From contig CAYUGX010000003.1 of NCBI GenBank assembly GCA_964444375.1, forward strand, positions 1 to 46,858: DNA of 46,858 nt, written 5' to 3'. How positions within the stretch are numbered: the first letter of the stretch is position 1; each line of letters opens with the position of its first letter. The notes below the pieces were generated by a model that ran no database searches, was not told where the DNA came from, and was given only the letters and a program-made list of their open reading frames with translations. This document shows positions 1 through 46,858 of this stretch, piece after piece. This DNA is from an uncultured Porphyromonadaceae bacterium. Its GTDB lineage: Bacteria > Bacteroidota > Bacteroidia > Bacteroidales > UBA12481. The position numbers were made by a program, and so were the translations under genes.

Positions 1-1263
1 AATGGAGATTACCATCTGAACTACAATCACATGGCCCCATATTATGGCTTGTATTCCTCAAACCATATTGAGCAAGCCAACCCCTATAATGCACCCATCC
101 TGGCTTTCATGGATCGTGGTCAATATTATTCAAAAATGATGACCGGTATTGTTGATGGGATCATGCTACCGGTGGGAATTGGCCCCCTGGGTATTGAGAC
201 GACTCGCAGAAATGCCATAATGGATGAACAGAGATCCTATACGGCCCAGGGAAATGAGCAGGCTGGAGGATTATTCTTTGGCCAGAAAAGTAACGCATCC
301 TATGCGGTAGTCAATATGGCAATGCAATTTTATCACACCTATGATCTGGGCTATGCTGAGCGCATCTATCCTTTTGTCAGACAGGTAGCTACATTTTGGG
401 AAAAGTATCTCACGTATGAAAACAATCGCTATGTGATATACCATGATGCCATCCATGAGGGCTCTGGCAAAAACGTGAATCCCATTCTCTCTTTAGGTTT
501 GGTGCGTTTGGTCATGCAAACAGCTATTGACATGAGCCGGGAGCTAAAAACAGATGAAGACAGAGTAGAAAAATGGCAACATATTTTAGATCACCTATCG
601 GATTACAGCTATCAGGAGCGGGAAGGAAAAAAGGTCTTCAGATACTCTGAAGAAGGTACAGCCTGGTGGGTGAATAACACCCTGGGCATTCAGCATATTT
701 ATCCGGCTGGCCAGATCGGTCTGGATAGTGATCCGGAATTGCTCCAGACGGCACACAACACCATAGAGGTAATGCAACGATGGATTGATAACAATGGGTC
801 CAACAGCTATTTCCCGGCCGCTGTAAGGGTAGGTTATGATCCCGTAATTATCCTGGATAATTTATACACCTACATCAGCCATACCTACCCCAACGGATTT
901 CAATTAAATAATCCGCATGGAATCGAAAACTTGAGCACCGTACCAAACACGATCAACGAAATGCTGTGCCAAAGTCATGAAGGCTTGCTCCGCGTTTTTC
1001 CAGTGTGGCCCAATTTTCGAAATGCGAGGTTTCACTCACTGAGAACCTACGGTGCCTTTCTGGTATCCAGTGAGATCACAGATGGGACCGTTCAATATGT
1101 TACAATCATCAGTGAAAAAGGTAGAGATTGCAGACTTGAAAATCCTTGGCCTGAATACAATGTAGAACTGACTGGCAAACTGCGTACTAGCAGCATTCTG
1201 TCTGGGGAAGTGTTGACCTTTGAAACTACACCAGGTGAAAAAATTGAACTTCGAAAACAATAA
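1..1263 (+). CDS. Glycoside hydrolase, six-hairpin (alpha/alpha)6 type, GH95-like; 5' end lies upstream of the window
   Basis: Frame 1 is open from nt 1 (N-G-D-Y-H-L-N-Y-N-H precedes the first Met at 31). The listed 31..1263 ORF is therefore the C-terminal part of a longer CDS. The DYHxNxN...YY segment resembles the N-x-N catalytic-centre motif of GH95-type glycosidases (recalled, not searched). It ends 9 nt before the next co-directional secreted gene. Confidence 0.5.
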   Translation, partial: NGDYHLNYNHMAPYYGLYSSNHIEQANPYNAPILAFMDRGQYYSKMMTGIVDGIMLPVGIGPLGIETTRRNAIMDEQRSYTAQGNEQAGGLFFGQKSNASYAVVNMAMQFYHTYDLGYAERIYPFVRQVATFWEKYLTYENNRYVIYHDAIHEGSGKNVNPILSLGLVRLVMQTAIDMSRELKTDEDRVEKWQHILDHLSDYSYQEREGKKVFRYSEEGTAWWVNNTLGIQHIYPAGQIGLDSDPELLQTAHNTIEVMQRWIDNNGSNSYFPAAVRVGYDPVIILDNLYTYISHTYPNGFQLNNPHGIENLSTVPNTINEMLCQSHEGLLRVFPVWPNFRNARFHSLRTYGAFLVSSEITDGTVQYVTIISEKGRDCRLENPWPEYNVELTGKLRTSSILSGEVLTFETTPGEKIELRKQ

Positions 1264-1272
1264 TTTGACACG

Positions 1273-3543
1273 ATGTATAAAAGCCTGTTGTTGAGTTTAG
1301 CATGGCTCTTGCTGATTATTTCAGGATGCTCCAATGACAAATTAGTGCAATTTCAAACCGAATTCCTGGAGATAGAGATCAATCGATCAGGCTACATCAC
1401 CAGTCTGCAAAATATCTCTGTATCACCGCCTGTAGAGTTCAGTCCCGTCGAGAAACCTTCTCCAATCATGAGACTCTATAATCAGAAAGAAGAGCAATAC
1501 TTTGATCCGGTATCAGCTAGCTTTGATGATAGCGAGAATAAGCTTATCCTGAGCTATCAAAACGGAAGTGAGGCAGTTGTTTTGATAGAGTCAAAAGATA
1601 AGTACCTGAAAATGTCCTTGCTAAGTTTGTCGAATCGCCAGCAAATTGAAGGTATTCAGTGGGGATCTATATACACCAACATCAGCAATCTGTTTGGTGA
1701 AATCATCGGTGTTGCCCGTGATACATCTGATGCAGTCAATTATGCGATCGGCCTTTTGTCACTTGACGAGAATACCATTGGTGGATTGTCTGAAACCATA
1801 GCTGATGCAGCACCATTTCAATACCTCATACATTCTCCGGATCCAGAGAAATTCCCCCTGCCTGATTCTTTGTATGAAGGACAAATCTTTACTTTGGGTG
1901 GTGATGGTATCAGTGATGTGGCTTTTTATGCCCACAAGGAACCATACTTTAGAATCTTGTACGGTAATGCTGCTCTTGTTGATGATCAGGGTAGAATCTC
2001 TATCACATACCATTCACGCGACAGAACATACGAACGAGAAGTATACTATTCTTTGATACCCAACATGCCGGCAAATTCACCAAACCATTTGTTTGTCGAA
2101 GCCATTCCGGGAGTAAATTACATCGGTTCATCTGTTGCCCTGTGGGGAAGCCCTGACAGCACTGCATTATTAGACGTTGTTCAGGATATCGTGCTGAAAG
2201 AAGGCTTACCCTATCCCACTTTTAATGGGAAATGGGTAAAGGATCCATCTGCCTATATGCCGGATGTGTTGACAAGTGGAGGAGTATATGACAGTGTCCT
2301 GTCTTACACACAGCAACTTGGCTTCAAAGCCATCAGTCTTTATGATCAGGGTTTTATAAGACCAGATCGAGGCAATGAAGGCTACATCGATGGAAAAGAT
2401 TTCGAGCGAAAACCCATCAAACTATCATCCGGTAATTTATCCCATAAAGAGTTCTCAAAACTGGCAGCCGAAAAAGGCATCATCATTGGTCGAACACCCA
2501 TCACAACCGCCCTGGCTCCTGGTACTAAGGATGCAAGTCCCATTCCAAGTGACAGTCTTTGCTATCAGCAAAAGCGATTGTTGATGAACAACATAGGCCC
2601 CTCAGATACCCTGATTCAAGTTGATGATCCGAAACATCTTGAAGAAATTGCCTCCTGGGAAGGACACGCCAAAAACCTGAACATGATCAAAATAGGCAAG
2701 GAACTAATCCACTACCTGGGTGTTTCAGATGATGAACCCTACCATCTGCTCAATGTGGTTAGGGGATATTGGAACACTGAGCCAACTGCTCATTCTAAAA
2801 ATGAAACCATTTTCAAGCTTCAGGTAACCTTGAATTATGGATACGATGGATTGATCCCCAATATCCATTTGCAGGATAAAATCGCTGCTTATTATGCTGA
2901 CCTGTGCGCTATCAATGGGCTTGGCTACTATGATTTCGACGGTCAGGAATTCTTGTTTAACAACGGACATGGCTATTACTCAGCCAAACGCTTCTTCAGA
3001 AAAATGTTTCAGCGTGCCCATGAACTTGGCTTACCTGACATCAGGTTTACAGGAGCGACTCTATCAGAAGGTTCATGGCACTACCAGAGCATTTGGAATG
3101 TTGGAGGAGGTAAAAACCTTTATGACGTAGATACCCGTGAATGGGGAAGTACAACCAGTCAAGGAAAAGACCTGAGAGATGTAACCTATGCGAACTTCTT
3201 TCCGGTAAGCTGGGGAGGAAACTTTGCGATCAATGCAAACTCAACAGTTGAACAATATGAACACATACAAGCCATGTCGGTTGGCGTTGGTGTTACCTAT
3301 AGTCTCATATTAAATCAAAAGGATGTCGAAAGTTGTCCGCAAAAATACGAGATATTCAAAACGATTCGAACCTGGGAAAACGCGAGAGCGGCTGATGCAT
3401 TTCCTAGAAACACTAAAAAGCTTCTAGCAATTCCTGAGAAAAGCTGGAGATTGGAAGAAATTAATGGAGATCAATGGAATTTGCATGAGATGGCTGAAGG
3501 TCAAATCATTGATACATTTCTATTGACGTCATCCAATAACTAA
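1273..3543 (+). CDS. Lipoprotein of unknown function (no recognisable domain; candidate carbohydrate-active enzyme by context)
   Basis: 756-aa uninterrupted ORF. The N-terminus MYKSLLLSLAWLLLIISGCSN is a signal peptide with a lipobox (ISG|C). It is packed tightly between two secreted glycan-active genes (9-nt and 20-nt spacers). I recognise no catalytic motif. Confidence 0.6.
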   Translation: MYKSLLLSLAWLLLIISGCSNDKLVQFQTEFLEIEINRSGYITSLQNISVSPPVEFSPVEKPSPIMRLYNQKEEQYFDPVSASFDDSENKLILSYQNGSEAVVLIESKDKYLKMSLLSLSNRQQIEGIQWGSIYTNISNLFGEIIGVARDTSDAVNYAIGLLSLDENTIGGLSETIADAAPFQYLIHSPDPEKFPLPDSLYEGQIFTLGGDGISDVAFYAHKEPYFRILYGNAALVDDQGRISITYHSRDRTYEREVYYSLIPNMPANSPNHLFVEAIPGVNYIGSSVALWGSPDSTALLDVVQDIVLKEGLPYPTFNGKWVKDPSAYMPDVLTSGGVYDSVLSYTQQLGFKAISLYDQGFIRPDRGNEGYIDGKDFERKPIKLSSGNLSHKEFSKLAAEKGIIIGRTPITTALAPGTKDASPIPSDSLCYQQKRLLMNNIGPSDTLIQVDDPKHLEEIASWEGHAKNLNMIKIGKELIHYLGVSDDEPYHLLNVVRGYWNTEPTAHSKNETIFKLQVTLNYGYDGLIPNIHLQDKIAAYYADLCAINGLGYYDFDGQEFLFNNGHGYYSAKRFFRKMFQRAHELGLPDIRFTGATLSEGSWHYQSIWNVGGGKNLYDVDTREWGSTTSQGKDLRDVTYANFFPVSWGGNFAINANSTVEQYEHIQAMSVGVGVTYSLILNQKDVESCPQKYEIFKTIRTWENARAADAFPRNTKKLLAIPEKSWRLEEINGDQWNLHEMAEGQIIDTFLLTSSNN

Positions 3544-3563
3544 TAGGTAAGAAGTACAAAAAA

Positions 3564-6533
3564 ATGAAATACTATAGTACTGCACTACTATTGTCATTAG
3601 TATTAGTAACTACCCCTTCAATTTGTCAAAATCCTTCTCAAACCGAAAGAAACAACTTTATCGATCGGCTGGAATATGGTGAATCTCTAACAGTTTCAGC
3701 CCTGGGCACAAGTCTGACAGGCGGGAGATGGCGGTGGTTTGATGTCTTGCAGGAAGGGCTGGAAAGAGAATATCCACGACAATGCACTTTTATTAATGAA
3801 GGAGTTGGCGCCTCTGCATCTTCACATCCGGAAGGTAAAAGTGGAATTGACAAGGCAATGCACTTATCTATCAGCAATCCAGATGTTGTTTTTATTGAAT
3901 TTGCGATCAATGATGCCTATAAACCTTATGATATCTCTGTTGAAGAAAGTGGGAACAACCTCATCGAAATAATCAATATCCTCAAAAGCAAAAATCCCGA
4001 TATCGAAATCATTCTTCAAACAATGAATCTGGTTATTGACATGCCTGAGCACGGCACCAGTGAAAGCACAGCTAGATCAGATTTACAAAGTTATCTTGAG
4101 ATATATCGCAGGATAGCCCAGGAACTAAATCTATTGTTAATCGATCATTATCCAAACTGGGAAAAGTTCTACAAGGACCATGGCAGAGATGCGTACATTC
4201 AACTAGTTCCAGATGGTATACATCCCAGATTGGAAGCTTACAGACAAATTTTGCTTCCAGAACTTAAATCATCTCTTATAAAAACGAAATGGTTAGGTGA
4301 TGGCATTTCTGAACAGATGGTCATTCCTGAATTGGATCATTTTTTACAGGTTTTGAACGGCAAGTTCAGGTTGATGCTATGTCAGTACGAAAAATCACAA
4401 TTGTTACATCAGCAAGCTATTGGAAATAATGGATTAACCACTAAAGGGTATGATTGGAGGATATCCACAAAAACTACACCCATAGAAGACGATCCAACAG
4501 GAATGGATGTGTCAATAGAATTGACACTACAAAACGGATCAATTGCCCAGGCAGGATTTGCAGTTGCTTTTGATTTTACCAATTGGGATTTTGAAAACTA
4601 TATTTTGTTACCGGCAGCAGTTTACAATGGAAACCGGCATCAGATTGTAAATAGGGGCTATGCCGAAGGCATTGATCGAAAATACCTTTATCAGGAAGAC
4701 CTCTCACTGATGTCTGTACCAATTCCCCATCTTTCTGCGAAGAATGGCTCGATCTCTCGGCTGGAAGTTAATTCAAGTAATCTGGCCACACCAGCCATGT
4801 GCTTTTTTGATAAATCAAGGAAGATGGGTTTTATCCTGCTCGCAGAACAGAAAACGGCAAATTCGGATAATGGGTTCATTGTTGAAGAAAGCACTGATCG
4901 CACCAAAGCAAGTTTCGTTTTAGCTGCTCCGGGAGTCAGAGCAAAGCGTCCACTCTTCGTTGGTTTTGCTGAAAGTAGAGACCGGGGTGTTGATTTCATG
5001 AACGGCGATCGCATTATTCTGAATTTCAACGTTTATTCTTTCAAATGCCATGATATTCCTGCATTACTGGAGAAATTTATGACGATAAGAAAATCTTTGA
5101 CAGGACAGAATGATCCGCGAAATCTTATCCCCCTCAGTCAAACAGCCTATTGGATGACCCAAAGAATTGATGAAAGATGGTACGCTGATGATCATTTTCA
5201 ATTCTATTTCCCTGAAAATGCCAACTGGATCTCATTCGGATGGATAGGTGGTTTAATCAATACCTATCCAATGATCGCCCTTGATGATGATTTCCATTTT
5301 GATCGCGTGAAGAAGACCTTTGATTTCGCCATCCCCAGGGCTCAGGGTGAATCAGGCTATTTTTACGGCGCCTTAAATTATGACGGAAAGCCATTTAGCA
5401 GGGACGGGTATCCTGAGATTCCGGAAATTGTCCTGACCAGGAAAAACGCGGATGTTTTATACTGGATGATCAAGCAGTTTGAACTTCTGAAACAACAGAA
5501 TCGATCAGACCAAATAAACCCAACCTGGCACATGAATATCAAGCGATTAGCCGATGCATTCGTCTCCACATGGGTAGTCCATGGGCAATGGGGAAAATCA
5601 CTGGATAATCAAACCGGGGCTGTTGCAGAGTTTAATACTTCTGGAGGCGTCATGGCAATTGGAGGATTAGCCCTAGCCTCAGAGTATTACAGAAATCCTG
5701 GGTATCTGGATATCGCCAAGAAATCGGGGAACTATTACTTTGATGAATACTTTGTAAAAAAGGGTTTCACAAATGGTGGTTGCGCTGACATATTACACAA
5801 TGCAGACTCAGAAACAGCCGCTGGTTTGATGACGTCGCTAATAACACTCTATGAAGTTACTGAGGATCGAACCTGGCTTCAAAAATCACGAAGTGTAGCC
5901 AATCTATGTGCAACCTGGACTACCTCCTACGATTATGAGCTCCCTGAACATACTGAACTCGCTCAACTTGGAGCCAAACTCGCCGGGATCTATTGGGCTA
6001 GCACGCAAAACAAACACGGTGCACCAGGTATTTGTACGAATTCCGGCGATGCCTTGTTTAAGATATACCGTGCCACAGGGCTTACACGATATGCAGATTT
6101 GCTTAAGGATATTATTCATGCACATGGTGAAAGCATACGTCCCGGAGGCTATACCAATGAACGCTTGACCTACTGTGATGCTGAGAGTCAAGGAGAAAGA
6201 GGAAATCATGTAACAGGCTGGAACGAACTAAACGGCTTACTTATGGCCTTGGAAATTCCGGGGATTCATATCATCACAGACTCAGGAAAGCGCTACGTTT
6301 TTGATCATCTTGAAATCGATGAGCTTAAAGAAATCGATGGTGAAATGATCCTGGGGATACACAATCCGACTCCATTTGACGCCAAGACACGTCTTCTTGT
6401 AGAATCTGTCAAACAATCTCAAAAACCACTGAAGATCAATGCATTCACGAAGTGGCCAATCATTGAAGTCCCAACAAACGAGACGGTTAACATAAAAATT
6501 GATGCATCTGGCAATTGCATTTTATTGAAATAG
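3564..6533 (+). CDS. Secreted SGNH/GDSL-type esterase fused to a ~740-aa C-terminal domain (probable alpha/alpha-toroid glycan-processing module)
   Basis: 989-aa ORF with signal peptide MKYYSTALLLSLVLVTTPSICQ. SGNH blocks are visible: SALGTSLTGG (block I Ser), GVGASAS, VVFIEFAINDAY, PDGIHP (block V Asp/His). The remainder is helix-rich (e.g. SETAAGLMTSLITLYEVTEDRTWLQKSRSVANL), which is suggestive of a six-hairpin fold. The family is not identified. Confidence 0.6.
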   Translation: MKYYSTALLLSLVLVTTPSICQNPSQTERNNFIDRLEYGESLTVSALGTSLTGGRWRWFDVLQEGLEREYPRQCTFINEGVGASASSHPEGKSGIDKAMHLSISNPDVVFIEFAINDAYKPYDISVEESGNNLIEIINILKSKNPDIEIILQTMNLVIDMPEHGTSESTARSDLQSYLEIYRRIAQELNLLLIDHYPNWEKFYKDHGRDAYIQLVPDGIHPRLEAYRQILLPELKSSLIKTKWLGDGISEQMVIPELDHFLQVLNGKFRLMLCQYEKSQLLHQQAIGNNGLTTKGYDWRISTKTTPIEDDPTGMDVSIELTLQNGSIAQAGFAVAFDFTNWDFENYILLPAAVYNGNRHQIVNRGYAEGIDRKYLYQEDLSLMSVPIPHLSAKNGSISRLEVNSSNLATPAMCFFDKSRKMGFILLAEQKTANSDNGFIVEESTDRTKASFVLAAPGVRAKRPLFVGFAESRDRGVDFMNGDRIILNFNVYSFKCHDIPALLEKFMTIRKSLTGQNDPRNLIPLSQTAYWMTQRIDERWYADDHFQFYFPENANWISFGWIGGLINTYPMIALDDDFHFDRVKKTFDFAIPRAQGESGYFYGALNYDGKPFSRDGYPEIPEIVLTRKNADVLYWMIKQFELLKQQNRSDQINPTWHMNIKRLADAFVSTWVVHGQWGKSLDNQTGAVAEFNTSGGVMAIGGLALASEYYRNPGYLDIAKKSGNYYFDEYFVKKGFTNGGCADILHNADSETAAGLMTSLITLYEVTEDRTWLQKSRSVANLCATWTTSYDYELPEHTELAQLGAKLAGIYWASTQNKHGAPGICTNSGDALFKIYRATGLTRYADLLKDIIHAHGESIRPGGYTNERLTYCDAESQGERGNHVTGWNELNGLLMALEIPGIHIITDSGKRYVFDHLEIDELKEIDGEMILGIHNPTPFDAKTRLLVESVKQSQKPLKINAFTKWPIIEVPTNETVNIKIDASGNCILLK

Positions 6534-6666
6534 AACCATCAAACAGGTCAGCAATCCTGGATGATGAATGGTCGAAACAGGATATAAAGTCGTCATTTTA
6601 TTAAGCTTCTATAAGACGCAGTTTTAGTATCTTGCTACTTAATAAACATCTAAATCACTGACACAT

Positions 6667-9600
6667 ATGAACCTATATTGTAGAATCATAGTTTTTGCAC
6701 TTGTTATAATTGGATTAGTTAATCAAACAGCCTTGGGCCAGGTGCTGGGCGGCCGTTACTTCACTTTTGCTACCGTAGTTCGAGTGAATCAGATCGAAAC
6801 ATCCCGAACTGGGATGCATGGTGCCGATGAATCAGGCATACACTCACCCGTTGAAGCAAAACTCTTCAGAGAAACAGTCGAAAAAGCCTGGCCGGGTGCT
6901 AGAATTACCTGGGCCTTCAGCTGGCAAGCCCTCAAAGACCAGCGGCCAAATTATTTAGGAATAAAAGAACTCGTCGTGCAATACCATCATCAATATGGTG
7001 ACGAGATCACCTTCCTTCCCGGAGGCTATTTCGCTAATATGTATAACACCCGGGAACAGGTCAACAAAGACTTGCATGAAGGCCTCCAAATGGTATCAGA
7101 AATGGTTGGTGATGGATACCGGCCTCAGGCTGTAATCGCTGGATTTCTGTCAGCTGAGAACCTGCGATATCTAGCTGAAGAAGAAGACATCCATGTTTGT
7201 CAGGGCAATATCTGGAGTCAATATGCGATCGACAATGGAGACGGAGAAGGGTCCATTTGCTATCCCTATTATCCATCCCTAGAACATTTTTGTAAACCAG
7301 CTCAAGGTGAAGACGATTTTATTGATTGTGTCAATCTGGATGGCTGGACCATCGATTTCTTGAATGGAATCTATCCAGGTGGAAGAAGAATAAATGGAGA
7401 ATGGTGCGGCAGTCGGCAAGGAGTAGGCCCAATTGAAACGGTTATCCGTTTAGGCACAGAAAGAGGCACAAAAGAAATGCTGCATGTTACTGCAGCACAT
7501 TTCGATAAAGGATTTGAGCTTAACAAATTTGGCTGGATTACCTGCACCTGGGAATTGGGGCTGGTTGAAGGCAGAAAGATTTGGGGTTATAATGGCCGCA
7601 ATGGGCTTGATGGCATGATCATCTGGCTCAGTGAACTTAGAAGACGCTGGCCCGATGCCCAATGTATCACCCATGGCGAATTTGGCCTGCTTTGGCGTGA
7701 TCAGTTCAAGAACAATGACGAACTGAATTACCAATTTGTTCAAAGGGGATCAGGGGTTTGCGGTTCAGATCCAGATAAAGAGATTCGTTGGTTCATGAAC
7801 AAAGATTTCAGAGCTGCATTGCACCGTGATTGGCGGAATAACGAAGCAGAAAAACTCATTGATTTTACGCGCTACGACATACCGGCCCAGGAACCTGATG
7901 ATCCAACACCAGGTCAGCACAGCCGCAACTGGAGCCTGATGAATCGACTCAATCAAAAAGGAACCAGACCTCAGGATCAACCCATGGATATTCAGAATCT
8001 CCTGCCGGATGAAAAAGAAGTGGTGAAAAAATGGTACCCCGACCTCATAAAAGAAGATCCTGTCATAGAGGAACTCTCCAAAGAATTCAATGATCCGGAT
8101 AAATTGTACCGACCTGGAGCTTTCTGGTGCTGGCTAAATGGCAACCAGACCAAAGAAGCCATTACCCGTGATTTAAACGAGATGAGTGAAAAAGGAATGG
8201 GGCGAGCCGAAATCTGGGATGTGGCAGCCATCTACAACGAGGATGACTATATTCCGGCAGGACCTGCATTCTTCAGCGATAGCTCGCTGGTGCTGATCAA
8301 ACACGCGTTAGACGAAGGACAGAAAAGGGGAATGAAAATTGGCATGGTGGGCTCAAGTGGTTGGAATGCCGGAGGCACCTGGGTCGAACCTGAGTGGGCC
8401 TCAAAACAACTCTATTTCTCATCAACCAAAGTACAAGGCCCGTTCAAAAAATCTATTGAACTCCCATTTCCCGAAGTGCCTGAGCAATGCCCGAAAGGAC
8501 CAAACGGTCTACCCGTATTCCATAAAGAAGTAGCCGTTATGGCCATTCCTGTACATAATGAAAAAAAGATCAACAGCATCGATGATATTGTGCTGATCTC
8601 AACCGATCACCCAGGTGGAAAAGTTGAAGTCAACCTACCAGCAGGTGATTGGGAAATTCTACGGTTCATCTGCTCAAACAACGGGCAAATGTTGATAGTA
8701 CCTTCACCGAAATCGAAAGGCTTATTCATCGATTTTCTGGATCCTGAATCTACCAAAAAACACCTGGGCTATTTCATGAAACGATTGGGATATAAACCCG
8801 GGGTCACAAAGAAAGGTGGGTTGGCCTATGTCGAATTTGATAGTATGGAGCTAGCTGAGGGAATACCCTGGACAGATGACATGCCTGCAATTTTCAAAAA
8901 ACAAAGAGGTTATGAATTAACCAGATATCTGCCCATTTTAACGGGTTGGGATATCGATGAAATAGCTGAACATTTTCTGTATGATTGGAAAAAAACGGTC
9001 AGCGATCAACTCATATACAGTCACTATATTTCCGGAAGAGAATTCCTGAATCAATACGGAATTGAACTGGTTGCTGAAGCAGGTGGACCAGGGCCTCCGG
9101 TCTGGGCTACCTGTCCGGTTGATGCCCTTAAAGCACTGGGTAACGTAAATCGACCAAGAGGAGAATTCTGGATCCAACACCGGGATATCTACCTGGTTAA
9201 AGAAGTGGCCTCAGCTGCCCACATCTATGGAAGAAAAGTAGTAGATGCCGAGTCTTTCACCACCTGGAGGCGATGGAAAGACAGTCCCTTCGATCTCAAA
9301 AAGAGTGTCGATCGGGCTTTTTGCGAAGGACTTAATTTTGTCACCTTCCATACCTTTGCCAGCACCTCTCCAGAAGATGGTCTGCCCGGCAGAACCTATC
9401 ATGCCGGATCTGATATCAACCATGCGAATACCTGGTGGAATAAATCGGGGCCGTTTATGGACTACCTCTCCAGATGCAGCTACCTCCTCCAACAAGGTCG
9501 ATTTGTGGCCGACGCCTGCTACTACTATGGTGATCAGGCTCCTAACTTCTGGCCCGCTCACCATGAAGTACCTGAGAAAATAATTCCGAATGATCTGGGC

Positions 9601-10797
9601 CCTGGCTATGACTACGACGTCATTAACAGTGATGTAATTCTACATAGAATGTCCGTTAAAGAAGGTAAGATCTTCCTACCGGATGGTCTCAATTACCGGG
9701 TAATGGTACTTCCAGATCAAAATCACATGCCCCTGGCCGTTCTCAAGAAACTTGAACAATTGGTCTCAGCAGGTGCAACCATCATTGGCCAAAAACCCTA
9801 TATGGTTCCCTACCTGAATGATCATGATGAAGATACTCAAGCACTGATCAAACTGGCCAACCTCATGTGGAGTGATGAGAAGAAAATCAATCATTATGGC
9901 AAAGGACGCGTGATCAGCGGAATGTCTATCAGAGAAGTTTTGCAGGCAGATGGTCAGATCCCAGATTTCAGTTATAACAAGCCCGGACATCTCGATTACA
10001 TTCACCGTAATACAGATGATGCTGACATCTATTTCATCCGCAACAAAGGGGATAATACCTACATGGGAACTGGCATCTTCAGGGTGACCGACAAAAATCC
10101 CGAGCTCTGGGATCCCGCATCCGGTAGGCAATTAAAAATAGAAAACTACAAAACTATTGGAGCCTCCACCGTTTTAAATCTGGATTTAGCACCCGGAGGT
10201 TCTGCATTTGTGGTCTTCCATTCAGGTAAAAGAAAGCTCGATATTGCAAATGAATCCAGTCATTCGGGCCATGTAATAGCCACTTTAGACAAAAACTGGC
10301 TAGTAAGCTTTCCTACCGGATGGGGTGCACCTGAATCGACAAGATTTAAGAAACTGAAATCATGGACAGAAGCGGATGATCCAGGCATTCGATATTTCTC
10401 AGGTACAGGTAGCTATACTAAAAGCTTCAAGATGCGCAAAGCTGACCTGGAGGGATCACAAATTCACCTGGATCTGGGCCAGGTGGCTGATGTAGCTGAA
10501 GTGATGGTGAACGGACAATCAGCCGGAATTCTCTGGAAGCCACCTTATACGGTGAATGTAACACCCTGGGTGAAGGCCGGAAAAAATGAACTTACAATCG
10601 AAGTAGTAAATCAATGGGTCAATCGTCTTACCGGGGATATGCTTGCTGAGCCAGCAGATCGCTTTTGCAAAACCAATATGCCCTATATCACCAGCGATGA
10701 TTTCGGGGTAGATAACTGGGCTGAGGGCGGTGATGAAACATACCGGGTGAAAACCTCCGGCCTGCTAGGACCGGTAGTAGTAAAAAAAATCAAGTAA
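6667..10797 (+). CDS. Secreted two-part protein: N-terminal ~480-aa domain of unrecognised function fused to a GH106-like (alpha-L-rhamnosidase-type) glycoside hydrolase with a C-terminal galactose-binding-like domain
   Basis: 1376-aa ORF with signal peptide MNLYCRIIVFALVIIGLVNQTALGQ. From about nt 8104 it carries segments typical of GH106-like Bacteroidota hydrolases: LYRPGAFWCWLNGNQTKEAITRDLNEMSEKGMGRAEIWD, DSMELAEGIPWTDDMPAIFKKQRGYELTRYLP, and the C-terminal YFSGTGSYTKSF...VMVNGQSAG...ELTIEVVNQWVNRLTGD. The family assignment is recalled, not searched. Confidence 0.55.
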   Translation: MNLYCRIIVFALVIIGLVNQTALGQVLGGRYFTFATVVRVNQIETSRTGMHGADESGIHSPVEAKLFRETVEKAWPGARITWAFSWQALKDQRPNYLGIKELVVQYHHQYGDEITFLPGGYFANMYNTREQVNKDLHEGLQMVSEMVGDGYRPQAVIAGFLSAENLRYLAEEEDIHVCQGNIWSQYAIDNGDGEGSICYPYYPSLEHFCKPAQGEDDFIDCVNLDGWTIDFLNGIYPGGRRINGEWCGSRQGVGPIETVIRLGTERGTKEMLHVTAAHFDKGFELNKFGWITCTWELGLVEGRKIWGYNGRNGLDGMIIWLSELRRRWPDAQCITHGEFGLLWRDQFKNNDELNYQFVQRGSGVCGSDPDKEIRWFMNKDFRAALHRDWRNNEAEKLIDFTRYDIPAQEPDDPTPGQHSRNWSLMNRLNQKGTRPQDQPMDIQNLLPDEKEVVKKWYPDLIKEDPVIEELSKEFNDPDKLYRPGAFWCWLNGNQTKEAITRDLNEMSEKGMGRAEIWDVAAIYNEDDYIPAGPAFFSDSSLVLIKHALDEGQKRGMKIGMVGSSGWNAGGTWVEPEWASKQLYFSSTKVQGPFKKSIELPFPEVPEQCPKGPNGLPVFHKEVAVMAIPVHNEKKINSIDDIVLISTDHPGGKVEVNLPAGDWEILRFICSNNGQMLIVPSPKSKGLFIDFLDPESTKKHLGYFMKRLGYKPGVTKKGGLAYVEFDSMELAEGIPWTDDMPAIFKKQRGYELTRYLPILTGWDIDEIAEHFLYDWKKTVSDQLIYSHYISGREFLNQYGIELVAEAGGPGPPVWATCPVDALKALGNVNRPRGEFWIQHRDIYLVKEVASAAHIYGRKVVDAESFTTWRRWKDSPFDLKKSVDRAFCEGLNFVTFHTFASTSPEDGLPGRTYHAGSDINHANTWWNKSGPFMDYLSRCSYLLQQGRFVADACYYYGDQAPNFWPAHHEVPEKIIPNDLGPGYDYDVINSDVILHRMSVKEGKIFLPDGLNYRVMVLPDQNHMPLAVLKKLEQLVSAGATIIGQKPYMVPYLNDHDEDTQALIKLANLMWSDEKKINHYGKGRVISGMSIREVLQADGQIPDFSYNKPGHLDYIHRNTDDADIYFIRNKGDNTYMGTGIFRVTDKNPELWDPASGRQLKIENYKTIGASTVLNLDLAPGGSAFVVFHSGKRKLDIANESSHSGHVIATLDKNWLVSFPTGWGAPESTRFKKLKSWTEADDPGIRYFSGTGSYTKSFKMRKADLEGSQIHLDLGQVADVAEVMVNGQSAGILWKPPYTVNVTPWVKAGKNELTIEVVNQWVNRLTGDMLAEPADRFCKTNMPYITSDDFGVDNWAEGGDETYRVKTSGLLGPVVVKKIK

Positions 10798-10821
10798 AAA
10801 CAGGATTAAGGATAATTCAAG

Positions 10822-11448
10822 ATGAAAAGAAAAGCAATCGTTTTTGGTGCAACCGGGAAAACCGGAGTTCATATCTGCGATCAATTGGCGGCTCAGAAAA
10901 TTCAATATGCAATCTTCGCTAGATCTGAATCAGCAGGAAAGGTCTCCAAAGACCAAAAAACAATCCTCACCGGAGACGTAATGAATCCCAGCGATGTAAA
11001 AGATGCTGTATCATCAGATGAATATTCAGACGTGATCATCGCACTCGGAAGTAAAGCACTGAGGGGATCCACCATACGATCTAAAGGAACCGAGAACATC
11101 ATTGCCGCAGTCAAAGAAGCTGATATTTCAGCGACTATACATGTAATCAGTGCGTTGGGTGTGGGTGAAAGTTGGGACCAACTCAAATGGCATGCAAAGT
11201 TGTTGTCGAACCTTCTATTGAAAAGCGTTATGAACGATCATGCTATTCAGGAAAAAATGGTCATTGACAGTCAGCTAAAGTTCCATATCATCAGACCGGT
11301 TGGTTTGAAAGACGGGGAAGCAACAGATACGGTTCACGTTCAAGAGAAAGGATATCTTCCCAAAGAATACATCCAAAGAGCAGATGTGGCAAAATATCTG
11401 ATCGACAGCTTGCTTGAAAACAAAGAAGGCTTCAGCTCAATCTGCTAG
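10822..11448 (+). CDS. NAD(P)H-binding protein, atypical SDR (NmrA / BVR-B-like)
   Basis: 208 aa with the N-terminal Rossmann motif KAIVFGATGKTGVHI and no signal peptide. It starts 24 nt downstream of the GH106-like gene. Confidence 0.6.
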   Translation: MKRKAIVFGATGKTGVHICDQLAAQKIQYAIFARSESAGKVSKDQKTILTGDVMNPSDVKDAVSSDEYSDVIIALGSKALRGSTIRSKGTENIIAAVKEADISATIHVISALGVGESWDQLKWHAKLLSNLLLKSVMNDHAIQEKMVIDSQLKFHIIRPVGLKDGEATDTVHVQEKGYLPKEYIQRADVAKYLIDSLLENKEGFSSIC

Positions 11449-11460
11449 CTTTAGACTTGT

Positions 11461-13275
11461 TTATAATGAAAGAACATATACCATCAGATTGTTGAGATCT
11501 CTACTTGACAACTTACTGGTTCTTCCATGGGCATCATCATGATTGAATTCAGTAAAAACAGCTTTCATGGTCTTTGCCCGGCCATCATAAAGATATGGAG
11601 CTGTGCGCCAAACTTCATTCAAGGCAGGTACATCAAACTTGTCGTTTTCATGGGGTGGAAGACCGGTTCCTACATCGTATTTGAGGCCATCGGTGTAAAA
11701 GGGTCCAGAATGACAATCGGCACAACCCACCCTTCGAAAAACCTTTCGTCCACGTAGGGCTGCCTTGGATAATTTGCCATCATGTAAATACGGACTGGGA
11801 ACGGGCCGCAACGACTTCAAATAGACATCAATAGCCTGGGCCTGGGCTTCGTGATATTGGGTGAACAGAATATACTTAATTCCTGACCGCACAGCAATTT
11901 CAGCACTGTCACGAACACCTGTGATCATCACAGGAGGAGTAAAGTGCGTAAAAAGCATGCTTTTCACGTTCTTGGGGTTCCCCATCCCATCATTCAACAA
12001 ATCCCAATTGAGCCCGTCAGCTCTGGCATCCGGGTGACAGCTAATGCAAGATTGCCATTTTTGAAAACACAAATCTGCATCGCAAAACAATAGTTCTCCC
12101 TGCCGGGCTTTTGACATTTCAGGCTCTTGGCCTAGTTCAATCTTCACTTGCTTATCTGGCTGTTCAAGGTCGGTTATAACCACCAGATGAGGAGAAAAAT
12201 AGCAACTTACCAGGATTTGCTTACCAAAACTTTGTACGTGACGAGGGGATTTCGCCTGTGTTGAAATTCTTTTCTTGATACCATGAAGAAACTGGAAATT
12301 ATACGGTACTTCATTGATTTCCTGAGCGCTGCTGCCATCGATACGAGCATGAAGTTTGTCCAGATCAATCACCGCTAACTCATGCACACCCGATAAAGCA
12401 ACCAGCAATGTATCACCCTCTGGTGATAAACACATACCTGATGGATTAGCCGCTCCTCGGTCGAAATCATCGAGCAGAAAGGTTGTGATAAAAGCCTTGT
12501 TATCTGTATCCAGAACAGACACCGCATTGCAGTTAATCCAGCCATGCTCAATCTGTGTAGTTGGCAAGGTGTTCCTTGACAATATATGCGAAGCGTACAG
12601 GTATCGGCCATCTCGTGAAAAGACAAGGTCCCGGATAGAATGGCTTCCATTGGTTAAAACTACGGTCTCCACCACCTGCAGAGTTTCACTATCAATGAGA
12701 CTGATCGTTGCCGAAACGAAAGTATCGTTCGCGGCACCATCCGGCAGGGAATTAGCCACCCCAACCAATTGACCGGATGGTGAAATCGCAATAGCACTGG
12801 GTTCACGACCAACAGGCACTTCTTCAATGAGTTCAAGGCTTCGGGTATCAATAACAGATAGGCTGTTTGAAAAGCGATTTCCAACATACAGGCGATAATC
12901 TGATGGTGAAATCGCCATGGCTTCAGGGCTGTGTCCGACCCGAATACTGCGAATTATTTCACGGGTTTCAAGAGATATCGCATGTACAGATCCTGCCGGT
13001 TTTCCATCCGTAACGTAGAGAATCCCAGCATCTGGTCCAACAACAGTCTCACCCGGATTAAAAGGGAGAGGTATGTACCCTCCAAATTCACCTTTTGCTG
13101 CATTGACCACAGCAATTTTTCTCGCGGTTGATAGGCTGACATAACATTGCTGTGACGCAGGATTTTCACTAATATAGGTAGGTGACAGATAAGGTTGCTC
13201 CTCTGAAACCGGGCCGGCTTTAGGAAGAAAGGAGAGCCCTGAGATTATACAAAATAGTAATAAAACCCTCTTCAT
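11461..13275 (-). CDS. Periplasmic YVTN-type beta-propeller fused to a di-haem cytochrome c peroxidase / MauG-like domain
   Basis: 604 aa with signal peptide MKRVLLLFCIISGLSFL. There are repeated propeller strands (LYVTDG, LYVGNRFSNSLSVID, VGVANS, LLVALSG). Two CXXCH haem motifs are present (CISCH, CADCH), in CCP-type context (GELLFCDADL...SCISCH; VPALNEVWRTAPYLYDGRAKTM). Its ATG overlaps the upstream stop in TAATG at 13273-13277. Confidence 0.7.
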   Translation of the reverse strand: MKRVLLLFCIISGLSFLPKAGPVSEEQPYLSPTYISENPASQQCYVSLSTARKIAVVNAAKGEFGGYIPLPFNPGETVVGPDAGILYVTDGKPAGSVHAISLETREIIRSIRVGHSPEAMAISPSDYRLYVGNRFSNSLSVIDTRSLELIEEVPVGREPSAIAISPSGQLVGVANSLPDGAANDTFVSATISLIDSETLQVVETVVLTNGSHSIRDLVFSRDGRYLYASHILSRNTLPTTQIEHGWINCNAVSVLDTDNKAFITTFLLDDFDRGAANPSGMCLSPEGDTLLVALSGVHELAVIDLDKLHARIDGSSAQEINEVPYNFQFLHGIKKRISTQAKSPRHVQSFGKQILVSCYFSPHLVVITDLEQPDKQVKIELGQEPEMSKARQGELLFCDADLCFQKWQSCISCHPDARADGLNWDLLNDGMGNPKNVKSMLFTHFTPPVMITGVRDSAEIAVRSGIKYILFTQYHEAQAQAIDVYLKSLRPVPSPYLHDGKLSKAALRGRKVFRRVGCADCHSGPFYTDGLKYDVGTGLPPHENDKFDVPALNEVWRTAPYLYDGRAKTMKAVFTEFNHDDAHGRTSKLSSRDLNNLMVYVLSL

Positions 13276-15632
13276 TACTGCATCTCAATCATGTCTATCC
13301 GTGGAAGAATAGCTAAAACTTTTTGTAGCTCATCAAAAGTACTCATCAGCATTTGGTAGTCTGGATCTTGGATACTTTTGAATACTGAACTCTTGCATGT
13401 CCCACTCCCTCCCTGTTCGGGATCTAAAGGAGCCCGCATTATGGGATTCAATTCAGGGTTGTCAATTCGCAAAGCGAACTGATTGGGATAAGAAAAGGCC
13501 GATAGATTATTTGCTTGTTTGTGGCAAGAAACACATCGTCTTTTGGCCAAATCTTCAAAGATAGCTGCAAATCTTTCAGGTATTTGTTGACGACAACCCC
13601 GATTGAGCTGGTAATTTGAATGACTCCCTCCATAATAGGGAACGTTCAGGTCCATCCACATATAAATTCGTAGCCGCTCATCTTCGCTCAGTGAAATCCT
13701 TTGCTCTCCTTGATCATTCGGATGACCCTCTTTAACAATCTTCCCTAATAGAGCGGCTTTTGATCCCCACTCACCTGGTTCAATTCGTAATATATTAGCT
13801 TCCTGTCCATTATAGGTTGGAATCCATTTTGTATACACATTGTTAAACGGAGCTACCGTACCACCCATGAGAAAGTCTTCTGCAGGTGTTTTCCGTCTGA
13901 CCAGATTCTCATAAGCGACATTAAAGAAGTCGGTTTTATCGCCACTTAATTCAAGATTTCCTGCCGGGTTATCTCGACCGTGACAGCGAACACAGTGCTG
14001 ATCAAAAATGGGTTGTACCAGGTGAGGAAAACTAAACCCACTAACTCCCCAGCTTGGCTTTTCAAGATTTTCTGCTTCCCGGGTCAAAGCCATAGGTGTT
14101 TTTCTTGCAGAACTTGCAACGTAATTGCGGTCGGCATGGCACCCTACACAACCCTGCACTTCTCCTGGCATCAAGTGGGTGAAAGTCCGCATTCGTTGAA
14201 AGGTCATCCCCTCATCATCAAGTGGTAAAAAGTATATGGGCTGACGGGCTGGTACCTTAAAACGAGCCGATCCATCTGCTTCAACCGTGGCAAATCCCCA
14301 TACCTTTTTAGGCGCATAGGTGGCACCTGAGCTAACGACTGGAAACTGGAATCCAAAAGCCCGCAGGTCAGGACTTATACTCAAAGGCTTCTCCATCTCC
14401 TGAATGATGGCCAGTTTCTTGATTGAACCTCGTTCCACCGACTCTGGAAGTCCATTGTAAACGTCCATCATCTGAATTTCGGCCCATTCTTCTTCACCTT
14501 CCAAACTGAGATCATGATTAGTGGGCAAAGAGGAGCTCATGAGTCTTTCCCGTGGACGTTTACGAATAGGTTGAGGCGAATAAAACCCCAGACCTTCAAT
14601 GCCTTGACCGGCAATCAACTCAGTCTGAGCCGAATTAGTATAGCTACGCAATTCAACACTTCCGTCTTTTGAGACCAGGTAATGGCTCCCATCCAATGGG
14701 AAAGGATTAACATAGGGTCCTACAATATCATTCCCATCGCCTTGATCAATTGGCCTGACCCTCACCTCAGGAGTAATATTTGTGATGGCTTCCTGGGCAT
14801 TTCCGCCAGCACCGGGGTCAATGATGCCAATGGCACCATGACAATGTCGATTGTGGGCGGTTAATACGCATAGAATCTTTCCATTGGATTCGGGAATCTC
14901 TCGTGCATCCATGAACGTAGCTGGTGACAAAACCCGGTTACCAAACACCCCGGCAAGCTTAGTGCCATCTGGGTTAATTGACCAAAGACTTTGAATCGGA
15001 ATGGCTGGTCGGTCGACATACTCCCAACGAGAATATAGAATCCGACCATCCTGCATCACCGAAGGGGTAAAATCATTCAGGTAATTGGCGCTTAAACGAA
15101 TTTGATTCAATCCATCATCATCACACTTGTATAATATTGGCGTGGTGGTGCTCCAACAATAGGCAAAGGCCGGTTTGCGATCCGACAAGAAAGCAATCTG
15201 ATCATTGGGCAGCCAGCACGCATTAAAATTGTTAGACGGATGGTTAGTGATTTGCGTCAGATTAGCACCATCAATATCAATTGTATAAAGTTGAAAATAG
15301 CCTGTCATCTCTCTTTTCCAGCTAAACAATACCGTTTGACCATCATAGTGCAGATTGGCGTCAAGAATTAGCCCCTTTTGGCTGTCAAGCAGCTTCACAA
15401 TCTCTTTGCTGGTCAAATCGTAGCAATACAGTCCTCCCCCGGGTTTGTTGTCCTCTTCGTGATAAGTATACACATGAGACGACCGTATGGCATGGCGTTC
15501 AACGAGCAGGATTTTTGTGAAATCAAGTGGTTCATTTGCCGGGTCATCCGTAGCTTGCGTTCGGTTGTCAGAAAAAGACCCAGCCAGAGAAAGAACCACA
15601 ATTCCCAAAATGAAAGTCAAGGTTGTTTTCAT
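13275..15632 (-). CDS. Periplasmic HzsA-related protein: PD40/TolB-like beta-propeller plus tri-haem c-type cytochrome region
   Basis: 785 aa with signal peptide MKTTLTFILGIVVLSLAGS. It has PD40-like propeller repeats and the segment DGRILYSRWEYVDRPAIPIQSLWSINPDGT, which I recall as typical of HzsA-related proteins. Three CXXCH motifs are present (CVGCH, CVRCH followed by NPAGNLELSGD, CVSCH). Confidence 0.6.
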   Translation of the reverse strand: MKTTLTFILGIVVLSLAGSFSDNRTQATDDPANEPLDFTKILLVERHAIRSSHVYTYHEEDNKPGGGLYCYDLTSKEIVKLLDSQKGLILDANLHYDGQTVLFSWKREMTGYFQLYTIDIDGANLTQITNHPSNNFNACWLPNDQIAFLSDRKPAFAYCWSTTTPILYKCDDDGLNQIRLSANYLNDFTPSVMQDGRILYSRWEYVDRPAIPIQSLWSINPDGTKLAGVFGNRVLSPATFMDAREIPESNGKILCVLTAHNRHCHGAIGIIDPGAGGNAQEAITNITPEVRVRPIDQGDGNDIVGPYVNPFPLDGSHYLVSKDGSVELRSYTNSAQTELIAGQGIEGLGFYSPQPIRKRPRERLMSSSLPTNHDLSLEGEEEWAEIQMMDVYNGLPESVERGSIKKLAIIQEMEKPLSISPDLRAFGFQFPVVSSGATYAPKKVWGFATVEADGSARFKVPARQPIYFLPLDDEGMTFQRMRTFTHLMPGEVQGCVGCHADRNYVASSARKTPMALTREAENLEKPSWGVSGFSFPHLVQPIFDQHCVRCHGRDNPAGNLELSGDKTDFFNVAYENLVRRKTPAEDFLMGGTVAPFNNVYTKWIPTYNGQEANILRIEPGEWGSKAALLGKIVKEGHPNDQGEQRISLSEDERLRIYMWMDLNVPYYGGSHSNYQLNRGCRQQIPERFAAIFEDLAKRRCVSCHKQANNLSAFSYPNQFALRIDNPELNPIMRAPLDPEQGGSGTCKSSVFKSIQDPDYQMLMSTFDELQKVLAILPRIDMIEMQ

Positions 15633-15796
15633 AGGACACAGTTTATGTCATGATCGTAAATTACTAAGGTAGAGGATAATTTCCTAAATGTTTATGTCCT
15701 ATTTTTTCCTGTAATTCCAATATCTTCAGTTATATGAAACAGGATCAGCATAATCTAATTAACTTTATGATTTTGTATCCTAATACCCGCAATACC

Positions 15797-17158
15797 ATGA
15801 AAGTCTTGAAAACAGCTATTCTTATCCTAGTTTGCCCCTTGCTTTTATCCTGCAATCCAAAAATTGATGAAAAACGGCAGTGGCCTTCGTATCGAGGCTA
15901 CTACTCAACAGGGTATTTAGATAATACCAACCTACCGGATCAATGGGATGTTGAAACCGGTGAAAATATCAAATGGGAAGTGGATGTTCCAGGCCTGGCC
16001 CTTTCTTGCCCGGTAGTCTGGGGTGATAAACTGTTTATTACAAGCGCAATCAGTGATTCTGATAATGAAATACTACGAGCCGGAAGCTATGTATCGTCAA
16101 ACCCGGTGGAAGACGAGTCAGTTCACGATTTTATGGTATACTGCTTTGATCGAAATTCGGGCGATAAACTCTGGGAAAGAACGGCTTACACCGGTATACC
16201 CCAAGTGAAAAGACACCCCAAATCTACCCATGCGAATTGCACCCCAGCGACAGATGGAAAACATGTGATCGCATTTTTTGGGTCTGAAGGTTTGTATTGT
16301 TACACGATGGAAGGTGATCTCCTCTGGAAAAAAGATTTCGGACGACTTCACGCTGGAGCCTGGGCTGAAGGCCGTGAAGATATTGAGTGGGAATTTGGGA
16401 GTTCTCCGCTAATTCATCGGGGAGTGGTGCTCATCCAATGTGATGTGAGATGGGAGTCATTTCTTGGGGCATTTGATATCAAAACAGGAGAAGAACTCTG
16501 GAAGCATCCAAGAAATGAACACCCGGGTTGGTGTACCCCAAATATTTACTCTTTTGAGGGCAAAGATATTGTTGTTATTAATGGCTATAAACACCGGGGT
16601 GCCTATGATTTCGAAACCGGAGAAGAGATCTGGCGAATGTCAGGCGGTGGCGATATTCCAGTTCCTACACCCCAGATTGGAGATAGTTTAATCTTTTTCA
16701 ACAGTGCACACGGCCGGTATTCACCTGTCATGGCAGTGAAAAAAAGTGCCCGAGGCGATATCACACTCGAATCCGGGGAAACAAGCAACGAATTCGTGGA
16801 TTGGAGTTTCTGGCGAGGGGGATCCTATATGCACACTTTATTACTGTACCAGAATCTGCTGTACAATGTGAAATGGAACGGATCCGTGCAATGTCTCGAT
16901 CCGGTCACTGGTAAAACACTCTTTAAAGAAACCCTCGGAACTGCCGATCAGTTTATTGCTTCACCCGTTGCTTCTGATGGAAAAATCTATGTGATCAGCG
17001 ATCTAGGAATGGTATATACCCTAAAAGCAGGCAGTCAATTCGAAATCCTGGCTGAAAATGATCTCAAAGAAATCAGTATGGTCGTTCCGGCACTTACAGA
17101 TGATGCCATTTACTTCAGAACAAAGAGCAAGCTGATTGCTGTCTCATCAACAGAATAA
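15797..17158 (+). CDS. PQQ-like / BamB-like beta-propeller lipoprotein
   Basis: The ORF is listed from 15734. The ATG at 15797 gives the lipoprotein signal MKVLKTAILILVCPLLLSCN. Propeller repeats are of PQQ-enzyme-repeat type (WPSYRG..., GDKLFITSA, GDLLWKKDFG, GEELWKH, GEEIWRM, GKIYVISDLG). Confidence 0.55.
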   Translation: MKVLKTAILILVCPLLLSCNPKIDEKRQWPSYRGYYSTGYLDNTNLPDQWDVETGENIKWEVDVPGLALSCPVVWGDKLFITSAISDSDNEILRAGSYVSSNPVEDESVHDFMVYCFDRNSGDKLWERTAYTGIPQVKRHPKSTHANCTPATDGKHVIAFFGSEGLYCYTMEGDLLWKKDFGRLHAGAWAEGREDIEWEFGSSPLIHRGVVLIQCDVRWESFLGAFDIKTGEELWKHPRNEHPGWCTPNIYSFEGKDIVVINGYKHRGAYDFETGEEIWRMSGGGDIPVPTPQIGDSLIFFNSAHGRYSPVMAVKKSARGDITLESGETSNEFVDWSFWRGGSYMHTLLLYQNLLYNVKWNGSVQCLDPVTGKTLFKETLGTADQFIASPVASDGKIYVISDLGMVYTLKAGSQFEILAENDLKEISMVVPALTDDAIYFRTKSKLIAVSSTE

Positions 17159-17165
17159 ATCAATC

Positions 17166-18281
17166 ATGTACAGGCTTTGTGTATTACTGATCATAGCCCT
17201 GCTGCCCGTCTTGGTATTTGGCCAGGAACTCTCGTTTAGGACAAATAGTCGTACGATTCTTGGTCCATATCAGGAAAAATCAGCGTCCATCAGTTCGGGT
17301 GACATCGATCAGGATGGTGATATTGATCTTGTCGTAGCCAATGGACGGCATTGGCCGGGTCAAAATCGCCTGTTCTTAAACAATGGAAGGGGCCAGTTTA
17401 CGGTGTCAAAACCACTCGGTCTGGAATGTGCAACCAGTTATACTGCCGAATTAGCCGACTTCGATGGCGATGGTGACCTGGATATTGCTGTTGGAAATGA
17501 TAGGGCCCCCAACCGACTTTTCTGGAACGATGGTAACGGTAATTTCACAGGTGGCGAGGCATTCGGTCATCTCAATGCGCCAACCAGAAACATTACGATT
17601 GCAGACCTTGATGCTGATGGAGATGCTGATATCCTGATCACAAACCGAGGAATGGAAAATGAAATCTGCTTGAATAATGGAAAAGGCCGCTTTGATAGGT
17701 GCATGGGATTTGGTAGCAAAGATGATTCTACTATCGATGTAAAAGCTGTTGACCTGAACGGAGACGGACTTCCAGAATTGGTTTTGGCTAATCGGGATGC
17801 ACAGCCCAACGTCATTCTGATCAATAGTACGGGACTCAAATTCTCAAAGCCCGTTCAGTTTGGAACAGGATCCGATAACACCCGGTCTATTGCAGTAGCA
17901 GACTTCAATGCCGATGGTCATATCGATATTGCTACAGCCAATATCGACGAACCAAATAGGATCTATTTCGGAGATGACCAATTCACCTTTTCAAAAAGCG
18001 TTGAATATGATCCTGGATCTTACAAATCTTACGCCCTGGCCTTAGCCGACTTCAACAAAGATGGATCACCAGATTTGGTTGTCGGTAACGCCGGTAGCGG
18101 AAATATGGTATACGTAAATGCCTATAGAGGCCTAGAATGGTATGAAATTCAACTCTCAGACCAGGCGCTATTGACCTATGATATTCTTGCAGTTGACCTC
18201 AATAAAGATCACCTGCCGGATATTATTGAAAGTAATTCTGATGAAATAAATCGCTTCTATCTGAATTTATTCAGAGAATAG
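17166..18281 (+). CDS. Secreted seven-bladed FG-GAP / VCBS-repeat (integrin-alpha-like) beta-propeller protein
   Basis: The ATG at 17166 gives the signal peptide MYRLCVLLIIALLPVLVFGQ (the ORF is listed from 17136). There are seven Ca-binding-type FG-GAP loops: DIDQDGDIDLVVAN, DFDGDGDLDIAVGN, DLDADGDADILITN, DLNGDGLPELVLAN, DFNADGHIDIATAN, DFNKDGSPDLVVGN, DLNKDHLPDIIESN. Confidence 0.7.
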   Translation: MYRLCVLLIIALLPVLVFGQELSFRTNSRTILGPYQEKSASISSGDIDQDGDIDLVVANGRHWPGQNRLFLNNGRGQFTVSKPLGLECATSYTAELADFDGDGDLDIAVGNDRAPNRLFWNDGNGNFTGGEAFGHLNAPTRNITIADLDADGDADILITNRGMENEICLNNGKGRFDRCMGFGSKDDSTIDVKAVDLNGDGLPELVLANRDAQPNVILINSTGLKFSKPVQFGTGSDNTRSIAVADFNADGHIDIATANIDEPNRIYFGDDQFTFSKSVEYDPGSYKSYALALADFNKDGSPDLVVGNAGSGNMVYVNAYRGLEWYEIQLSDQALLTYDILAVDLNKDHLPDIIESNSDEINRFYLNLFRE

Positions 18282-19018
18282 CCCTTCCTGAGTGGGATGA
18301 ATTTCGAGAATCTTGGGCTGATGGCTTTTTCGGGACAATTATAAATACAGCGCATGCACATCATACAGCTAAACCCAAAGCGTGGTTTGTCTTTCTTCCC
18401 CTGGCTTATATTTCTTGCCGGACAATTCTCCCAGCAAAGCCCACATGAAATGCAATGTCGGTTGGCGTGCAGCTCTAGACCAAAAAGGCGGGCGGCTGGG
18501 ATTTCGATTCGGCCGATGAAACTAAACAATCTGGATTTAACCCGTACCTGATGAATTGACTTGCTCCGATTGAGTATTGAGTCTCCAATAATGCTTATTC
18601 GATCTTCTGATTCATTGATCACCTTGAATGAAAGGTCATCGGGAAAAGCCATGATAAACGTTAATGGCATGGCCAATACTTCATCCACGATGATCTGATA
18701 GTTTTTCGTAACCAGCGTTTTTCTGAGGGTAGAAGTCACAGCTCCGTTCGCCCAGTGAGATGCACATCCGACTGCAATGAGACTAACATAATCATATAAG
18801 CCAGGTGCTAGTTTTTTTACAAACTTCTTTACTATAACAGGTGCATTAAACCCATGAACCGGAAACATCAATATCAAGTGTTTATTGGCTGTCAGAATAC
18901 CAGGATCAGTAAATTCCAACGGGGCGAGTGTTGTACGCTCGGATCCAAGGTGATTCGCCAACCGTTTTGCTAGATACAGAGCATTACCGGTAGGGCTAAA
19001 GTAAATTATCGAATGCAT
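18257..19018 (-). CDS. EFR1-family ferredoxin (flavodoxin-like N-domain plus 2x[4Fe-4S] ferredoxin domain)
   Basis: 253 aa. The N-terminus IIYFSPTGNALYLAKRLA is flavodoxin-like. Two cluster motifs are present: CISCGLCWENCP and CMMCMRCIYNCP. Its 3' end overlaps the convergent FG-GAP gene by 25 nt. Confidence 0.65.
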   Translation of the reverse strand: MHSIIYFSPTGNALYLAKRLANHLGSERTTLAPLEFTDPGILTANKHLILMFPVHGFNAPVIVKKFVKKLAPGLYDYVSLIAVGCASHWANGAVTSTLRKTLVTKNYQIIVDEVLAMPLTFIMAFPDDLSFKVINESEDRISIIGDSILNRSKSIHQVRVKSRLFSFIGRIEIPAARLFGLELHANRHCISCGLCWENCPARNISQGKKDKPRFGFSCMMCMRCIYNCPEKAISPRFSKFIPLRKGYSLNKFR

Positions 19019-19027
19019 ATCATCCTC

Positions 19028-19441
19028 TTAATACTTTGGAGATACCCTGATTGTTGTTTTTCCCTTCACTAGAAAAAGCCATTTCTCAAACTTCTTAGGC
19101 CCGAATTTTCCGAATGCATTATTCGAAAGCCCGTAACCTTCGATTGGAATACCTATTAGATTACTTTCCATCTTTCTGTTAGCGTCCTCGTCATGAAAAT
19201 ACCGTACTGCGTATTTCTTAGTCTTTAAGTTTTTAAAGGTAATTACACACTTGTTGTTTTTAATGCTCGCGGTTTGGCCATCTACCTGGTTCTTGTTTTC
19301 ATCAAGCAATTCAAGTGAGATTTGACCACTATTATTTCGAAGGTCCTCAATCTCAACAATGAGGGTGTGTTGTGCCGATACTGCTTGTCCACATGAGAAA
19401 AGAATAATGCTTATTATGATAAAGCCCAAATATTTTTTCAT
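19028..19441 (-). CDS. DUF2141-like secreted protein
   Basis: The ATG at 19441 gives the signal peptide MKKYLGFIIISIILFSCGQ (the ORF is listed from 19480). The body resembles DUF2141 proteins as I recall them: GQISLELLDE...YAVRYFHDEDANRKMESNLIGIPIEGYGLSNN. Confidence 0.55.
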   Translation of the reverse strand: MKKYLGFIIISIILFSCGQAVSAQHTLIVEIEDLRNNSGQISLELLDENKNQVDGQTASIKNNKCVITFKNLKTKKYAVRYFHDEDANRKMESNLIGIPIEGYGLSNNAFGKFGPKKFEKWLFLVKGKTTIRVSPKY

Positions 19442-19626
19442 TACTTGTAAATCAATATTTCTGTGCAAAGGTGACAACAAATCTTGATGAATTAATTACC
19501 ATATGGTAAGCAGTTCATATTGTGGATTTTCATTTCTATCTTTAAAAAATGATTAAGCGAATACCTACCATAGAATCCATGCCCTGGATCCTAATCCCGG
19601 GCCTATAACTAACCTTCCTTCCTGCA

Positions 19627-19703
19627 CCCAGTACCCAATACCCAGAACCCAAAACCCAAAACCCAATCCCCAGTACCCAGTACCCAGTACCCAGTACCCA
19701 AAA
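19627..19703. repeat. Tandem heptanucleotide repeat (CCCARNA)x11, 77 bp; the complementary strand is (TNYTGGG)n, a G-quadruplex-type motif
   Basis: Read directly in perfect 7-nt register: CCCAGTA CCCAATA CCCAGAA CCCAAAA CCCAAAA CCCAATC CCCAGTA CCCAGTA CCCAGTA CCCAGTA CCCAAAA. It ends 10 nt upstream of the ATG at 19714. It lies in the 272-bp divergent intergenic region. Confidence 0.95.
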
Positions 19704-19713
19704 TAAAAATTAC

Positions 19714-20856
19714 ATGAAAAAAATAATCGTCCTTGGCGCCGGAATGGTTGGTGGTGCCATGGCCATCGACCTGGCCAAAAAACATGAAGTTACTGTATCT
19801 GATATCAATAAATCAACTCTGGATAATGTAAAACTAAAGTGTTCTGATCTTCATATCCTCCTATTGGATGTCGTTGATAAAGAAACGCTGCAAAAAACCA
19901 TAAAACAATACGATCTGGTCATCAATGCGGTCCCGGGATTTCTGGGATACGAAACATTGAAAACCATCATACAAGCTGGTAAAAATGTGATCGATATCGC
20001 CTTCTTTCCTGAAAATGCTTTAGAGCTTGATCAACTAGCTAAAAAGCATGGGGTTACTGCAATAGTTGATTGTGGGGTAGCCCCTGGTATGGATAATGTA
20101 ATTCTTGGATACTATAATGAATTCATGAAACTCACCGATTTCGTATGCCTGGTTGGTGGTCTGCCCAAAGAAAAAAAATGGCCATTTGCCTACAAAGCAC
20201 CTTTCTCTCCCATTGACGTAATTGAAGAATATACCCGTCCGGCCCGATATGTCGAGCATGGTCAATTGGTCGTCAGAGAGCCCCTGACCGATTGTGAATA
20301 TGTAGAGTTTGACAAGGTGGGTACCCTGGAAGCCTTTAATTCTGATGGATTACGATCGATTATTTTTACTATGCCGCATATCCCCAATATGAAGGAGAAG
20401 ACGCTACGCTACCCGAATCATGTAGAATATGTTAAGGTATTGAAAGAAAGTGGATTCTTCAATGAAACAGAGCTAGAAATTAATGGCAACAAAGTTAAGC
20501 CCCTTGACTTTACCAGTCGTATTCTCTTTGATGAATGGAAATTGGGAGAATCAGAGAGAGAATTAACGGTACTGCGAGTTACCATTAAAGGAACAAATTC
20601 AGATGGAAATACAGAAGAAATTGTGTATTCGATGCATGACGAATACGATGTAGCCACACAAACTTCATCCATGGCCCGTACGACAGGATATACAGGAACA
20701 GCCGCAGCCAATTTGGTCCTTGACGGTCTGTTTACCGAAACGGGGGTTTTTCCGCCTGAATTGGTTGGAAAACACAAAGTTTGCTTTGACTACTTCATGA
20801 ATTACCTTAGAGAAAGAGGTATTGAATATGTGAAAAGTTCAAAAATATTATCATAG
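19714..20856 (+). CDS. Saccharopine dehydrogenase-family NAD(P)-dependent oxidoreductase
   Basis: 380 aa with the N-terminal Rossmann motif KKIIVLGAGMVGGAMAIDL. The length and the central GVAPGMDN segment fit the saccharopine dehydrogenase-like family. No signal peptide. Confidence 0.6.
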   Translation: MKKIIVLGAGMVGGAMAIDLAKKHEVTVSDINKSTLDNVKLKCSDLHILLLDVVDKETLQKTIKQYDLVINAVPGFLGYETLKTIIQAGKNVIDIAFFPENALELDQLAKKHGVTAIVDCGVAPGMDNVILGYYNEFMKLTDFVCLVGGLPKEKKWPFAYKAPFSPIDVIEEYTRPARYVEHGQLVVREPLTDCEYVEFDKVGTLEAFNSDGLRSIIFTMPHIPNMKEKTLRYPNHVEYVKVLKESGFFNETELEINGNKVKPLDFTSRILFDEWKLGESERELTVLRVTIKGTNSDGNTEEIVYSMHDEYDVATQTSSMARTTGYTGTAAANLVLDGLFTETGVFPPELVGKHKVCFDYFMNYLRERGIEYVKSSKILS

Positions 20857-20934
20857 CTGTTCCTTTCACTCGTAGATATTGAGACTATCCAGGAGTTTTA
20901 TACATTTACTCTCAATACCTTTAAACTAGGCAAT

Positions 20935-22368
20935 ATGAACACGAACAAGCGTCTTCAATCAAATCAGACGAATTCTCGTCGGAGATTTTTAAAAACCGGA
21001 CTCATAGCTGCCGGAGGAGTGGCCATTATACCTTCAAATGTGGTTTTTGGAGCCATTAAACCGAGTGATAAAGTCAATCTGGCTGGTGTGGGCATTGGTC
21101 ACCGAGGAGGTGCCATTCTCAAAACCCTGCACGCAACTGGCCTGGCAAATGTGGTGGCACTGTGCGACGTCGATATGGGAGCCGAACATACTCAAAGTGT
21201 GCTGGAAATGTTCCCAAATGTGCCTCGATTTAAGGATTTCAGGCAAATGTTTGACAAAATGGGTAAGCAAATTGATGCAGTAAGCATTGGCACACCCGAC
21301 TTCTCACACTTTCCCATTACCATGTTGGCCATGTCACAGGGCAAACATGTTTATGTCGAAAAACCCCTGGCCAGAACCTTCAATGAGATCGAACTGATGA
21401 TGGCTGGAGCCAAAAAGTATAAAGTGGCCACACAAATGGGTAACCAGGGGCATTCTGGAGGCAATTACTTCCAGTTTAAGGCCTGGACTGAGGCAGGCAT
21501 CATAAAAGATGTAACGGCTATTACAGCGCATATGAATAGTGCGAGAAGATGGCATGGTTTTGACCCAACCATTACTAAATTTCCTGATAAGATGCCCATT
21601 CCTGAAACCCTGAATTGGGATGTTTGGCTCAATACTGCCCAGTTTCATGAATATCACAAAGATTACCATCACGGGCAATGGAGATGCTGGTACGATTTCG
21701 GAATGGGAGCACTCGGTGACTGGGGAGCTCACATCATGGATACAGCCCATGAGTTTTTAGACCTGGGATTACCTTATGAGGTGAATCCAACCTACCTGAA
21801 GGGACACAATTCATTCTTCTTCCCATTTTCTTCAACTTTGATTTTTAAGTTTCCTGAGCGGAAGAACATGCCGGCTTTAGATATAACCTGGTATGATGGA
21901 ATCGATAACATTCCAAGCGTACCTGAAGGATACGGAGTGTCTGAAATTGATCCGAATGTACCACCACCAAGTACCGGTGCCTTACAACCAGCAAAACTGA
22001 ATCCCGGTAAAATCATATACAGCAAAGACCTGACTTTTAAAGGGGGAACCCATGGTGGAACACTTTCTATTATACCTGAAAAGAAGGCACAGAAGATGGA
22101 ACGGAAGTTACCCGAGGTACCTGAAAGTCCTTCAAATCACTTTAAAAACTTCTTGCTAGCTTGTCAGGGTAAAGAAAAATGTCGTTCCTCATTTGATATC
22201 GCCGGGCCTTTGAGTCAGGTATTCTGTTTGGGGGTTATTGCCCAACGTTTAAGTACCCGTATTGAATTTGACCGTTCAACTAAACAAATCACAAACGATA
22301 AATTTGCGAATCAATTGTTGGTGGGAACTCCTCCGCGTAAAGGTTGGGAAGAGTTTTATAAACTCTAA
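20935..22368 (+). CDS. TAT-exported Gfo/Idh/MocA-family NAD-dependent oxidoreductase (possibly GH109-like or glycoside 3-dehydrogenase-like)
   Basis: 477 aa with the canonical twin-arginine signal NSRRRFLKTGLIAAGGVA. It has a Rossmann start VNLAGVGIGHRGG, the EKP motif (HVYVEKPLA), and GALGDWGAHIMD plus the C-terminal PPRKGWE segment common in periplasmic members. Confidence 0.65.
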   Translation: MNTNKRLQSNQTNSRRRFLKTGLIAAGGVAIIPSNVVFGAIKPSDKVNLAGVGIGHRGGAILKTLHATGLANVVALCDVDMGAEHTQSVLEMFPNVPRFKDFRQMFDKMGKQIDAVSIGTPDFSHFPITMLAMSQGKHVYVEKPLARTFNEIELMMAGAKKYKVATQMGNQGHSGGNYFQFKAWTEAGIIKDVTAITAHMNSARRWHGFDPTITKFPDKMPIPETLNWDVWLNTAQFHEYHKDYHHGQWRCWYDFGMGALGDWGAHIMDTAHEFLDLGLPYEVNPTYLKGHNSFFFPFSSTLIFKFPERKNMPALDITWYDGIDNIPSVPEGYGVSEIDPNVPPPSTGALQPAKLNPGKIIYSKDLTFKGGTHGGTLSIIPEKKAQKMERKLPEVPESPSNHFKNFLLACQGKEKCRSSFDIAGPLSQVFCLGVIAQRLSTRIEFDRSTKQITNDKFANQLLVGTPPRKGWEEFYKL

Positions 22369-22513
22369 GCTTAGAACTCTAAACTCAGCTTTTACTGTTG
22401 GCTGGGAAGCGTATATGTAAACATGACCAGCTTGCATCAATCCTAAAAAATGGGGTTTGAAAGTGGTGACTTATGCCCTCATTTTTTACTAAATTGTAGA
22501 AAATTTTGTCGTG

Positions 22514-24100
22514 ATGAATATGAAATCCTTGCTGTTTTCCACCTGCCTGTCAGGTTTGTTTTTGTTAACAGCTTGCAATCCGGTTGATCCAATCTCCAGA
22601 CCCAATGTTGTTTTTATGATTTGTGATGATTTAAACAATTATCCAGCAACTTTTGGCGGTCATCCACAGGCATTAACGCCGAACATTGATCAATTGGCAC
22701 AATCTGGAGTGACTTTTGAGAATGCCTACAGCAACACCCCTGTTTGCTCTCCATCGCGTAACAGCCTGCTAACCGGAGTCTACAGTCATGATTCCAGAGA
22801 TTTTGGTTGGACCAAACATTTTGAACAACCCATTTTGAAGCACAATAAAACAATCATGGAGTACCTTCGTGAAAATGGGTACTATGTTGCTGGATCAGGG
22901 AAGCTTTTGCATGTGAATCGGAAGCAATACTGGGATGAGTGGGGAGTTGATATCAATAACTACGGACCAGTAGCCTTCAATGGGACCGAGGCCGTTGGCC
23001 ATCCTTCAGTTCCCAGACCATGGAGAGACATTGGTCCCATTGATGGATCCTTTGCCCCTTTGTCTGATGTACCCACATTTCCGGATAGCATATCCAAGGG
23101 AAAACAAACCGGATGGGCTTTTTCCAGGAAGGGTGAACAATTTTTGGAATACGTTGATGCGGAAAACAGAGACCTGGTACCTGATGAAAAGCATGCCCAG
23201 TGGGCTGCCTCCAAAATTACCGAACTCGAGAAACAGGATTCTGATCAACCCTTCTTCCTGGGGATTGGATTTGTGAGACCTCATACTCCACTTTATGCCC
23301 CAAAGAGATTCTTTGATCTATTCCCCATTGAAAGCATACGATTACCAGAAATACTTAAAGATGATGCCTTAGACACTCATTACAAGAACCTCTACCCGGC
23401 TGATAAAAAAGGTCTTCGTTTTTACAAAACCCTGGCAGCATCTTATGGAGGAGACATTGAACTGGGGCTCAGACACTTCATACAAGCCTACTTAGCCTGC
23501 GTAGCCTTTGTGGATGAGCAGGTTGGAGTTGTTGTTGATGCAGTGAACAACAGTATATTCAAAGACAATACCGTTGTGATGCTGACCAGTGACCATGGAT
23601 GGCAGATGGGACAGAAGGAGTATATCTTTAAAAACTCTCCTTGGGAGGAAAGCACCAATATTCCCTTAGTCATTAAATCCCCGATGGGCAAAAAAGGAAA
23701 TATTGTCTCTCACCCAGTATCTTTAATAGACCTTTTCCCAACTATTGTGGACCTTTGTGGACTGGAGGGTGATCACAAAAAGAATCCAGAAGGTGGTGCA
23801 ATTGGAGGATACAGTTTGCTTCCCTTCATATCCAATCCAAAGACTAAAAAATGGGAGGGTCCAGAAGGAGCCTTATCAATGATCGGTACTGGCATAAACC
23901 CGACAGATGTACTGAAGCAAACCTATTCATTTAGAACTGAAGAATGGAGATACATCTATTATCTGGATGGCTCAGAAGAACTGTATGATCACCGTGAAGA
24001 TCCCTTGGAGTGGCACAATCTGGCATTGAATGAGGACTATGCCGAAACTAAAAAAGAGTTGAAAGATGCGATGTTGGAGATCATTAACAAAAATAGATAG
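22514..24100 (+). CDS. S1-family sulfatase (formylglycine-dependent), lipoprotein
   Basis: The signal/lipobox is MNMKSLLFSTCLSGLFLLTAC (a GTG at 22511 is an alternative start). Motifs seen: metal-binding VVFMICDDLN, the formylglycine motif CSPSRNSLLTG, and LTSDHGWQMG. Confidence 0.8.
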   Translation: MNMKSLLFSTCLSGLFLLTACNPVDPISRPNVVFMICDDLNNYPATFGGHPQALTPNIDQLAQSGVTFENAYSNTPVCSPSRNSLLTGVYSHDSRDFGWTKHFEQPILKHNKTIMEYLRENGYYVAGSGKLLHVNRKQYWDEWGVDINNYGPVAFNGTEAVGHPSVPRPWRDIGPIDGSFAPLSDVPTFPDSISKGKQTGWAFSRKGEQFLEYVDAENRDLVPDEKHAQWAASKITELEKQDSDQPFFLGIGFVRPHTPLYAPKRFFDLFPIESIRLPEILKDDALDTHYKNLYPADKKGLRFYKTLAASYGGDIELGLRHFIQAYLACVAFVDEQVGVVVDAVNNSIFKDNTVVMLTSDHGWQMGQKEYIFKNSPWEESTNIPLVIKSPMGKKGNIVSHPVSLIDLFPTIVDLCGLEGDHKKNPEGGAIGGYSLLPFISNPKTKKWEGPEGALSMIGTGINPTDVLKQTYSFRTEEWRYIYYLDGSEELYDHREDPLEWHNLALNEDYAETKKELKDAMLEIINKNR

Positions 24101-26954
24101 TCTACTAATAATTTACATTATTATTGGAGTTCTCCCGGTTTCAGCGCAAACAAGATCATTGGCTGAAGAAATCTCATTGAATGGGAATTGGGAAATTATT
24201 TTTGACCAACATAATAAGGGGAAGGCAGGAGAATGGCACATCAACCAGAATTTTTCAAGGCAGTCTACTATTCGTGAGATTTCTGTCCCTTCTTGCTGGG
24301 AGGAAATTGAACAGGATTATGAAGGAGTTGCCTTTTACAGGTGCAGCTTCCATGTTCCCGAAGATTGGGCTGACAGATCGATTGAACTCAGTTTTGAAGC
24401 TGTGAATTATGTGACCGAAGTTTGGTTAAACGATCAGGTTGTAGGTTTCCATGAAGGGGGTTTTACCCCTTTTGATTTTGAGGTTGCCGGTCTTTTATTC
24501 CCAGGAAAAAAAAATACACTAACCCTAAGAGTAGTTGGCCCGATACTATTAACCGATCAGGAAATTGACGGAATGGGTCAGATGGAAGTTCCTCAATGGC
24601 GAGGAGCCATAACAGGTGGGGTCTGGCAAGGTGTTTCTTTACGATCATCGGGATACATCGGGATAAAAGATGTATATCTTGAGCCCCAAATTACTGATCC
24701 TTCAGTTTCAATAACTCTGGAGGTGATTAACAGCACCAATGAACTTCAACCCTGTATACTGGTATATACCATTCTGGATCATTCCGGTGCAGAGCTTGTG
24801 AGCACGAAACTGGAACAAGAGCTGCAACCTGGGACAACTTCTAAATCCATATTGCTGGATATACCTGACGCGAGGCTTTGGTCTCCTGATGATCCATACC
24901 TGTATTCATGCCAGGTAAGGATCCAAAACCTGGGTTCTGAATCCGATTCCTGGATGTCAAATTTTGGATTACGCGAATTCACAATTAGGGATAAACAATT
25001 TGTATTGAACGGTGAGCCCCTGTATTTGAAGGCCTGTTTCTTTGAAGGCCTCTATCCGGTAAAACTGGCTTATCCCGATAGCCGGGAAATGGCTATCAGA
25101 GAAATTCAATTGGCCAAAGATGCCGGATTCAATATGATCAGACCCTGGCGAAAACCGCCACCGCCCATGTGGCTTGATTTGTGCGATGAAATGGGTATGC
25201 TAACAATTGGGAGTCTGGTTGTAGAATGCATGGAGCGGCCAATTGCTACACCTTATTTGCCCTCCAGAGTGGAACATGAGTTACGATCATCCCTTATTCG
25301 AGATCGCAACAGAACTTGCGTGGTTATGTGGGAATTGTTCAACGAACTTCACCAGCCTATACTCATCCAACTTTTACAGCCCATGTCGCAATTGGCCAGA
25401 AAGCTTGATCCAAGCCGGCTTATCTTGGATGAATCGGGAGGATGGGCAAAAGGAGCCAAGATGTACTTACCCTACCAAAATGAGGGAATTCCTTTCAATG
25501 ATGTTCATGATTATGCAGGTTCTCAAATCACAGAAGACCGATTCAATGGATATTTGTTGATTGGGAAAACTAAGGAGGAAATCCTGAAGGCTGATTTTGG
25601 AAGAATCAAAATCCCAGGCAGGAACTTGAAACCTGGTGAAATGACCTTCGTCTCAGAACTGGGCTATGGAAGCCTTCCTGATTTGGTTCAAAATAACCAA
25701 CAATTCAAAAAAACTGGGAATCCATTGGTGTCACCAACACGCTATCATAAAAGAATTGCAGAGGAAACCCTAAATGCACTGGAAATCACTGGCTTTGATC
25801 AGGTTTACCCGAACCTTACCGATTTCATTGTTGAGCAACAGAAACAACACGGATATGCAAATAAACGATTGATTGAAGCCATCCGATGCAATCCTGCTAT
25901 TTCTGGGTATTGTGTACACGCTTTGGTAGCTGGTGATTGGGTTCTTGGTGCAGGTATAATTGATCTTTGGAGAAATCCCAAAAATGAGGTCTACAAAAAA
26001 ACTCAGGAGGCCAATCAAGACAGAATTGTAGTATTGCAAGCAAGTCCCAGAAATGTATACGCTGAAAGGGGAACACAATTAATGGTCACGATAATTAATG
26101 ATGCTGCCCCGATCAATGCCTTCATATCAATCCTGATCAATGATGAACAAGACTCTGTGGTGTTTTCAAAAAACATGGATATCGAGTTAAAAAAAGGAAT
26201 TAACCAGATATATACTGAGAAATTTGAAACGAGCTCATTAATTGGCAATTACAAATTTTCAGCACATGTTAAAGGTCAATCTGGAAATCTCATTTCGGAA
26301 AATGAGCTTTGTTTTGATGTCTTTCATCAGCAAGACCATGATGAAGTGCGTCCATTTTCGATTGTTGATCCAAAGGAACAGCTGGTGCCTTTTTTATCAA
26401 AACGTGGAATTCAGGCCTCTACCTTTAGTCCAAACCAAAACACCGCCATGCCAGTCCTGGTAGGAGCCCTCAACCCCAAAAGAAATGAAGACATAAACCA
26501 AATCAAACAGATTGAGGAATTTGTCAGAAAAGGAGGAAAAGCCATTTTTCTCGAAGTTCCAGGTAAAAAACTACCATGGTTTCATGGACCTTTGCCTGAT
26601 TCACCAATCAAAGCCAAACCTATGGAAGTGATGTTGATCAATTCACTTGGACTTTGGGCAGGCAGACCACATATTGTCAAGAAGCATCCCATATTTGATG
26701 GCCTTCCAGTCAATACAATTATGTCTGGTGTTTATGAGAACATCCATCCAATTCAATCAATGGTCAAACTGGAAGGTGAGTATCAATGTGGCGTAATCAC
26801 CTACGAGCACTTTCCTGAACTGGATAAAATGAAACGACATTACAATGGTCCTGGCAATGTTTGGTGGGGTGCTGATCTTTCTATCACACCCATGGGTGAA
26901 GGTCTATTACTTTTATCTACTCTGCTAATCATCAACAATTTCTATTCAACATGA
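24066..26954 (+). CDS. GH2-family glycoside hydrolase with an extra ~330-aa C-terminal region
   Basis: 962 aa with a signal-like N-terminus (LLIIYIIIGVLPVSAQ). It has the GH2 sugar-binding domain (VPSCWE...YEGVAFYRCSFHVPEDW...VWLNDQVVGFHEGGFTPFDFEV). The acid/base motif is VVMWELFNE and the nucleophile context is FVSELGYGS. The start overlaps the sulfatase 3' end by 35 nt. Confidence 0.75.
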   Translation: MRCWRSLTKIDSLLIIYIIIGVLPVSAQTRSLAEEISLNGNWEIIFDQHNKGKAGEWHINQNFSRQSTIREISVPSCWEEIEQDYEGVAFYRCSFHVPEDWADRSIELSFEAVNYVTEVWLNDQVVGFHEGGFTPFDFEVAGLLFPGKKNTLTLRVVGPILLTDQEIDGMGQMEVPQWRGAITGGVWQGVSLRSSGYIGIKDVYLEPQITDPSVSITLEVINSTNELQPCILVYTILDHSGAELVSTKLEQELQPGTTSKSILLDIPDARLWSPDDPYLYSCQVRIQNLGSESDSWMSNFGLREFTIRDKQFVLNGEPLYLKACFFEGLYPVKLAYPDSREMAIREIQLAKDAGFNMIRPWRKPPPPMWLDLCDEMGMLTIGSLVVECMERPIATPYLPSRVEHELRSSLIRDRNRTCVVMWELFNELHQPILIQLLQPMSQLARKLDPSRLILDESGGWAKGAKMYLPYQNEGIPFNDVHDYAGSQITEDRFNGYLLIGKTKEEILKADFGRIKIPGRNLKPGEMTFVSELGYGSLPDLVQNNQQFKKTGNPLVSPTRYHKRIAEETLNALEITGFDQVYPNLTDFIVEQQKQHGYANKRLIEAIRCNPAISGYCVHALVAGDWVLGAGIIDLWRNPKNEVYKKTQEANQDRIVVLQASPRNVYAERGTQLMVTIINDAAPINAFISILINDEQDSVVFSKNMDIELKKGINQIYTEKFETSSLIGNYKFSAHVKGQSGNLISENELCFDVFHQQDHDEVRPFSIVDPKEQLVPFLSKRGIQASTFSPNQNTAMPVLVGALNPKRNEDINQIKQIEEFVRKGGKAIFLEVPGKKLPWFHGPLPDSPIKAKPMEVMLINSLGLWAGRPHIVKKHPIFDGLPVNTIMSGVYENIHPIQSMVKLEGEYQCGVITYEHFPELDKMKRHYNGPGNVWWGADLSITPMGEGLLLLSTLLIINNFYST

Positions 26955-26969
26955 TAAACTATATGTACA

Positions 26970-28559
26970 ATGAATAAATATGTCTATCTCATTTTAGTTC
27001 TGCTTGTATCAATCGGATGTTCAAAGACTCAGCTCAATAAAAGTTATTATGTTGATTCTACACATGGCAACGATGAAGCTGATGGAACTTCTTTAGAAAC
27101 AGCATGGAAAACTCTTGATAGAGTAAACATTCACATGTTATCTGGTGGAGACTCCATCCTATTTCAGGCTGGGCAAACCTTTGTGGGTCAACTAAGGATA
27201 ATGAATGAAGGAGGATCAGTAGAGAATCCAAGTTTTATTGGTAAAGTTGGGGATGGGCCTGACCCTGTTCTGGATGGCGATGGTCATATGTCAAGTATTC
27301 ATATTGAGAACAGTGAAAACCTGGTATTGAGGGGCCTTAAAATAAAAAATGATAGTCCACAATCGCAACCAGGAGATTCTAAAAAAGTTAGATATGGGAT
27401 CTATTTAGAAAATAGCCGAGAGAATGGTAATACAATGGATAACATAAACTTATCCCAACTATCGTTTACAGATATCTATCCAACTATTGCTGTCAATGAT
27501 AATGATCAGACTGGGGTAAATGGTCATGCCATTTTGGTTTTCGGTGCCAAAAAAGATGACCCTCATACCATACATTTTAAGAACATGCTCATCGAAGATT
27601 GCTTCTTCACAAAAACGGCAAGACACGCTACCGTTTTTAGGTCTGTAGAGCAACTAACCATCAGAAATAATCTTTTCGAACACGTTGGTGGGGCTGGTAT
27701 GGTAATTGGGAATCATTGCACCGATATACTAATCGAAAACAACATTACCGATCATACAGGTTCCAGTATTGATGAACGAATGGCTGGAAGAGGAAGCGGA
27801 GTTTGGTGCTTCCGGACCAAGAATCTGATGGTTCAAAACAACAAGTTTATGTATGCCAGGGGAATAAAGGATTCCTATGGAATGCACATCGATATAGGAA
27901 ATCGCAATGTAGTTTATCAATACAATTACAGTCTTGGAAACGAGGGAGGTTTTGTTGAAATACTGGGTGAGAACCTTAATGTTGGATATCGATATAACAT
28001 CAGTATAGCAGATGGATGGAGGAAAAGAGGAGGGCAGTTGGGTAAAACTTTCTGGATCTCAGGTTGGGGAGGTAAGGATAGAGGACCTGTGGGTTCAGAC
28101 AGTGTTTTTGTATATAACAACTCAGTTTTCATCCCTGATACAATAGCTCCTGGTATCGAGATTGTCAAAGTGACCAAGAACACGTGGTTCTTCAACAATA
28201 TTGTGTATGCTTCCAATGGTTTTGGCCCGATTAATATACTGAATGATGCAGCCAAGAATCGGTTTGATTATAACATTTGGCATGGTGATATTCCTGATGT
28301 GGATTCAGATGGAGAACATTTTCGAGGGACCCATTCCCTTACTGGAAATCCTTTATATCAGATTGAAAATCCTTTGATGCCAGATGACTTCATATTGAGG
28401 GTAGAAAGCCCCGCACTGAACTCAGGGGCTACATTGTTATACGAGGTAGAAGATCCCAGCGTTTTCTTTCACAAAAGTGGTGGCAAAGATTTCTTTGGGA
28501 ATAACCAAGATTCAGGAAGAAAACCCAACATTGGAGCCTATCAGGGTCAGGGCAAATAG
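26970..28559 (+). CDS. Right-handed parallel beta-helix lipoprotein (candidate polysaccharide lyase/hydrolase)
   Basis: 529 aa with the lipoprotein signal MNKYVYLILVLLVSIGCS. The N-terminal signature YYVDSTHGNDEADGTSLETAWKTLDRVN is typical of beta-helix glycan enzymes. Repeated short I/V-x-N-N turns are present (IENNIT, VQNNKF, FFNNIV, VYNNSVF). Confidence 0.6.
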   Translation: MNKYVYLILVLLVSIGCSKTQLNKSYYVDSTHGNDEADGTSLETAWKTLDRVNIHMLSGGDSILFQAGQTFVGQLRIMNEGGSVENPSFIGKVGDGPDPVLDGDGHMSSIHIENSENLVLRGLKIKNDSPQSQPGDSKKVRYGIYLENSRENGNTMDNINLSQLSFTDIYPTIAVNDNDQTGVNGHAILVFGAKKDDPHTIHFKNMLIEDCFFTKTARHATVFRSVEQLTIRNNLFEHVGGAGMVIGNHCTDILIENNITDHTGSSIDERMAGRGSGVWCFRTKNLMVQNNKFMYARGIKDSYGMHIDIGNRNVVYQYNYSLGNEGGFVEILGENLNVGYRYNISIADGWRKRGGQLGKTFWISGWGGKDRGPVGSDSVFVYNNSVFIPDTIAPGIEIVKVTKNTWFFNNIVYASNGFGPINILNDAAKNRFDYNIWHGDIPDVDSDGEHFRGTHSLTGNPLYQIENPLMPDDFILRVESPALNSGATLLYEVEDPSVFFHKSGGKDFFGNNQDSGRKPNIGAYQGQGK

Positions 28560-28571
28560 TTGAAAACAAAA

Positions 28572-28593
28572 AGGGTGTCAATATAGACACCCT
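28572..28593. terminator. Stem-loop between convergent genes (intrinsic terminator, best fit for the minus-strand susC-susD transcript)
   Basis: AGGGTGTC (28572-28579), a 6-nt loop, then GACACCCT (28586-28593). Read on the minus strand, the hairpin is followed by TTTTTGTTTTCA. It sits 13 nt after the beta-helix gene stop and 26 nt after the SusD-like stop. Confidence 0.55.
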
Positions 28594-28618
28594 CTCAGTA
28601 TCAACCTAAACTGTGAAA

Positions 28619-30331
28619 CTAGTAACCCGGGTTTTCAATTAGATTTGGATTATCAGCCAGACGACCAATGCCCATTGGCAGGTAGTAGTTTCTTTCTGCA
28701 AAAACTCTTATTTGCTTATAATCTCCATCTTTCAACTTCATGGTATATTTTTGTTCATCAAAATTGTACTTCCATTCAACTCCATGGAATCCCTTCCCCT
28801 CCAGTTCCTCAACCGCAATTCTCCAACGACGCAAATCCCAGTATCTGTGCTCTTCAAAGGCCAACTCAACAGCTCTCTCATTCTTGATCACTTCGAAGTT
28901 AATATCACCCTTTGCAGGCATACCGGCTCTTTCACGAATCGTGTTGATCAGATCAAGTGCCTCGCCAGTGTTATTCAGATGAAATGCGGCTTCTGCTGCA
29001 TTTAAATACATCTCACCAACTCTGAAAACAATCCAGTCTGTTTCGTCTTCCCCACTAATAGGCAGCTTAATAGATTCATCCACCCGTTTTCTGGTGAGAA
29101 ATCCAGACTTTTTGTAGTTTCTGGCTGGAGCAGCTTTAGGCCATCCACTTGTTGGATCGATGGTACCCGATGTTGTTTTGTGAAAATACACCTTTGAATC
29201 CTGCCAGGGAGTCTCAGGATAAAATACTGAAGCCCTAAACCGAGGATCTTTGTTATGCATGACTTCATCAACGTCAAACAATACTTTTCCGTCGAGATCG
29301 TCCCAGTTCAATTTACCTGAGCTTCCATCCATATACTCATACCTTTCAACCATCTCGAGATAAACCGGACCGTTAGATCCCCATCCCGTTCTGAATCCAT
29401 CAGGCATATTATAGAAATTCCATCCGTGATCTTTAAGCAAGCCTAAATTGTAAACTTCAGCGAAAATGACCTCATTATTTCCATCATTGATAAAAATCTC
29501 TGCATAATTCTCTTGTGGGTCAGGATTACCCCGGTACAACCCGTGTGGACTGTTGTTGATAATTTCGGTTGAAGCATCGTATGCGGCCTGCCAATAGGAA
29601 TCGACATCACCTGATGGGATACCTAACAGTCCATCCAATTGAATAGTCCCATAAGTCCCAATGCTTGCAGCATATAAAGCAGCACGGCTTTTCAGGGCCA
29701 AAGCAGCCCATTTTGACGGGCGACCAAAATCATCGCCGCTGTATGAATCAGGAAGATACAGAGCAATCTCATCCATCTCAGCTATGACAAAATCATACAG
29801 CTCTTGCTCTGATTTACGGGGAACGTTCAACTCATCCACAGGTTGATCAATGCTTTGAGGAACTGTGATCAAGGGAACACCACCATAGCGCTTAACCAAT
29901 TCGAAGTACATGAATGCACGCATAAAACGAGCCTCAGCCATTCTTTGAGTAACGAAATCATCATCAAAATTCGATTCATCCAAAATGATTAAAATCTCGT
30001 TCACTGATCGGATATTGGCATAAGGCCAGTATTCAATCAAGTTGTGTGCTCCCGTTTCGTTGATAATATGCATGGCTGCCCTGTAAGGTTGCTGCCATCC
30101 AGCGAAAACAGTATGCTCTCCACCCATGGTAGAGATCGTTGCCATACTTTCAGTTGGTGCACCTGTTTGCCATCTGACACCATCGTAAATCTTTGTGAGA
30201 AATGCATCAACCAGTGCCGGATCATTTTTGACATCCTCAGAAGATATCATATTGGTCGGTTTGATGTCGAGTACACTCTCACAACTCATGATCAGAAAAA
30301 TCGTAGCGAGTATTAGAATATATTTTTTCAT
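28619..30331 (-). CDS. SusD/RagB-family nutrient-binding outer-membrane lipoprotein
   Basis: 570 aa with the lipoprotein signal MKKYILILATIFLIMSC. SusD-type TPR-like segments are present (RAALYAAS, RFMRAFMYFELVKRYGGVPL, FEEHRYWDLRRW). It lies immediately downstream (21 nt) of the SusC-like gene. Confidence 0.85.
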   Translation of the reverse strand: MKKYILILATIFLIMSCESVLDIKPTNMISSEDVKNDPALVDAFLTKIYDGVRWQTGAPTESMATISTMGGEHTVFAGWQQPYRAAMHIINETGAHNLIEYWPYANIRSVNEILIILDESNFDDDFVTQRMAEARFMRAFMYFELVKRYGGVPLITVPQSIDQPVDELNVPRKSEQELYDFVIAEMDEIALYLPDSYSGDDFGRPSKWAALALKSRAALYAASIGTYGTIQLDGLLGIPSGDVDSYWQAAYDASTEIINNSPHGLYRGNPDPQENYAEIFINDGNNEVIFAEVYNLGLLKDHGWNFYNMPDGFRTGWGSNGPVYLEMVERYEYMDGSSGKLNWDDLDGKVLFDVDEVMHNKDPRFRASVFYPETPWQDSKVYFHKTTSGTIDPTSGWPKAAPARNYKKSGFLTRKRVDESIKLPISGEDETDWIVFRVGEMYLNAAEAAFHLNNTGEALDLINTIRERAGMPAKGDINFEVIKNERAVELAFEEHRYWDLRRWRIAVEELEGKGFHGVEWKYNFDEQKYTMKLKDGDYKQIRVFAERNYYLPMGIGRLADNPNLIENPGY

Positions 30332-30352
30332 GATAATATTTGTTTTGAGTGT

Positions 30353-33300
30353 TTAAATTGTAAGCCTTAAACCCAGTGAAACAGTCTTGATTGGCGGATA
30401 ATCTCTCCCGTTTTGACCTGTAATTTCAGGATCAAAAGTGGCCTTAAATATGTCAAGATTACTAAAGGTTAATAGGTTTGTTCCTGACACATACAATACA
30501 CATTTTGTTAGACCAACCCTGCTCACTACTGATCTGGGTACTGTATAAGACACATTTAAATTCTTCAAGCGAAGAAACTTGGCATTGTATGACCAGAAAT
30601 CAGATGCTTTAGCATTATGATTTGTACGGCCATTTTGTGTAACTGGAGGTAATGCTGCATCATCAGGATTGGTGATGTAGTCCATTCCAGCCTCATCTTG
30701 TCCAATAATTGCTCTGTGATTGTAGTGTTCAATAAGTGGAATTGATTCGTTTGAAAATGGAGCAGCAGCAGATCCACTAAAAACAACAGTATAATCAGCA
30801 GCTCCTTGCCATAACATATTTACTCGAAATCCTCTGTATTCTGCTCCCATATTCATGCTGTACATGATATTGGGCAGACCGGTGGATCCAATGACTTGCT
30901 CGTCTCTCCAATCAATAATGCTATCGTTGTTGAAATCCATGTACTTGAGATCACCCACTTTGATTGTGGTATTACCATTCTGATCCTGATCAATATGGTG
31001 TTCGTCAATTTCAGCCTGGGTCATAAAAAAGCCTTCATTGATCAATCCCCATCTGATATCGTCCCATCCACCTTCCTGGACATATCTGGCATTCCATTCG
31101 GGATCTTCAGATATTTCTTCTTGTAAATCAACATATTTACCTCTTGACCAGGAGAACATTGGAGAAATATCATAACTGAATTCACCAACGGTATTCCGGT
31201 GTGAAAGCAGCACCTCAAAACCACGATTATCTCTTTTATTCAAGTTTGTTCTGGGCAGTGAAGCACCAAAGGTAGAAGGTACAGTCTCTGTTGGAGTTGT
31301 CAATATATCCTCTCTAAGGCGATAGAAAGCATCTACTTCAAATCCCAATAATCCACCCCAAAGAATACCATCGAATCCAATATTGGCAATTTTCATGGTT
31401 TCCCACGTCACAAAAGGATTGGCCAATCCAGCTGAACTAATAATTGGATAGGGTGAATTACCAAAAACAAAGAAATTAGAAGTGATATTATATCCAGTCA
31501 GATAGTCAAATGAAGAAACGGCATCATTACCCATTACTCCATACGATCCACGGAACTTCAGGTTATCAATACCACTGAAATTGTCCTTAATAAATGCTTC
31601 GTCAGACAGTCTCCAACCTGCACTAATACTTGGGAAGTATCCCCAACGACTTTCCGGGGCGTATTCGGCTGAGGCATCAGCCCGCATTGCAAATTCAATC
31701 AGATATTTACCCTTGTAGTCATAGTTCGCACGACCGATAACACTGGTTCGAGCCGTTTGCGAAACACCCTCTGCGTTATCTTTTCCATCTTCTGATGCGT
31801 AAACCAGGTAAGGCGCCTCAAATGATAGTACATCTTTCCGTGTCCCGGTCAGACTGGAGAAATTGTAGGTACGAGTCTCACTCACGAGTACCCCTTTGAG
31901 ATTATGATCGCCAATTCTTTTATCGTATTGTAAAGTGAATACTGGCATCAGTTCGGTTGCTCGACTTGTAAATACCCGCATGTTATTAGAATTCTGAGTT
32001 CCTTGTAAAATCCACGGATCTCCTTCGCTTCCTACTGTAGGGTCATGTTCATAGATATCAAAAGGTTTTGATACTGTTTTATTACTTACGAATATCTCTT
32101 CATAGGATAGTCTGGCAGTGGCCGTCAAACCCTTGATCATAGGAAATGAGTATCTCAATTGAACAGCTCCTAACAGCGAATTTGTGTTATTATCCTGCCA
32201 CCCGGCAAAGTCTTTAAATGTTTGATGATACGGACTTCTTTGAAGGAAGCCTGAATAAGTAGCCCGAGTGGGATCAGCTTCATGTGTATAGGGATAAACC
32301 GGCTTAGCTGTTTGCAGAGAATTGTACATCGTAGATGCATTGAAGTTTGCCTTGTCCAGGGTGCTTCTCCGGTAGGAAAAATCTACTGAAGCACTTAGAT
32401 TATCATTAATCTTCGCATCCACATTTGATCTGACATTATATCGGTAATAATCATAGTCTCCAGATTTGAAGTTACTCTCTTGGTCGGTCATACCAACAGA
32501 CACAAAGTACTTAATGGCATCTGTGCCTCCCTGTGCGCTAATGTTATGCTGCAATTGCGGTGTCCAGGCTCGGTACAGCGCATCTGACCAGTCATAACCT
32601 GCATAGGGAGTATTATTCAGGGTATCCATTAGGGTCATAGATTCCTGATCAAAGATTACATGCTTGGGGCTGTAATCATCAACATTCAGCCCGGTCTCAT
32701 TAAGCATCTCTGCCCATTTCTGTGCTCCTACACGGTCTGGCAGGAAGGTAGGTTGGGTAAAAGAATAAGTACCGTGATAGTTGATGCTGGCACCTTTGTT
32801 ATTACCTCGTTTCGTAGTAACCAGAATTACTCCGTTTCCGGCTCGAGCACCATAAACTGATGCTGATGCATCTTTTAGGGTACTGATTGACTCAATATCG
32901 TTCGGATCAACATGGGCTAAACTACCCTGAACCCCATCGATTAATACCAATGGACTGCCAAATCCCCTGATCTGCAGAGTTGCACCATCGGCACCTGGCA
33001 AACCACTTGCTTGCCTGGTTACCAGCCCTGACACTTTACCAATAAGCAATTCAGTAGTATTGGCTGCGGGTCTTTCAGTCAGGTCTTCAGATTGTACTGA
33101 ACTAACAGAACCAGTCAGGGTCTTTTTAGTTTGAGCACCGTATCCAACAACAATGAGTTCGTCAAGATCTATCGCCTTAGAAACCAGCTGCACATCGATC
33201 TGGGTTTGATTTCCAACGATCACCTCTTGAGGAGTCATTCCGACAAAAGAAAATACAAGGATTTCTCCTTTTTCTGGAAGGGTGATGGAGTAGGCTCCAT

Positions 33301-33487
33301 CAGCACCGGTAATAGTTCCTATTGATGCCATTCCTTTGACAAAAACAGAAACTCCGGTAAGTGGTTCCCCATCAGTCGTGCTAACTTTTCCAGTCACATC
33401 CCTATCCTGAGCAAACAGCCCGATAGAAACCAGCAGGAAAAGTCCCAACAGGAAACCGGATTTTAGCGTTTCATAGCCTTTTTTCAT
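30353..33487 (-). CDS. SusC/RagA-family TonB-dependent outer-membrane transporter
   Basis: The ATG at 33487 gives MKKGYETLKSGFLLGLFLLVSIGLFAQ (the ORF is listed from 33544). It has a carboxypeptidase-regulatory-like domain (VTGKVSTTDGEPLTGVSVFVKG) and a TonB box/plug (DELIVVGYGAQTKKTLTGSVS, LQIRGFGS, PLVLIDG). There is no STN domain. Confidence 0.85.
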   Translation of the reverse strand: MKKGYETLKSGFLLGLFLLVSIGLFAQDRDVTGKVSTTDGEPLTGVSVFVKGMASIGTITGADGAYSITLPEKGEILVFSFVGMTPQEVIVGNQTQIDVQLVSKAIDLDELIVVGYGAQTKKTLTGSVSSVQSEDLTERPAANTTELLIGKVSGLVTRQASGLPGADGATLQIRGFGSPLVLIDGVQGSLAHVDPNDIESISTLKDASASVYGARAGNGVILVTTKRGNNKGASINYHGTYSFTQPTFLPDRVGAQKWAEMLNETGLNVDDYSPKHVIFDQESMTLMDTLNNTPYAGYDWSDALYRAWTPQLQHNISAQGGTDAIKYFVSVGMTDQESNFKSGDYDYYRYNVRSNVDAKINDNLSASVDFSYRRSTLDKANFNASTMYNSLQTAKPVYPYTHEADPTRATYSGFLQRSPYHQTFKDFAGWQDNNTNSLLGAVQLRYSFPMIKGLTATARLSYEEIFVSNKTVSKPFDIYEHDPTVGSEGDPWILQGTQNSNNMRVFTSRATELMPVFTLQYDKRIGDHNLKGVLVSETRTYNFSSLTGTRKDVLSFEAPYLVYASEDGKDNAEGVSQTARTSVIGRANYDYKGKYLIEFAMRADASAEYAPESRWGYFPSISAGWRLSDEAFIKDNFSGIDNLKFRGSYGVMGNDAVSSFDYLTGYNITSNFFVFGNSPYPIISSAGLANPFVTWETMKIANIGFDGILWGGLLGFEVDAFYRLREDILTTPTETVPSTFGASLPRTNLNKRDNRGFEVLLSHRNTVGEFSYDISPMFSWSRGKYVDLQEEISEDPEWNARYVQEGGWDDIRWGLINEGFFMTQAEIDEHHIDQDQNGNTTIKVGDLKYMDFNNDSIIDWRDEQVIGSTGLPNIMYSMNMGAEYRGFRVNMLWQGAADYTVVFSGSAAAPFSNESIPLIEHYNHRAIIGQDEAGMDYITNPDDAALPPVTQNGRTNHNAKASDFWSYNAKFLRLKNLNVSYTVPRSVVSRVGLTKCVLYVSGTNLLTFSNLDIFKATFDPEITGQNGRDYPPIKTVSLGLRLTI

Positions 33488-33775
33488 AAAAAAACAGTTT
33501 AGATTAAAGAATAAATAGAAAACAAATAAATGCGATGAAGACAATGTAAATCAGCAAGATAATTATCTTATAAAGCCGTCTTTGCTTCTTCAATTCACGT
33601 TCTAGGTTTTTATCTTGCAGCATAAGTACAAAAAGTAGTAGGACCAAGGTAGGGCAATCGACCAGAGATTCATGGAAGATTTGTCCCAAACAATTGGGGC
33701 ATTTAGTTCATAACTACGAACGAATGAATCTTATAGAGGGGGGGGATTCGTTTCAAAATCAAGCACAAAAACCTA

Positions 33776-36700
33776 CTAATCAGATGATATCGATTTCCGG
33801 TACTCAGAAGGCGAACATTGGTATTTCTTTTCAAACCAGGACCTGAATGTCTTGAGGTCCTGAAATCCAGACTCCAAAACTACCTCCGTAATTGATTTGG
33901 ATTTATCCTTAAGTAATTGGGCTGAACGGATTAGTCTCATGTCACGGATGAACTCTGCTGGGGTGGCTTCGATAAGGGGACTAAATCTACGGTAGAGCGT
34001 TGAATAACTCATCCCCATGGCTGAAGCCAATTTGTGGGTCTCAAATTCCGGATCACCCATGTTTGCTTCTACAATCTTTTTGGCCTTCTCAATTAGTATC
34101 TCATCCGCTGGGGTAATCAGTACCTCTTGGGGGCCTAAAACCACCTTTTTTGAGTACTTATCCTCAAGATCCAATCGCGTTTTGAGAGTTTGATGCACTT
34201 TTTCTACTAGATAGTCAGGATCAAAAGGCTTACTGATAAAATCATCTGCACCCTGTTGTAGCCCTAAAAATCGGAATCGATCCTGGGTTTTGGCCGTAAC
34301 CAAAATGACGGGAATATGCCGTGTTTTGTCATTGTTCTTAATCTTTTGACAAAGCTCAAAGCCATCCATGTTGGGCATCAAAACGTCTGTAATAACCATA
34401 TCAGGTATAACGGAGTCTATTTTTTCTAAGGCTTCAATCCCATCTTGAGCTAGCTCAACGTTGTAAAACTTCGACAAAAGGCTACTGATATAGTTGCGCA
34501 ACTCTTTGTTATCGTCTACAATGAGGATTAATTGATCTTGCTTTTTATGTATGTTGCTTTTTAGCCCATGGGTTGGCTTTCGTGTCTTATTGGTTTCAGC
34601 TGATTTAGTTTGATCAAAATCGGGAATAGCTATTAATTCATGGTCCTGGAAATGATCTTTACCCTTCCTCAACCTGACTGTAAAACGTGTCAATTTTCCA
34701 GGATCACTGGTAACACCTATTTCACCCTTGTGCAGCTCAATCAACTTCTTCGATAAGGCAAGACCTATCCCCGATGTAGCCACTGACACATCGTTCTCTG
34801 CTTGATAAAATCGTTCAAAGATCTTTTCGATTTCCTTTTCTGGTATCCCAGGACCGTTATCTTCTACTGTGATCTCCACATAATCTGCATCATCCCTCAG
34901 TCTCACCCTGACAAAACCATTGGTTTGAGCAAAACGCAGTGCATTTGAAATCAGGTTATTGATTACCATTTCGATCTTCCCTGATTCACACCAGATCACT
35001 TTTTCCTTAAGTTCATCAATTACATGAAAGTCAATGTGACTGAGCTTGGCAAGTTCTGCAAAAGAATGGCTTATCTCGCTTATCAAATCAGATAGATAAC
35101 ACTGGGTAACTTTTAGTTTCATGAGCCCAGATTCTGTCTTTCTGAAGTCTATCAGTTGATTCACCAATCCCAGTAGTCTTTGTGCATTATTATTGACAAT
35201 CTTCAGTTTTCTGAGATATTCATCGGGAAGATCCAGTTCATGGGTCTTGTTTATCAGGTCACAGAGTGGGGCAATGATCAGGCTTAAAGGAGTTCTGAAT
35301 TCATGAGTGACGTTCGTGTAAAACCGCAATCTGATATCATTTAATTGTTGTTCCTGCTGGGTCACGAGTTCTTTCATCTCCAACCTTTTTGTCAATCTTT
35401 CTTTATTGATAATGGTTACCAAAAGAAAAGTGAGAAAAGAAAGGCCGAAAACAAGATAGAACAGCAGGGCGTACCAGGTTTTCCAAAATGGTGGATCAAT
35501 GATAAATTGGATCGTTTTAATTTGATCACTCCATTCACGATTGCTATTTGTCCCTTTTACCTGTAAGGTATATTCCCCGGGTTTGAGATTATTAAAATTG
35601 ATCCACCGCCGGTTTCCGAGTTGAATCCAATCCGTGTCATCGCCTTCTAACCGATACGCATGTTGATTAATAGTAGGTGACTGATAATCTATGGAAGCTA
35701 CACGAAAAGCTAAATCATTAAATCGATAAGGAAGCCTGATGAATTCAGTATGGTTAATGGAATGCTGCAGAATGTTGATCCCGTTGTAATCTACCCCGGG
35801 TGAAATCCGATGATTGTTGATAAGAAGATCAGTAATAACAAGACTTGGTGTGTTGCTAATCGGACGCAAACTGTCTGGATGAAATATGACAAAACCTCTT
35901 GGGCTTCCAAACAACAATTCACCGGTATTTAATTGACATCCTGAACGATACCTGACTTGATTACTGGTCAGTCCATTTTGTACACTGACGGTAAAAACTT
36001 CGCCTGTAGATGGACTAAATCTTGAAATACCAGTAAATGTACCTAGCCAGAGGTTTCCTTTTGAATCTTCAACTATACTGCTAATTACATTTCCAGGCAA
36101 TCCATCTCTGGCGGTATAAACAGAAAATGTGTCTGAAGTGGGATCGTAAAGGTTTAAACCTCTCGATGTGCCAAACCACATTCTTTCATTTCTATCTTCA
36201 TAGATCACCCTGATGGCATTATTGGATATGGATGCAGGGTCATCTTCGATATTTCTGAAAACATCAAAAGTCCTGGTCTCTGACTTAAAGCGGTTAAGAC
36301 CATTATTCGTTCCTAACCAGATATCACTGTTTGAAGCCTCAAATATCGTCCACACCCTTCCAGAACTCAGTGAATTTGGATCACTTGAATTGGGAGCAAA
36401 ATGCTCTGTTTCTCCTGTTTTGGAATTAATGAGATAGGCACCGCAATTATAGGTTCCAACCCAGATGTTGCCCTTAGAATCTTGCAACAATCCATGGACT
36501 GTTTCATTGCAGATGCTATTTGGGTTGTCGGGATCAACAAGTATTCTTTGAAATTGAGCTGTACTTTTATCAAATTTCCCAAATCCTCCTCCCCAGGTAC
36601 CAATCAATAAGTATTCACCATAATCCCGAACGGTTAGTACAGGATCAGCGCTTATTGATTGAGGATTATTTGGATCATGTCTATAGTGGACAAACTCATT

Positions 36701-37897
36701 TCTGTCACGATTAAACCGATTCAATCCACCGTGGTCAATACCCAGCCAGATTATACCATCGGCATCCTGTTCTACAGCCTGTACTACTCTGTTGGACAGG
36801 CCAGTCTCGTTATAAGAATTGTAGCTGTATTGCTGTATAACATCTCGCCCGGGTTTATACAGATTCACTCCACCCCACTGGGTTCCTAACCAAAGATTGC
36901 CGTCTCGGTCTTCATAGATTAGCCAAACCTGATTATCGCTCAAGCTTTTTTCATGCAAATCATGATGGGTATGATTGGAGAAGGTATCACTCATCCAATC
37001 ATATCGATTGAATCCATTATCCGTTCCAAACCATAATCGTCCCTGCTGATCCTCCAATATCTTGTAAACTGCGCCTGCCGTAATGCCTTTTTCATCCTTT
37101 TCTTGATAGGTGTATGAAATCAAAACAGGTATTTTCCCATCGGTGAAACGAATACGTTCAACACCATTGGTGGTTCCCAACCAAATATCCCCAAAACGAT
37201 CCATACAAATGGAGATGACTGAAGGATTTATAGTAGTCACCGTAAAGCCTAATACATCATTTAAACTGCCAAAAGTCTCTTTCTCAGGACTAAAGATCTG
37301 TACACCTCCTCCCATGGTTCCCAACCATAACCGCCCCTCCTGATCCTCCACAATATCATGAATAGTATTTCCGCCTCGTTCAATTCCATCCTGTGTATAC
37401 CGGTAAAATATATCTTGTTCGTAGTCATATCGACACAGACCATTATAGGTGCCTAACCACAACCTACCCTTTGAATCGACAAGCATGCTTCTTATGATGT
37501 CATTGCTTATTGTGGTCGAATCTTCCCTGTTATATCGATAAGATTTAAATTGTTCGGTCTTGGGATCAAATCGATTCAAACCCCCACCCCGGGTGCCCAC
37601 CCAGATATACCTGCTAGAATCTTTACATAGGGCCCAAATTTCATTATTGCTCAAAGAAGTAGAGTCATTAGGATTATTCCTGAATGTGACCATGTCAAAA
37701 CCATCATACCGGGATAACCCATCAATCGTACCAAACCACATGAAGCCTTCGTGATCTTGCAGAATACTTCCTACTGTCACATTAGGCAGGCCATTGGCAG
37801 GGGTAATATGCTCAAACTGGATTTTCTCAAACTGAGAAAAGCAGCATGGATAACACCCAATGATAAGTAAGAATACCAATAAGGATCGGAGATGCAT
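33776..37897 (-). CDS. Hybrid two-component system regulator (periplasmic propeller/Y_Y_Y sensor, HisKA, HATPase, REC, AraC-type HTH)
   Basis: The ATG at 37897 gives a signal/TM segment MHLRSLLVFLLIIGCY (the listed start at 37981 is a TTG). It has repeated W-F/L-G-T propeller motifs, a TM helix WYALLFYLVFGLSFLTFLLVTII, and the H-box THEFRTPLSLI. It also has VEDNGPGIP / GIGLALSKKL, the receiver ILIVDDN...VITDVLMPNMDG, and a C-terminal AraC HTH (SITEVVLESGFQDLKTFRSWFEKKYQCSPSEYRK). Confidence 0.85.
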   Translation of the reverse strand: MHLRSLLVFLLIIGCYPCCFSQFEKIQFEHITPANGLPNVTVGSILQDHEGFMWFGTIDGLSRYDGFDMVTFRNNPNDSTSLSNNEIWALCKDSSRYIWVGTRGGGLNRFDPKTEQFKSYRYNREDSTTISNDIIRSMLVDSKGRLWLGTYNGLCRYDYEQDIFYRYTQDGIERGGNTIHDIVEDQEGRLWLGTMGGGVQIFSPEKETFGSLNDVLGFTVTTINPSVISICMDRFGDIWLGTTNGVERIRFTDGKIPVLISYTYQEKDEKGITAGAVYKILEDQQGRLWFGTDNGFNRYDWMSDTFSNHTHHDLHEKSLSDNQVWLIYEDRDGNLWLGTQWGGVNLYKPGRDVIQQYSYNSYNETGLSNRVVQAVEQDADGIIWLGIDHGGLNRFNRDRNEFVHYRHDPNNPQSISADPVLTVRDYGEYLLIGTWGGGFGKFDKSTAQFQRILVDPDNPNSICNETVHGLLQDSKGNIWVGTYNCGAYLINSKTGETEHFAPNSSDPNSLSSGRVWTIFEASNSDIWLGTNNGLNRFKSETRTFDVFRNIEDDPASISNNAIRVIYEDRNERMWFGTSRGLNLYDPTSDTFSVYTARDGLPGNVISSIVEDSKGNLWLGTFTGISRFSPSTGEVFTVSVQNGLTSNQVRYRSGCQLNTGELLFGSPRGFVIFHPDSLRPISNTPSLVITDLLINNHRISPGVDYNGINILQHSINHTEFIRLPYRFNDLAFRVASIDYQSPTINQHAYRLEGDDTDWIQLGNRRWINFNNLKPGEYTLQVKGTNSNREWSDQIKTIQFIIDPPFWKTWYALLFYLVFGLSFLTFLLVTIINKERLTKRLEMKELVTQQEQQLNDIRLRFYTNVTHEFRTPLSLIIAPLCDLINKTHELDLPDEYLRKLKIVNNNAQRLLGLVNQLIDFRKTESGLMKLKVTQCYLSDLISEISHSFAELAKLSHIDFHVIDELKEKVIWCESGKIEMVINNLISNALRFAQTNGFVRVRLRDDADYVEITVEDNGPGIPEKEIEKIFERFYQAENDVSVATSGIGLALSKKLIELHKGEIGVTSDPGKLTRFTVRLRKGKDHFQDHELIAIPDFDQTKSAETNKTRKPTHGLKSNIHKKQDQLILIVDDNKELRNYISSLLSKFYNVELAQDGIEALEKIDSVIPDMVITDVLMPNMDGFELCQKIKNNDKTRHIPVILVTAKTQDRFRFLGLQQGADDFISKPFDPDYLVEKVHQTLKTRLDLEDKYSKKVVLGPQEVLITPADEILIEKAKKIVEANMGDPEFETHKLASAMGMSYSTLYRRFSPLIEATPAEFIRDMRLIRSAQLLKDKSKSITEVVLESGFQDLKTFRSWFEKKYQCSPSEYRKSISSD

Positions 37898-38004
37898 TTG
37901 AATATTACCTAAGATTTTGATTCGAAAATTAGCAATTCCAATAGTAGCGCACAAGTATCTGCACTTTTCACTTCGGACCAAGGTAAAAATTTATGTGAAA
38001 GTAT

Positions 38005-39162
38005 TCAGCTTGCTGTTACCTCCTCCAGAATAATACGGTAATTTGTCAGGGTCAAATCAGAAATCTCCCGACCGTATGGACTGGCTGAAGGTAGTAAAAC
38101 AAAACCTCTACCAGAACCTGAGGTGCCCTCCTCAATGGAACTCCGTACCACCTTTCTGAACTGGTCGGTTGGTAAATTCTCTATATCAGTAATCTCAATA
38201 TTACCGAAAAGAACCAGTTGCTTACCATACAGTTTTCGGGCTACAGCTAGTTCAAGATTCCCATGTGGCGGAGGTTCTAGAGGGTCAATAGCATCGGCAC
38301 CCATATCAACAATGGCCGGTAAAACTTCATTGACATTACCATGAACGTGTACGCGTGCATAGCCCCCATTTCTATGAATTGCATCAATCATTGGTCCATC
38401 GTATTGAACAACAAAATCTGCAAAGAAGTTGGCCGGAAAAAAGGGGGGAGTGACATATTCGGGACCGTAGATTCGCCAAAGATGTCGAGGCAGTAACGCC
38501 GAAACCTGCTCGGTCCTGGCCTGTATAATTCTTGCGTGCTTCCTGAGCATTTGATGGCATAAATCAGGCTCGGTAAAGGCAAAGAGTGCAAATTCTTCCA
38601 TGGGAAACAATCCAGCCACCACACAAACCGGATCCTCGGTGTCTACCATTACAATTCCTCTGTTACCCAGACGCTTTTCCTCTTCATAGAGGGGTTCACA
38701 ATCTATTGTTTCTCCAAAAACCTCATCCGGCAGTGCCAGGTAGGTCAACACATCCTCTCGAGTTTTGATTAGATACTCAATGGTCCAGACTGTGTCAAGC
38801 GATTTATCTCTTCTTGTCACTGAGCTCAGCACCTTTTTTCCTAGCGTATAGCTCAAGCGGGAGAATGTACTTCTGTCATCTTCCCAGCTTTCTAACTTAA
38901 CATACTTCTCTATGGCGGGATTTTGATTAGCGTGTTCCCAGGCAAGATGTGAGGTTTTTCGAACTGGACTCATCATCCGCATAATATCAGTGTGATTTTC
39001 AGCTAAATCCAACAAAGGCTTCCAGGATGGAGAATTGTATACGTTATATTCATCTTGATTATCTGGATTCACAAGAAATCCCCCAATCTCATAAAAACTC
39101 AGGGCAGGTCGGTCTACAGGTTCTCCAGCCAGTGTTTTGAGTAAGCGTTCCTTAGAATTCAT
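38005..39162 (-). CDS. Uroporphyrinogen decarboxylase (URO-D)-fold family protein, not canonical HemE (MtaA/CmuA-like paralog)
   Basis: 385 aa with no signal peptide. The N-terminus KERLLKTLAGEPVDRPA matches the URO-D family start. However, the HemE PVWxMRQAGR segment is replaced by PALSFYEIGG. The C-terminal GADAIDPLEPPP and GFVLLPSASP are TIM-barrel URO-D-like. Confidence 0.5.
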   Translation of the reverse strand: MNSKERLLKTLAGEPVDRPALSFYEIGGFLVNPDNQDEYNVYNSPSWKPLLDLAENHTDIMRMMSPVRKTSHLAWEHANQNPAIEKYVKLESWEDDRSTFSRLSYTLGKKVLSSVTRRDKSLDTVWTIEYLIKTREDVLTYLALPDEVFGETIDCEPLYEEEKRLGNRGIVMVDTEDPVCVVAGLFPMEEFALFAFTEPDLCHQMLRKHARIIQARTEQVSALLPRHLWRIYGPEYVTPPFFPANFFADFVVQYDGPMIDAIHRNGGYARVHVHGNVNEVLPAIVDMGADAIDPLEPPPHGNLELAVARKLYGKQLVLFGNIEITDIENLPTDQFRKVVRSSIEEGTSGSGRGFVLLPSASPYGREISDLTLTNYRIILEEVTAS

Positions 39163-39166
39163 AAAT

Positions 39167-39174
39167 CAAAGATA
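39167..39174 (-). promoter_or_regulatory. Exact Bacteroidota -7 promoter box TAnnTTTG (TATCTTTG) immediately upstream of the URO-D-like gene
   Basis: Plus strand CAAAGATA is minus strand TATCTTTG. The box ends 4 nt before the ATG at 39162, which would imply a leaderless or near-leaderless transcript. This is a single 8-mer match, so the support is weak. Confidence 0.3.
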
Positions 39175-39233
39175 AAGTGATTAATTACAACACTTCGATT
39201 TATTATCTTTAAGCCAAACTTAAAGTATACCCC

Positions 39234-40103
39234 ATGAAAAGCAGAAGAAGTTTCATCAAACAGGCAAGTCTATTAACCGCAGGGAGCTTTTTCGCCCCCC
39301 AATTATTATCCAGCTGTGCATCAGGAGTGAAAAACATCGGGCTGCAATTGTATTCGTTACGGGGCATGGTACAGCAAGAAGGGATTCAGGCAACCCTCGA
39401 CCTGGTTGCCGAAATGGGTTATAAAAACCTGGAAACTGCAGGATATGGCGATGAGAAAATATATGGTCTGACTCCAGGCGATTTTATGAAACGGGTTGAA
39501 GATCTCGGCATGAAAGTCACCAGCGCTCACCTAGGACAAGCCTACACGAAAGGCGAAGAAGAAAAGGTCATGGATTGGTGGAAAATGGCCACTCAGGCAC
39601 ACCAAGATGCCGGAATGTCGTATATGATCATGCCCTGGATGCCAGTCGGTGAAAAAAGTGAACTCGATGAATTAAAACGGTACTGCGATTATTTCAATCA
39701 GGTCGGCGAAATCACCAGTGATGCCAACATCAACTTCGGGTTTCATAACCATGCAGGAGAATTTAAAAAGATCGGAGACCACGTCATATTTGACTATATG
39801 TTAGCCAATACCGATCCGAAAAAAGTTTGCTTCCAATTAGATGTGTATTGGTGTCAGGTCGGTGGTGCCAATCCGGTTGAATACCTCAAAAATTATAAGG
39901 ATCAAATTCTGATTACCCACATCAAAGACGAAAAAGAGATCGGTGCCAGTGGCACGATGGATTTTGAAGCCATCTTCAATCAGATGTACAAAAACAAAAT
40001 TAAAGATTGGTATGTGGAGGTTGAGCGTTACACGAACAACGATCCAAAGGCCAGCGTGCAGGAGAGTTTTTCCTATTTGAATGCCGCAGAGTATGTGAAA
40101 TAG
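39234..40103 (+). CDS. TAT-exported xylose-isomerase-like TIM-barrel protein (sugar phosphate isomerase/epimerase family)
   Basis: 289 aa with the canonical twin-arginine signal MKSRRSFIKQASLLTAGSFFAP. Family-type segments are present: GYKNLETAGY, FGFHNHAGEF, QLDVYWC, ITHIKD, WYVEVE. Confidence 0.65.
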   Translation: MKSRRSFIKQASLLTAGSFFAPQLLSSCASGVKNIGLQLYSLRGMVQQEGIQATLDLVAEMGYKNLETAGYGDEKIYGLTPGDFMKRVEDLGMKVTSAHLGQAYTKGEEEKVMDWWKMATQAHQDAGMSYMIMPWMPVGEKSELDELKRYCDYFNQVGEITSDANINFGFHNHAGEFKKIGDHVIFDYMLANTDPKKVCFQLDVYWCQVGGANPVEYLKNYKDQILITHIKDEKEIGASGTMDFEAIFNQMYKNKIKDWYVEVERYTNNDPKASVQESFSYLNAAEYVK

Positions 40104-40107
40104 ATTA

Positions 40108-40554
40108 CTAGATCTTCTTCACTTTAACAGCATTCATCCCTTTCAACCCTTTCATAAGCTCAAAGGAGACCTTATCGTTTTCGGTTATCTCGTCGATAAG
40201 CCCATTAACGTGGACGAAATATTTTTCATTGGTTCCCTGTTCTCTGATGAAACCGAAACCTTTTGAGTGATTAAAGAAATCAACTTTACCTTGTCGCACC
40301 GCATCTTTTTCAGAGTCTTCTTTCTTCGGAACGCTAATCTCAATATCATCTAGACTCACCTTCTTCTTTTTACTTGGATCAATTGGTGTATCCGTGAGAT
40401 TCCCATTTTCGTCGACATAGGCCAGCATATCCTCAAATCCTGAGCTTTTTGCATTAGCTCTCCGTTCTTCAAGCTTCTTCTTCTTGTCTTGCCGTTTCTT
40501 GATCCGTTTTTTTTCCTTTTCCTTCTTGTTAAATGTTTCCTGCGATTTACCCAT
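40108..40554 (-). CDS. Cold-shock-domain protein with an ~80-aa Lys/Glu-rich N-terminal extension
   Basis: 148 aa. The N-terminus is KKEKEKKRIKKRQDKKKKLEERR. The C-terminal CSD has an RNP1-like KGFGFI and an RNP2-like YFVHV. Its stop lies 4 nt from the convergent TIM-barrel gene stop. Confidence 0.75.
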   Translation of the reverse strand: MGKSQETFNKKEKEKKRIKKRQDKKKKLEERRANAKSSGFEDMLAYVDENGNLTDTPIDPSKKKKVSLDDIEISVPKKEDSEKDAVRQGKVDFFNHSKGFGFIREQGTNEKYFVHVNGLIDEITENDKVSFELMKGLKGMNAVKVKKI

Positions 40555-40624
40555 TCGTATTTTTTAATGTTTGACTGCGATTAAACCATCTTTGATTATC
40601 TCGCTAATTTAGGGCCAAAGTAGA

Positions 40625-40632
40625 CAAAACTA
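40625..40632 (-). promoter_or_regulatory. Exact Bacteroidota -7 promoter box TAnnTTTG (TAGTTTTG) upstream of the cold-shock gene
   Basis: Plus strand CAAAACTA is minus strand TAGTTTTG, about 70 nt upstream of the ATG at 40554. That is compatible with a csp-type 5' UTR. There is no clean -33 TTTG partner, so the support is weak. Confidence 0.3.
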
Positions 40633-40784
40633 CTGAGACTATATAAAATACTTTGCTCTGTGAGATCGAAAAATCCATGAAAACAGGGCAACTCGGCATG
40701 AATAAGTTAAACCAAATTCAATAGAAGTTGTATATCTGTATCACAAACGACACTATTGTTCGCGACATTTCAAATCATCTGACC

Positions 40785-41267
40785 ATGAAAAATACTTTTT
40801 ATACCTACGAGGCAAAAAGCCTGCAAGGAAAAAACATCAGCATGGAATACTTTAAGGGAAAGACTGTGCTCGTAGTCAATACGGCAAGCAAATGTGGATT
40901 AACTCCTCAATTTGAAGGGTTGGAAGCCTTATACCAAAAGTACAATGAAAAAGGATTGGTCATTTTGGGCTTTCCGTGTAATCAGTTCGCTAATCAGGAA
41001 CCTGGTGATGAAAAATCAATTGAAGAAGGGTGTCTGTTAAACTACGGCGTAACTTTCCCCATGTTTGCAAAAATCGATGTAAACGGGGCGAGTGCCCATC
41101 CACTTTATAAATACCTGAAAAGTCAATTAGGCAGTCCCTTGGGAAGAAAGATCAAGTGGAACTTCACGAAGTTTCTGATTGATCCCGACGGTAAACCCAT
41201 TAAGCGTTTCTCACCCACAACAAAACCAGAACAGATTGACAACTATTTGTCAAAGAAACTCACTTAA
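40785..41267 (+). CDS. Glutathione peroxidase (Cys-type)
   Basis: The ATG at 40785 gives MKNTFYTYEAKSLQGKNISM (the listed start at 40728 is a TTG). Motifs seen: VVNTASKCGLTPQ (peroxidatic Cys), LGFPCNQF, WNFTKFLI. Confidence 0.85.
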   Translation: MKNTFYTYEAKSLQGKNISMEYFKGKTVLVVNTASKCGLTPQFEGLEALYQKYNEKGLVILGFPCNQFANQEPGDEKSIEEGCLLNYGVTFPMFAKIDVNGASAHPLYKYLKSQLGSPLGRKIKWNFTKFLIDPDGKPIKRFSPTTKPEQIDNYLSKKLT

Positions 41268-41414
41268 CCTCTTCGAACAGAAAGAACAATGACATTCCAG
41301 TAAAACTGTCACAGCGATTACTTGGCGCGTAGTTCAGAGATGTTATTCATTTTTTTCACGAAAGTAGGGTGTTTTGAGTTTTCAATCGGTATTAGGTTGA
41401 GTTTAACTTAAAAA

Positions 41415-42431
41415 ATGAGAAAAATGAGCAAGCTTTTTAAATTTACGACCATCTTGTTACTGAGCATATCAGTGACCGGATTAATGAGTTCTTGTGACAA
41501 AGAAATCGACACCCTAAGCGAGGATTTAGACCTCTTAGAACTGAAGTCATCTGAAGATGATGAAAGCGGAGATGACAGACAAGGTGATAAAAAGCGAAAC
41601 CATGGCAAGAAGTCTTGTTTCGACATAGTCTATCCAATATCAATGACTTTGCCTGACGGAACTGTAATCACTGGTGAAAGAGATGAACTGCATGAAAGCA
41701 TTAAGGAATGGCGCGAAGCCAATCCGGATGTGAAAGAGAAACCACAAATCAACTTCCCAATTAGCAATCAAAACACATCAGATGAAGAGAATGTGGATCC
41801 AGAAACAGTAGAAATTGCTGATGAAGAGGCTTTAAAAGCGGCGATTGAAGCTTGTCCCAAAGGCGATAAAGGCAACAAAGATCGAAGAGGACATGGAAAG
41901 AAAGCCTGCTTCAAAATAGTCTATCCTATTTCCATGACTTTACCCGATGGTGAAGTAGTCAGCGGTGACCGGAAAGAATTGGATGAAGCCATTAAGGCTT
42001 GGCGTGAGGCCAATCCGGAGGTGAAAGAAAGACCTCAGATCAACTTCCCAATTAGCATTCAATATCCTCCTGAAGAAGATGGTGGTGATCCGGTGGTAGT
42101 TGAAATTGCTGACCACGATGCGCTTGAAGAAGCCATGAAAGCATGTAAAGATGATAATCGCGATGACAAAAAACCCAGAACGTGTTTTAAAATCGTATAT
42201 CCCATTTCTATGACCCTACCGGATGGATCCGTTGTCAGTGGTGACCGGAAAGAACTGAATGAAGCCATTAAAGCCTGGCGCAATGCCAATCCGGATGTGA
42301 AGGAAAGAGCTCAGCTAAATTTCCCTTTAAGCGTTGAGTATCGTCCTGTAGAAGAAGGAGGAGATCCCGTGGTGGTAGAATTTGCCAGCCAGGAAGAATT
42401 TGACCAGGCAGTTGAAGATTGTGGTAAATAA
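41415..42431 (+). CDS. Lipoprotein made of an acidic linker plus three tandem 80-aa Cys-bracketed repeat modules; function unknown
   Basis: 338 aa with signal/lipobox LLLSISVTGLMSSC. There are three modules of the form CF-x-IVYPISMTLPDG-x-V-x-G-x-R-x-EL-x-E-x-IK-x-WR-x-ANP-x-VKE-x-PQ-x-NFP...DP-x-x-VE...C. Each is preceded by a basic Lys/Arg linker. Confidence 0.75.
   Translation: MRKMSKLFKFTTILLLSISVTGLMSSCDKEIDTLSEDLDLLELKSSEDDESGDDRQGDKKRNHGKKSCFDIVYPISMTLPDGTVITGERDELHESIKEWREANPDVKEKPQINFPISNQNTSDEENVDPETVEIADEEALKAAIEACPKGDKGNKDRRGHGKKACFKIVYPISMTLPDGEVVSGDRKELDEAIKAWREANPEVKERPQINFPISIQYPPEEDGGDPVVVEIADHDALEEAMKACKDDNRDDKKPRTCFKIVYPISMTLPDGSVVSGDRKELNEAIKAWRNANPDVKERAQLNFPLSVEYRPVEEGGDPVVVEFASQEEFDQAVEDCGK
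41616..42422 (+). repeat. Three tandem 240-nt coding repeats (41616-41855, 41907-42146, 42183-42422)
   Basis: Hand alignment of the 80-aa modules gives 53/80 identities for R1 vs R2 and 57/80 for R2 vs R3. The nucleotide sequences differ at many synonymous positions (e.g. gtctatccaatatcaatgact / gtctatcctatttccatgact / gtatatcccatttctatgacc). This indicates an old duplication kept by selection on the protein. Confidence 0.9.
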
Positions 42432-42459
42432 ACATGGTTTGGATTGTGTAATTTAGTGC

Positions 42460-42494
42460 GGTGCTGATCTGGGAGAATTTTCCGGATCAGCACC
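42460..42494 (+). terminator. Strong stem-loop downstream of the repeat-lipoprotein gene, overlapping the candidate GTG start of the ECF sigma gene (terminator or attenuator)
   Basis: GGTGCTGATC (42460-42469) pairs perfectly with GATCAGCACC (42485-42494). The stem can extend through a U-G wobble and two G-C pairs. It lies 29 nt after the stop at 42431. No U-tract follows. Confidence 0.4.
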
Positions 42495-42994
42495 ATTCAA
42501 AACAATCAAAACACGCAGCCTTGACCAGAGAAACATTCAAATACGTGTACGATCAGTTTGCAGGTGCCATAAGGAACTACATCTATTATCGCTCTGGCAA
42601 TACTAGCCTTGCCGATGATATCACCCAGGAAACCTTTATCAGAATCTGGGAGAAGCAGATCACATACGATGAAAAGAAAACCAGGTCATTGCTGTATAAA
42701 ATTGCCAACGACTTCCTTATTGATCACGTCAGGAAACACAATATTCGGATTGAATATTTGAGTGATTTGAAATTCAGACTAAAGGCAGATCTGGAAGAAT
42801 CAAAAGATCAGGAGATGATGAGACAAAAATGTGAAAAAGCCTTATCCGTGCTGACAGAAAAGGAAAGGATAGTATTCCTGATGAGCAAAAAAGACGAGAT
42901 GAAATATAGCGAAATCGCTGAGTGTTTGAACATAAGCAAGAAAGCAGTTGAAAAACGTATGAGTCAGGCCCTAAAAAAAATGAAGTTAAAGTAA
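42461..42994 (+). CDS. ECF-type RNA polymerase sigma-70 factor
   Basis: Region 2 is ADDITQETFIRIWEK...LYKIANDFLIDHVRK. Region 4 is ALSVLTEKERIVFLMSKKDEMKYSEIAECLNISKKAVEKRMSQALKKM. There is no in-frame ATG near the 5' end, so the start is either GTG 42461 (inside the hairpin) or TTG 42521. Confidence 0.75.
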   Translation: MLIWENFPDQHHSKQSKHAALTRETFKYVYDQFAGAIRNYIYYRSGNTSLADDITQETFIRIWEKQITYDEKKTRSLLYKIANDFLIDHVRKHNIRIEYLSDLKFRLKADLEESKDQEMMRQKCEKALSVLTEKERIVFLMSKKDEMKYSEIAECLNISKKAVEKRMSQALKKMKLK

Positions 42995-42995
42995 A

Positions 42996-43835
42996 ATGAA
43001 AAAACATGATGACATAAAAGACTACTACCATCAACTTGAAAGCCCTTTTGAGCAGAGTGAATCAGAACTTTGGGGGAAAATTAGTACCCAGATCGAAGAT
43101 CGATCACCAACAAAAACCAGAAGTCTGGCCTGGATCCAATACGCTGCAGCAGCTGTAGTTCTTCTTTTAATTAGTACCGGTGCATTCGTACGGTTCTACT
43201 CCAAAACAGTCTCAACTGAACGGGGAGAACACCTGGCCATTGCACTACCCGACGATTCATCGGTAGAATTAAACGCAGAATCTATCATACGATATAAACC
43301 GTATTGGTGGAAGTTTCAACGTGAAGTTAAATTGGAAGGAGAGGCATTTTTCCTGGTTGAGAATGGGTCAACATTCAAAATACTTTCAAGAAATGGGATC
43401 ACTGAAGTTGTAGGAACCAGTTTTAACATTTATGCCCGTGGTCCAGATTACCGTGTGTTCTGTCAAACCGGACGAGTTAAAGTTATGAATGTTGATGTCA
43501 CCGAAGAATTACTCCTAAATCCGGGTGAGCTAGGCGTTATTAGCACAGAAATTAAACGCCCTCAAATACAGAGTATTGAGGCAGAAAAAATCATCTCCTG
43601 GTTAGACTATGAGTTCAATTTCATTTCAGAACCATTAACGCAGGTGATTGAAGAAATTGAAAGACAGTTTAATGTAGATATTCAATTGGATTTGACTCTG
43701 CCAGAAGAATTACTTTATACAGGCTATTTCGCTAAAACTTCATCCGTTGAATCAGCGCTAAACCTGATCAGCAAAAGTTTTAGTATTACCTTTGAGAAAA
43801 TACGAACCGGAGTTTATGTACTGAAAAACGAATAG
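42996..43835 (+). CDS. FecR-family transmembrane anti-sigma factor
   Basis: 279 aa. The ATG is 1 nt after the sigma stop. It has a single TM helix (LAWIQYAAAAVVLLLISTGAFV). The FecR domain reads LPDDSSVELNAESIIRY...VKLEGEAFFLVENGSTFKILS...VVGTSFNIY. Confidence 0.8.
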   Translation: MKKHDDIKDYYHQLESPFEQSESELWGKISTQIEDRSPTKTRSLAWIQYAAAAVVLLLISTGAFVRFYSKTVSTERGEHLAIALPDDSSVELNAESIIRYKPYWWKFQREVKLEGEAFFLVENGSTFKILSRNGITEVVGTSFNIYARGPDYRVFCQTGRVKVMNVDVTEELLLNPGELGVISTEIKRPQIQSIEAEKIISWLDYEFNFISEPLTQVIEEIERQFNVDIQLDLTLPEELLYTGYFAKTSSVESALNLISKSFSITFEKIRTGVYVLKNE

Positions 43836-43897
43836 TATGATTACATGCTTACGCTGAATAATTGAAGACTATCAGATCAAATCAAAATAATGTAGTT

Positions 43898-46390
43898 ATG
43901 ACAGCAACTTTAGGCAAAATCCTGCTTAAAGTTTTTGTCGTTCTATCCTTTTGTTTTTTTTCAATGGCCCAAAGCCATGGGCAGATTATCAGAATCAATG
44001 TTGAAGAGAAGCCGTTATATGAAGTCCTGGTTGAGCTAAATCAAAACTATGGAATCCAGTTTTCTATGGACCATAGAATTGGAACCGGTTGTTTAATAAC
44101 AGAATCGACTGGCTTTCAAAATGCTGAAGCTGCCATTCAGGAACTGATTGGTAGATGCAATTTAAGGTATGAAATCATAGAGGGTGTATTTATCATCAAT
44201 AAAAAACCAAAAGAAAATTACAAGAAACCCAGGCCGGTAACGCATACCTATTCAGGACAATTAATTGATGCTTTTAATACGGAACCCTTACCCTATTCAA
44301 ACCTGGTTCTCAACGAGACAAATCTGATTGCCGATGCCAATGGTAACTTTTCATTCATCACGGGCAATGAGAATGAAAGACTTAAAGTATCTTATGTAGG
44401 CTACTATCAACTTGATACCATCATTACAAAAGGGAACAATCAACAAATCAAACTAACCCCTTCAATTATTGGTCTAAATGAAGTTATTGTTACTTCCGAT
44501 GCGAATGTGATGAATGCAGTAACTGGTGAAAAATCAGGCCTCATTAAGATAAATCAACAGGTAGCTTCCTTTCTGCCTGGTAATCGGAACAATACCTTGT
44601 TTAACATGCTGCGCCTTCATCCGGGTATATTGGCAGCTTCTGAGCAAACAGGTGACTATAGTTTTTGGGGTAGCTATAGAGGTCATAACCTGGTTCTTTT
44701 CGATGGTATTACCCTTTTCAGCGCTAGCAGTCTAAATAATGAGATTGGCGTGGTCAATCCTTTAATGGTAAAAGACATTGAGGTCTTAAAAGGTGGCTAC
44801 GATGTAGATCAAGGTGATCGAGTAGGCGGCATCGTAAAAATGACCGGCCTTTTTGGAAGCGACAAAGATTATATTGCCAAACTGAATGTAAATAGCCAAA
44901 CAGTCAACGGATACCTCAACGTACCTGTGGCTCATAGAATTGCTGTTCAGGCCGCCGTACGGCAATCTTACTATCAACTATTGGATTGGAGACAAATACT
45001 CACTAAGGTATCAGATGATAAAGGCAACGCCTATTATCCAGAAAACGCCTTCCGTGATGCCAATTTTAAAGTTTCGAGCCGTACCAAGTCAGGCGATGAC
45101 ATCATGATTAGCCTGATCGGTGCGAATGAAAGTTCTGCGGTAAAAGCTTTTAACAACAACGGTAATGAGGAAATCCCATGGGAGAGAAGTATTGAGAAGC
45201 AACAATGGGGGGGGAGCATAAACTATTCTAGAAATTGGAACCGGGCTGGACGAACACTGCTCAAGACAGCCTATACCAGCTTAAAGAGCAATTCATTCGA
45301 CCGGAAAGCCAATATCCAGAATCAAGGCCAGGGCCAGAACAACAAAAGAAGCTACTTTAGGTATAACTCTATCAGGGAATTATCATTTAAGGTCGATCAC
45401 CAGTTACCCACTGTAGGCAGTCACTCTTTGAAAGCTGGTGTAAGTGCCACGGGGAATGCCGGTAGTTTCATTGAAGATATAGTCAAAATTCTAAATGCCG
45501 ATCAGATTAAACTGGCCCCCCGCTATAGTTTATATATCAAGGATCTCATCACCATTGGGGAACACATAGATATTCAACCTGGGGTGAAATTCGACTACAT
45601 TCCCGTTTTGAAGCAGCAATATTTGCAACCCAGGATGGATGCAAATATCTCCTTAAATCAAAAATGGAGAATCAATTTGGCCTGGGGCTTGTACAACCAG
45701 TATATCTCTGAAGTGGCTGTGTACGATGATCTCCAAAATGTACATTACTTCTGGGATGTAGTGGATACACCTGACTCAAGAGTATTGCAGGGCATGCACA
45801 GTGTATTGGGGCTAGCCTACAAATTCAATGGTCTTGAATTCAGTTCTGAAGGATTTTACAAGACAACCGACAATCTTAGCAGGTTAAACATAGATCCGAA
45901 AACCAGAAACCTTCGGATTCGTTATGGCAATGCCAGATCTTATGGGATTGATTTTTACATCAAAAAGGAGCTTAATCAGCACGATCTCTGGATCTCCTAT
46001 ACAATCAGTCGAACTGAGGAAAGCTTTCCTGAATACGGCCAAAAGGAATATCTGCGTGCCATTCATGATCAAACGCATGAAGTCAAAGCCGCAGGCATCT
46101 TCAATCTGAAACCATGGTATTTTTCAGTCAATTATATTTTTGGTTCTGGTTTAGTGAATTCTCTGAGAACCCCCGAGGACAAGATTATCCCCTACAATCG
46201 ACTGGATGCAGCCCTACTCTACAGGTTTAATACTAAAAGTTTCAACCTTGAGAGTGGGCTTTCCATTGTCAATGTGCTCAATACAAGAAACTTAGGCTAC
46301 AGTGGTTTCTCCAACCTACTGGATGGCCGTAAATTGTACGCCAGAAGTATTCCGTTTACACCCAGCATATTTCTAACCATTAGTTTTTAA
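43898..46390 (+). CDS. TonB-dependent receptor with an N-terminal STN signalling domain and a carboxypeptidase-regulatory-like domain
   Basis: The ATG at 43898 gives the signal peptide MTATLGKILLKVFVVLSFCFFSMAQ (the listed start at 43862 is a TTG). It has an STN-like segment (INVEEKPLYEVLVELNQNYGIQFSMD...VFIINKK) and a CarbopepD_reg-like segment (YSGQLIDAFNTEPLPYSNLVL...ANGNFSF). It has plug motifs (VEVLKGGYDVDQGDRVGG) and a terminal beta-strand ending in F. Confidence 0.75.
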   Translation: MTATLGKILLKVFVVLSFCFFSMAQSHGQIIRINVEEKPLYEVLVELNQNYGIQFSMDHRIGTGCLITESTGFQNAEAAIQELIGRCNLRYEIIEGVFIINKKPKENYKKPRPVTHTYSGQLIDAFNTEPLPYSNLVLNETNLIADANGNFSFITGNENERLKVSYVGYYQLDTIITKGNNQQIKLTPSIIGLNEVIVTSDANVMNAVTGEKSGLIKINQQVASFLPGNRNNTLFNMLRLHPGILAASEQTGDYSFWGSYRGHNLVLFDGITLFSASSLNNEIGVVNPLMVKDIEVLKGGYDVDQGDRVGGIVKMTGLFGSDKDYIAKLNVNSQTVNGYLNVPVAHRIAVQAAVRQSYYQLLDWRQILTKVSDDKGNAYYPENAFRDANFKVSSRTKSGDDIMISLIGANESSAVKAFNNNGNEEIPWERSIEKQQWGGSINYSRNWNRAGRTLLKTAYTSLKSNSFDRKANIQNQGQGQNNKRSYFRYNSIRELSFKVDHQLPTVGSHSLKAGVSATGNAGSFIEDIVKILNADQIKLAPRYSLYIKDLITIGEHIDIQPGVKFDYIPVLKQQYLQPRMDANISLNQKWRINLAWGLYNQYISEVAVYDDLQNVHYFWDVVDTPDSRVLQGMHSVLGLAYKFNGLEFSSEGFYKTTDNLSRLNIDPKTRNLRIRYGNARSYGIDFYIKKELNQHDLWISYTISRTEESFPEYGQKEYLRAIHDQTHEVKAAGIFNLKPWYFSVNYIFGSGLVNSLRTPEDKIIPYNRLDAALLYRFNTKSFNLESGLSIVNVLNTRNLGYSGFSNLLDGRKLYARSIPFTPSIFLTISF

Positions 46391-46439
46391 TAGCTGTGTG
46401 ACTTATCACGCTACTGTTTATGGAGCGAGTTCCATCCGA

Positions 46440-46858
46440 TCAAATTTTGTACCCCAGTCTCAAAGCCATCACACCTGGAGTTTCCACTGAAAAACCAAAG
46501 ATGAAGTGATCAATTTCAGCCATGATTCCTGAACACAAGCCAAATTCCATCACTGGTGGCCTGGTTTCTCCATTACGCTCCTCAACATGACCATTAATTC
46601 CCACTAAGAGCATGAAATAGGGTCTGAACTTTTTCACCTCTTTGCGCAAATAGATCCTGGGTCCCACAAGCACATTCAGCGATTGAAGAGATCCCCTGGC
46701 ACCCGATAAAAAAGCGCTGGTGATCTTTGAGCTTGAATAAGATACCTGCCCCAATAGATCGAGGTTCTGTCGCAAGTAAAAACCCGGATTATAAGCAAGA
46801 TGAAAACTCAGGCTTTCATCTAAAAGAACTGATCCCACGCCAATTGTGCCTTGATGAG
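46440..46858 (-). CDS. Outer-membrane beta-barrel (porin-family-like) protein; 5' end lies beyond the window
   Basis: The frame stays open to nt 46858 (H-Q-G-T-I-G precedes the listed GTG at 46838). The sequence shows the alternating hydrophobic pattern of beta-strands (FGFSVETPGVMALRLGYKI at the C-terminus). The family is not identified. Confidence 0.4.
   Translation of the reverse strand, partial: HQGTIGVGSVLLDESLSFHLAYNPGFYLRQNLDLLGQVSYSSSKITSAFLSGARGSLQSLNVLVGPRIYLRKEVKKFRPYFMLLVGINGHVEERNGETRPPVMEFGLCSGIMAEIDHFIFGFSVETPGVMALRLGYKI

Follow-up and report, generated by a model that had tools for sequence, protein, structure and literature searches.

Hydrazine synthase (HZS) of Kuenenia stuttgartiensis (PDB 5c2v) is composed of an alpha protein with a propeller, a middle domain and haem, a beta propeller, and a di-haem gamma protein with the cytochrome c peroxidase (CCP) fold; in Scalindua hydrazine synthase the beta and gamma parts are fused. 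Outside anammox bacteria, co-located alpha-like and fused beta-gamma-like genes have been published from Phycisphaerae UBA1845 (Suarez 2023, PMC10732223) and as clades I-IV (Hagglund 2025, PMC12758564), with the alpha-like gene immediately upstream of the fused gene. The key HZS residues are not conserved in these HZS-like pairs (PMC12758564). We analyzed a pair of this kind in a 46,858-nucleotide stretch of DNA (hereafter the window) from an uncultured Porphyromonadaceae bacterium. It includes the same three parts, with beta and gamma fused as in Scalindua, and has the gene order of the published non-anammox pairs, which is the reverse of the anammox order. The arrangement, noticed in an earlier, sequence-only reading of this DNA, is thus not novel; the window pair belongs to a widespread 'HzsA-related / HZS-like' family of non-anammox bacteria, and 'HzsA-related protein' is a name already in use at NCBI. 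Each domain of the pair is homologous to HZS alpha, beta or gamma, and each of the three parts finds its best match, in sequence as in structure, in an HZS chain. Pfam, NCBIfam, PDB and AF2 comparisons therefore bear out the proposal that the subunit inventory is that of hydrazine synthase. Judged by its residues, however, the pair is related to hydrazine synthase yet is not one.

Both open reading frames were recovered as previously described, and so was the TAATG overlap proposed to couple their translation, in which the alpha-like stop and the beta-gamma-like ATG have one base in common. The same one-base overlap is present in a relative (L018; 10001-12361 / 12361-14193). All of the motifs quoted earlier (CVGCH, CVRCH, CVSCH, CISCH, CADCH, the RWEYVDR segment and VPALNEVWRTAPYLYDG) were located. 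The signal peptides of both products were read from hydrophobic N-termini only.

Table 1. Positions of the gene pair, its motifs and two neighboring genes in the window.
Feature	Position	Strand	Basis or remark
HzsA-like (alpha-like) tri-haem protein gene	13275..15632	-	785 aa; ORF list
RWEYVDR segment RWEYVDRPAIPIQSLW	14982..15029	-	family-specific propeller insertion
HZS_alpha middle domain, aa 402-499	14136..14429	-	Pfam PF18582, profile positions 1-97 of 98
CVGCH, C495/C498/H499, aa 495-499	14136..14150	-	equivalent of HZS haem alphaI motif; aligns with Kuenenia C583/C586/H587
CVRCH, C547/C550/H551, aa 547-551	13980..13994	-	equivalent of HZS haem alphaII motif; aligns with Kuenenia C685/C688/H689
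CVSCH, C700/C703/H704, aa 700-704	13521..13535	-	third haem motif, C-terminal extension of ~125 aa
TAATG stop/start overlap joining both genes	13273..13277	-	read in sequence
Fused HzsB/HzsC-like (beta-gamma-like) di-haem protein gene	11461..13275	-	604 aa; ORF list
YVTN-type seven-bladed propeller, HZS-beta-like, aa ~30-380	12136..13188	-	sequence matches and AF2 model
Di-haem CCP/MauG-fold domain, HZS-gamma-like, aa ~385-604	11464..12123	-	profile comparison
Cys403, lone cysteine 7 residues ahead of gammaI-like motif	12067..12069	-	invariant, 120/120
CISCH, C410/C413/H414, aa 410-414	12034..12048	-	equivalent of haem gammaI motif; aligns with gamma C102/C105/H106
CADCH, C518/C521/H522, aa 518-522	11710..11724	-	equivalent of haem gammaII motif; aligns with gamma C225/C228/H229
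VPALNEVWRTAPYLYDG (beta-gamma-like protein)	11578-11631	-	motif located in translation
His583, HG.TS motif	11527..11529	-	predicted second axial ligand of gammaII-like haem (bis-His)
PQQ_2/BamB-like propeller, probable lipoprotein, divergently transcribed	15734..17158	+	Pfam PQQ_2, 63.8 bits
FG-GAP repeat protein	17136..18281	+	Pfam FG-GAP_3, 202.7 bits

Behind an N-terminal signal-like helix, the alpha-like protein has a propeller of the PD40/TolB type and then an HZS_alpha middle domain, which closes with the first haem motif; a C-terminal haem region follows. The profile searches suggested by the sequence-only reading gave matches far beyond chance, for HZS_alpha (80.3 bits; cut-off 26.6) and PD40 (34.4 bits) in this protein and for YVTN (66.2 bits) and CCP_MauG (31.6 bits; cut-off 25.6) in its partner. 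Chain A of 5c2v was the best PDB sequence match (E=1.3e-12) and the top structural match of the AF2 model (pLDDT 83.4, pTM 0.82), with 770 aligned columns, TM 0.58-0.60 and E=7.7e-28. TolB came next; its six-bladed propeller resembles the N-terminal, PD40-bearing one (TM on target ~0.5-0.55), but TolB has no middle or haem domains and only the propeller aligns (~330 of 785 residues). Among the 120 closest homologues, the CVGCH and CVRCH motifs are kept in all and CVSCH in 119; H637 is also invariant and lies 3 columns from the distal-ligand column of alpha His772. Two features set the protein apart from HZS alpha: the third haem, on an extension beyond the end of Kuenenia HzsA, and the RWEYVDR insertion. 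The latter, previously taken as a mark of HzsA-related proteins, is indeed typical of the non-anammox family (R202, W203, E204, Y205, D207 and W217 each 120/120), but it is a gap along its whole length in both true HzsA sequences, including that of Kuenenia.

The beta-gamma-like protein matched 5c2v chains B (E=1.8e-36) and C (E=6.8e-22), and chain B was the top structural match of its AF2 model (pLDDT 83.4, pTM 0.86; TM 0.88 on target). Both haem motifs are present in 120/120 homologues, so that, together with those of the alpha-like protein, the alphaI, alphaII, gammaI and gammaII CXXCH motifs of HZS all have an aligned counterpart. In the HZS crystal structure, haem gammaII is ligated by His229 and His332 (PMC12607021); His583 aligns to His332 and is likewise found in 120/120 homologues. 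No conserved partner cysteine for Cys403 was found among these 120 proteins.

Against this background of shared architecture, the residues that define both HZS active sites have been lost or substituted, not only in the window proteins but also in 120/120 of the closest homologues of each. The Tyr588-Arg592 columns that follow the alphaI motif and contain Tyr591 fall inside a 22-column gap, so that the CXXCH histidine, no longer in a Tyr591/His587-Zn arrangement, would be free to serve as an ordinary haem ligand. In the gamma-like part, the loop bearing Cys165, the third thioether, is deleted; Y, H, F or L replaces the proton donor Asp168, and I, V, S, A or M replaces His144. The NCBIfam equivalog scores also fall short of their cut-offs by ~8- to 13-fold, at 60 versus 800 for the alpha-like protein and 153 versus 1250 for its partner, whose best match is the hydrazine_BC fusion (beta 128 bits, gamma 87 bits). 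Because of these missed cut-offs and lost residues, we conclude that the pair is not a hydrazine synthase and that its substrate is not NO plus ammonium; the NO/hydroxylamine and heteroatom-coupling options raised earlier lose their basis along with the active-site residues. We regard it as extremely improbable that the pair forms N-N bonds or converts NO/hydroxylamine by the two-site tunnel mechanism of HZS, whether as a true but divergent hydrazine synthase or as a different enzyme. The shared inventory and fold, the gammaII bis-His ligands and several retained residues around gammaI (W424/D425/D429, equivalent to gamma W117/D118/E122) would fit such an enzyme, but hdh, hao and other anammox genes are absent from the 47-kb window, the hosts are heterotrophic glycan degraders, here a Bacteroidota species, and published analysis of such homologues gives the same verdict. 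Like the published non-anammox pairs, that of the window has a canonical alphaI pocket with a Ser590/Tyr591 gap and an FG-GAP gene nearby. It stands outside Hagglund clades I-III, with Ile rather than Trp at the gamma His144 position and no Cys at gamma 165; compared with those clades, its beta-gamma-like protein has no additional haem motifs at the N terminus, and alphaII and the third haem are kept.

These data uphold the cautious part of the sequence-only reading, a periplasmic multi-haem complex that is not an anammox system, and the pair has no characterized orthologue. We think it probable that the two proteins are subunits of a five-haem periplasmic c-type cytochrome complex that has the ancestry and architecture of HZS but is not HZS. 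The two would form a heteromer as in HZS, with the beta-gamma-like subunit acting as a CCP/MauG-type module in which electrons may pass between a surface bis-His haem (C518/C521/H522 and H583) and a reactive haem with a His ligand (C410/C413/H414). Its alpha-like partner, with three ordinary CXXCH motifs and a propeller rich in residues that are polar and invariant across 120 homologues, could bind the substrate and relay electrons. That the chemistry is CCP-like is uncertain, because classical peroxidase residues are not evident and the inter-haem Trp position is occupied by Ile/Val. In one alternative, the beta-gamma-like protein would in essence be a cytochrome c peroxidase of the bacterial type that detoxifies periplasmic H2O2, and the alpha-like tri-haem protein merely its electron donor. 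As in di-haem CCP, MauG and MbnH (Pfam PF03150), the domain has the two-haem CCP fold, a Pfam match above cut-off and C-terminal haem motifs (FD.P.L...APY.HDG), and many beta-gamma-like genes stand alone, as a self-sufficient enzyme predicts. Unlike those proteins, it lacks the inter-haem Trp, the predicted ligation of its second, electron-transfer haem is His/His instead of His/Met or His/Tyr, and it is fused to a YVTN propeller; its N-terminal haem domain aligns only weakly to CCPs, and its profile is far closer to HZS gamma (113 bits, E=1e-31) than to any CCP, MauG or MbnH structure (<=46 bits). A mere donor would need neither a 785-aa protein whose propeller has many invariant polar residues nor radiation into >1,200 clusters, and we consider the peroxidase alternative unlikely.

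The alpha-like family amounts to 1,240 clusters at 50% identity (E<=1e-30), and a discoidin/DUF7402 domain is present at the N terminus in ~29 of the 120 alpha-like proteins most similar to that of the window. Prolixibacteraceae, Roseibacillus and Kiritimatiellae matches already stand in the supplementary hit tables of PMC12758564, but family size, CBM-like fusions and glycan-locus context are not discussed there or in PMC10732223; these, and the lineage limits of pairing, are what the present analysis adds. The alpha-like gene is followed directly by the beta-gamma-like gene (A-BC) at 4/4 Bacteroidota loci in which the downstream flank is present (L003, L014, L017, L018). The order also occurs in L008 and the Verrucomicrobia locus L040, and is kept at Proteiniphilum-type loci (L038, L042), where a CcsBA haem-attachment gene lies directly upstream. 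Co-conservation of the two genes is thus partial: it holds in Bacteroidota and some distant lineages, but not for the closest PVC alpha-like orthologues (48-69% identical), none of which has an adjacent beta-gamma-like gene. Together with the lone beta-gamma-like genes, this indicates that an obligate 1:1 complex is not universal.

The genes of MauG and MbnH, two di-haem enzymes with the CCP fold, lie beside those of their substrate proteins, and both enzymes appear among the PDB matches. A beta-gamma-like maturase of this type, oxidizing residues of one or more neighboring alpha-like proteins to a protein-derived cofactor, could account for loci in which a conserved beta-gamma-like protein (43-48% identical) accompanies very divergent alpha-like paralogues (26-27% identical), or in which several alpha-like genes share one such partner. 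We nonetheless find it very unlikely, given the much greater proximity of the di-haem domain to catalytic HZS gamma, the absence of the hole-hopping Trp of MauG, and the many alpha-like orthologues with no beta-gamma-like gene nearby.

Around the pair, the SusC/SusD, HTCS and sulfatase genes reported earlier are present, together with glycoside hydrolases (GH95, GH106, GH2); GH95, GH78 and sulfatase neighbors recur at other alpha-like loci. A Gfo/Idh/MocA gene lies within 10 kb at 10 of 21 alpha-like loci from four phyla; it adjoins the alpha-like gene in L015 and is one gene removed from it in L045. AP_endonuc_2 and 3-keto-disaccharide-hydrolase genes are also among the neighbors. The window copy, the only one checked for a signal, has a twin-arginine (Tat) signal (SRRRFLK) and resembles the glycoside 3-dehydrogenase BT_2158 (family match 311 bits). 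This context points to a redox role tied to periplasmic glycan catabolism. A specific version, in which Tat-exported Gfo/Idh/MocA enzymes of polysaccharide-utilization loci cleave glycosides oxidatively (3-keto) and the pair, or just its alpha-like member, serves them as periplasmic electron sink or oxidase, would also suit the discoidin/CBM-like fusions, but appears quite unlikely. The enrichment is modest and rests on an assumed background in genomes rich in such genes anyway (binomial P ~0.001 at 20%, 0.03 at 30%), a flavin or quinone mediator for hydride-to-haem transfer is not evident, and a literature search gave no link. The published Bacteroides 3-keto pathway is, moreover, redox-neutral.

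Two neighboring genes are possible accessories of the putative five-haem complex. FG-GAP/CRTAC1 genes adjoin the HZS-like pairs of clades I-III (Hagglund et al., PMC12758564), and the window has an FG-GAP gene as well; none was found at the other 20 alpha-like loci examined. Homologues of the PQQ_2/BamB-like gene adjoin alpha-like genes in Roseibacillus (L028/L012) and lie immediately downstream of one in Pirellulaceae (L045), a weak association (3/21 loci).

Both minus-strand genes lie where the sequence-only reading had placed them, the first encoding an HzsA-like (alpha-like) protein and the second a beta-gamma-like (BC-like) protein, and the translational coupling described there was confirmed, with the TAA of the first gene and the ATG of the second sharing one base in TAATG. 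The five CXXCH motifs and the quoted peptides were likewise all found at the positions reported. In the gene map of the window, the pair forms a separate two-gene unit. On one side it faces, in convergent orientation, plus-strand genes for glycoside hydrolases and an esterase, a block whose end is at 11448; on the other it diverges from genes for a PQQ_2 propeller and an FG-GAP protein. A promoter/terminator scan of 11200-16000 gave no excess over shuffled sequence (10 versus 9.0 and 6 versus 4.8). This region is identical to a 98-kb JGI metagenome contig, Ga0115649_1000701, and the nearest genomic relatives of the alpha-like gene are found in Prolixibacteraceae and other Bacteroidota MAGs (68-73% identity).

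The PQQ_2/BamB-like ORF probably starts at an internal Met, which would give it a lipoprotein signal (...LLLSC). Its 23-nt overlap with the FG-GAP ORF suggests that these two genes make up a second small operon, divergent from the pair. The FG-GAP gene is separated from a saccharopine-dehydrogenase-like gene by an EFR1-family ferredoxin gene (144 bits, exceeding the cut-off) followed by a DUF2141 gene, a layout also seen in one of the comparison loci from other genomes or metagenomes (L001).

Coordinates of the gene pair, its neighbors in the window, and related features in comparison loci
Feature	Sequence	Coordinates	Strand	Remark
DUF3863 + DUF3864 + GH106 alpha-L-rhamnosidase + GH2-type sugar-binding fusion	window	6667-10797	+	1,376 aa
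BC-like gene	window	11461..13275	-	604 aa
Cys403 codon of BC-like gene	window	12067-12069	-	7 residues before gammaI-like CXXCH
Shared stop/start TAATG	window	13273..13277	-	one-base overlap
Alpha-like gene	window	13275..15632	-	785 aa
PQQ_2/BamB-like propeller ORF	window	15734-17158	+	
FG-GAP ORF	window	17136-18281	+	
EFR1-family ferredoxin	window	18257-19018	-	
DUF2141 protein	window	19028-19480	-	
Gfo/Idh/MocA protein	window	20935-22368	+	SRRRFLK twin-arginine signal
URO-D-fold protein	window	38005-39162	-	adjoins HTCS regulator
AP_endonuc_2 TIM-barrel protein	window	39234-40103	+	
FkbO/Hyg5-N + RidA fusion	L008	4275-5396		
FkbO/Hyg5-N + RidA fusion	L037	9895-11031		
FkbO/Hyg5-N + RidA fusion	L038	955-2121		
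FkbO/Hyg5-N + RidA fusion	L042	13016-14164		
URO-D-like gene	L038	1-351		

The homology to anammox hydrazine synthase (HZS) that had been proposed for the pair is correct and specific, as judged by Pfam, NCBIfam and PDB matches, by fold, and by the profile of the di-haem domain. The alpha-like protein matched Pfam HZS_alpha (PF18582) at 80.3 bits (cut-off 26.6) and also contains a PD40 repeat; its best sequence match in all of the PDB was chain A of Kuenenia HZS (E=1.3e-12). AlphaFold2 models of both proteins were built on alignments of 70 and 73 sequences. The alpha-like model (pLDDT 83.4, pTM 0.82) was structurally closest to 5c2v_A over 770 columns (TM 0.58-0.60, E=7.7e-28), the next matches being TolB structures that covered the propeller portion only. 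Foldseek identity to Kuenenia HzsA was 17-18%; a global MAFFT value of 29% was set aside because it counts co-occupied columns only. The propeller is rich in invariant His, Glu, Asp, Tyr and Arg residues. For the BC-like protein, the best NCBIfam match was the HZS beta-gamma fusion model, accompanied by a YVTN repeat (66 bits) and by Pfam CCP_MauG (PF03150; 31.6 bits versus 25.6, covering amino acids 389-459 only). Kuenenia HZS chains B (1.8e-36) and C (6.8e-22) were its top or near-top matches in all of the PDB, and its model (pLDDT 83.4, pTM 0.86) best matched 5c2v_B (TM 0.88 on target). The three-part HZS architecture is thus present: an alpha protein with propeller, middle domain and haem domain, a beta propeller, and a gamma di-haem domain of the cytochrome c peroxidase (CCP) fold.

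We took true HZS references from two anammox metagenome contigs and aligned them with the window proteins and the 120 closest homologues of each. One contig (L032) is 100% identical to a Kuenenia beta fragment and encodes a gamma of 353 aa and an alpha of 809 aa; the other (L034) is an 85% relative. In the alpha-like protein, C495/C498/H499 (haem alphaI) aligns with Kuenenia C583/C586/H587, and C547/C550/H551 (haem alphaII) with C685/C688/H689. Both sites are invariant among the 120 homologues, and the spacing of about 50 residues between the motifs at positions 495 and 547 is kept in all paralogues checked. The third haem motif (C700/C703/H704), retained in 119/120, lies on a C-terminal extension absent from HZS alpha, and the RWEYVDR segment is a family-specific insertion not found in true HzsA. 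In HZS, haem alphaI has Tyr591 as its proximal ligand while the CXXCH His587 is diverted to zinc. The segment that carries Tyr591 is gapped in the window protein, as it is in 120/120 homologues and six distant paralogues, so that the corresponding CXXCH histidine would be expected to act as an ordinary haem ligand. The alignments disagree on the HZS zinc ligand Cys303: MAFFT in automatic mode places it at Ile271, a local match by eye points to Cys264, and L-INS-i with distant paralogues, which lack both Cys255 and Cys264, aligns the region otherwise.

In the BC-like protein, C410/C413/H414 aligns with gamma residues 102/105/106 and C518/C521/H522 with 225/228/229. Haem gammaI of HZS is bound covalently a third time, through gamma Cys165, and has Asp168 on its distal side (PMC12758564, PMC12607021), the latter 4 Å from the iron and implicated in proton supply (PMC12607021). 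The Cys165 loop is deleted in 120/120 BC-like homologues (a 7-column gap), and the Asp168 column is occupied by Tyr, His, Phe or Leu. Haem gammaII is ligated by His229 and His332 in the HZS crystal structure (PMC12607021); His583, within an invariant HG.TS motif, aligns with His332, and both H522 and H583 are invariant in 120/120. This conservation suggests that the bis-His electron-entry haem is ancestral. The beta tunnel loop, which in HZS (245-260) includes the Mg-binding Glu, can be traced in the BC-like protein, although model confidence there is low (amino acids 236-245, pLDDT <50); in a pairwise alignment the two HZS Glu residues face Gln241 and Glu243, subject to an uncertain offset in HZS numbering. 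Compared with HZS, therefore, the window pair lacks the Tyr591/Zn segment, the Cys165 loop and Asp168, but keeps the bis-His gammaII site.

The NCBIfam equivalogs (NF052339-NF052342) were missed by wide margins, with 60.5 bits against 800 for alpha, 153.2 against 1250 for the beta-gamma fusion, 127.7 against 560 for beta and 86.7 against 625 for gamma. No hydrazine dehydrogenase or HAO-type gene was found in the 47-kb window, which has 26 ORFs of at least 150 aa; Pfam and/or NCBIfam scans covered 22 of these, the pair among them. Because the Cys165 loop, Asp168 and the Tyr591 segment are lost and the scores fall far below the cut-offs, the pair is not a hydrazine synthase; a true anammox enzyme, which the shared architecture might have implied, is effectively excluded on residues, scores and genomic context, and NO plus ammonium is not the substrate of the pair. 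The gene order beta, gamma, alpha of lake-water metagenome contigs (L033-L036) is opposite to that of the non-anammox pairs. These four contigs, including L034 (Ga0194120_10001440), carry complete hzsB-hzsC-hzsA with approximately 85% identity to Kuenenia over the beta fragment.

Given the CCP fold of the di-haem domain, one rival reading is a CCP that detoxifies peroxide and has its own electron donor. A profile of this domain scored 113 bits on HZS gamma, whereas no structure of a peroxidase, MauG or MbnH exceeded 46 bits, and these were matched at E=5e-11 or weaker. Peroxidases and MauG keep a Trp between the two haems (its role is discussed in PMC12758564), whereas this column in BC-like proteins holds Ile, Val, Ser, Ala or Met, the residues found in the 120 homologues at the gamma His144 column (Ile451 in the window protein). 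In contrast to the His/Met ligation of CCP and the His/Tyr ligation of MauG, the ligand of the electron-transfer haem is predicted by alignment to be His583. The N-terminal haem domain aligns too weakly with CCPs to place the distal Gln/Glu pair of a peroxidatic haem; by eye, on the basis of CCP motifs, these two residues appear to be absent. The detoxification reading is weakened by the absence of the Trp, by the predicted His/His ligation and by how large and diversified the alpha-like family is. A MauG/MbnH-like maturation of the alpha-like protein by its partner is a rival reading that draws on the same fold and faces the same low profile scores.

Both proteins bear N-terminal signal-like sequences and together contain five conserved CXXCH sites; covalent haem c requires export. 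By analogy with HZS, the alpha-like and BC-like proteins would form a heteromer. The BC-like protein would provide a CCP/MauG-type module in which electrons pass between a bis-His haem at the surface and a reactive haem with His ligation, and the alpha-like protein, with its propeller and three ordinary CXXCH sites, could serve as the substrate-binding and electron-relay partner.

Three further residues of the BC-like protein are invariant. Cys403 is a lone cysteine with no conserved partner cysteine, and His444 and Met450 lie in a stretch poorly modelled by AlphaFold (amino acids 421-456). These residues may supply a sixth haem ligand or a redox cysteine, or may take over the haem link made by Cys165 in HZS.

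Gene pairs of this kind have been published before and form an uncharacterised family, to which the window pair adds a member. An hzsA-like gene directly upstream of a fused hzsBC-like gene was described in non-anammox Phycisphaerae by Suarez et al. 2023 (PMC10732223), who proposed that HZS-like enzymes are a broad family with other substrates. A GTDB search by Hagglund et al. 2025 (PMC12758564) recovered four clades in which alpha-like and beta-gamma-like genes are co-located, with FG-GAP neighbors, a two-residue gap at Ser590/Tyr591 and key residues not conserved, and concluded that these pairs are not hydrazine synthases; its supplementary hit tables hold proteins from Prolixibacteraceae, Roseibacillus and Kiritimatiellae. 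Clades I-III carry Trp at the gamma His144 position (PMC12758564). As set apart by the published descriptions, the window pair differs from these three clades in lacking that Trp and a Cys at 165, in lacking extra N-terminal haems on the BC-like protein, and in keeping alphaII and the third haem on the alpha-like protein. The pair therefore probably belongs to clade IV or to an undescribed clade, on the residues compared. The name 'HzsA-related protein' is in NCBI use (match P0116), and literature searches under 'HzsA-related' found no paper. Searches linking HZS-like genes to fucoidan or sulfatase biology found none, those for glycoside 3-dehydrogenases with cytochrome c returned nothing relevant, and a paper on fucoidan and Planctomycetota does not mention cytochromes.

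To assess co-conservation, which the sequence-only reading had made a test of its proposal, we examined the genomic context of homologues, and the expectation held in part. The alpha-then-BC order recurs across phyla in eight loci (L003, L008, L014, L017, L018, L038, L040 and L042). All four Bacteroidota loci in which the downstream flank is present (L003, L014, L017, L018) keep the pair, L018 with the same one-base overlap, and it also occurs in a MAG labelled Gemmatimonadales (L008). In Proteiniphilum-type loci L038 and L042 a CcsBA haem-attachment gene precedes the pair, and in verrucomicrobial L040 the partner is an alpha-like/FGE-sulfatase fusion. The BC-like proteins of L037, L038 and L040 are 43-48% identical to that of the window, compared with 26-27% for the alpha-like partners in L038 (27%) and L040. 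However, no BC-like gene lies within 10 kb of the closest non-Bacteroidota alpha-like orthologues (48-69% identity), which come from Novipirellula, Roseibacillus, Akkermansiaceae, Kiritimatiellae, Victivallales and Phycisphaerae, so that the closest PVC orthologues lack the pairing. Overall, a BC-like gene lies within 10 kb in 6/21 alpha-like loci, some BC-like genes have no alpha-like neighbor, and a Sunxiuqinia locus has the order A-BC-A'-x-A''. Recurrence across phyla together with these lone genes indicates a genuine, old module that is not obligate.

The distant pairs of L038 and L042 belong to a conserved gene string that begins with a cupin-like protein (carrying a lipoprotein-type signal in L038) and CcsBA as a ResB + Cytochrom_C_asm fusion, continues with the alpha-like and BC-like genes, and then has a small VOC-like protein, Dak1, Dak2 and DeoC; the pairs are thus surrounded by a dedicated haem-attachment gene and by dihydroxyacetone kinase and aldolase genes. 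A fusion of FkbO/Hyg5-N with RidA (L-PSP) recurs in four loci from three phyla, each time at or close to a BC-like gene and directly downstream of it in L008 and L037; the window holds no counterpart.

The alpha-like homologues are far more numerous than the 'few' of the literature. An HMMER scan of 1.84 billion 50%-identity representatives returned 1,240 clusters with a threshold of E<=1e-30, rising to 3,567 with E<=1e-10. Among the 120 closest proteins, about 29 begin with an F5/8-type-C (discoidin)/DUF7402 domain at the N-terminus, and the Prolixibacteraceae orthologues have an extra C-terminal Mala_s_1-like domain. In Roseibacillus (L028/L029/L030 and L012), six HZS_alpha-domain genes occupy one 22-kb stretch. 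Five of these paralogues are covered through the haem region, each with at least two CXXCH motifs, and the sixth is truncated by the edge of the locus; the six include one fusion to an FGE-sulfatase domain and one to HEAT repeats and discoidin. The cluster is accompanied by sulfatase, Gfo/Idh/MocA, AP_endonuc_2, BNR_4 and PQQ_2-propeller genes, with no BC-like gene.

The window is a glycan-degradation island, with GH95, a GDSL esterase, a GH106 fusion (unusually large), a sulfatase, GH2, a beta-helix protein, SusD/SusC and HTCS. Elsewhere, GH95 lies directly upstream of the alpha-like gene in Prolixibacteraceae and Novipirellula, GH78 rhamnosidases flank it in a Kiritimatiellae genome, and sulfatases, AP_endonuc_2, 3-keto-disaccharide hydrolase and PQQ_2 propellers are recurring neighbors. 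A Gfo/Idh/MocA gene occurs within 10 kb in 10/21 alpha-like loci, an enrichment that is suggestive (binomial P ~0.001 at an assumed background of 20%, 0.03 at 30%), in host genomes that are in any case rich in such genes. The window copy, the one checked for a Tat signal and found to have it, resembles the BT_2158 glycoside 3-dehydrogenase family at 311 bits, below the cut-off of 750, and an AP_endonuc_2 gene is found farther along; as assigned from their domains, the two are hallmarks of a putative oxidative 3-keto-glycoside cleavage route. A rival reading makes the pair an electron sink for such periplasmic cleavage. A more ambitious proposal, which we regard as a long shot, treats the alpha-like proteins as a large and radiating group of haem c enzymes that act in the periplasm and are dedicated to glycan catabolism. 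They would be substrate-specific modules bearing CBM32-like, FGE-like or extra propeller add-ons, and would cooperate with Gfo/Idh/MocA glycoside dehydrogenases exported by Tat and with one conserved BC-like di-haem partner that they share. If this proposal were true, anammox HZS would have originated by recruitment from a periplasmic redox system linked to carbohydrates, and an unrecognised class of oxidative haem enzymes would be present in polysaccharide-utilisation loci.

To our knowledge, HZS was long regarded as an enzyme without relatives, and non-anammox homologues are the sole handle on its evolution and ancestral chemistry. The window pair is a clean, complete and translationally coupled example from a Bacteroidota glycan-degradation region. 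It displays the ancestral features (the architecture, four aligned haem sites and bis-His gammaII), and by comparison marks Tyr591/Zn, Cys165 and Asp168 as anammox inventions. If there is a functional reason for the recurring company of Gfo/Idh/MocA, glycoside hydrolase and sulfatase genes and of CBM-like fusions, the family would be a new redox component of marine polysaccharide turnover. The value of the pair is not as a discovery, but as a well-defined target for biochemistry and a test of a possible link between HZS-like haem proteins and glycan catabolism.

The window also encodes a URO-D-fold protein with weak similarity to MtaA/CmuA methyltransferases, which could be a component of a methyl-sugar demethylase; URO-D-like genes near HZS-like loci account for 2/93 neighbor proteins, in addition to the one in L038.

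Follow-up and report, generated by a model that had tools for sequence, protein, structure and literature searches.

The window, a 46,858-nt stretch of DNA from an uncultured Porphyromonadaceae bacterium, carries at 41415..42431 (+) an ORF for a 338-aa lipoprotein built from three copies of a module whose family has neither a Pfam or NCBIfam model nor a solved relative in the databases searched. The three-module repeat is far above chance, and the gene is followed by those for an ECF sigma factor, a FecR-type anti-sigma factor and a TonB-dependent receptor. Our leading interpretation, to which we give a little less than even confidence, is that the lipoprotein could be a flexible partner of the receptor, made of several domains, induced by sigma and probably exposed at the surface.

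Architecture of the lipoprotein and its module family

The lipoprotein was divided into the following parts.

41415..41495 (+), signal peptide and lipobox, residues 1-27 (...GLMSSC27), from the translation
41496..41615 (+), acidic disordered tether, residues 28-67, from the sequence and from pLDDT <50 for residues 1-66 in the full-length model
41616..41855 (+), module 1, residues 68-147, Cys68...Cys147, with pLDDT mostly 81-86 in the full-length model
41856..41906 (+), basic linker 1, residues 148-164, from the sequence and from pLDDT <50 for residues 150-162
41907..42146 (+), module 2, residues 165-244, twice strand-strand-strand-helix in the AlphaFold2 model, with homologous halves
42147..42182 (+), linker 2, residues 245-256, from the sequence and from pLDDT <50 for residues 247-254
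42183..42422 (+), module 3, residues 257-336, from the sequence and the full-length model

The cysteines lie at position 27 (the lipobox, ...LMSSC) and in the pairs 68/147, 165/244 and 257/336, in agreement with the first-pass annotation, which had described three 80-residue modules, each bounded on both sides by its sole two cysteines. The acidic linker that it placed after the lipobox cysteine was likewise found (tether sequence DKEIDTLSEDLDLLELKSSEDDESGDD...), as was a basic linker ahead of every module (...KKRNHGKKS, PKGDKGNKDRRGHGKKA and KDDNRDDKKPRT). The tether opens with D-K-E-I-D, which resembles an export signal, and is basic at its end.

Protein identity between modules was 66% (modules 1 and 2), 59% (1 and 3) and 71% (2 and 3). 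The earlier range of 66-71% thus held for the first and last of these pairs and was slightly optimistic for modules 1 and 3. At the DNA level the same pairs were 72, 64 and 75% identical, with different codons at 42-49% of the identical residues. Nei-Gojobori analysis between modules gave dS from 1.35 to saturated, dN of 0.17-0.30 and dN/dS of 0.12-0.16, confirming the purifying selection that had been read from the diverged synonymous sites. Given saturated dS and this dN/dS, the module duplications are old and under purifying selection, and recent slippage is rejected.

The same module was recovered in 724 full-length copies over 229 related proteins. Both bracketing cysteines were present in 698 of these copies, neither in 22 and only one in 4, in support of the proposed single disulfide per module. 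The lipoprotein has 87 close homologues, and the family comprises 2,099 clusters (50% identity, E<=1e-3) spread over Bacteroidota and Marinimicrobia, with 1-8 modules per protein and most commonly 3. Some homologues carry an extra N-terminal domain, for which a Pfam scan gave nothing interpretable.

Within the 80-aa module, a half-unit of about 40 aa with the order strand-strand-strand-helix is duplicated in tandem (half 1 against half 2 by hhalign, probability 98.5%, E 2e-15). Module 2, modelled by AlphaFold2 on an alignment of 132 modules, reached a pLDDT of 94.6 and a pTM of 0.74. In the model of the full-length lipoprotein, the modules were mostly at pLDDT 80-92, with a drop to 61 at a loop in the second half of module 1, while the tether and linkers were below 50 and pTM was 0.31; confident modules, poorly defined linkers and the low pTM together fit beads on a string. 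The conserved module residues are mainly structural (Pro, Gly, the hydrophobic pattern and Cys) and contain no evident ligand site, except for W-x-E-A-N-P-D. Strongly acidic modules alternate with linkers that have a high content of D, G, H, R and W.

The lipoprotein was scanned against a 2025 copy of Pfam-A and against NCBIfam 20.0, with a single significant match above the curated cutoff as the criterion, and no such match was obtained. The best score belonged to DUF3322 (24.2 bits, 0 significant stretches), and FliX reached 23 bits with a cutoff of 192. These two models were rejected together with Acyl_transf_1 and SH3_3 as repeat-summed fragments or scores below cutoffs; DUF7092, PB1 and DUF7767, which came up in homologues, were sums over fragments of 20-25 residues with 0 significant stretches. 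Searches of the PDB gave nothing with the 132-module profile against its sequences (best E 0.097), with the pLDDT 94.6 module model in Foldseek (best E 0.79, TM <=0.34) or with the full-length model in Foldseek (best E 0.61). The nominal top Foldseek matches, ASFV E146L, FakB1 and WWE, had E >0.6 and TM <0.35 and were discarded. The description of the module as an unrecognised domain therefore stands against Pfam, NCBIfam and the PDB, by sequence and by the suggested Foldseek comparison of a single module. Literature searches returned no description of the module family or of the promoter motifs reported below.

That the repeats are an artefact, arising by recent slippage or belonging to a non-coding region or to a degenerate protein of low complexity without specific role, receives practically no credence from us. 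Repetitive proteins do often give spurious summed Pfam scores, as they did here. Such a reading is already refuted by the saturated dS with dN/dS of 0.12-0.16, by about 2,100 homologous clusters across Bacteroidota and Marinimicrobia, by the confident fold prediction, and by the conservation of the cysteine pair and of the promoter and hairpin described next.

The four-gene unit and its candidate promoter

The elements around the lipoprotein gene are as follows.

41364..41390 (+), candidate ECF-sigma-dependent promoter GTAGGG-N17-CGGT, from position and conservation, with an A/T-rich tract before it
42460..42494 (+), 15-bp GC-rich stem-loop between the lipoprotein and sigma genes, from the fold of the intergenic RNA
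42521..42994 (+), ECF sigma factor with Sigma70_r2, r4 and r4_2 domains
42996..43835 (+), FecR-type anti-sigma factor with one transmembrane helix (Pfam FecR 2.7e-13, FecR_C 2.7e-10)
43862..46390 (+), TonB-dependent receptor (CarbopepD_reg_2 3.3e-10, Plug 6.4e-7), with ATG 43898 as an alternative start

The triad of ECF sigma factor, FecR-type anti-sigma factor and TonB-dependent receptor that had been noticed downstream was recovered by the domain searches. The sigma factor scored 72.9 bits against the sigma70-ECF superfamily model TIGR02937 (cutoff 42.9) and 68-72 bits against FecI models, under their equivalog cutoffs. Its listed ORF starts at GTG 42461. Because this codon falls inside the hairpin, TTG 42521 is the more likely start; TTGAC(A/C) is found at the equivalent position in related loci. 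The FecR gene begins 2 nt past the sigma stop.

The receptor consists of an STN-like N-terminal extension (43982-44209), CarbopepD_reg_2, Plug and the barrel. The extension, of about 76 residues, had no Pfam match when the window sequence was searched by itself. In the aligned family of such extensions, FecR_C was matched in 14 of 18 and STN in 7 of 18, and the profile matched 2a02, the signalling domain of PupA (E 0.0017), as well as 4m0n, a C-terminal domain from an anti-sigma factor (E 7e-4). With the receptor as query, a search of PDB sequences gave nothing. Against the SusC/RagA model TIGR04056 the receptor scored 36.1 bits, in the CarbopepD region only, where the cutoff is 368. No SusD gene follows the receptor in loci L007, L010, L012 and L016, and the last 468 nt of the window beyond the receptor hold only a minus-strand ORF. 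The lack of a SusD partner, remarked on earlier, is upheld by the receptor score and by these four loci. No inner-membrane transporter or catabolic genes accompany the unit.

The two-block motif GTAGGG-N15-17-CGGT (motif A, the Cytophagales type) occurs once in the window, with 0.09 matches expected, and starts 51 nt upstream of the lipoprotein ATG. In loci of the same gene order (13 of 13), its distance ahead of the ATG is 51-70 nt. All 19 matches in 932 kb stood immediately before a module-lipoprotein gene and in its orientation, and a non-redundant set held 16 matches, compared with 1.1 +/- 0.8 in shuffled sequences. A second motif, GAGTACA-N15-19-CTTA (motif B), was matched 39 times with 1.2 expected. 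In Saprospiraceae it is found ahead of the lipoprotein gene as well as of the FecR-receptor genes; in 12 loci it stands directly after the sigma stop, followed by FecR (seen in 9 of the 12) and the receptor, so that in this layout the motif bypasses the sigma gene. Upstream of Marinimicrobia homologues, the canonical GGAAC-N16-CGT was found. From placement and conservation we infer that the two-block motif is a sigma-specific promoter, probably recognised by the adjacent sigma factor, and the sigma gene of the window appears to be autoregulated from the lipoprotein promoter. A scan of 41100-44000 for sigma-70-type promoters and intrinsic terminators performed no better than on shuffled sequence and placed no site at the lipoprotein promoter or the intergenic hairpin.

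The intergenic RNA folds with -33.8 kcal/mol (z -4.9), and 0 of 200 shuffled sequences were as stable. No U-tract stands behind the stem-loop 42460-42494, and an Rfam search of 41200-42700 gave a sub-threshold miRNA match on the hairpin only. A strong hairpin was present at most 140 nt past the lipoprotein stop in 13 of 14 loci of this gene order, its sequence not being conserved. The stem-loop may be terminator-like, attenuator-like or a stabilising RNA 3' end.

Gene neighbourhoods across genomes

Genomic loci were collected with the back-translated DNA pattern W.EANPD....P...[FY]P, which biases the sample toward modules with this motif. The sample consisted of 98 species-level loci in 8-kb blocks, and many neighbourhoods extend past the block edges. 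An ECF sigma gene was found within 800 bp of the lipoprotein gene in 41 of the 98 loci, and widening the distance to 3.5 kb raised the count to 48; of 50 sigma matches in 688 kb, all but 2 lay inside that distance. By our own estimate, which assumes about 4,000 genes per genome, adjacency of a sigma gene to the lipoprotein gene would arise by chance in about 1% of cases. This value follows from the mean of 22.5 ECF sigma factors per Bacteroidetes genome (PMC7826278).

Among the metagenomic neighbourhoods, sigma adjoined the lipoprotein gene in 5 of 7 and the full triad in 4 of 7. The sigma-FecR-receptor set adjoins it in L007, L010, L012 and L016; in L001 it lies next to a sigma gene, and Pfam scans of the small ORFs after that sigma gene, like those of the Polaribacter anti-sigma factor mentioned below, gave nothing interpretable. 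In the DNA available, neither sigma, receptor nor a recognised motif was present in 33 of the 98 loci, or in 11 of the 39 where both flanks were visible, and no sigma gene was found near the P0050 subfamily, which is abundant and marine. With module copies (1-8 per protein) and neighbours recorded as the first-pass annotation had proposed, its association with sigma, FecR and receptor genes is frequent, a sigma gene lying within 3.5 kb in 48 of 98 loci, but it is not a constant adjacency.

Other arrangements were also observed. In L039, L071, L076, L080 and L110, the lipoprotein gene follows sigma and a Dma-like anti-sigma factor with a C-terminal outer-membrane barrel, with no receptor; L088 also has the barrel anti-sigma factor (OMP_b-brl_2 3.4e-10), there with a receptor gene behind the lipoprotein gene. 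In Polaribacter the lipoprotein gene comes after sigma and an anti-sigma factor of about 180 aa. Since some members stand behind sigma/anti-sigma pairs without a receptor, a receptor-partner role cannot apply there. These loci lend weight to a different reading, in which a sigma factor for envelope signalling has the lipoprotein as its dedicated output. The lipoprotein would then work on the outer membrane as such, with vesiculation, surface charge, cation buffering and adhesion as examples, and the receptor would be only the sensor. Its model is NigD1/NigD2 under Das1-Dma1 in Bacteroides, and the Dma1-Das1 regulon of B. thetaiotaomicron consists chiefly of uncharacterised lipoproteins (PMC10927553). 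The absence of inner-membrane transporter or enzyme genes from the unit would suit such an output, as would the high acidity of the modules and the composition of the linkers. In the majority architecture the lipoprotein gene has the same promoter type as the FecR-receptor genes, which fits a partnership instead. So do L088 and L105, where the lipoprotein gene is directly upstream of the receptor gene. NigD domain similarity is also missing, as Pfam scans with NigD_N and NigD_C gave no match in the window lipoprotein or in seven homologues. On balance we regard the envelope-output reading as unlikely, at roughly one chance in four in our judgement.

Surface exposure, proposed role and significance

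A lipoprotein-type signal (lipobox) was present in 212 of 228 complete family members (93%). After the lipobox cysteine, K was found at +3 in 50%, D/E at +4 in 61% and D/E at +5 in 42%, and 160 of the 212 family lipoproteins had at least two acidic residues within +2..+7. This family consensus matches the experimentally defined Bacteroidota surface-export signal C-X-K-(D/E)2, which is reportedly missing from periplasm-facing lipoproteins (PMC5080379). Measured against C-X-K-(D/E)2-X, or alternatively a polar residue and an acidic run, behind the lipobox cysteine, the window lipoprotein reads C-D-K-E-I-D, with K, E, I and D at +3, +4, +5 and +6, respectively, and is imperfect, being one acidic residue short at +5. 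In view of the family consensus, the lipoprotein is probably surface-exposed.

That imperfect signal, together with the co-encoding and co-regulation of the family with sigma/anti-sigma genes in three anti-sigma architectures, could also point to a lipoprotein on the periplasmic face that binds the periplasmic domain of FecR or the STN domain of the receptor as a co-anti-sigma or feedback element. We consider this improbable: the N-terminal consensus of the family is the surface export signal that periplasm-facing lipoproteins are reported to lack, 1-8 module copies on long flexible tethers would be unusual for a stoichiometric regulator, and the hairpin implies excess over sigma and FecR.

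Under the preferred receptor-partner interpretation, the product would be an outer-membrane lipoprotein with a lipid anchor, an acidic disordered tether of about 40 residues and three modules that fold independently, are each closed by a disulfide and are connected through flexible, charged linkers. Its gene would open a unit of four genes, which continues with the ECF sigma, FecR-type anti-sigma and receptor genes, and would be the cistron expressed most strongly; GTAGGG-N17-CGGT would drive the unit as a sigma-specific two-block promoter. Ligand at the receptor would signal through the STN-like N-terminal domain to FecR, FecR would free the sigma factor, and the freed sigma factor would raise transcription of the whole unit, while the hairpin behind the lipoprotein gene would leave the lipoprotein in excess over sigma, FecR and receptor. 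The Bacteroidota export signal would flip the lipoprotein to the cell surface, where it might act as a multivalent arm on a tether that captures or presents the receptor substrate, and fill the role of SusD, HmuY, BtuG or XusB for its receptor. We infer a ligand-capture role and a physical or functional partnership of lipoprotein and receptor. A cationic or metal-containing ligand is one possibility, in view of the acidic modules and the occasional His/Gly-rich linkers.

SusD, HmuY, BtuG and XusB belong to the surface lipoproteins by which TonB-dependent transporters of Bacteroidota are capped or fed. The module lipoprotein resembles them in its export-signal-like N-terminus and in adjoining, and being apparently co-regulated with, a receptor gene. 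It differs in having no sequence or fold match to any solved structure, in forming a flexible string of 1-8 small disulfide-closed domains rather than a single globular lid, and in that some members of its family occur without a receptor.

The unit resembles FecI/FecR/FecA in encoding an ECF sigma factor, an anti-sigma factor with FecR and FecR_C domains and a receptor with a putative STN-like extension, and in the candidate sigma-type two-block promoter before the target genes. It differs in that the unit and its presumed regulon contain a fourth conserved gene, the repeat lipoprotein, that inner-membrane transport genes are absent, and that sigma appears autoregulated from the lipoprotein promoter. 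In the Bacteroidota version of that system, with ECF sigma, anti-sigma and SusC-like receptor (the FecI-like clade ECF239-243), the receptor is SusC-like, whereas the window receptor is not SusC/RagA (36 bits against 368) and has no SusD. According to a review, no member of the large group ECF240 has been studied experimentally (PMC7826278).

With Das1-Dma1/NigD the family shares an uncharacterised, Bacteroidota-specific lipoprotein as the main output, encoded beside a sigma/anti-sigma pair, and a subset of the family stands directly after sigma and a Dma-like barrel anti-sigma factor. In B. thetaiotaomicron, one regulon lipoprotein is encoded next to the Das1-Dma1 pair, by gene number (PMC10927553). 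The window unit differs in using FecR and a receptor, not a Dma-type anti-sigma factor.

More broadly, and with less confidence than in the receptor partnership itself, the disulfide-closed module of about 75-80 aa might be an undescribed fold that defines a new class of multivalent capture proteins, induced by sigma and tethered at the surface. In marine Bacteroidota and Marinimicrobia, these would serve SusD-less receptors and, in other lineages, Dma-type systems, as an overlooked fourth component of cell-surface signalling; we consider this possible, at about one chance in three.

Units of ECF sigma, FecR and TonB-dependent receptor are among the commonest regulatory modules of Bacteroidota. 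What is new here is a large family of about 2,100 clusters (50% identity) without a Pfam or NCBIfam model, with a confident predicted fold and no solved relative; evidence for this module family as a conserved, co-regulated member of sigma/FecR/receptor units; and candidate sigma-specific promoters for at least two lineages, with which regulons can readily be predicted and reporter assays set up. Among the cultured carriers of the family are Polaribacter sp. Hel1_85, P. porphyrae NBRC 108759, Lewinella cohaerens DSM 23179 and Portibacter lacus. In many marine Bacteroidota, the lipoprotein gene lies under what appears to be the same promoter as the adjacent sensor and transporter genes, a testable lead to a new accessory part. 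If the lipoprotein is indeed a substrate-capture arm, its ligand would show the purpose of the SusD-less receptors.

The module lipoprotein and its domain family

The repeats are carried by a lipoprotein encoded as follows.

41415 to 42431, forward strand: lipoprotein ORF, 338 aa

Seven Cys residues were found at positions 27, 68, 147, 165, 244, 257 and 336. Cys27 is the last residue of a typical lipoprotein signal (...GLMSSC); the remaining six stand at the ends of three modules, each precisely 80 residues long. The lipobox is followed by acidic sequence, and basic sequence comes before every module, as the first-pass annotation described. The module pairs share 66, 59 and 71% of their residues and, in the same order, 72, 64 and 75% of their nucleotides; the earlier range of 66–71% holds for two pairs and is slightly too narrow for the third. 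Different codons are used at 42–49% of the residues identical between modules, and Nei-Gojobori analysis gave dS from 1.35 to saturated, dN of 0.17–0.30 and dN/dS of 0.12–0.16, indicating that the repeats are old and selectively maintained, as had been proposed. An artefactual origin of the repeats was excluded.

Comparison of the window protein and seven homologues with Pfam-A and NCBIfam revealed no individually significant stretch; the matches returned were rejected as sub-threshold or as scores summed from 20–25-residue fragments. A 132-sequence module profile had no match in the PDB sequence set (best E 0.097), and Foldseek comparison with the PDB gave best E values of 0.79 for the module model (TM ≤0.34) and 0.61 for the full-length model. 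The domain, which the annotation could not assign, is thus equally unrecognised in these searches. All homologues are named "hypothetical protein" at source, and no description of the family was found in the literature searched. A word-indexed search yielded 87 homologous proteins, and an exhaustive profile search yielded 2,099 clusters at 50% identity (E ≤ 1e-3; 1,504 at E ≤ 1e-10). Carriers include Saprospiraceae/Lewinella, Polaribacter and other Flavobacteriaceae, Roseivirga, Cyclobacteriaceae, Cytophagales, some Bacteroidales and Neomarinimicrobiota. The lipoprotein is real and selectively maintained, and belongs to a large domain family without a Pfam-A or NCBIfam entry or a solved relative detectable in the PDB.

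An HMM built from the modules identified 1–8 full copies per related protein, most often three. The commonest module length is 75 residues, and the 80-aa window version has a 5-residue insertion in the second hairpin. Both bracket Cys residues are present in 698 of 724 modules, neither in 22 and one in 4, the pattern predicted by a disulfide joining the first and last residues of a module; the suggestion of one disulfide per module is thereby supported. Module 2 was modelled by AlphaFold2 from the 132-module alignment (pLDDT 94.6, pTM 0.74), with a predicted topology of strand-strand-strand-helix, twice. The two halves are homologous (hhalign probability 98.5%, E 2e-15), indicating a basic unit of ~40 aa; the distant relatives P0079 and P0084 are runs of half-units. 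In the full-length model the modules mostly have pLDDT 80–92, with pTM 0.31 overall and pLDDT <50 at residues 1–66, 150–162 and 247–254. The lipoprotein is therefore modelled as three independent domains strung flexibly behind a lipid anchor, like beads on a string.

In many homologues (proteins P0002, P0003, P0019, P0042, P0050; loci L034, L068, L071, L076) the modules are preceded by an additional N-terminal domain of ~100 aa (...ALP..A...L..D......LGYEV......YFD.DGREL), which is absent from the window protein; by eye it resembles a PepSY-like lipoprotein domain, and it has no Pfam match. At locus L080 (2710–3369) a single module is followed by an unrelated Cys-rich C-terminal region, indicating that the module also occurs in other domain combinations.

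Association with ECF sigma factor genes

Three genes lie 3′ of the lipoprotein gene on the same strand.

3′ of the lipoprotein gene, forward strand: ECF sigma (Sigma70_r2, r4_2; TIGR02937 above cutoff)
3′ of the sigma gene, forward strand: FecR-type anti-sigma (FecR, FecR_C)
3′ of the FecR gene, forward strand: TonB-dependent receptor (CarbopepD_reg_2, Plug)

Assignment of the receptor to SusC/RagA was ruled out (36 bits vs a cutoff of 368), and no SusD gene follows it in the window or related loci, consistent with the annotated triad lacking a SusD partner. Its N-terminal extension of ~76 residues had no Pfam match by itself. When the extensions of the window receptor and 17 related receptors were aligned, 14 of 18 matched FecR_C and 7 of 18 STN, and the profile had matches at E 7e-4 to the C-terminal domain of a Bacteroides anti-sigma and at E 0.0017 to the signalling domain of PupA. 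Given these FecR_C, STN and PupA matches, the receptor is most likely a signalling transducer. For the sigma gene, the listed GTG start at 42461 lies within a stem-loop (42460–42494); TTG 42521 (TTGACC...), which aligns with TTGAC(A/C) of related loci and gives a 157-aa protein, appears the more plausible start. The upstream neighbours, read by eye from translation, appear to be a Tat-signal sugar-phosphate isomerase-like protein (39234–40103, forward), a Lys-rich protein with a cold-shock-like C-terminus (40108–40554, reverse) and a glutathione-peroxidase-like protein (40728–41267, forward); none (39234–41267) is evidently connected with the unit.

Gene order was read in seven metagenomic neighbourhoods. 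That of P0019 matches the window; P0027, P0031 and the distant P0084 are divergent from an adjoining sigma-FecR-receptor set; P0002 is followed by a sigma gene and small unassigned ORFs; P0017 lies at a contig edge; and P0050 has no sigma nearby. A broader sample of one genome per species was scanned with a back-translated module motif, and all 98 returned loci contained a true module gene. These loci are 8-kb blocks in which the gene is not centred, so sigma counts are lower bounds: an ECF sigma gene lies within 800 bp in at least 41 of 98 (25 divergent, 11 co-oriented with the lipoprotein gene first, 5 with it after the sigma gene) and within 3.5 kb in at least 48. Only 2 of the 50 sigma matches in 688 kb were farther than 3.5 kb from a module gene. 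Bacteroidetes genomes contain about 22.5 ECF sigmas on average (PMC7826278); assuming ~4,000 genes per genome, we estimate chance adjacency at about 1%. A sigma gene within 3.5 kb, a receptor or a strict match to one of the promoter motifs described below was found in 65 of 98 loci, and in 28 of 39 where both flanks are visible. The linkage to sigma/anti-sigma genes is strong, spans several lineages and forms, and is not universal; the annotated association is thus frequent rather than constant.

Four forms were distinguished: the FecR/receptor type; sigma, an anti-sigma of ~500 aa ending in an outer-membrane barrel (OMP_b-brl_2, 3.4e-10) and lipoprotein, in some Saprospiraceae; sigma, a ~180-aa anti-sigma and lipoprotein, in Polaribacter; and the lipoprotein gene immediately 5′ of the receptor gene (L088, L105). 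The barrel-bearing proteins match, outside Bacteroides, the dual-membrane-spanning anti-sigma (Dma) architecture of Das1-Dma1 of B. thetaiotaomicron, where uncharacterised NigD lipoproteins make up most of the Dma regulon (PMC10927553).

Dma-like proteins of ~480–530 aa encoded between the sigma and module-lipoprotein genes
L039, 1971–3479
L071, 949–2403
L080, 1230–2678
L110, 1085–2611
L088, 826–2409

They begin with a cytoplasmic part and one transmembrane helix and continue through a long coiled/low-complexity linker into an OMP_b-brl or OMP_b-brl_2 barrel at the C-terminus. At L088 a further ORF (2644–3963, forward, 437 aa), with a HEVGHWLGLRH zinc-metalloprotease motif by eye, separates the anti-sigma from the lipoprotein gene. 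A 155-aa ORF lies between the sigma and FecR genes at L007 (6714–7181, reverse), L008 and L009; that of L007 has a weak, below-cutoff metallopeptidase-like match (PhageMetallopep, E 7e-4).

Candidate promoters and the intergenic hairpin

Alignment of upstream regions revealed lineage-specific two-block motifs. GTAGGG-N15-17-CGGT, preceded by an A/T-rich tract, starts 51–70 nt 5′ of the ATG in 13 of 13 loci with the window gene order. In 932 kb searched on both strands, each of the 19 matches stood directly 5′ of a gene for a module lipoprotein and in its orientation; a non-redundant set gave 16 matches, and its dinucleotide shuffles 1.1 ± 0.8. Within the window the motif matches once, vs 0.09 expected.

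41364 to 41390, forward strand: GTAGGG two-block motif

In Saprospiraceae/Lewinella loci, GAGTACA-N15-19-CTTA (39 matches vs 1.2 ± 1.0 expected) lies 5′ of the lipoprotein gene, and in 12 loci a second copy directly follows the sigma stop codon.

Post-sigma GAGTACA copies
L012, 7313–7339, reverse
L019, 3097–3123, forward
L031, L038, L049, L058, L082, L086, L097, L108, L113, L114

In 9 of the 12 the FecR gene is next on the same strand, usually followed by the receptor. This placement suggests one promoter type common to the lipoprotein and FecR/receptor genes that skips the sigma gene, which, unlike in the window layout, appears not to be autoregulated. The motif also precedes lipoprotein genes in blocks with no visible sigma gene (e.g. 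L040, L069, L093, L107). Marinimicrobia homologues have a classical ECF promoter, GGAAC-N16-CGT. In Polaribacter (L029, L034, L050, L068, L112), a block TTTCAAACTATT...GT(A/G)GTTCTAA...AGAAAC is conserved ~40–90 nt 5′ of the lipoprotein ATG in the sigma, short anti-sigma, lipoprotein layout and may be a third lineage-specific promoter. From their position, conservation and two-block geometry, we infer that the motifs are read by the adjacent sigma.

The main rival reading casts the lipoprotein as a sigma output acting on the envelope, comparable to NigD under Das1-Dma1, and leaves the receptor with a sensor role only. Receptor-free architectures speak for it, whereas the shared promoter and direct lipoprotein-receptor adjacency favour a partnership with the receptor; we regard the output reading as rather unlikely.

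Directly after the lipoprotein stop lies a hairpin.

42460 to 42494: 15-bp GC-rich stem-loop

For the 89-nt intergenic RNA a folding energy of −33.8 kcal/mol (z −4.9) was obtained, matched by none of 200 shuffles, and a comparably strong hairpin of unrelated sequence occurs within 140 nt past the lipoprotein stop in 13 of 14 loci with the window gene order. The window hairpin is followed by no U-tract and matched no Rfam family. It likely causes partial termination or 3′-end stabilisation, which would leave lipoprotein message in excess over that of sigma, FecR and receptor, a reading modelled on the binding-protein genes of transporter operons.

Surface export and possible role

A lipoprotein-type signal was found in 212 of 228 complete family members. 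After the lipobox Cys, K occurs at +3 in 50%, D/E at +4 in 61% and D/E at +5 in 42%, and 160 of the 212 have at least two acidic residues within +2 to +7. This consensus matches the experimentally defined export signal of Capnocytophaga canimorsus lipoproteins (optimum C-X-K-(D/E)2-X). Lipoproteins that face the periplasm lack this signal, and it suffices to redirect one of them to the surface (PMC5080379). The window protein (C-D-K-E-I-D) is a near match, and surface exposure is predicted at the family level. A periplasmic regulator would fit poorly with this consensus, the variable module copy number and the implied excess expression, and is considered improbable.

In the proposed chain, the sigma would induce the lipoprotein gene, and the product would be exported to the cell surface. 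There, tethered and multivalent, it would partner the SusD-less receptor in capture or presentation. The complete chain is put forward tentatively, at slightly under an even chance; its regulatory part alone is held with high confidence. A cationic or metal-containing ligand is one possibility, suggested by the acidic modules and occasional His/Gly-rich linkers (L088, P0002). Such inter-module linkers (GHHPGHGGQHGSHGHSG, EGHHGHHG; L088, L105, P0002, P0003) may hint at metal binding; all linkers together are enriched in D, G, H, R, K and W.

Systems of ECF sigma, FecR and TonB-dependent transducer, and the idea of an accessory surface lipoprotein, are already known. What is new is the domain with its apparent fold, its membership of the sigma/FecR/receptor unit, and the promoter motifs.
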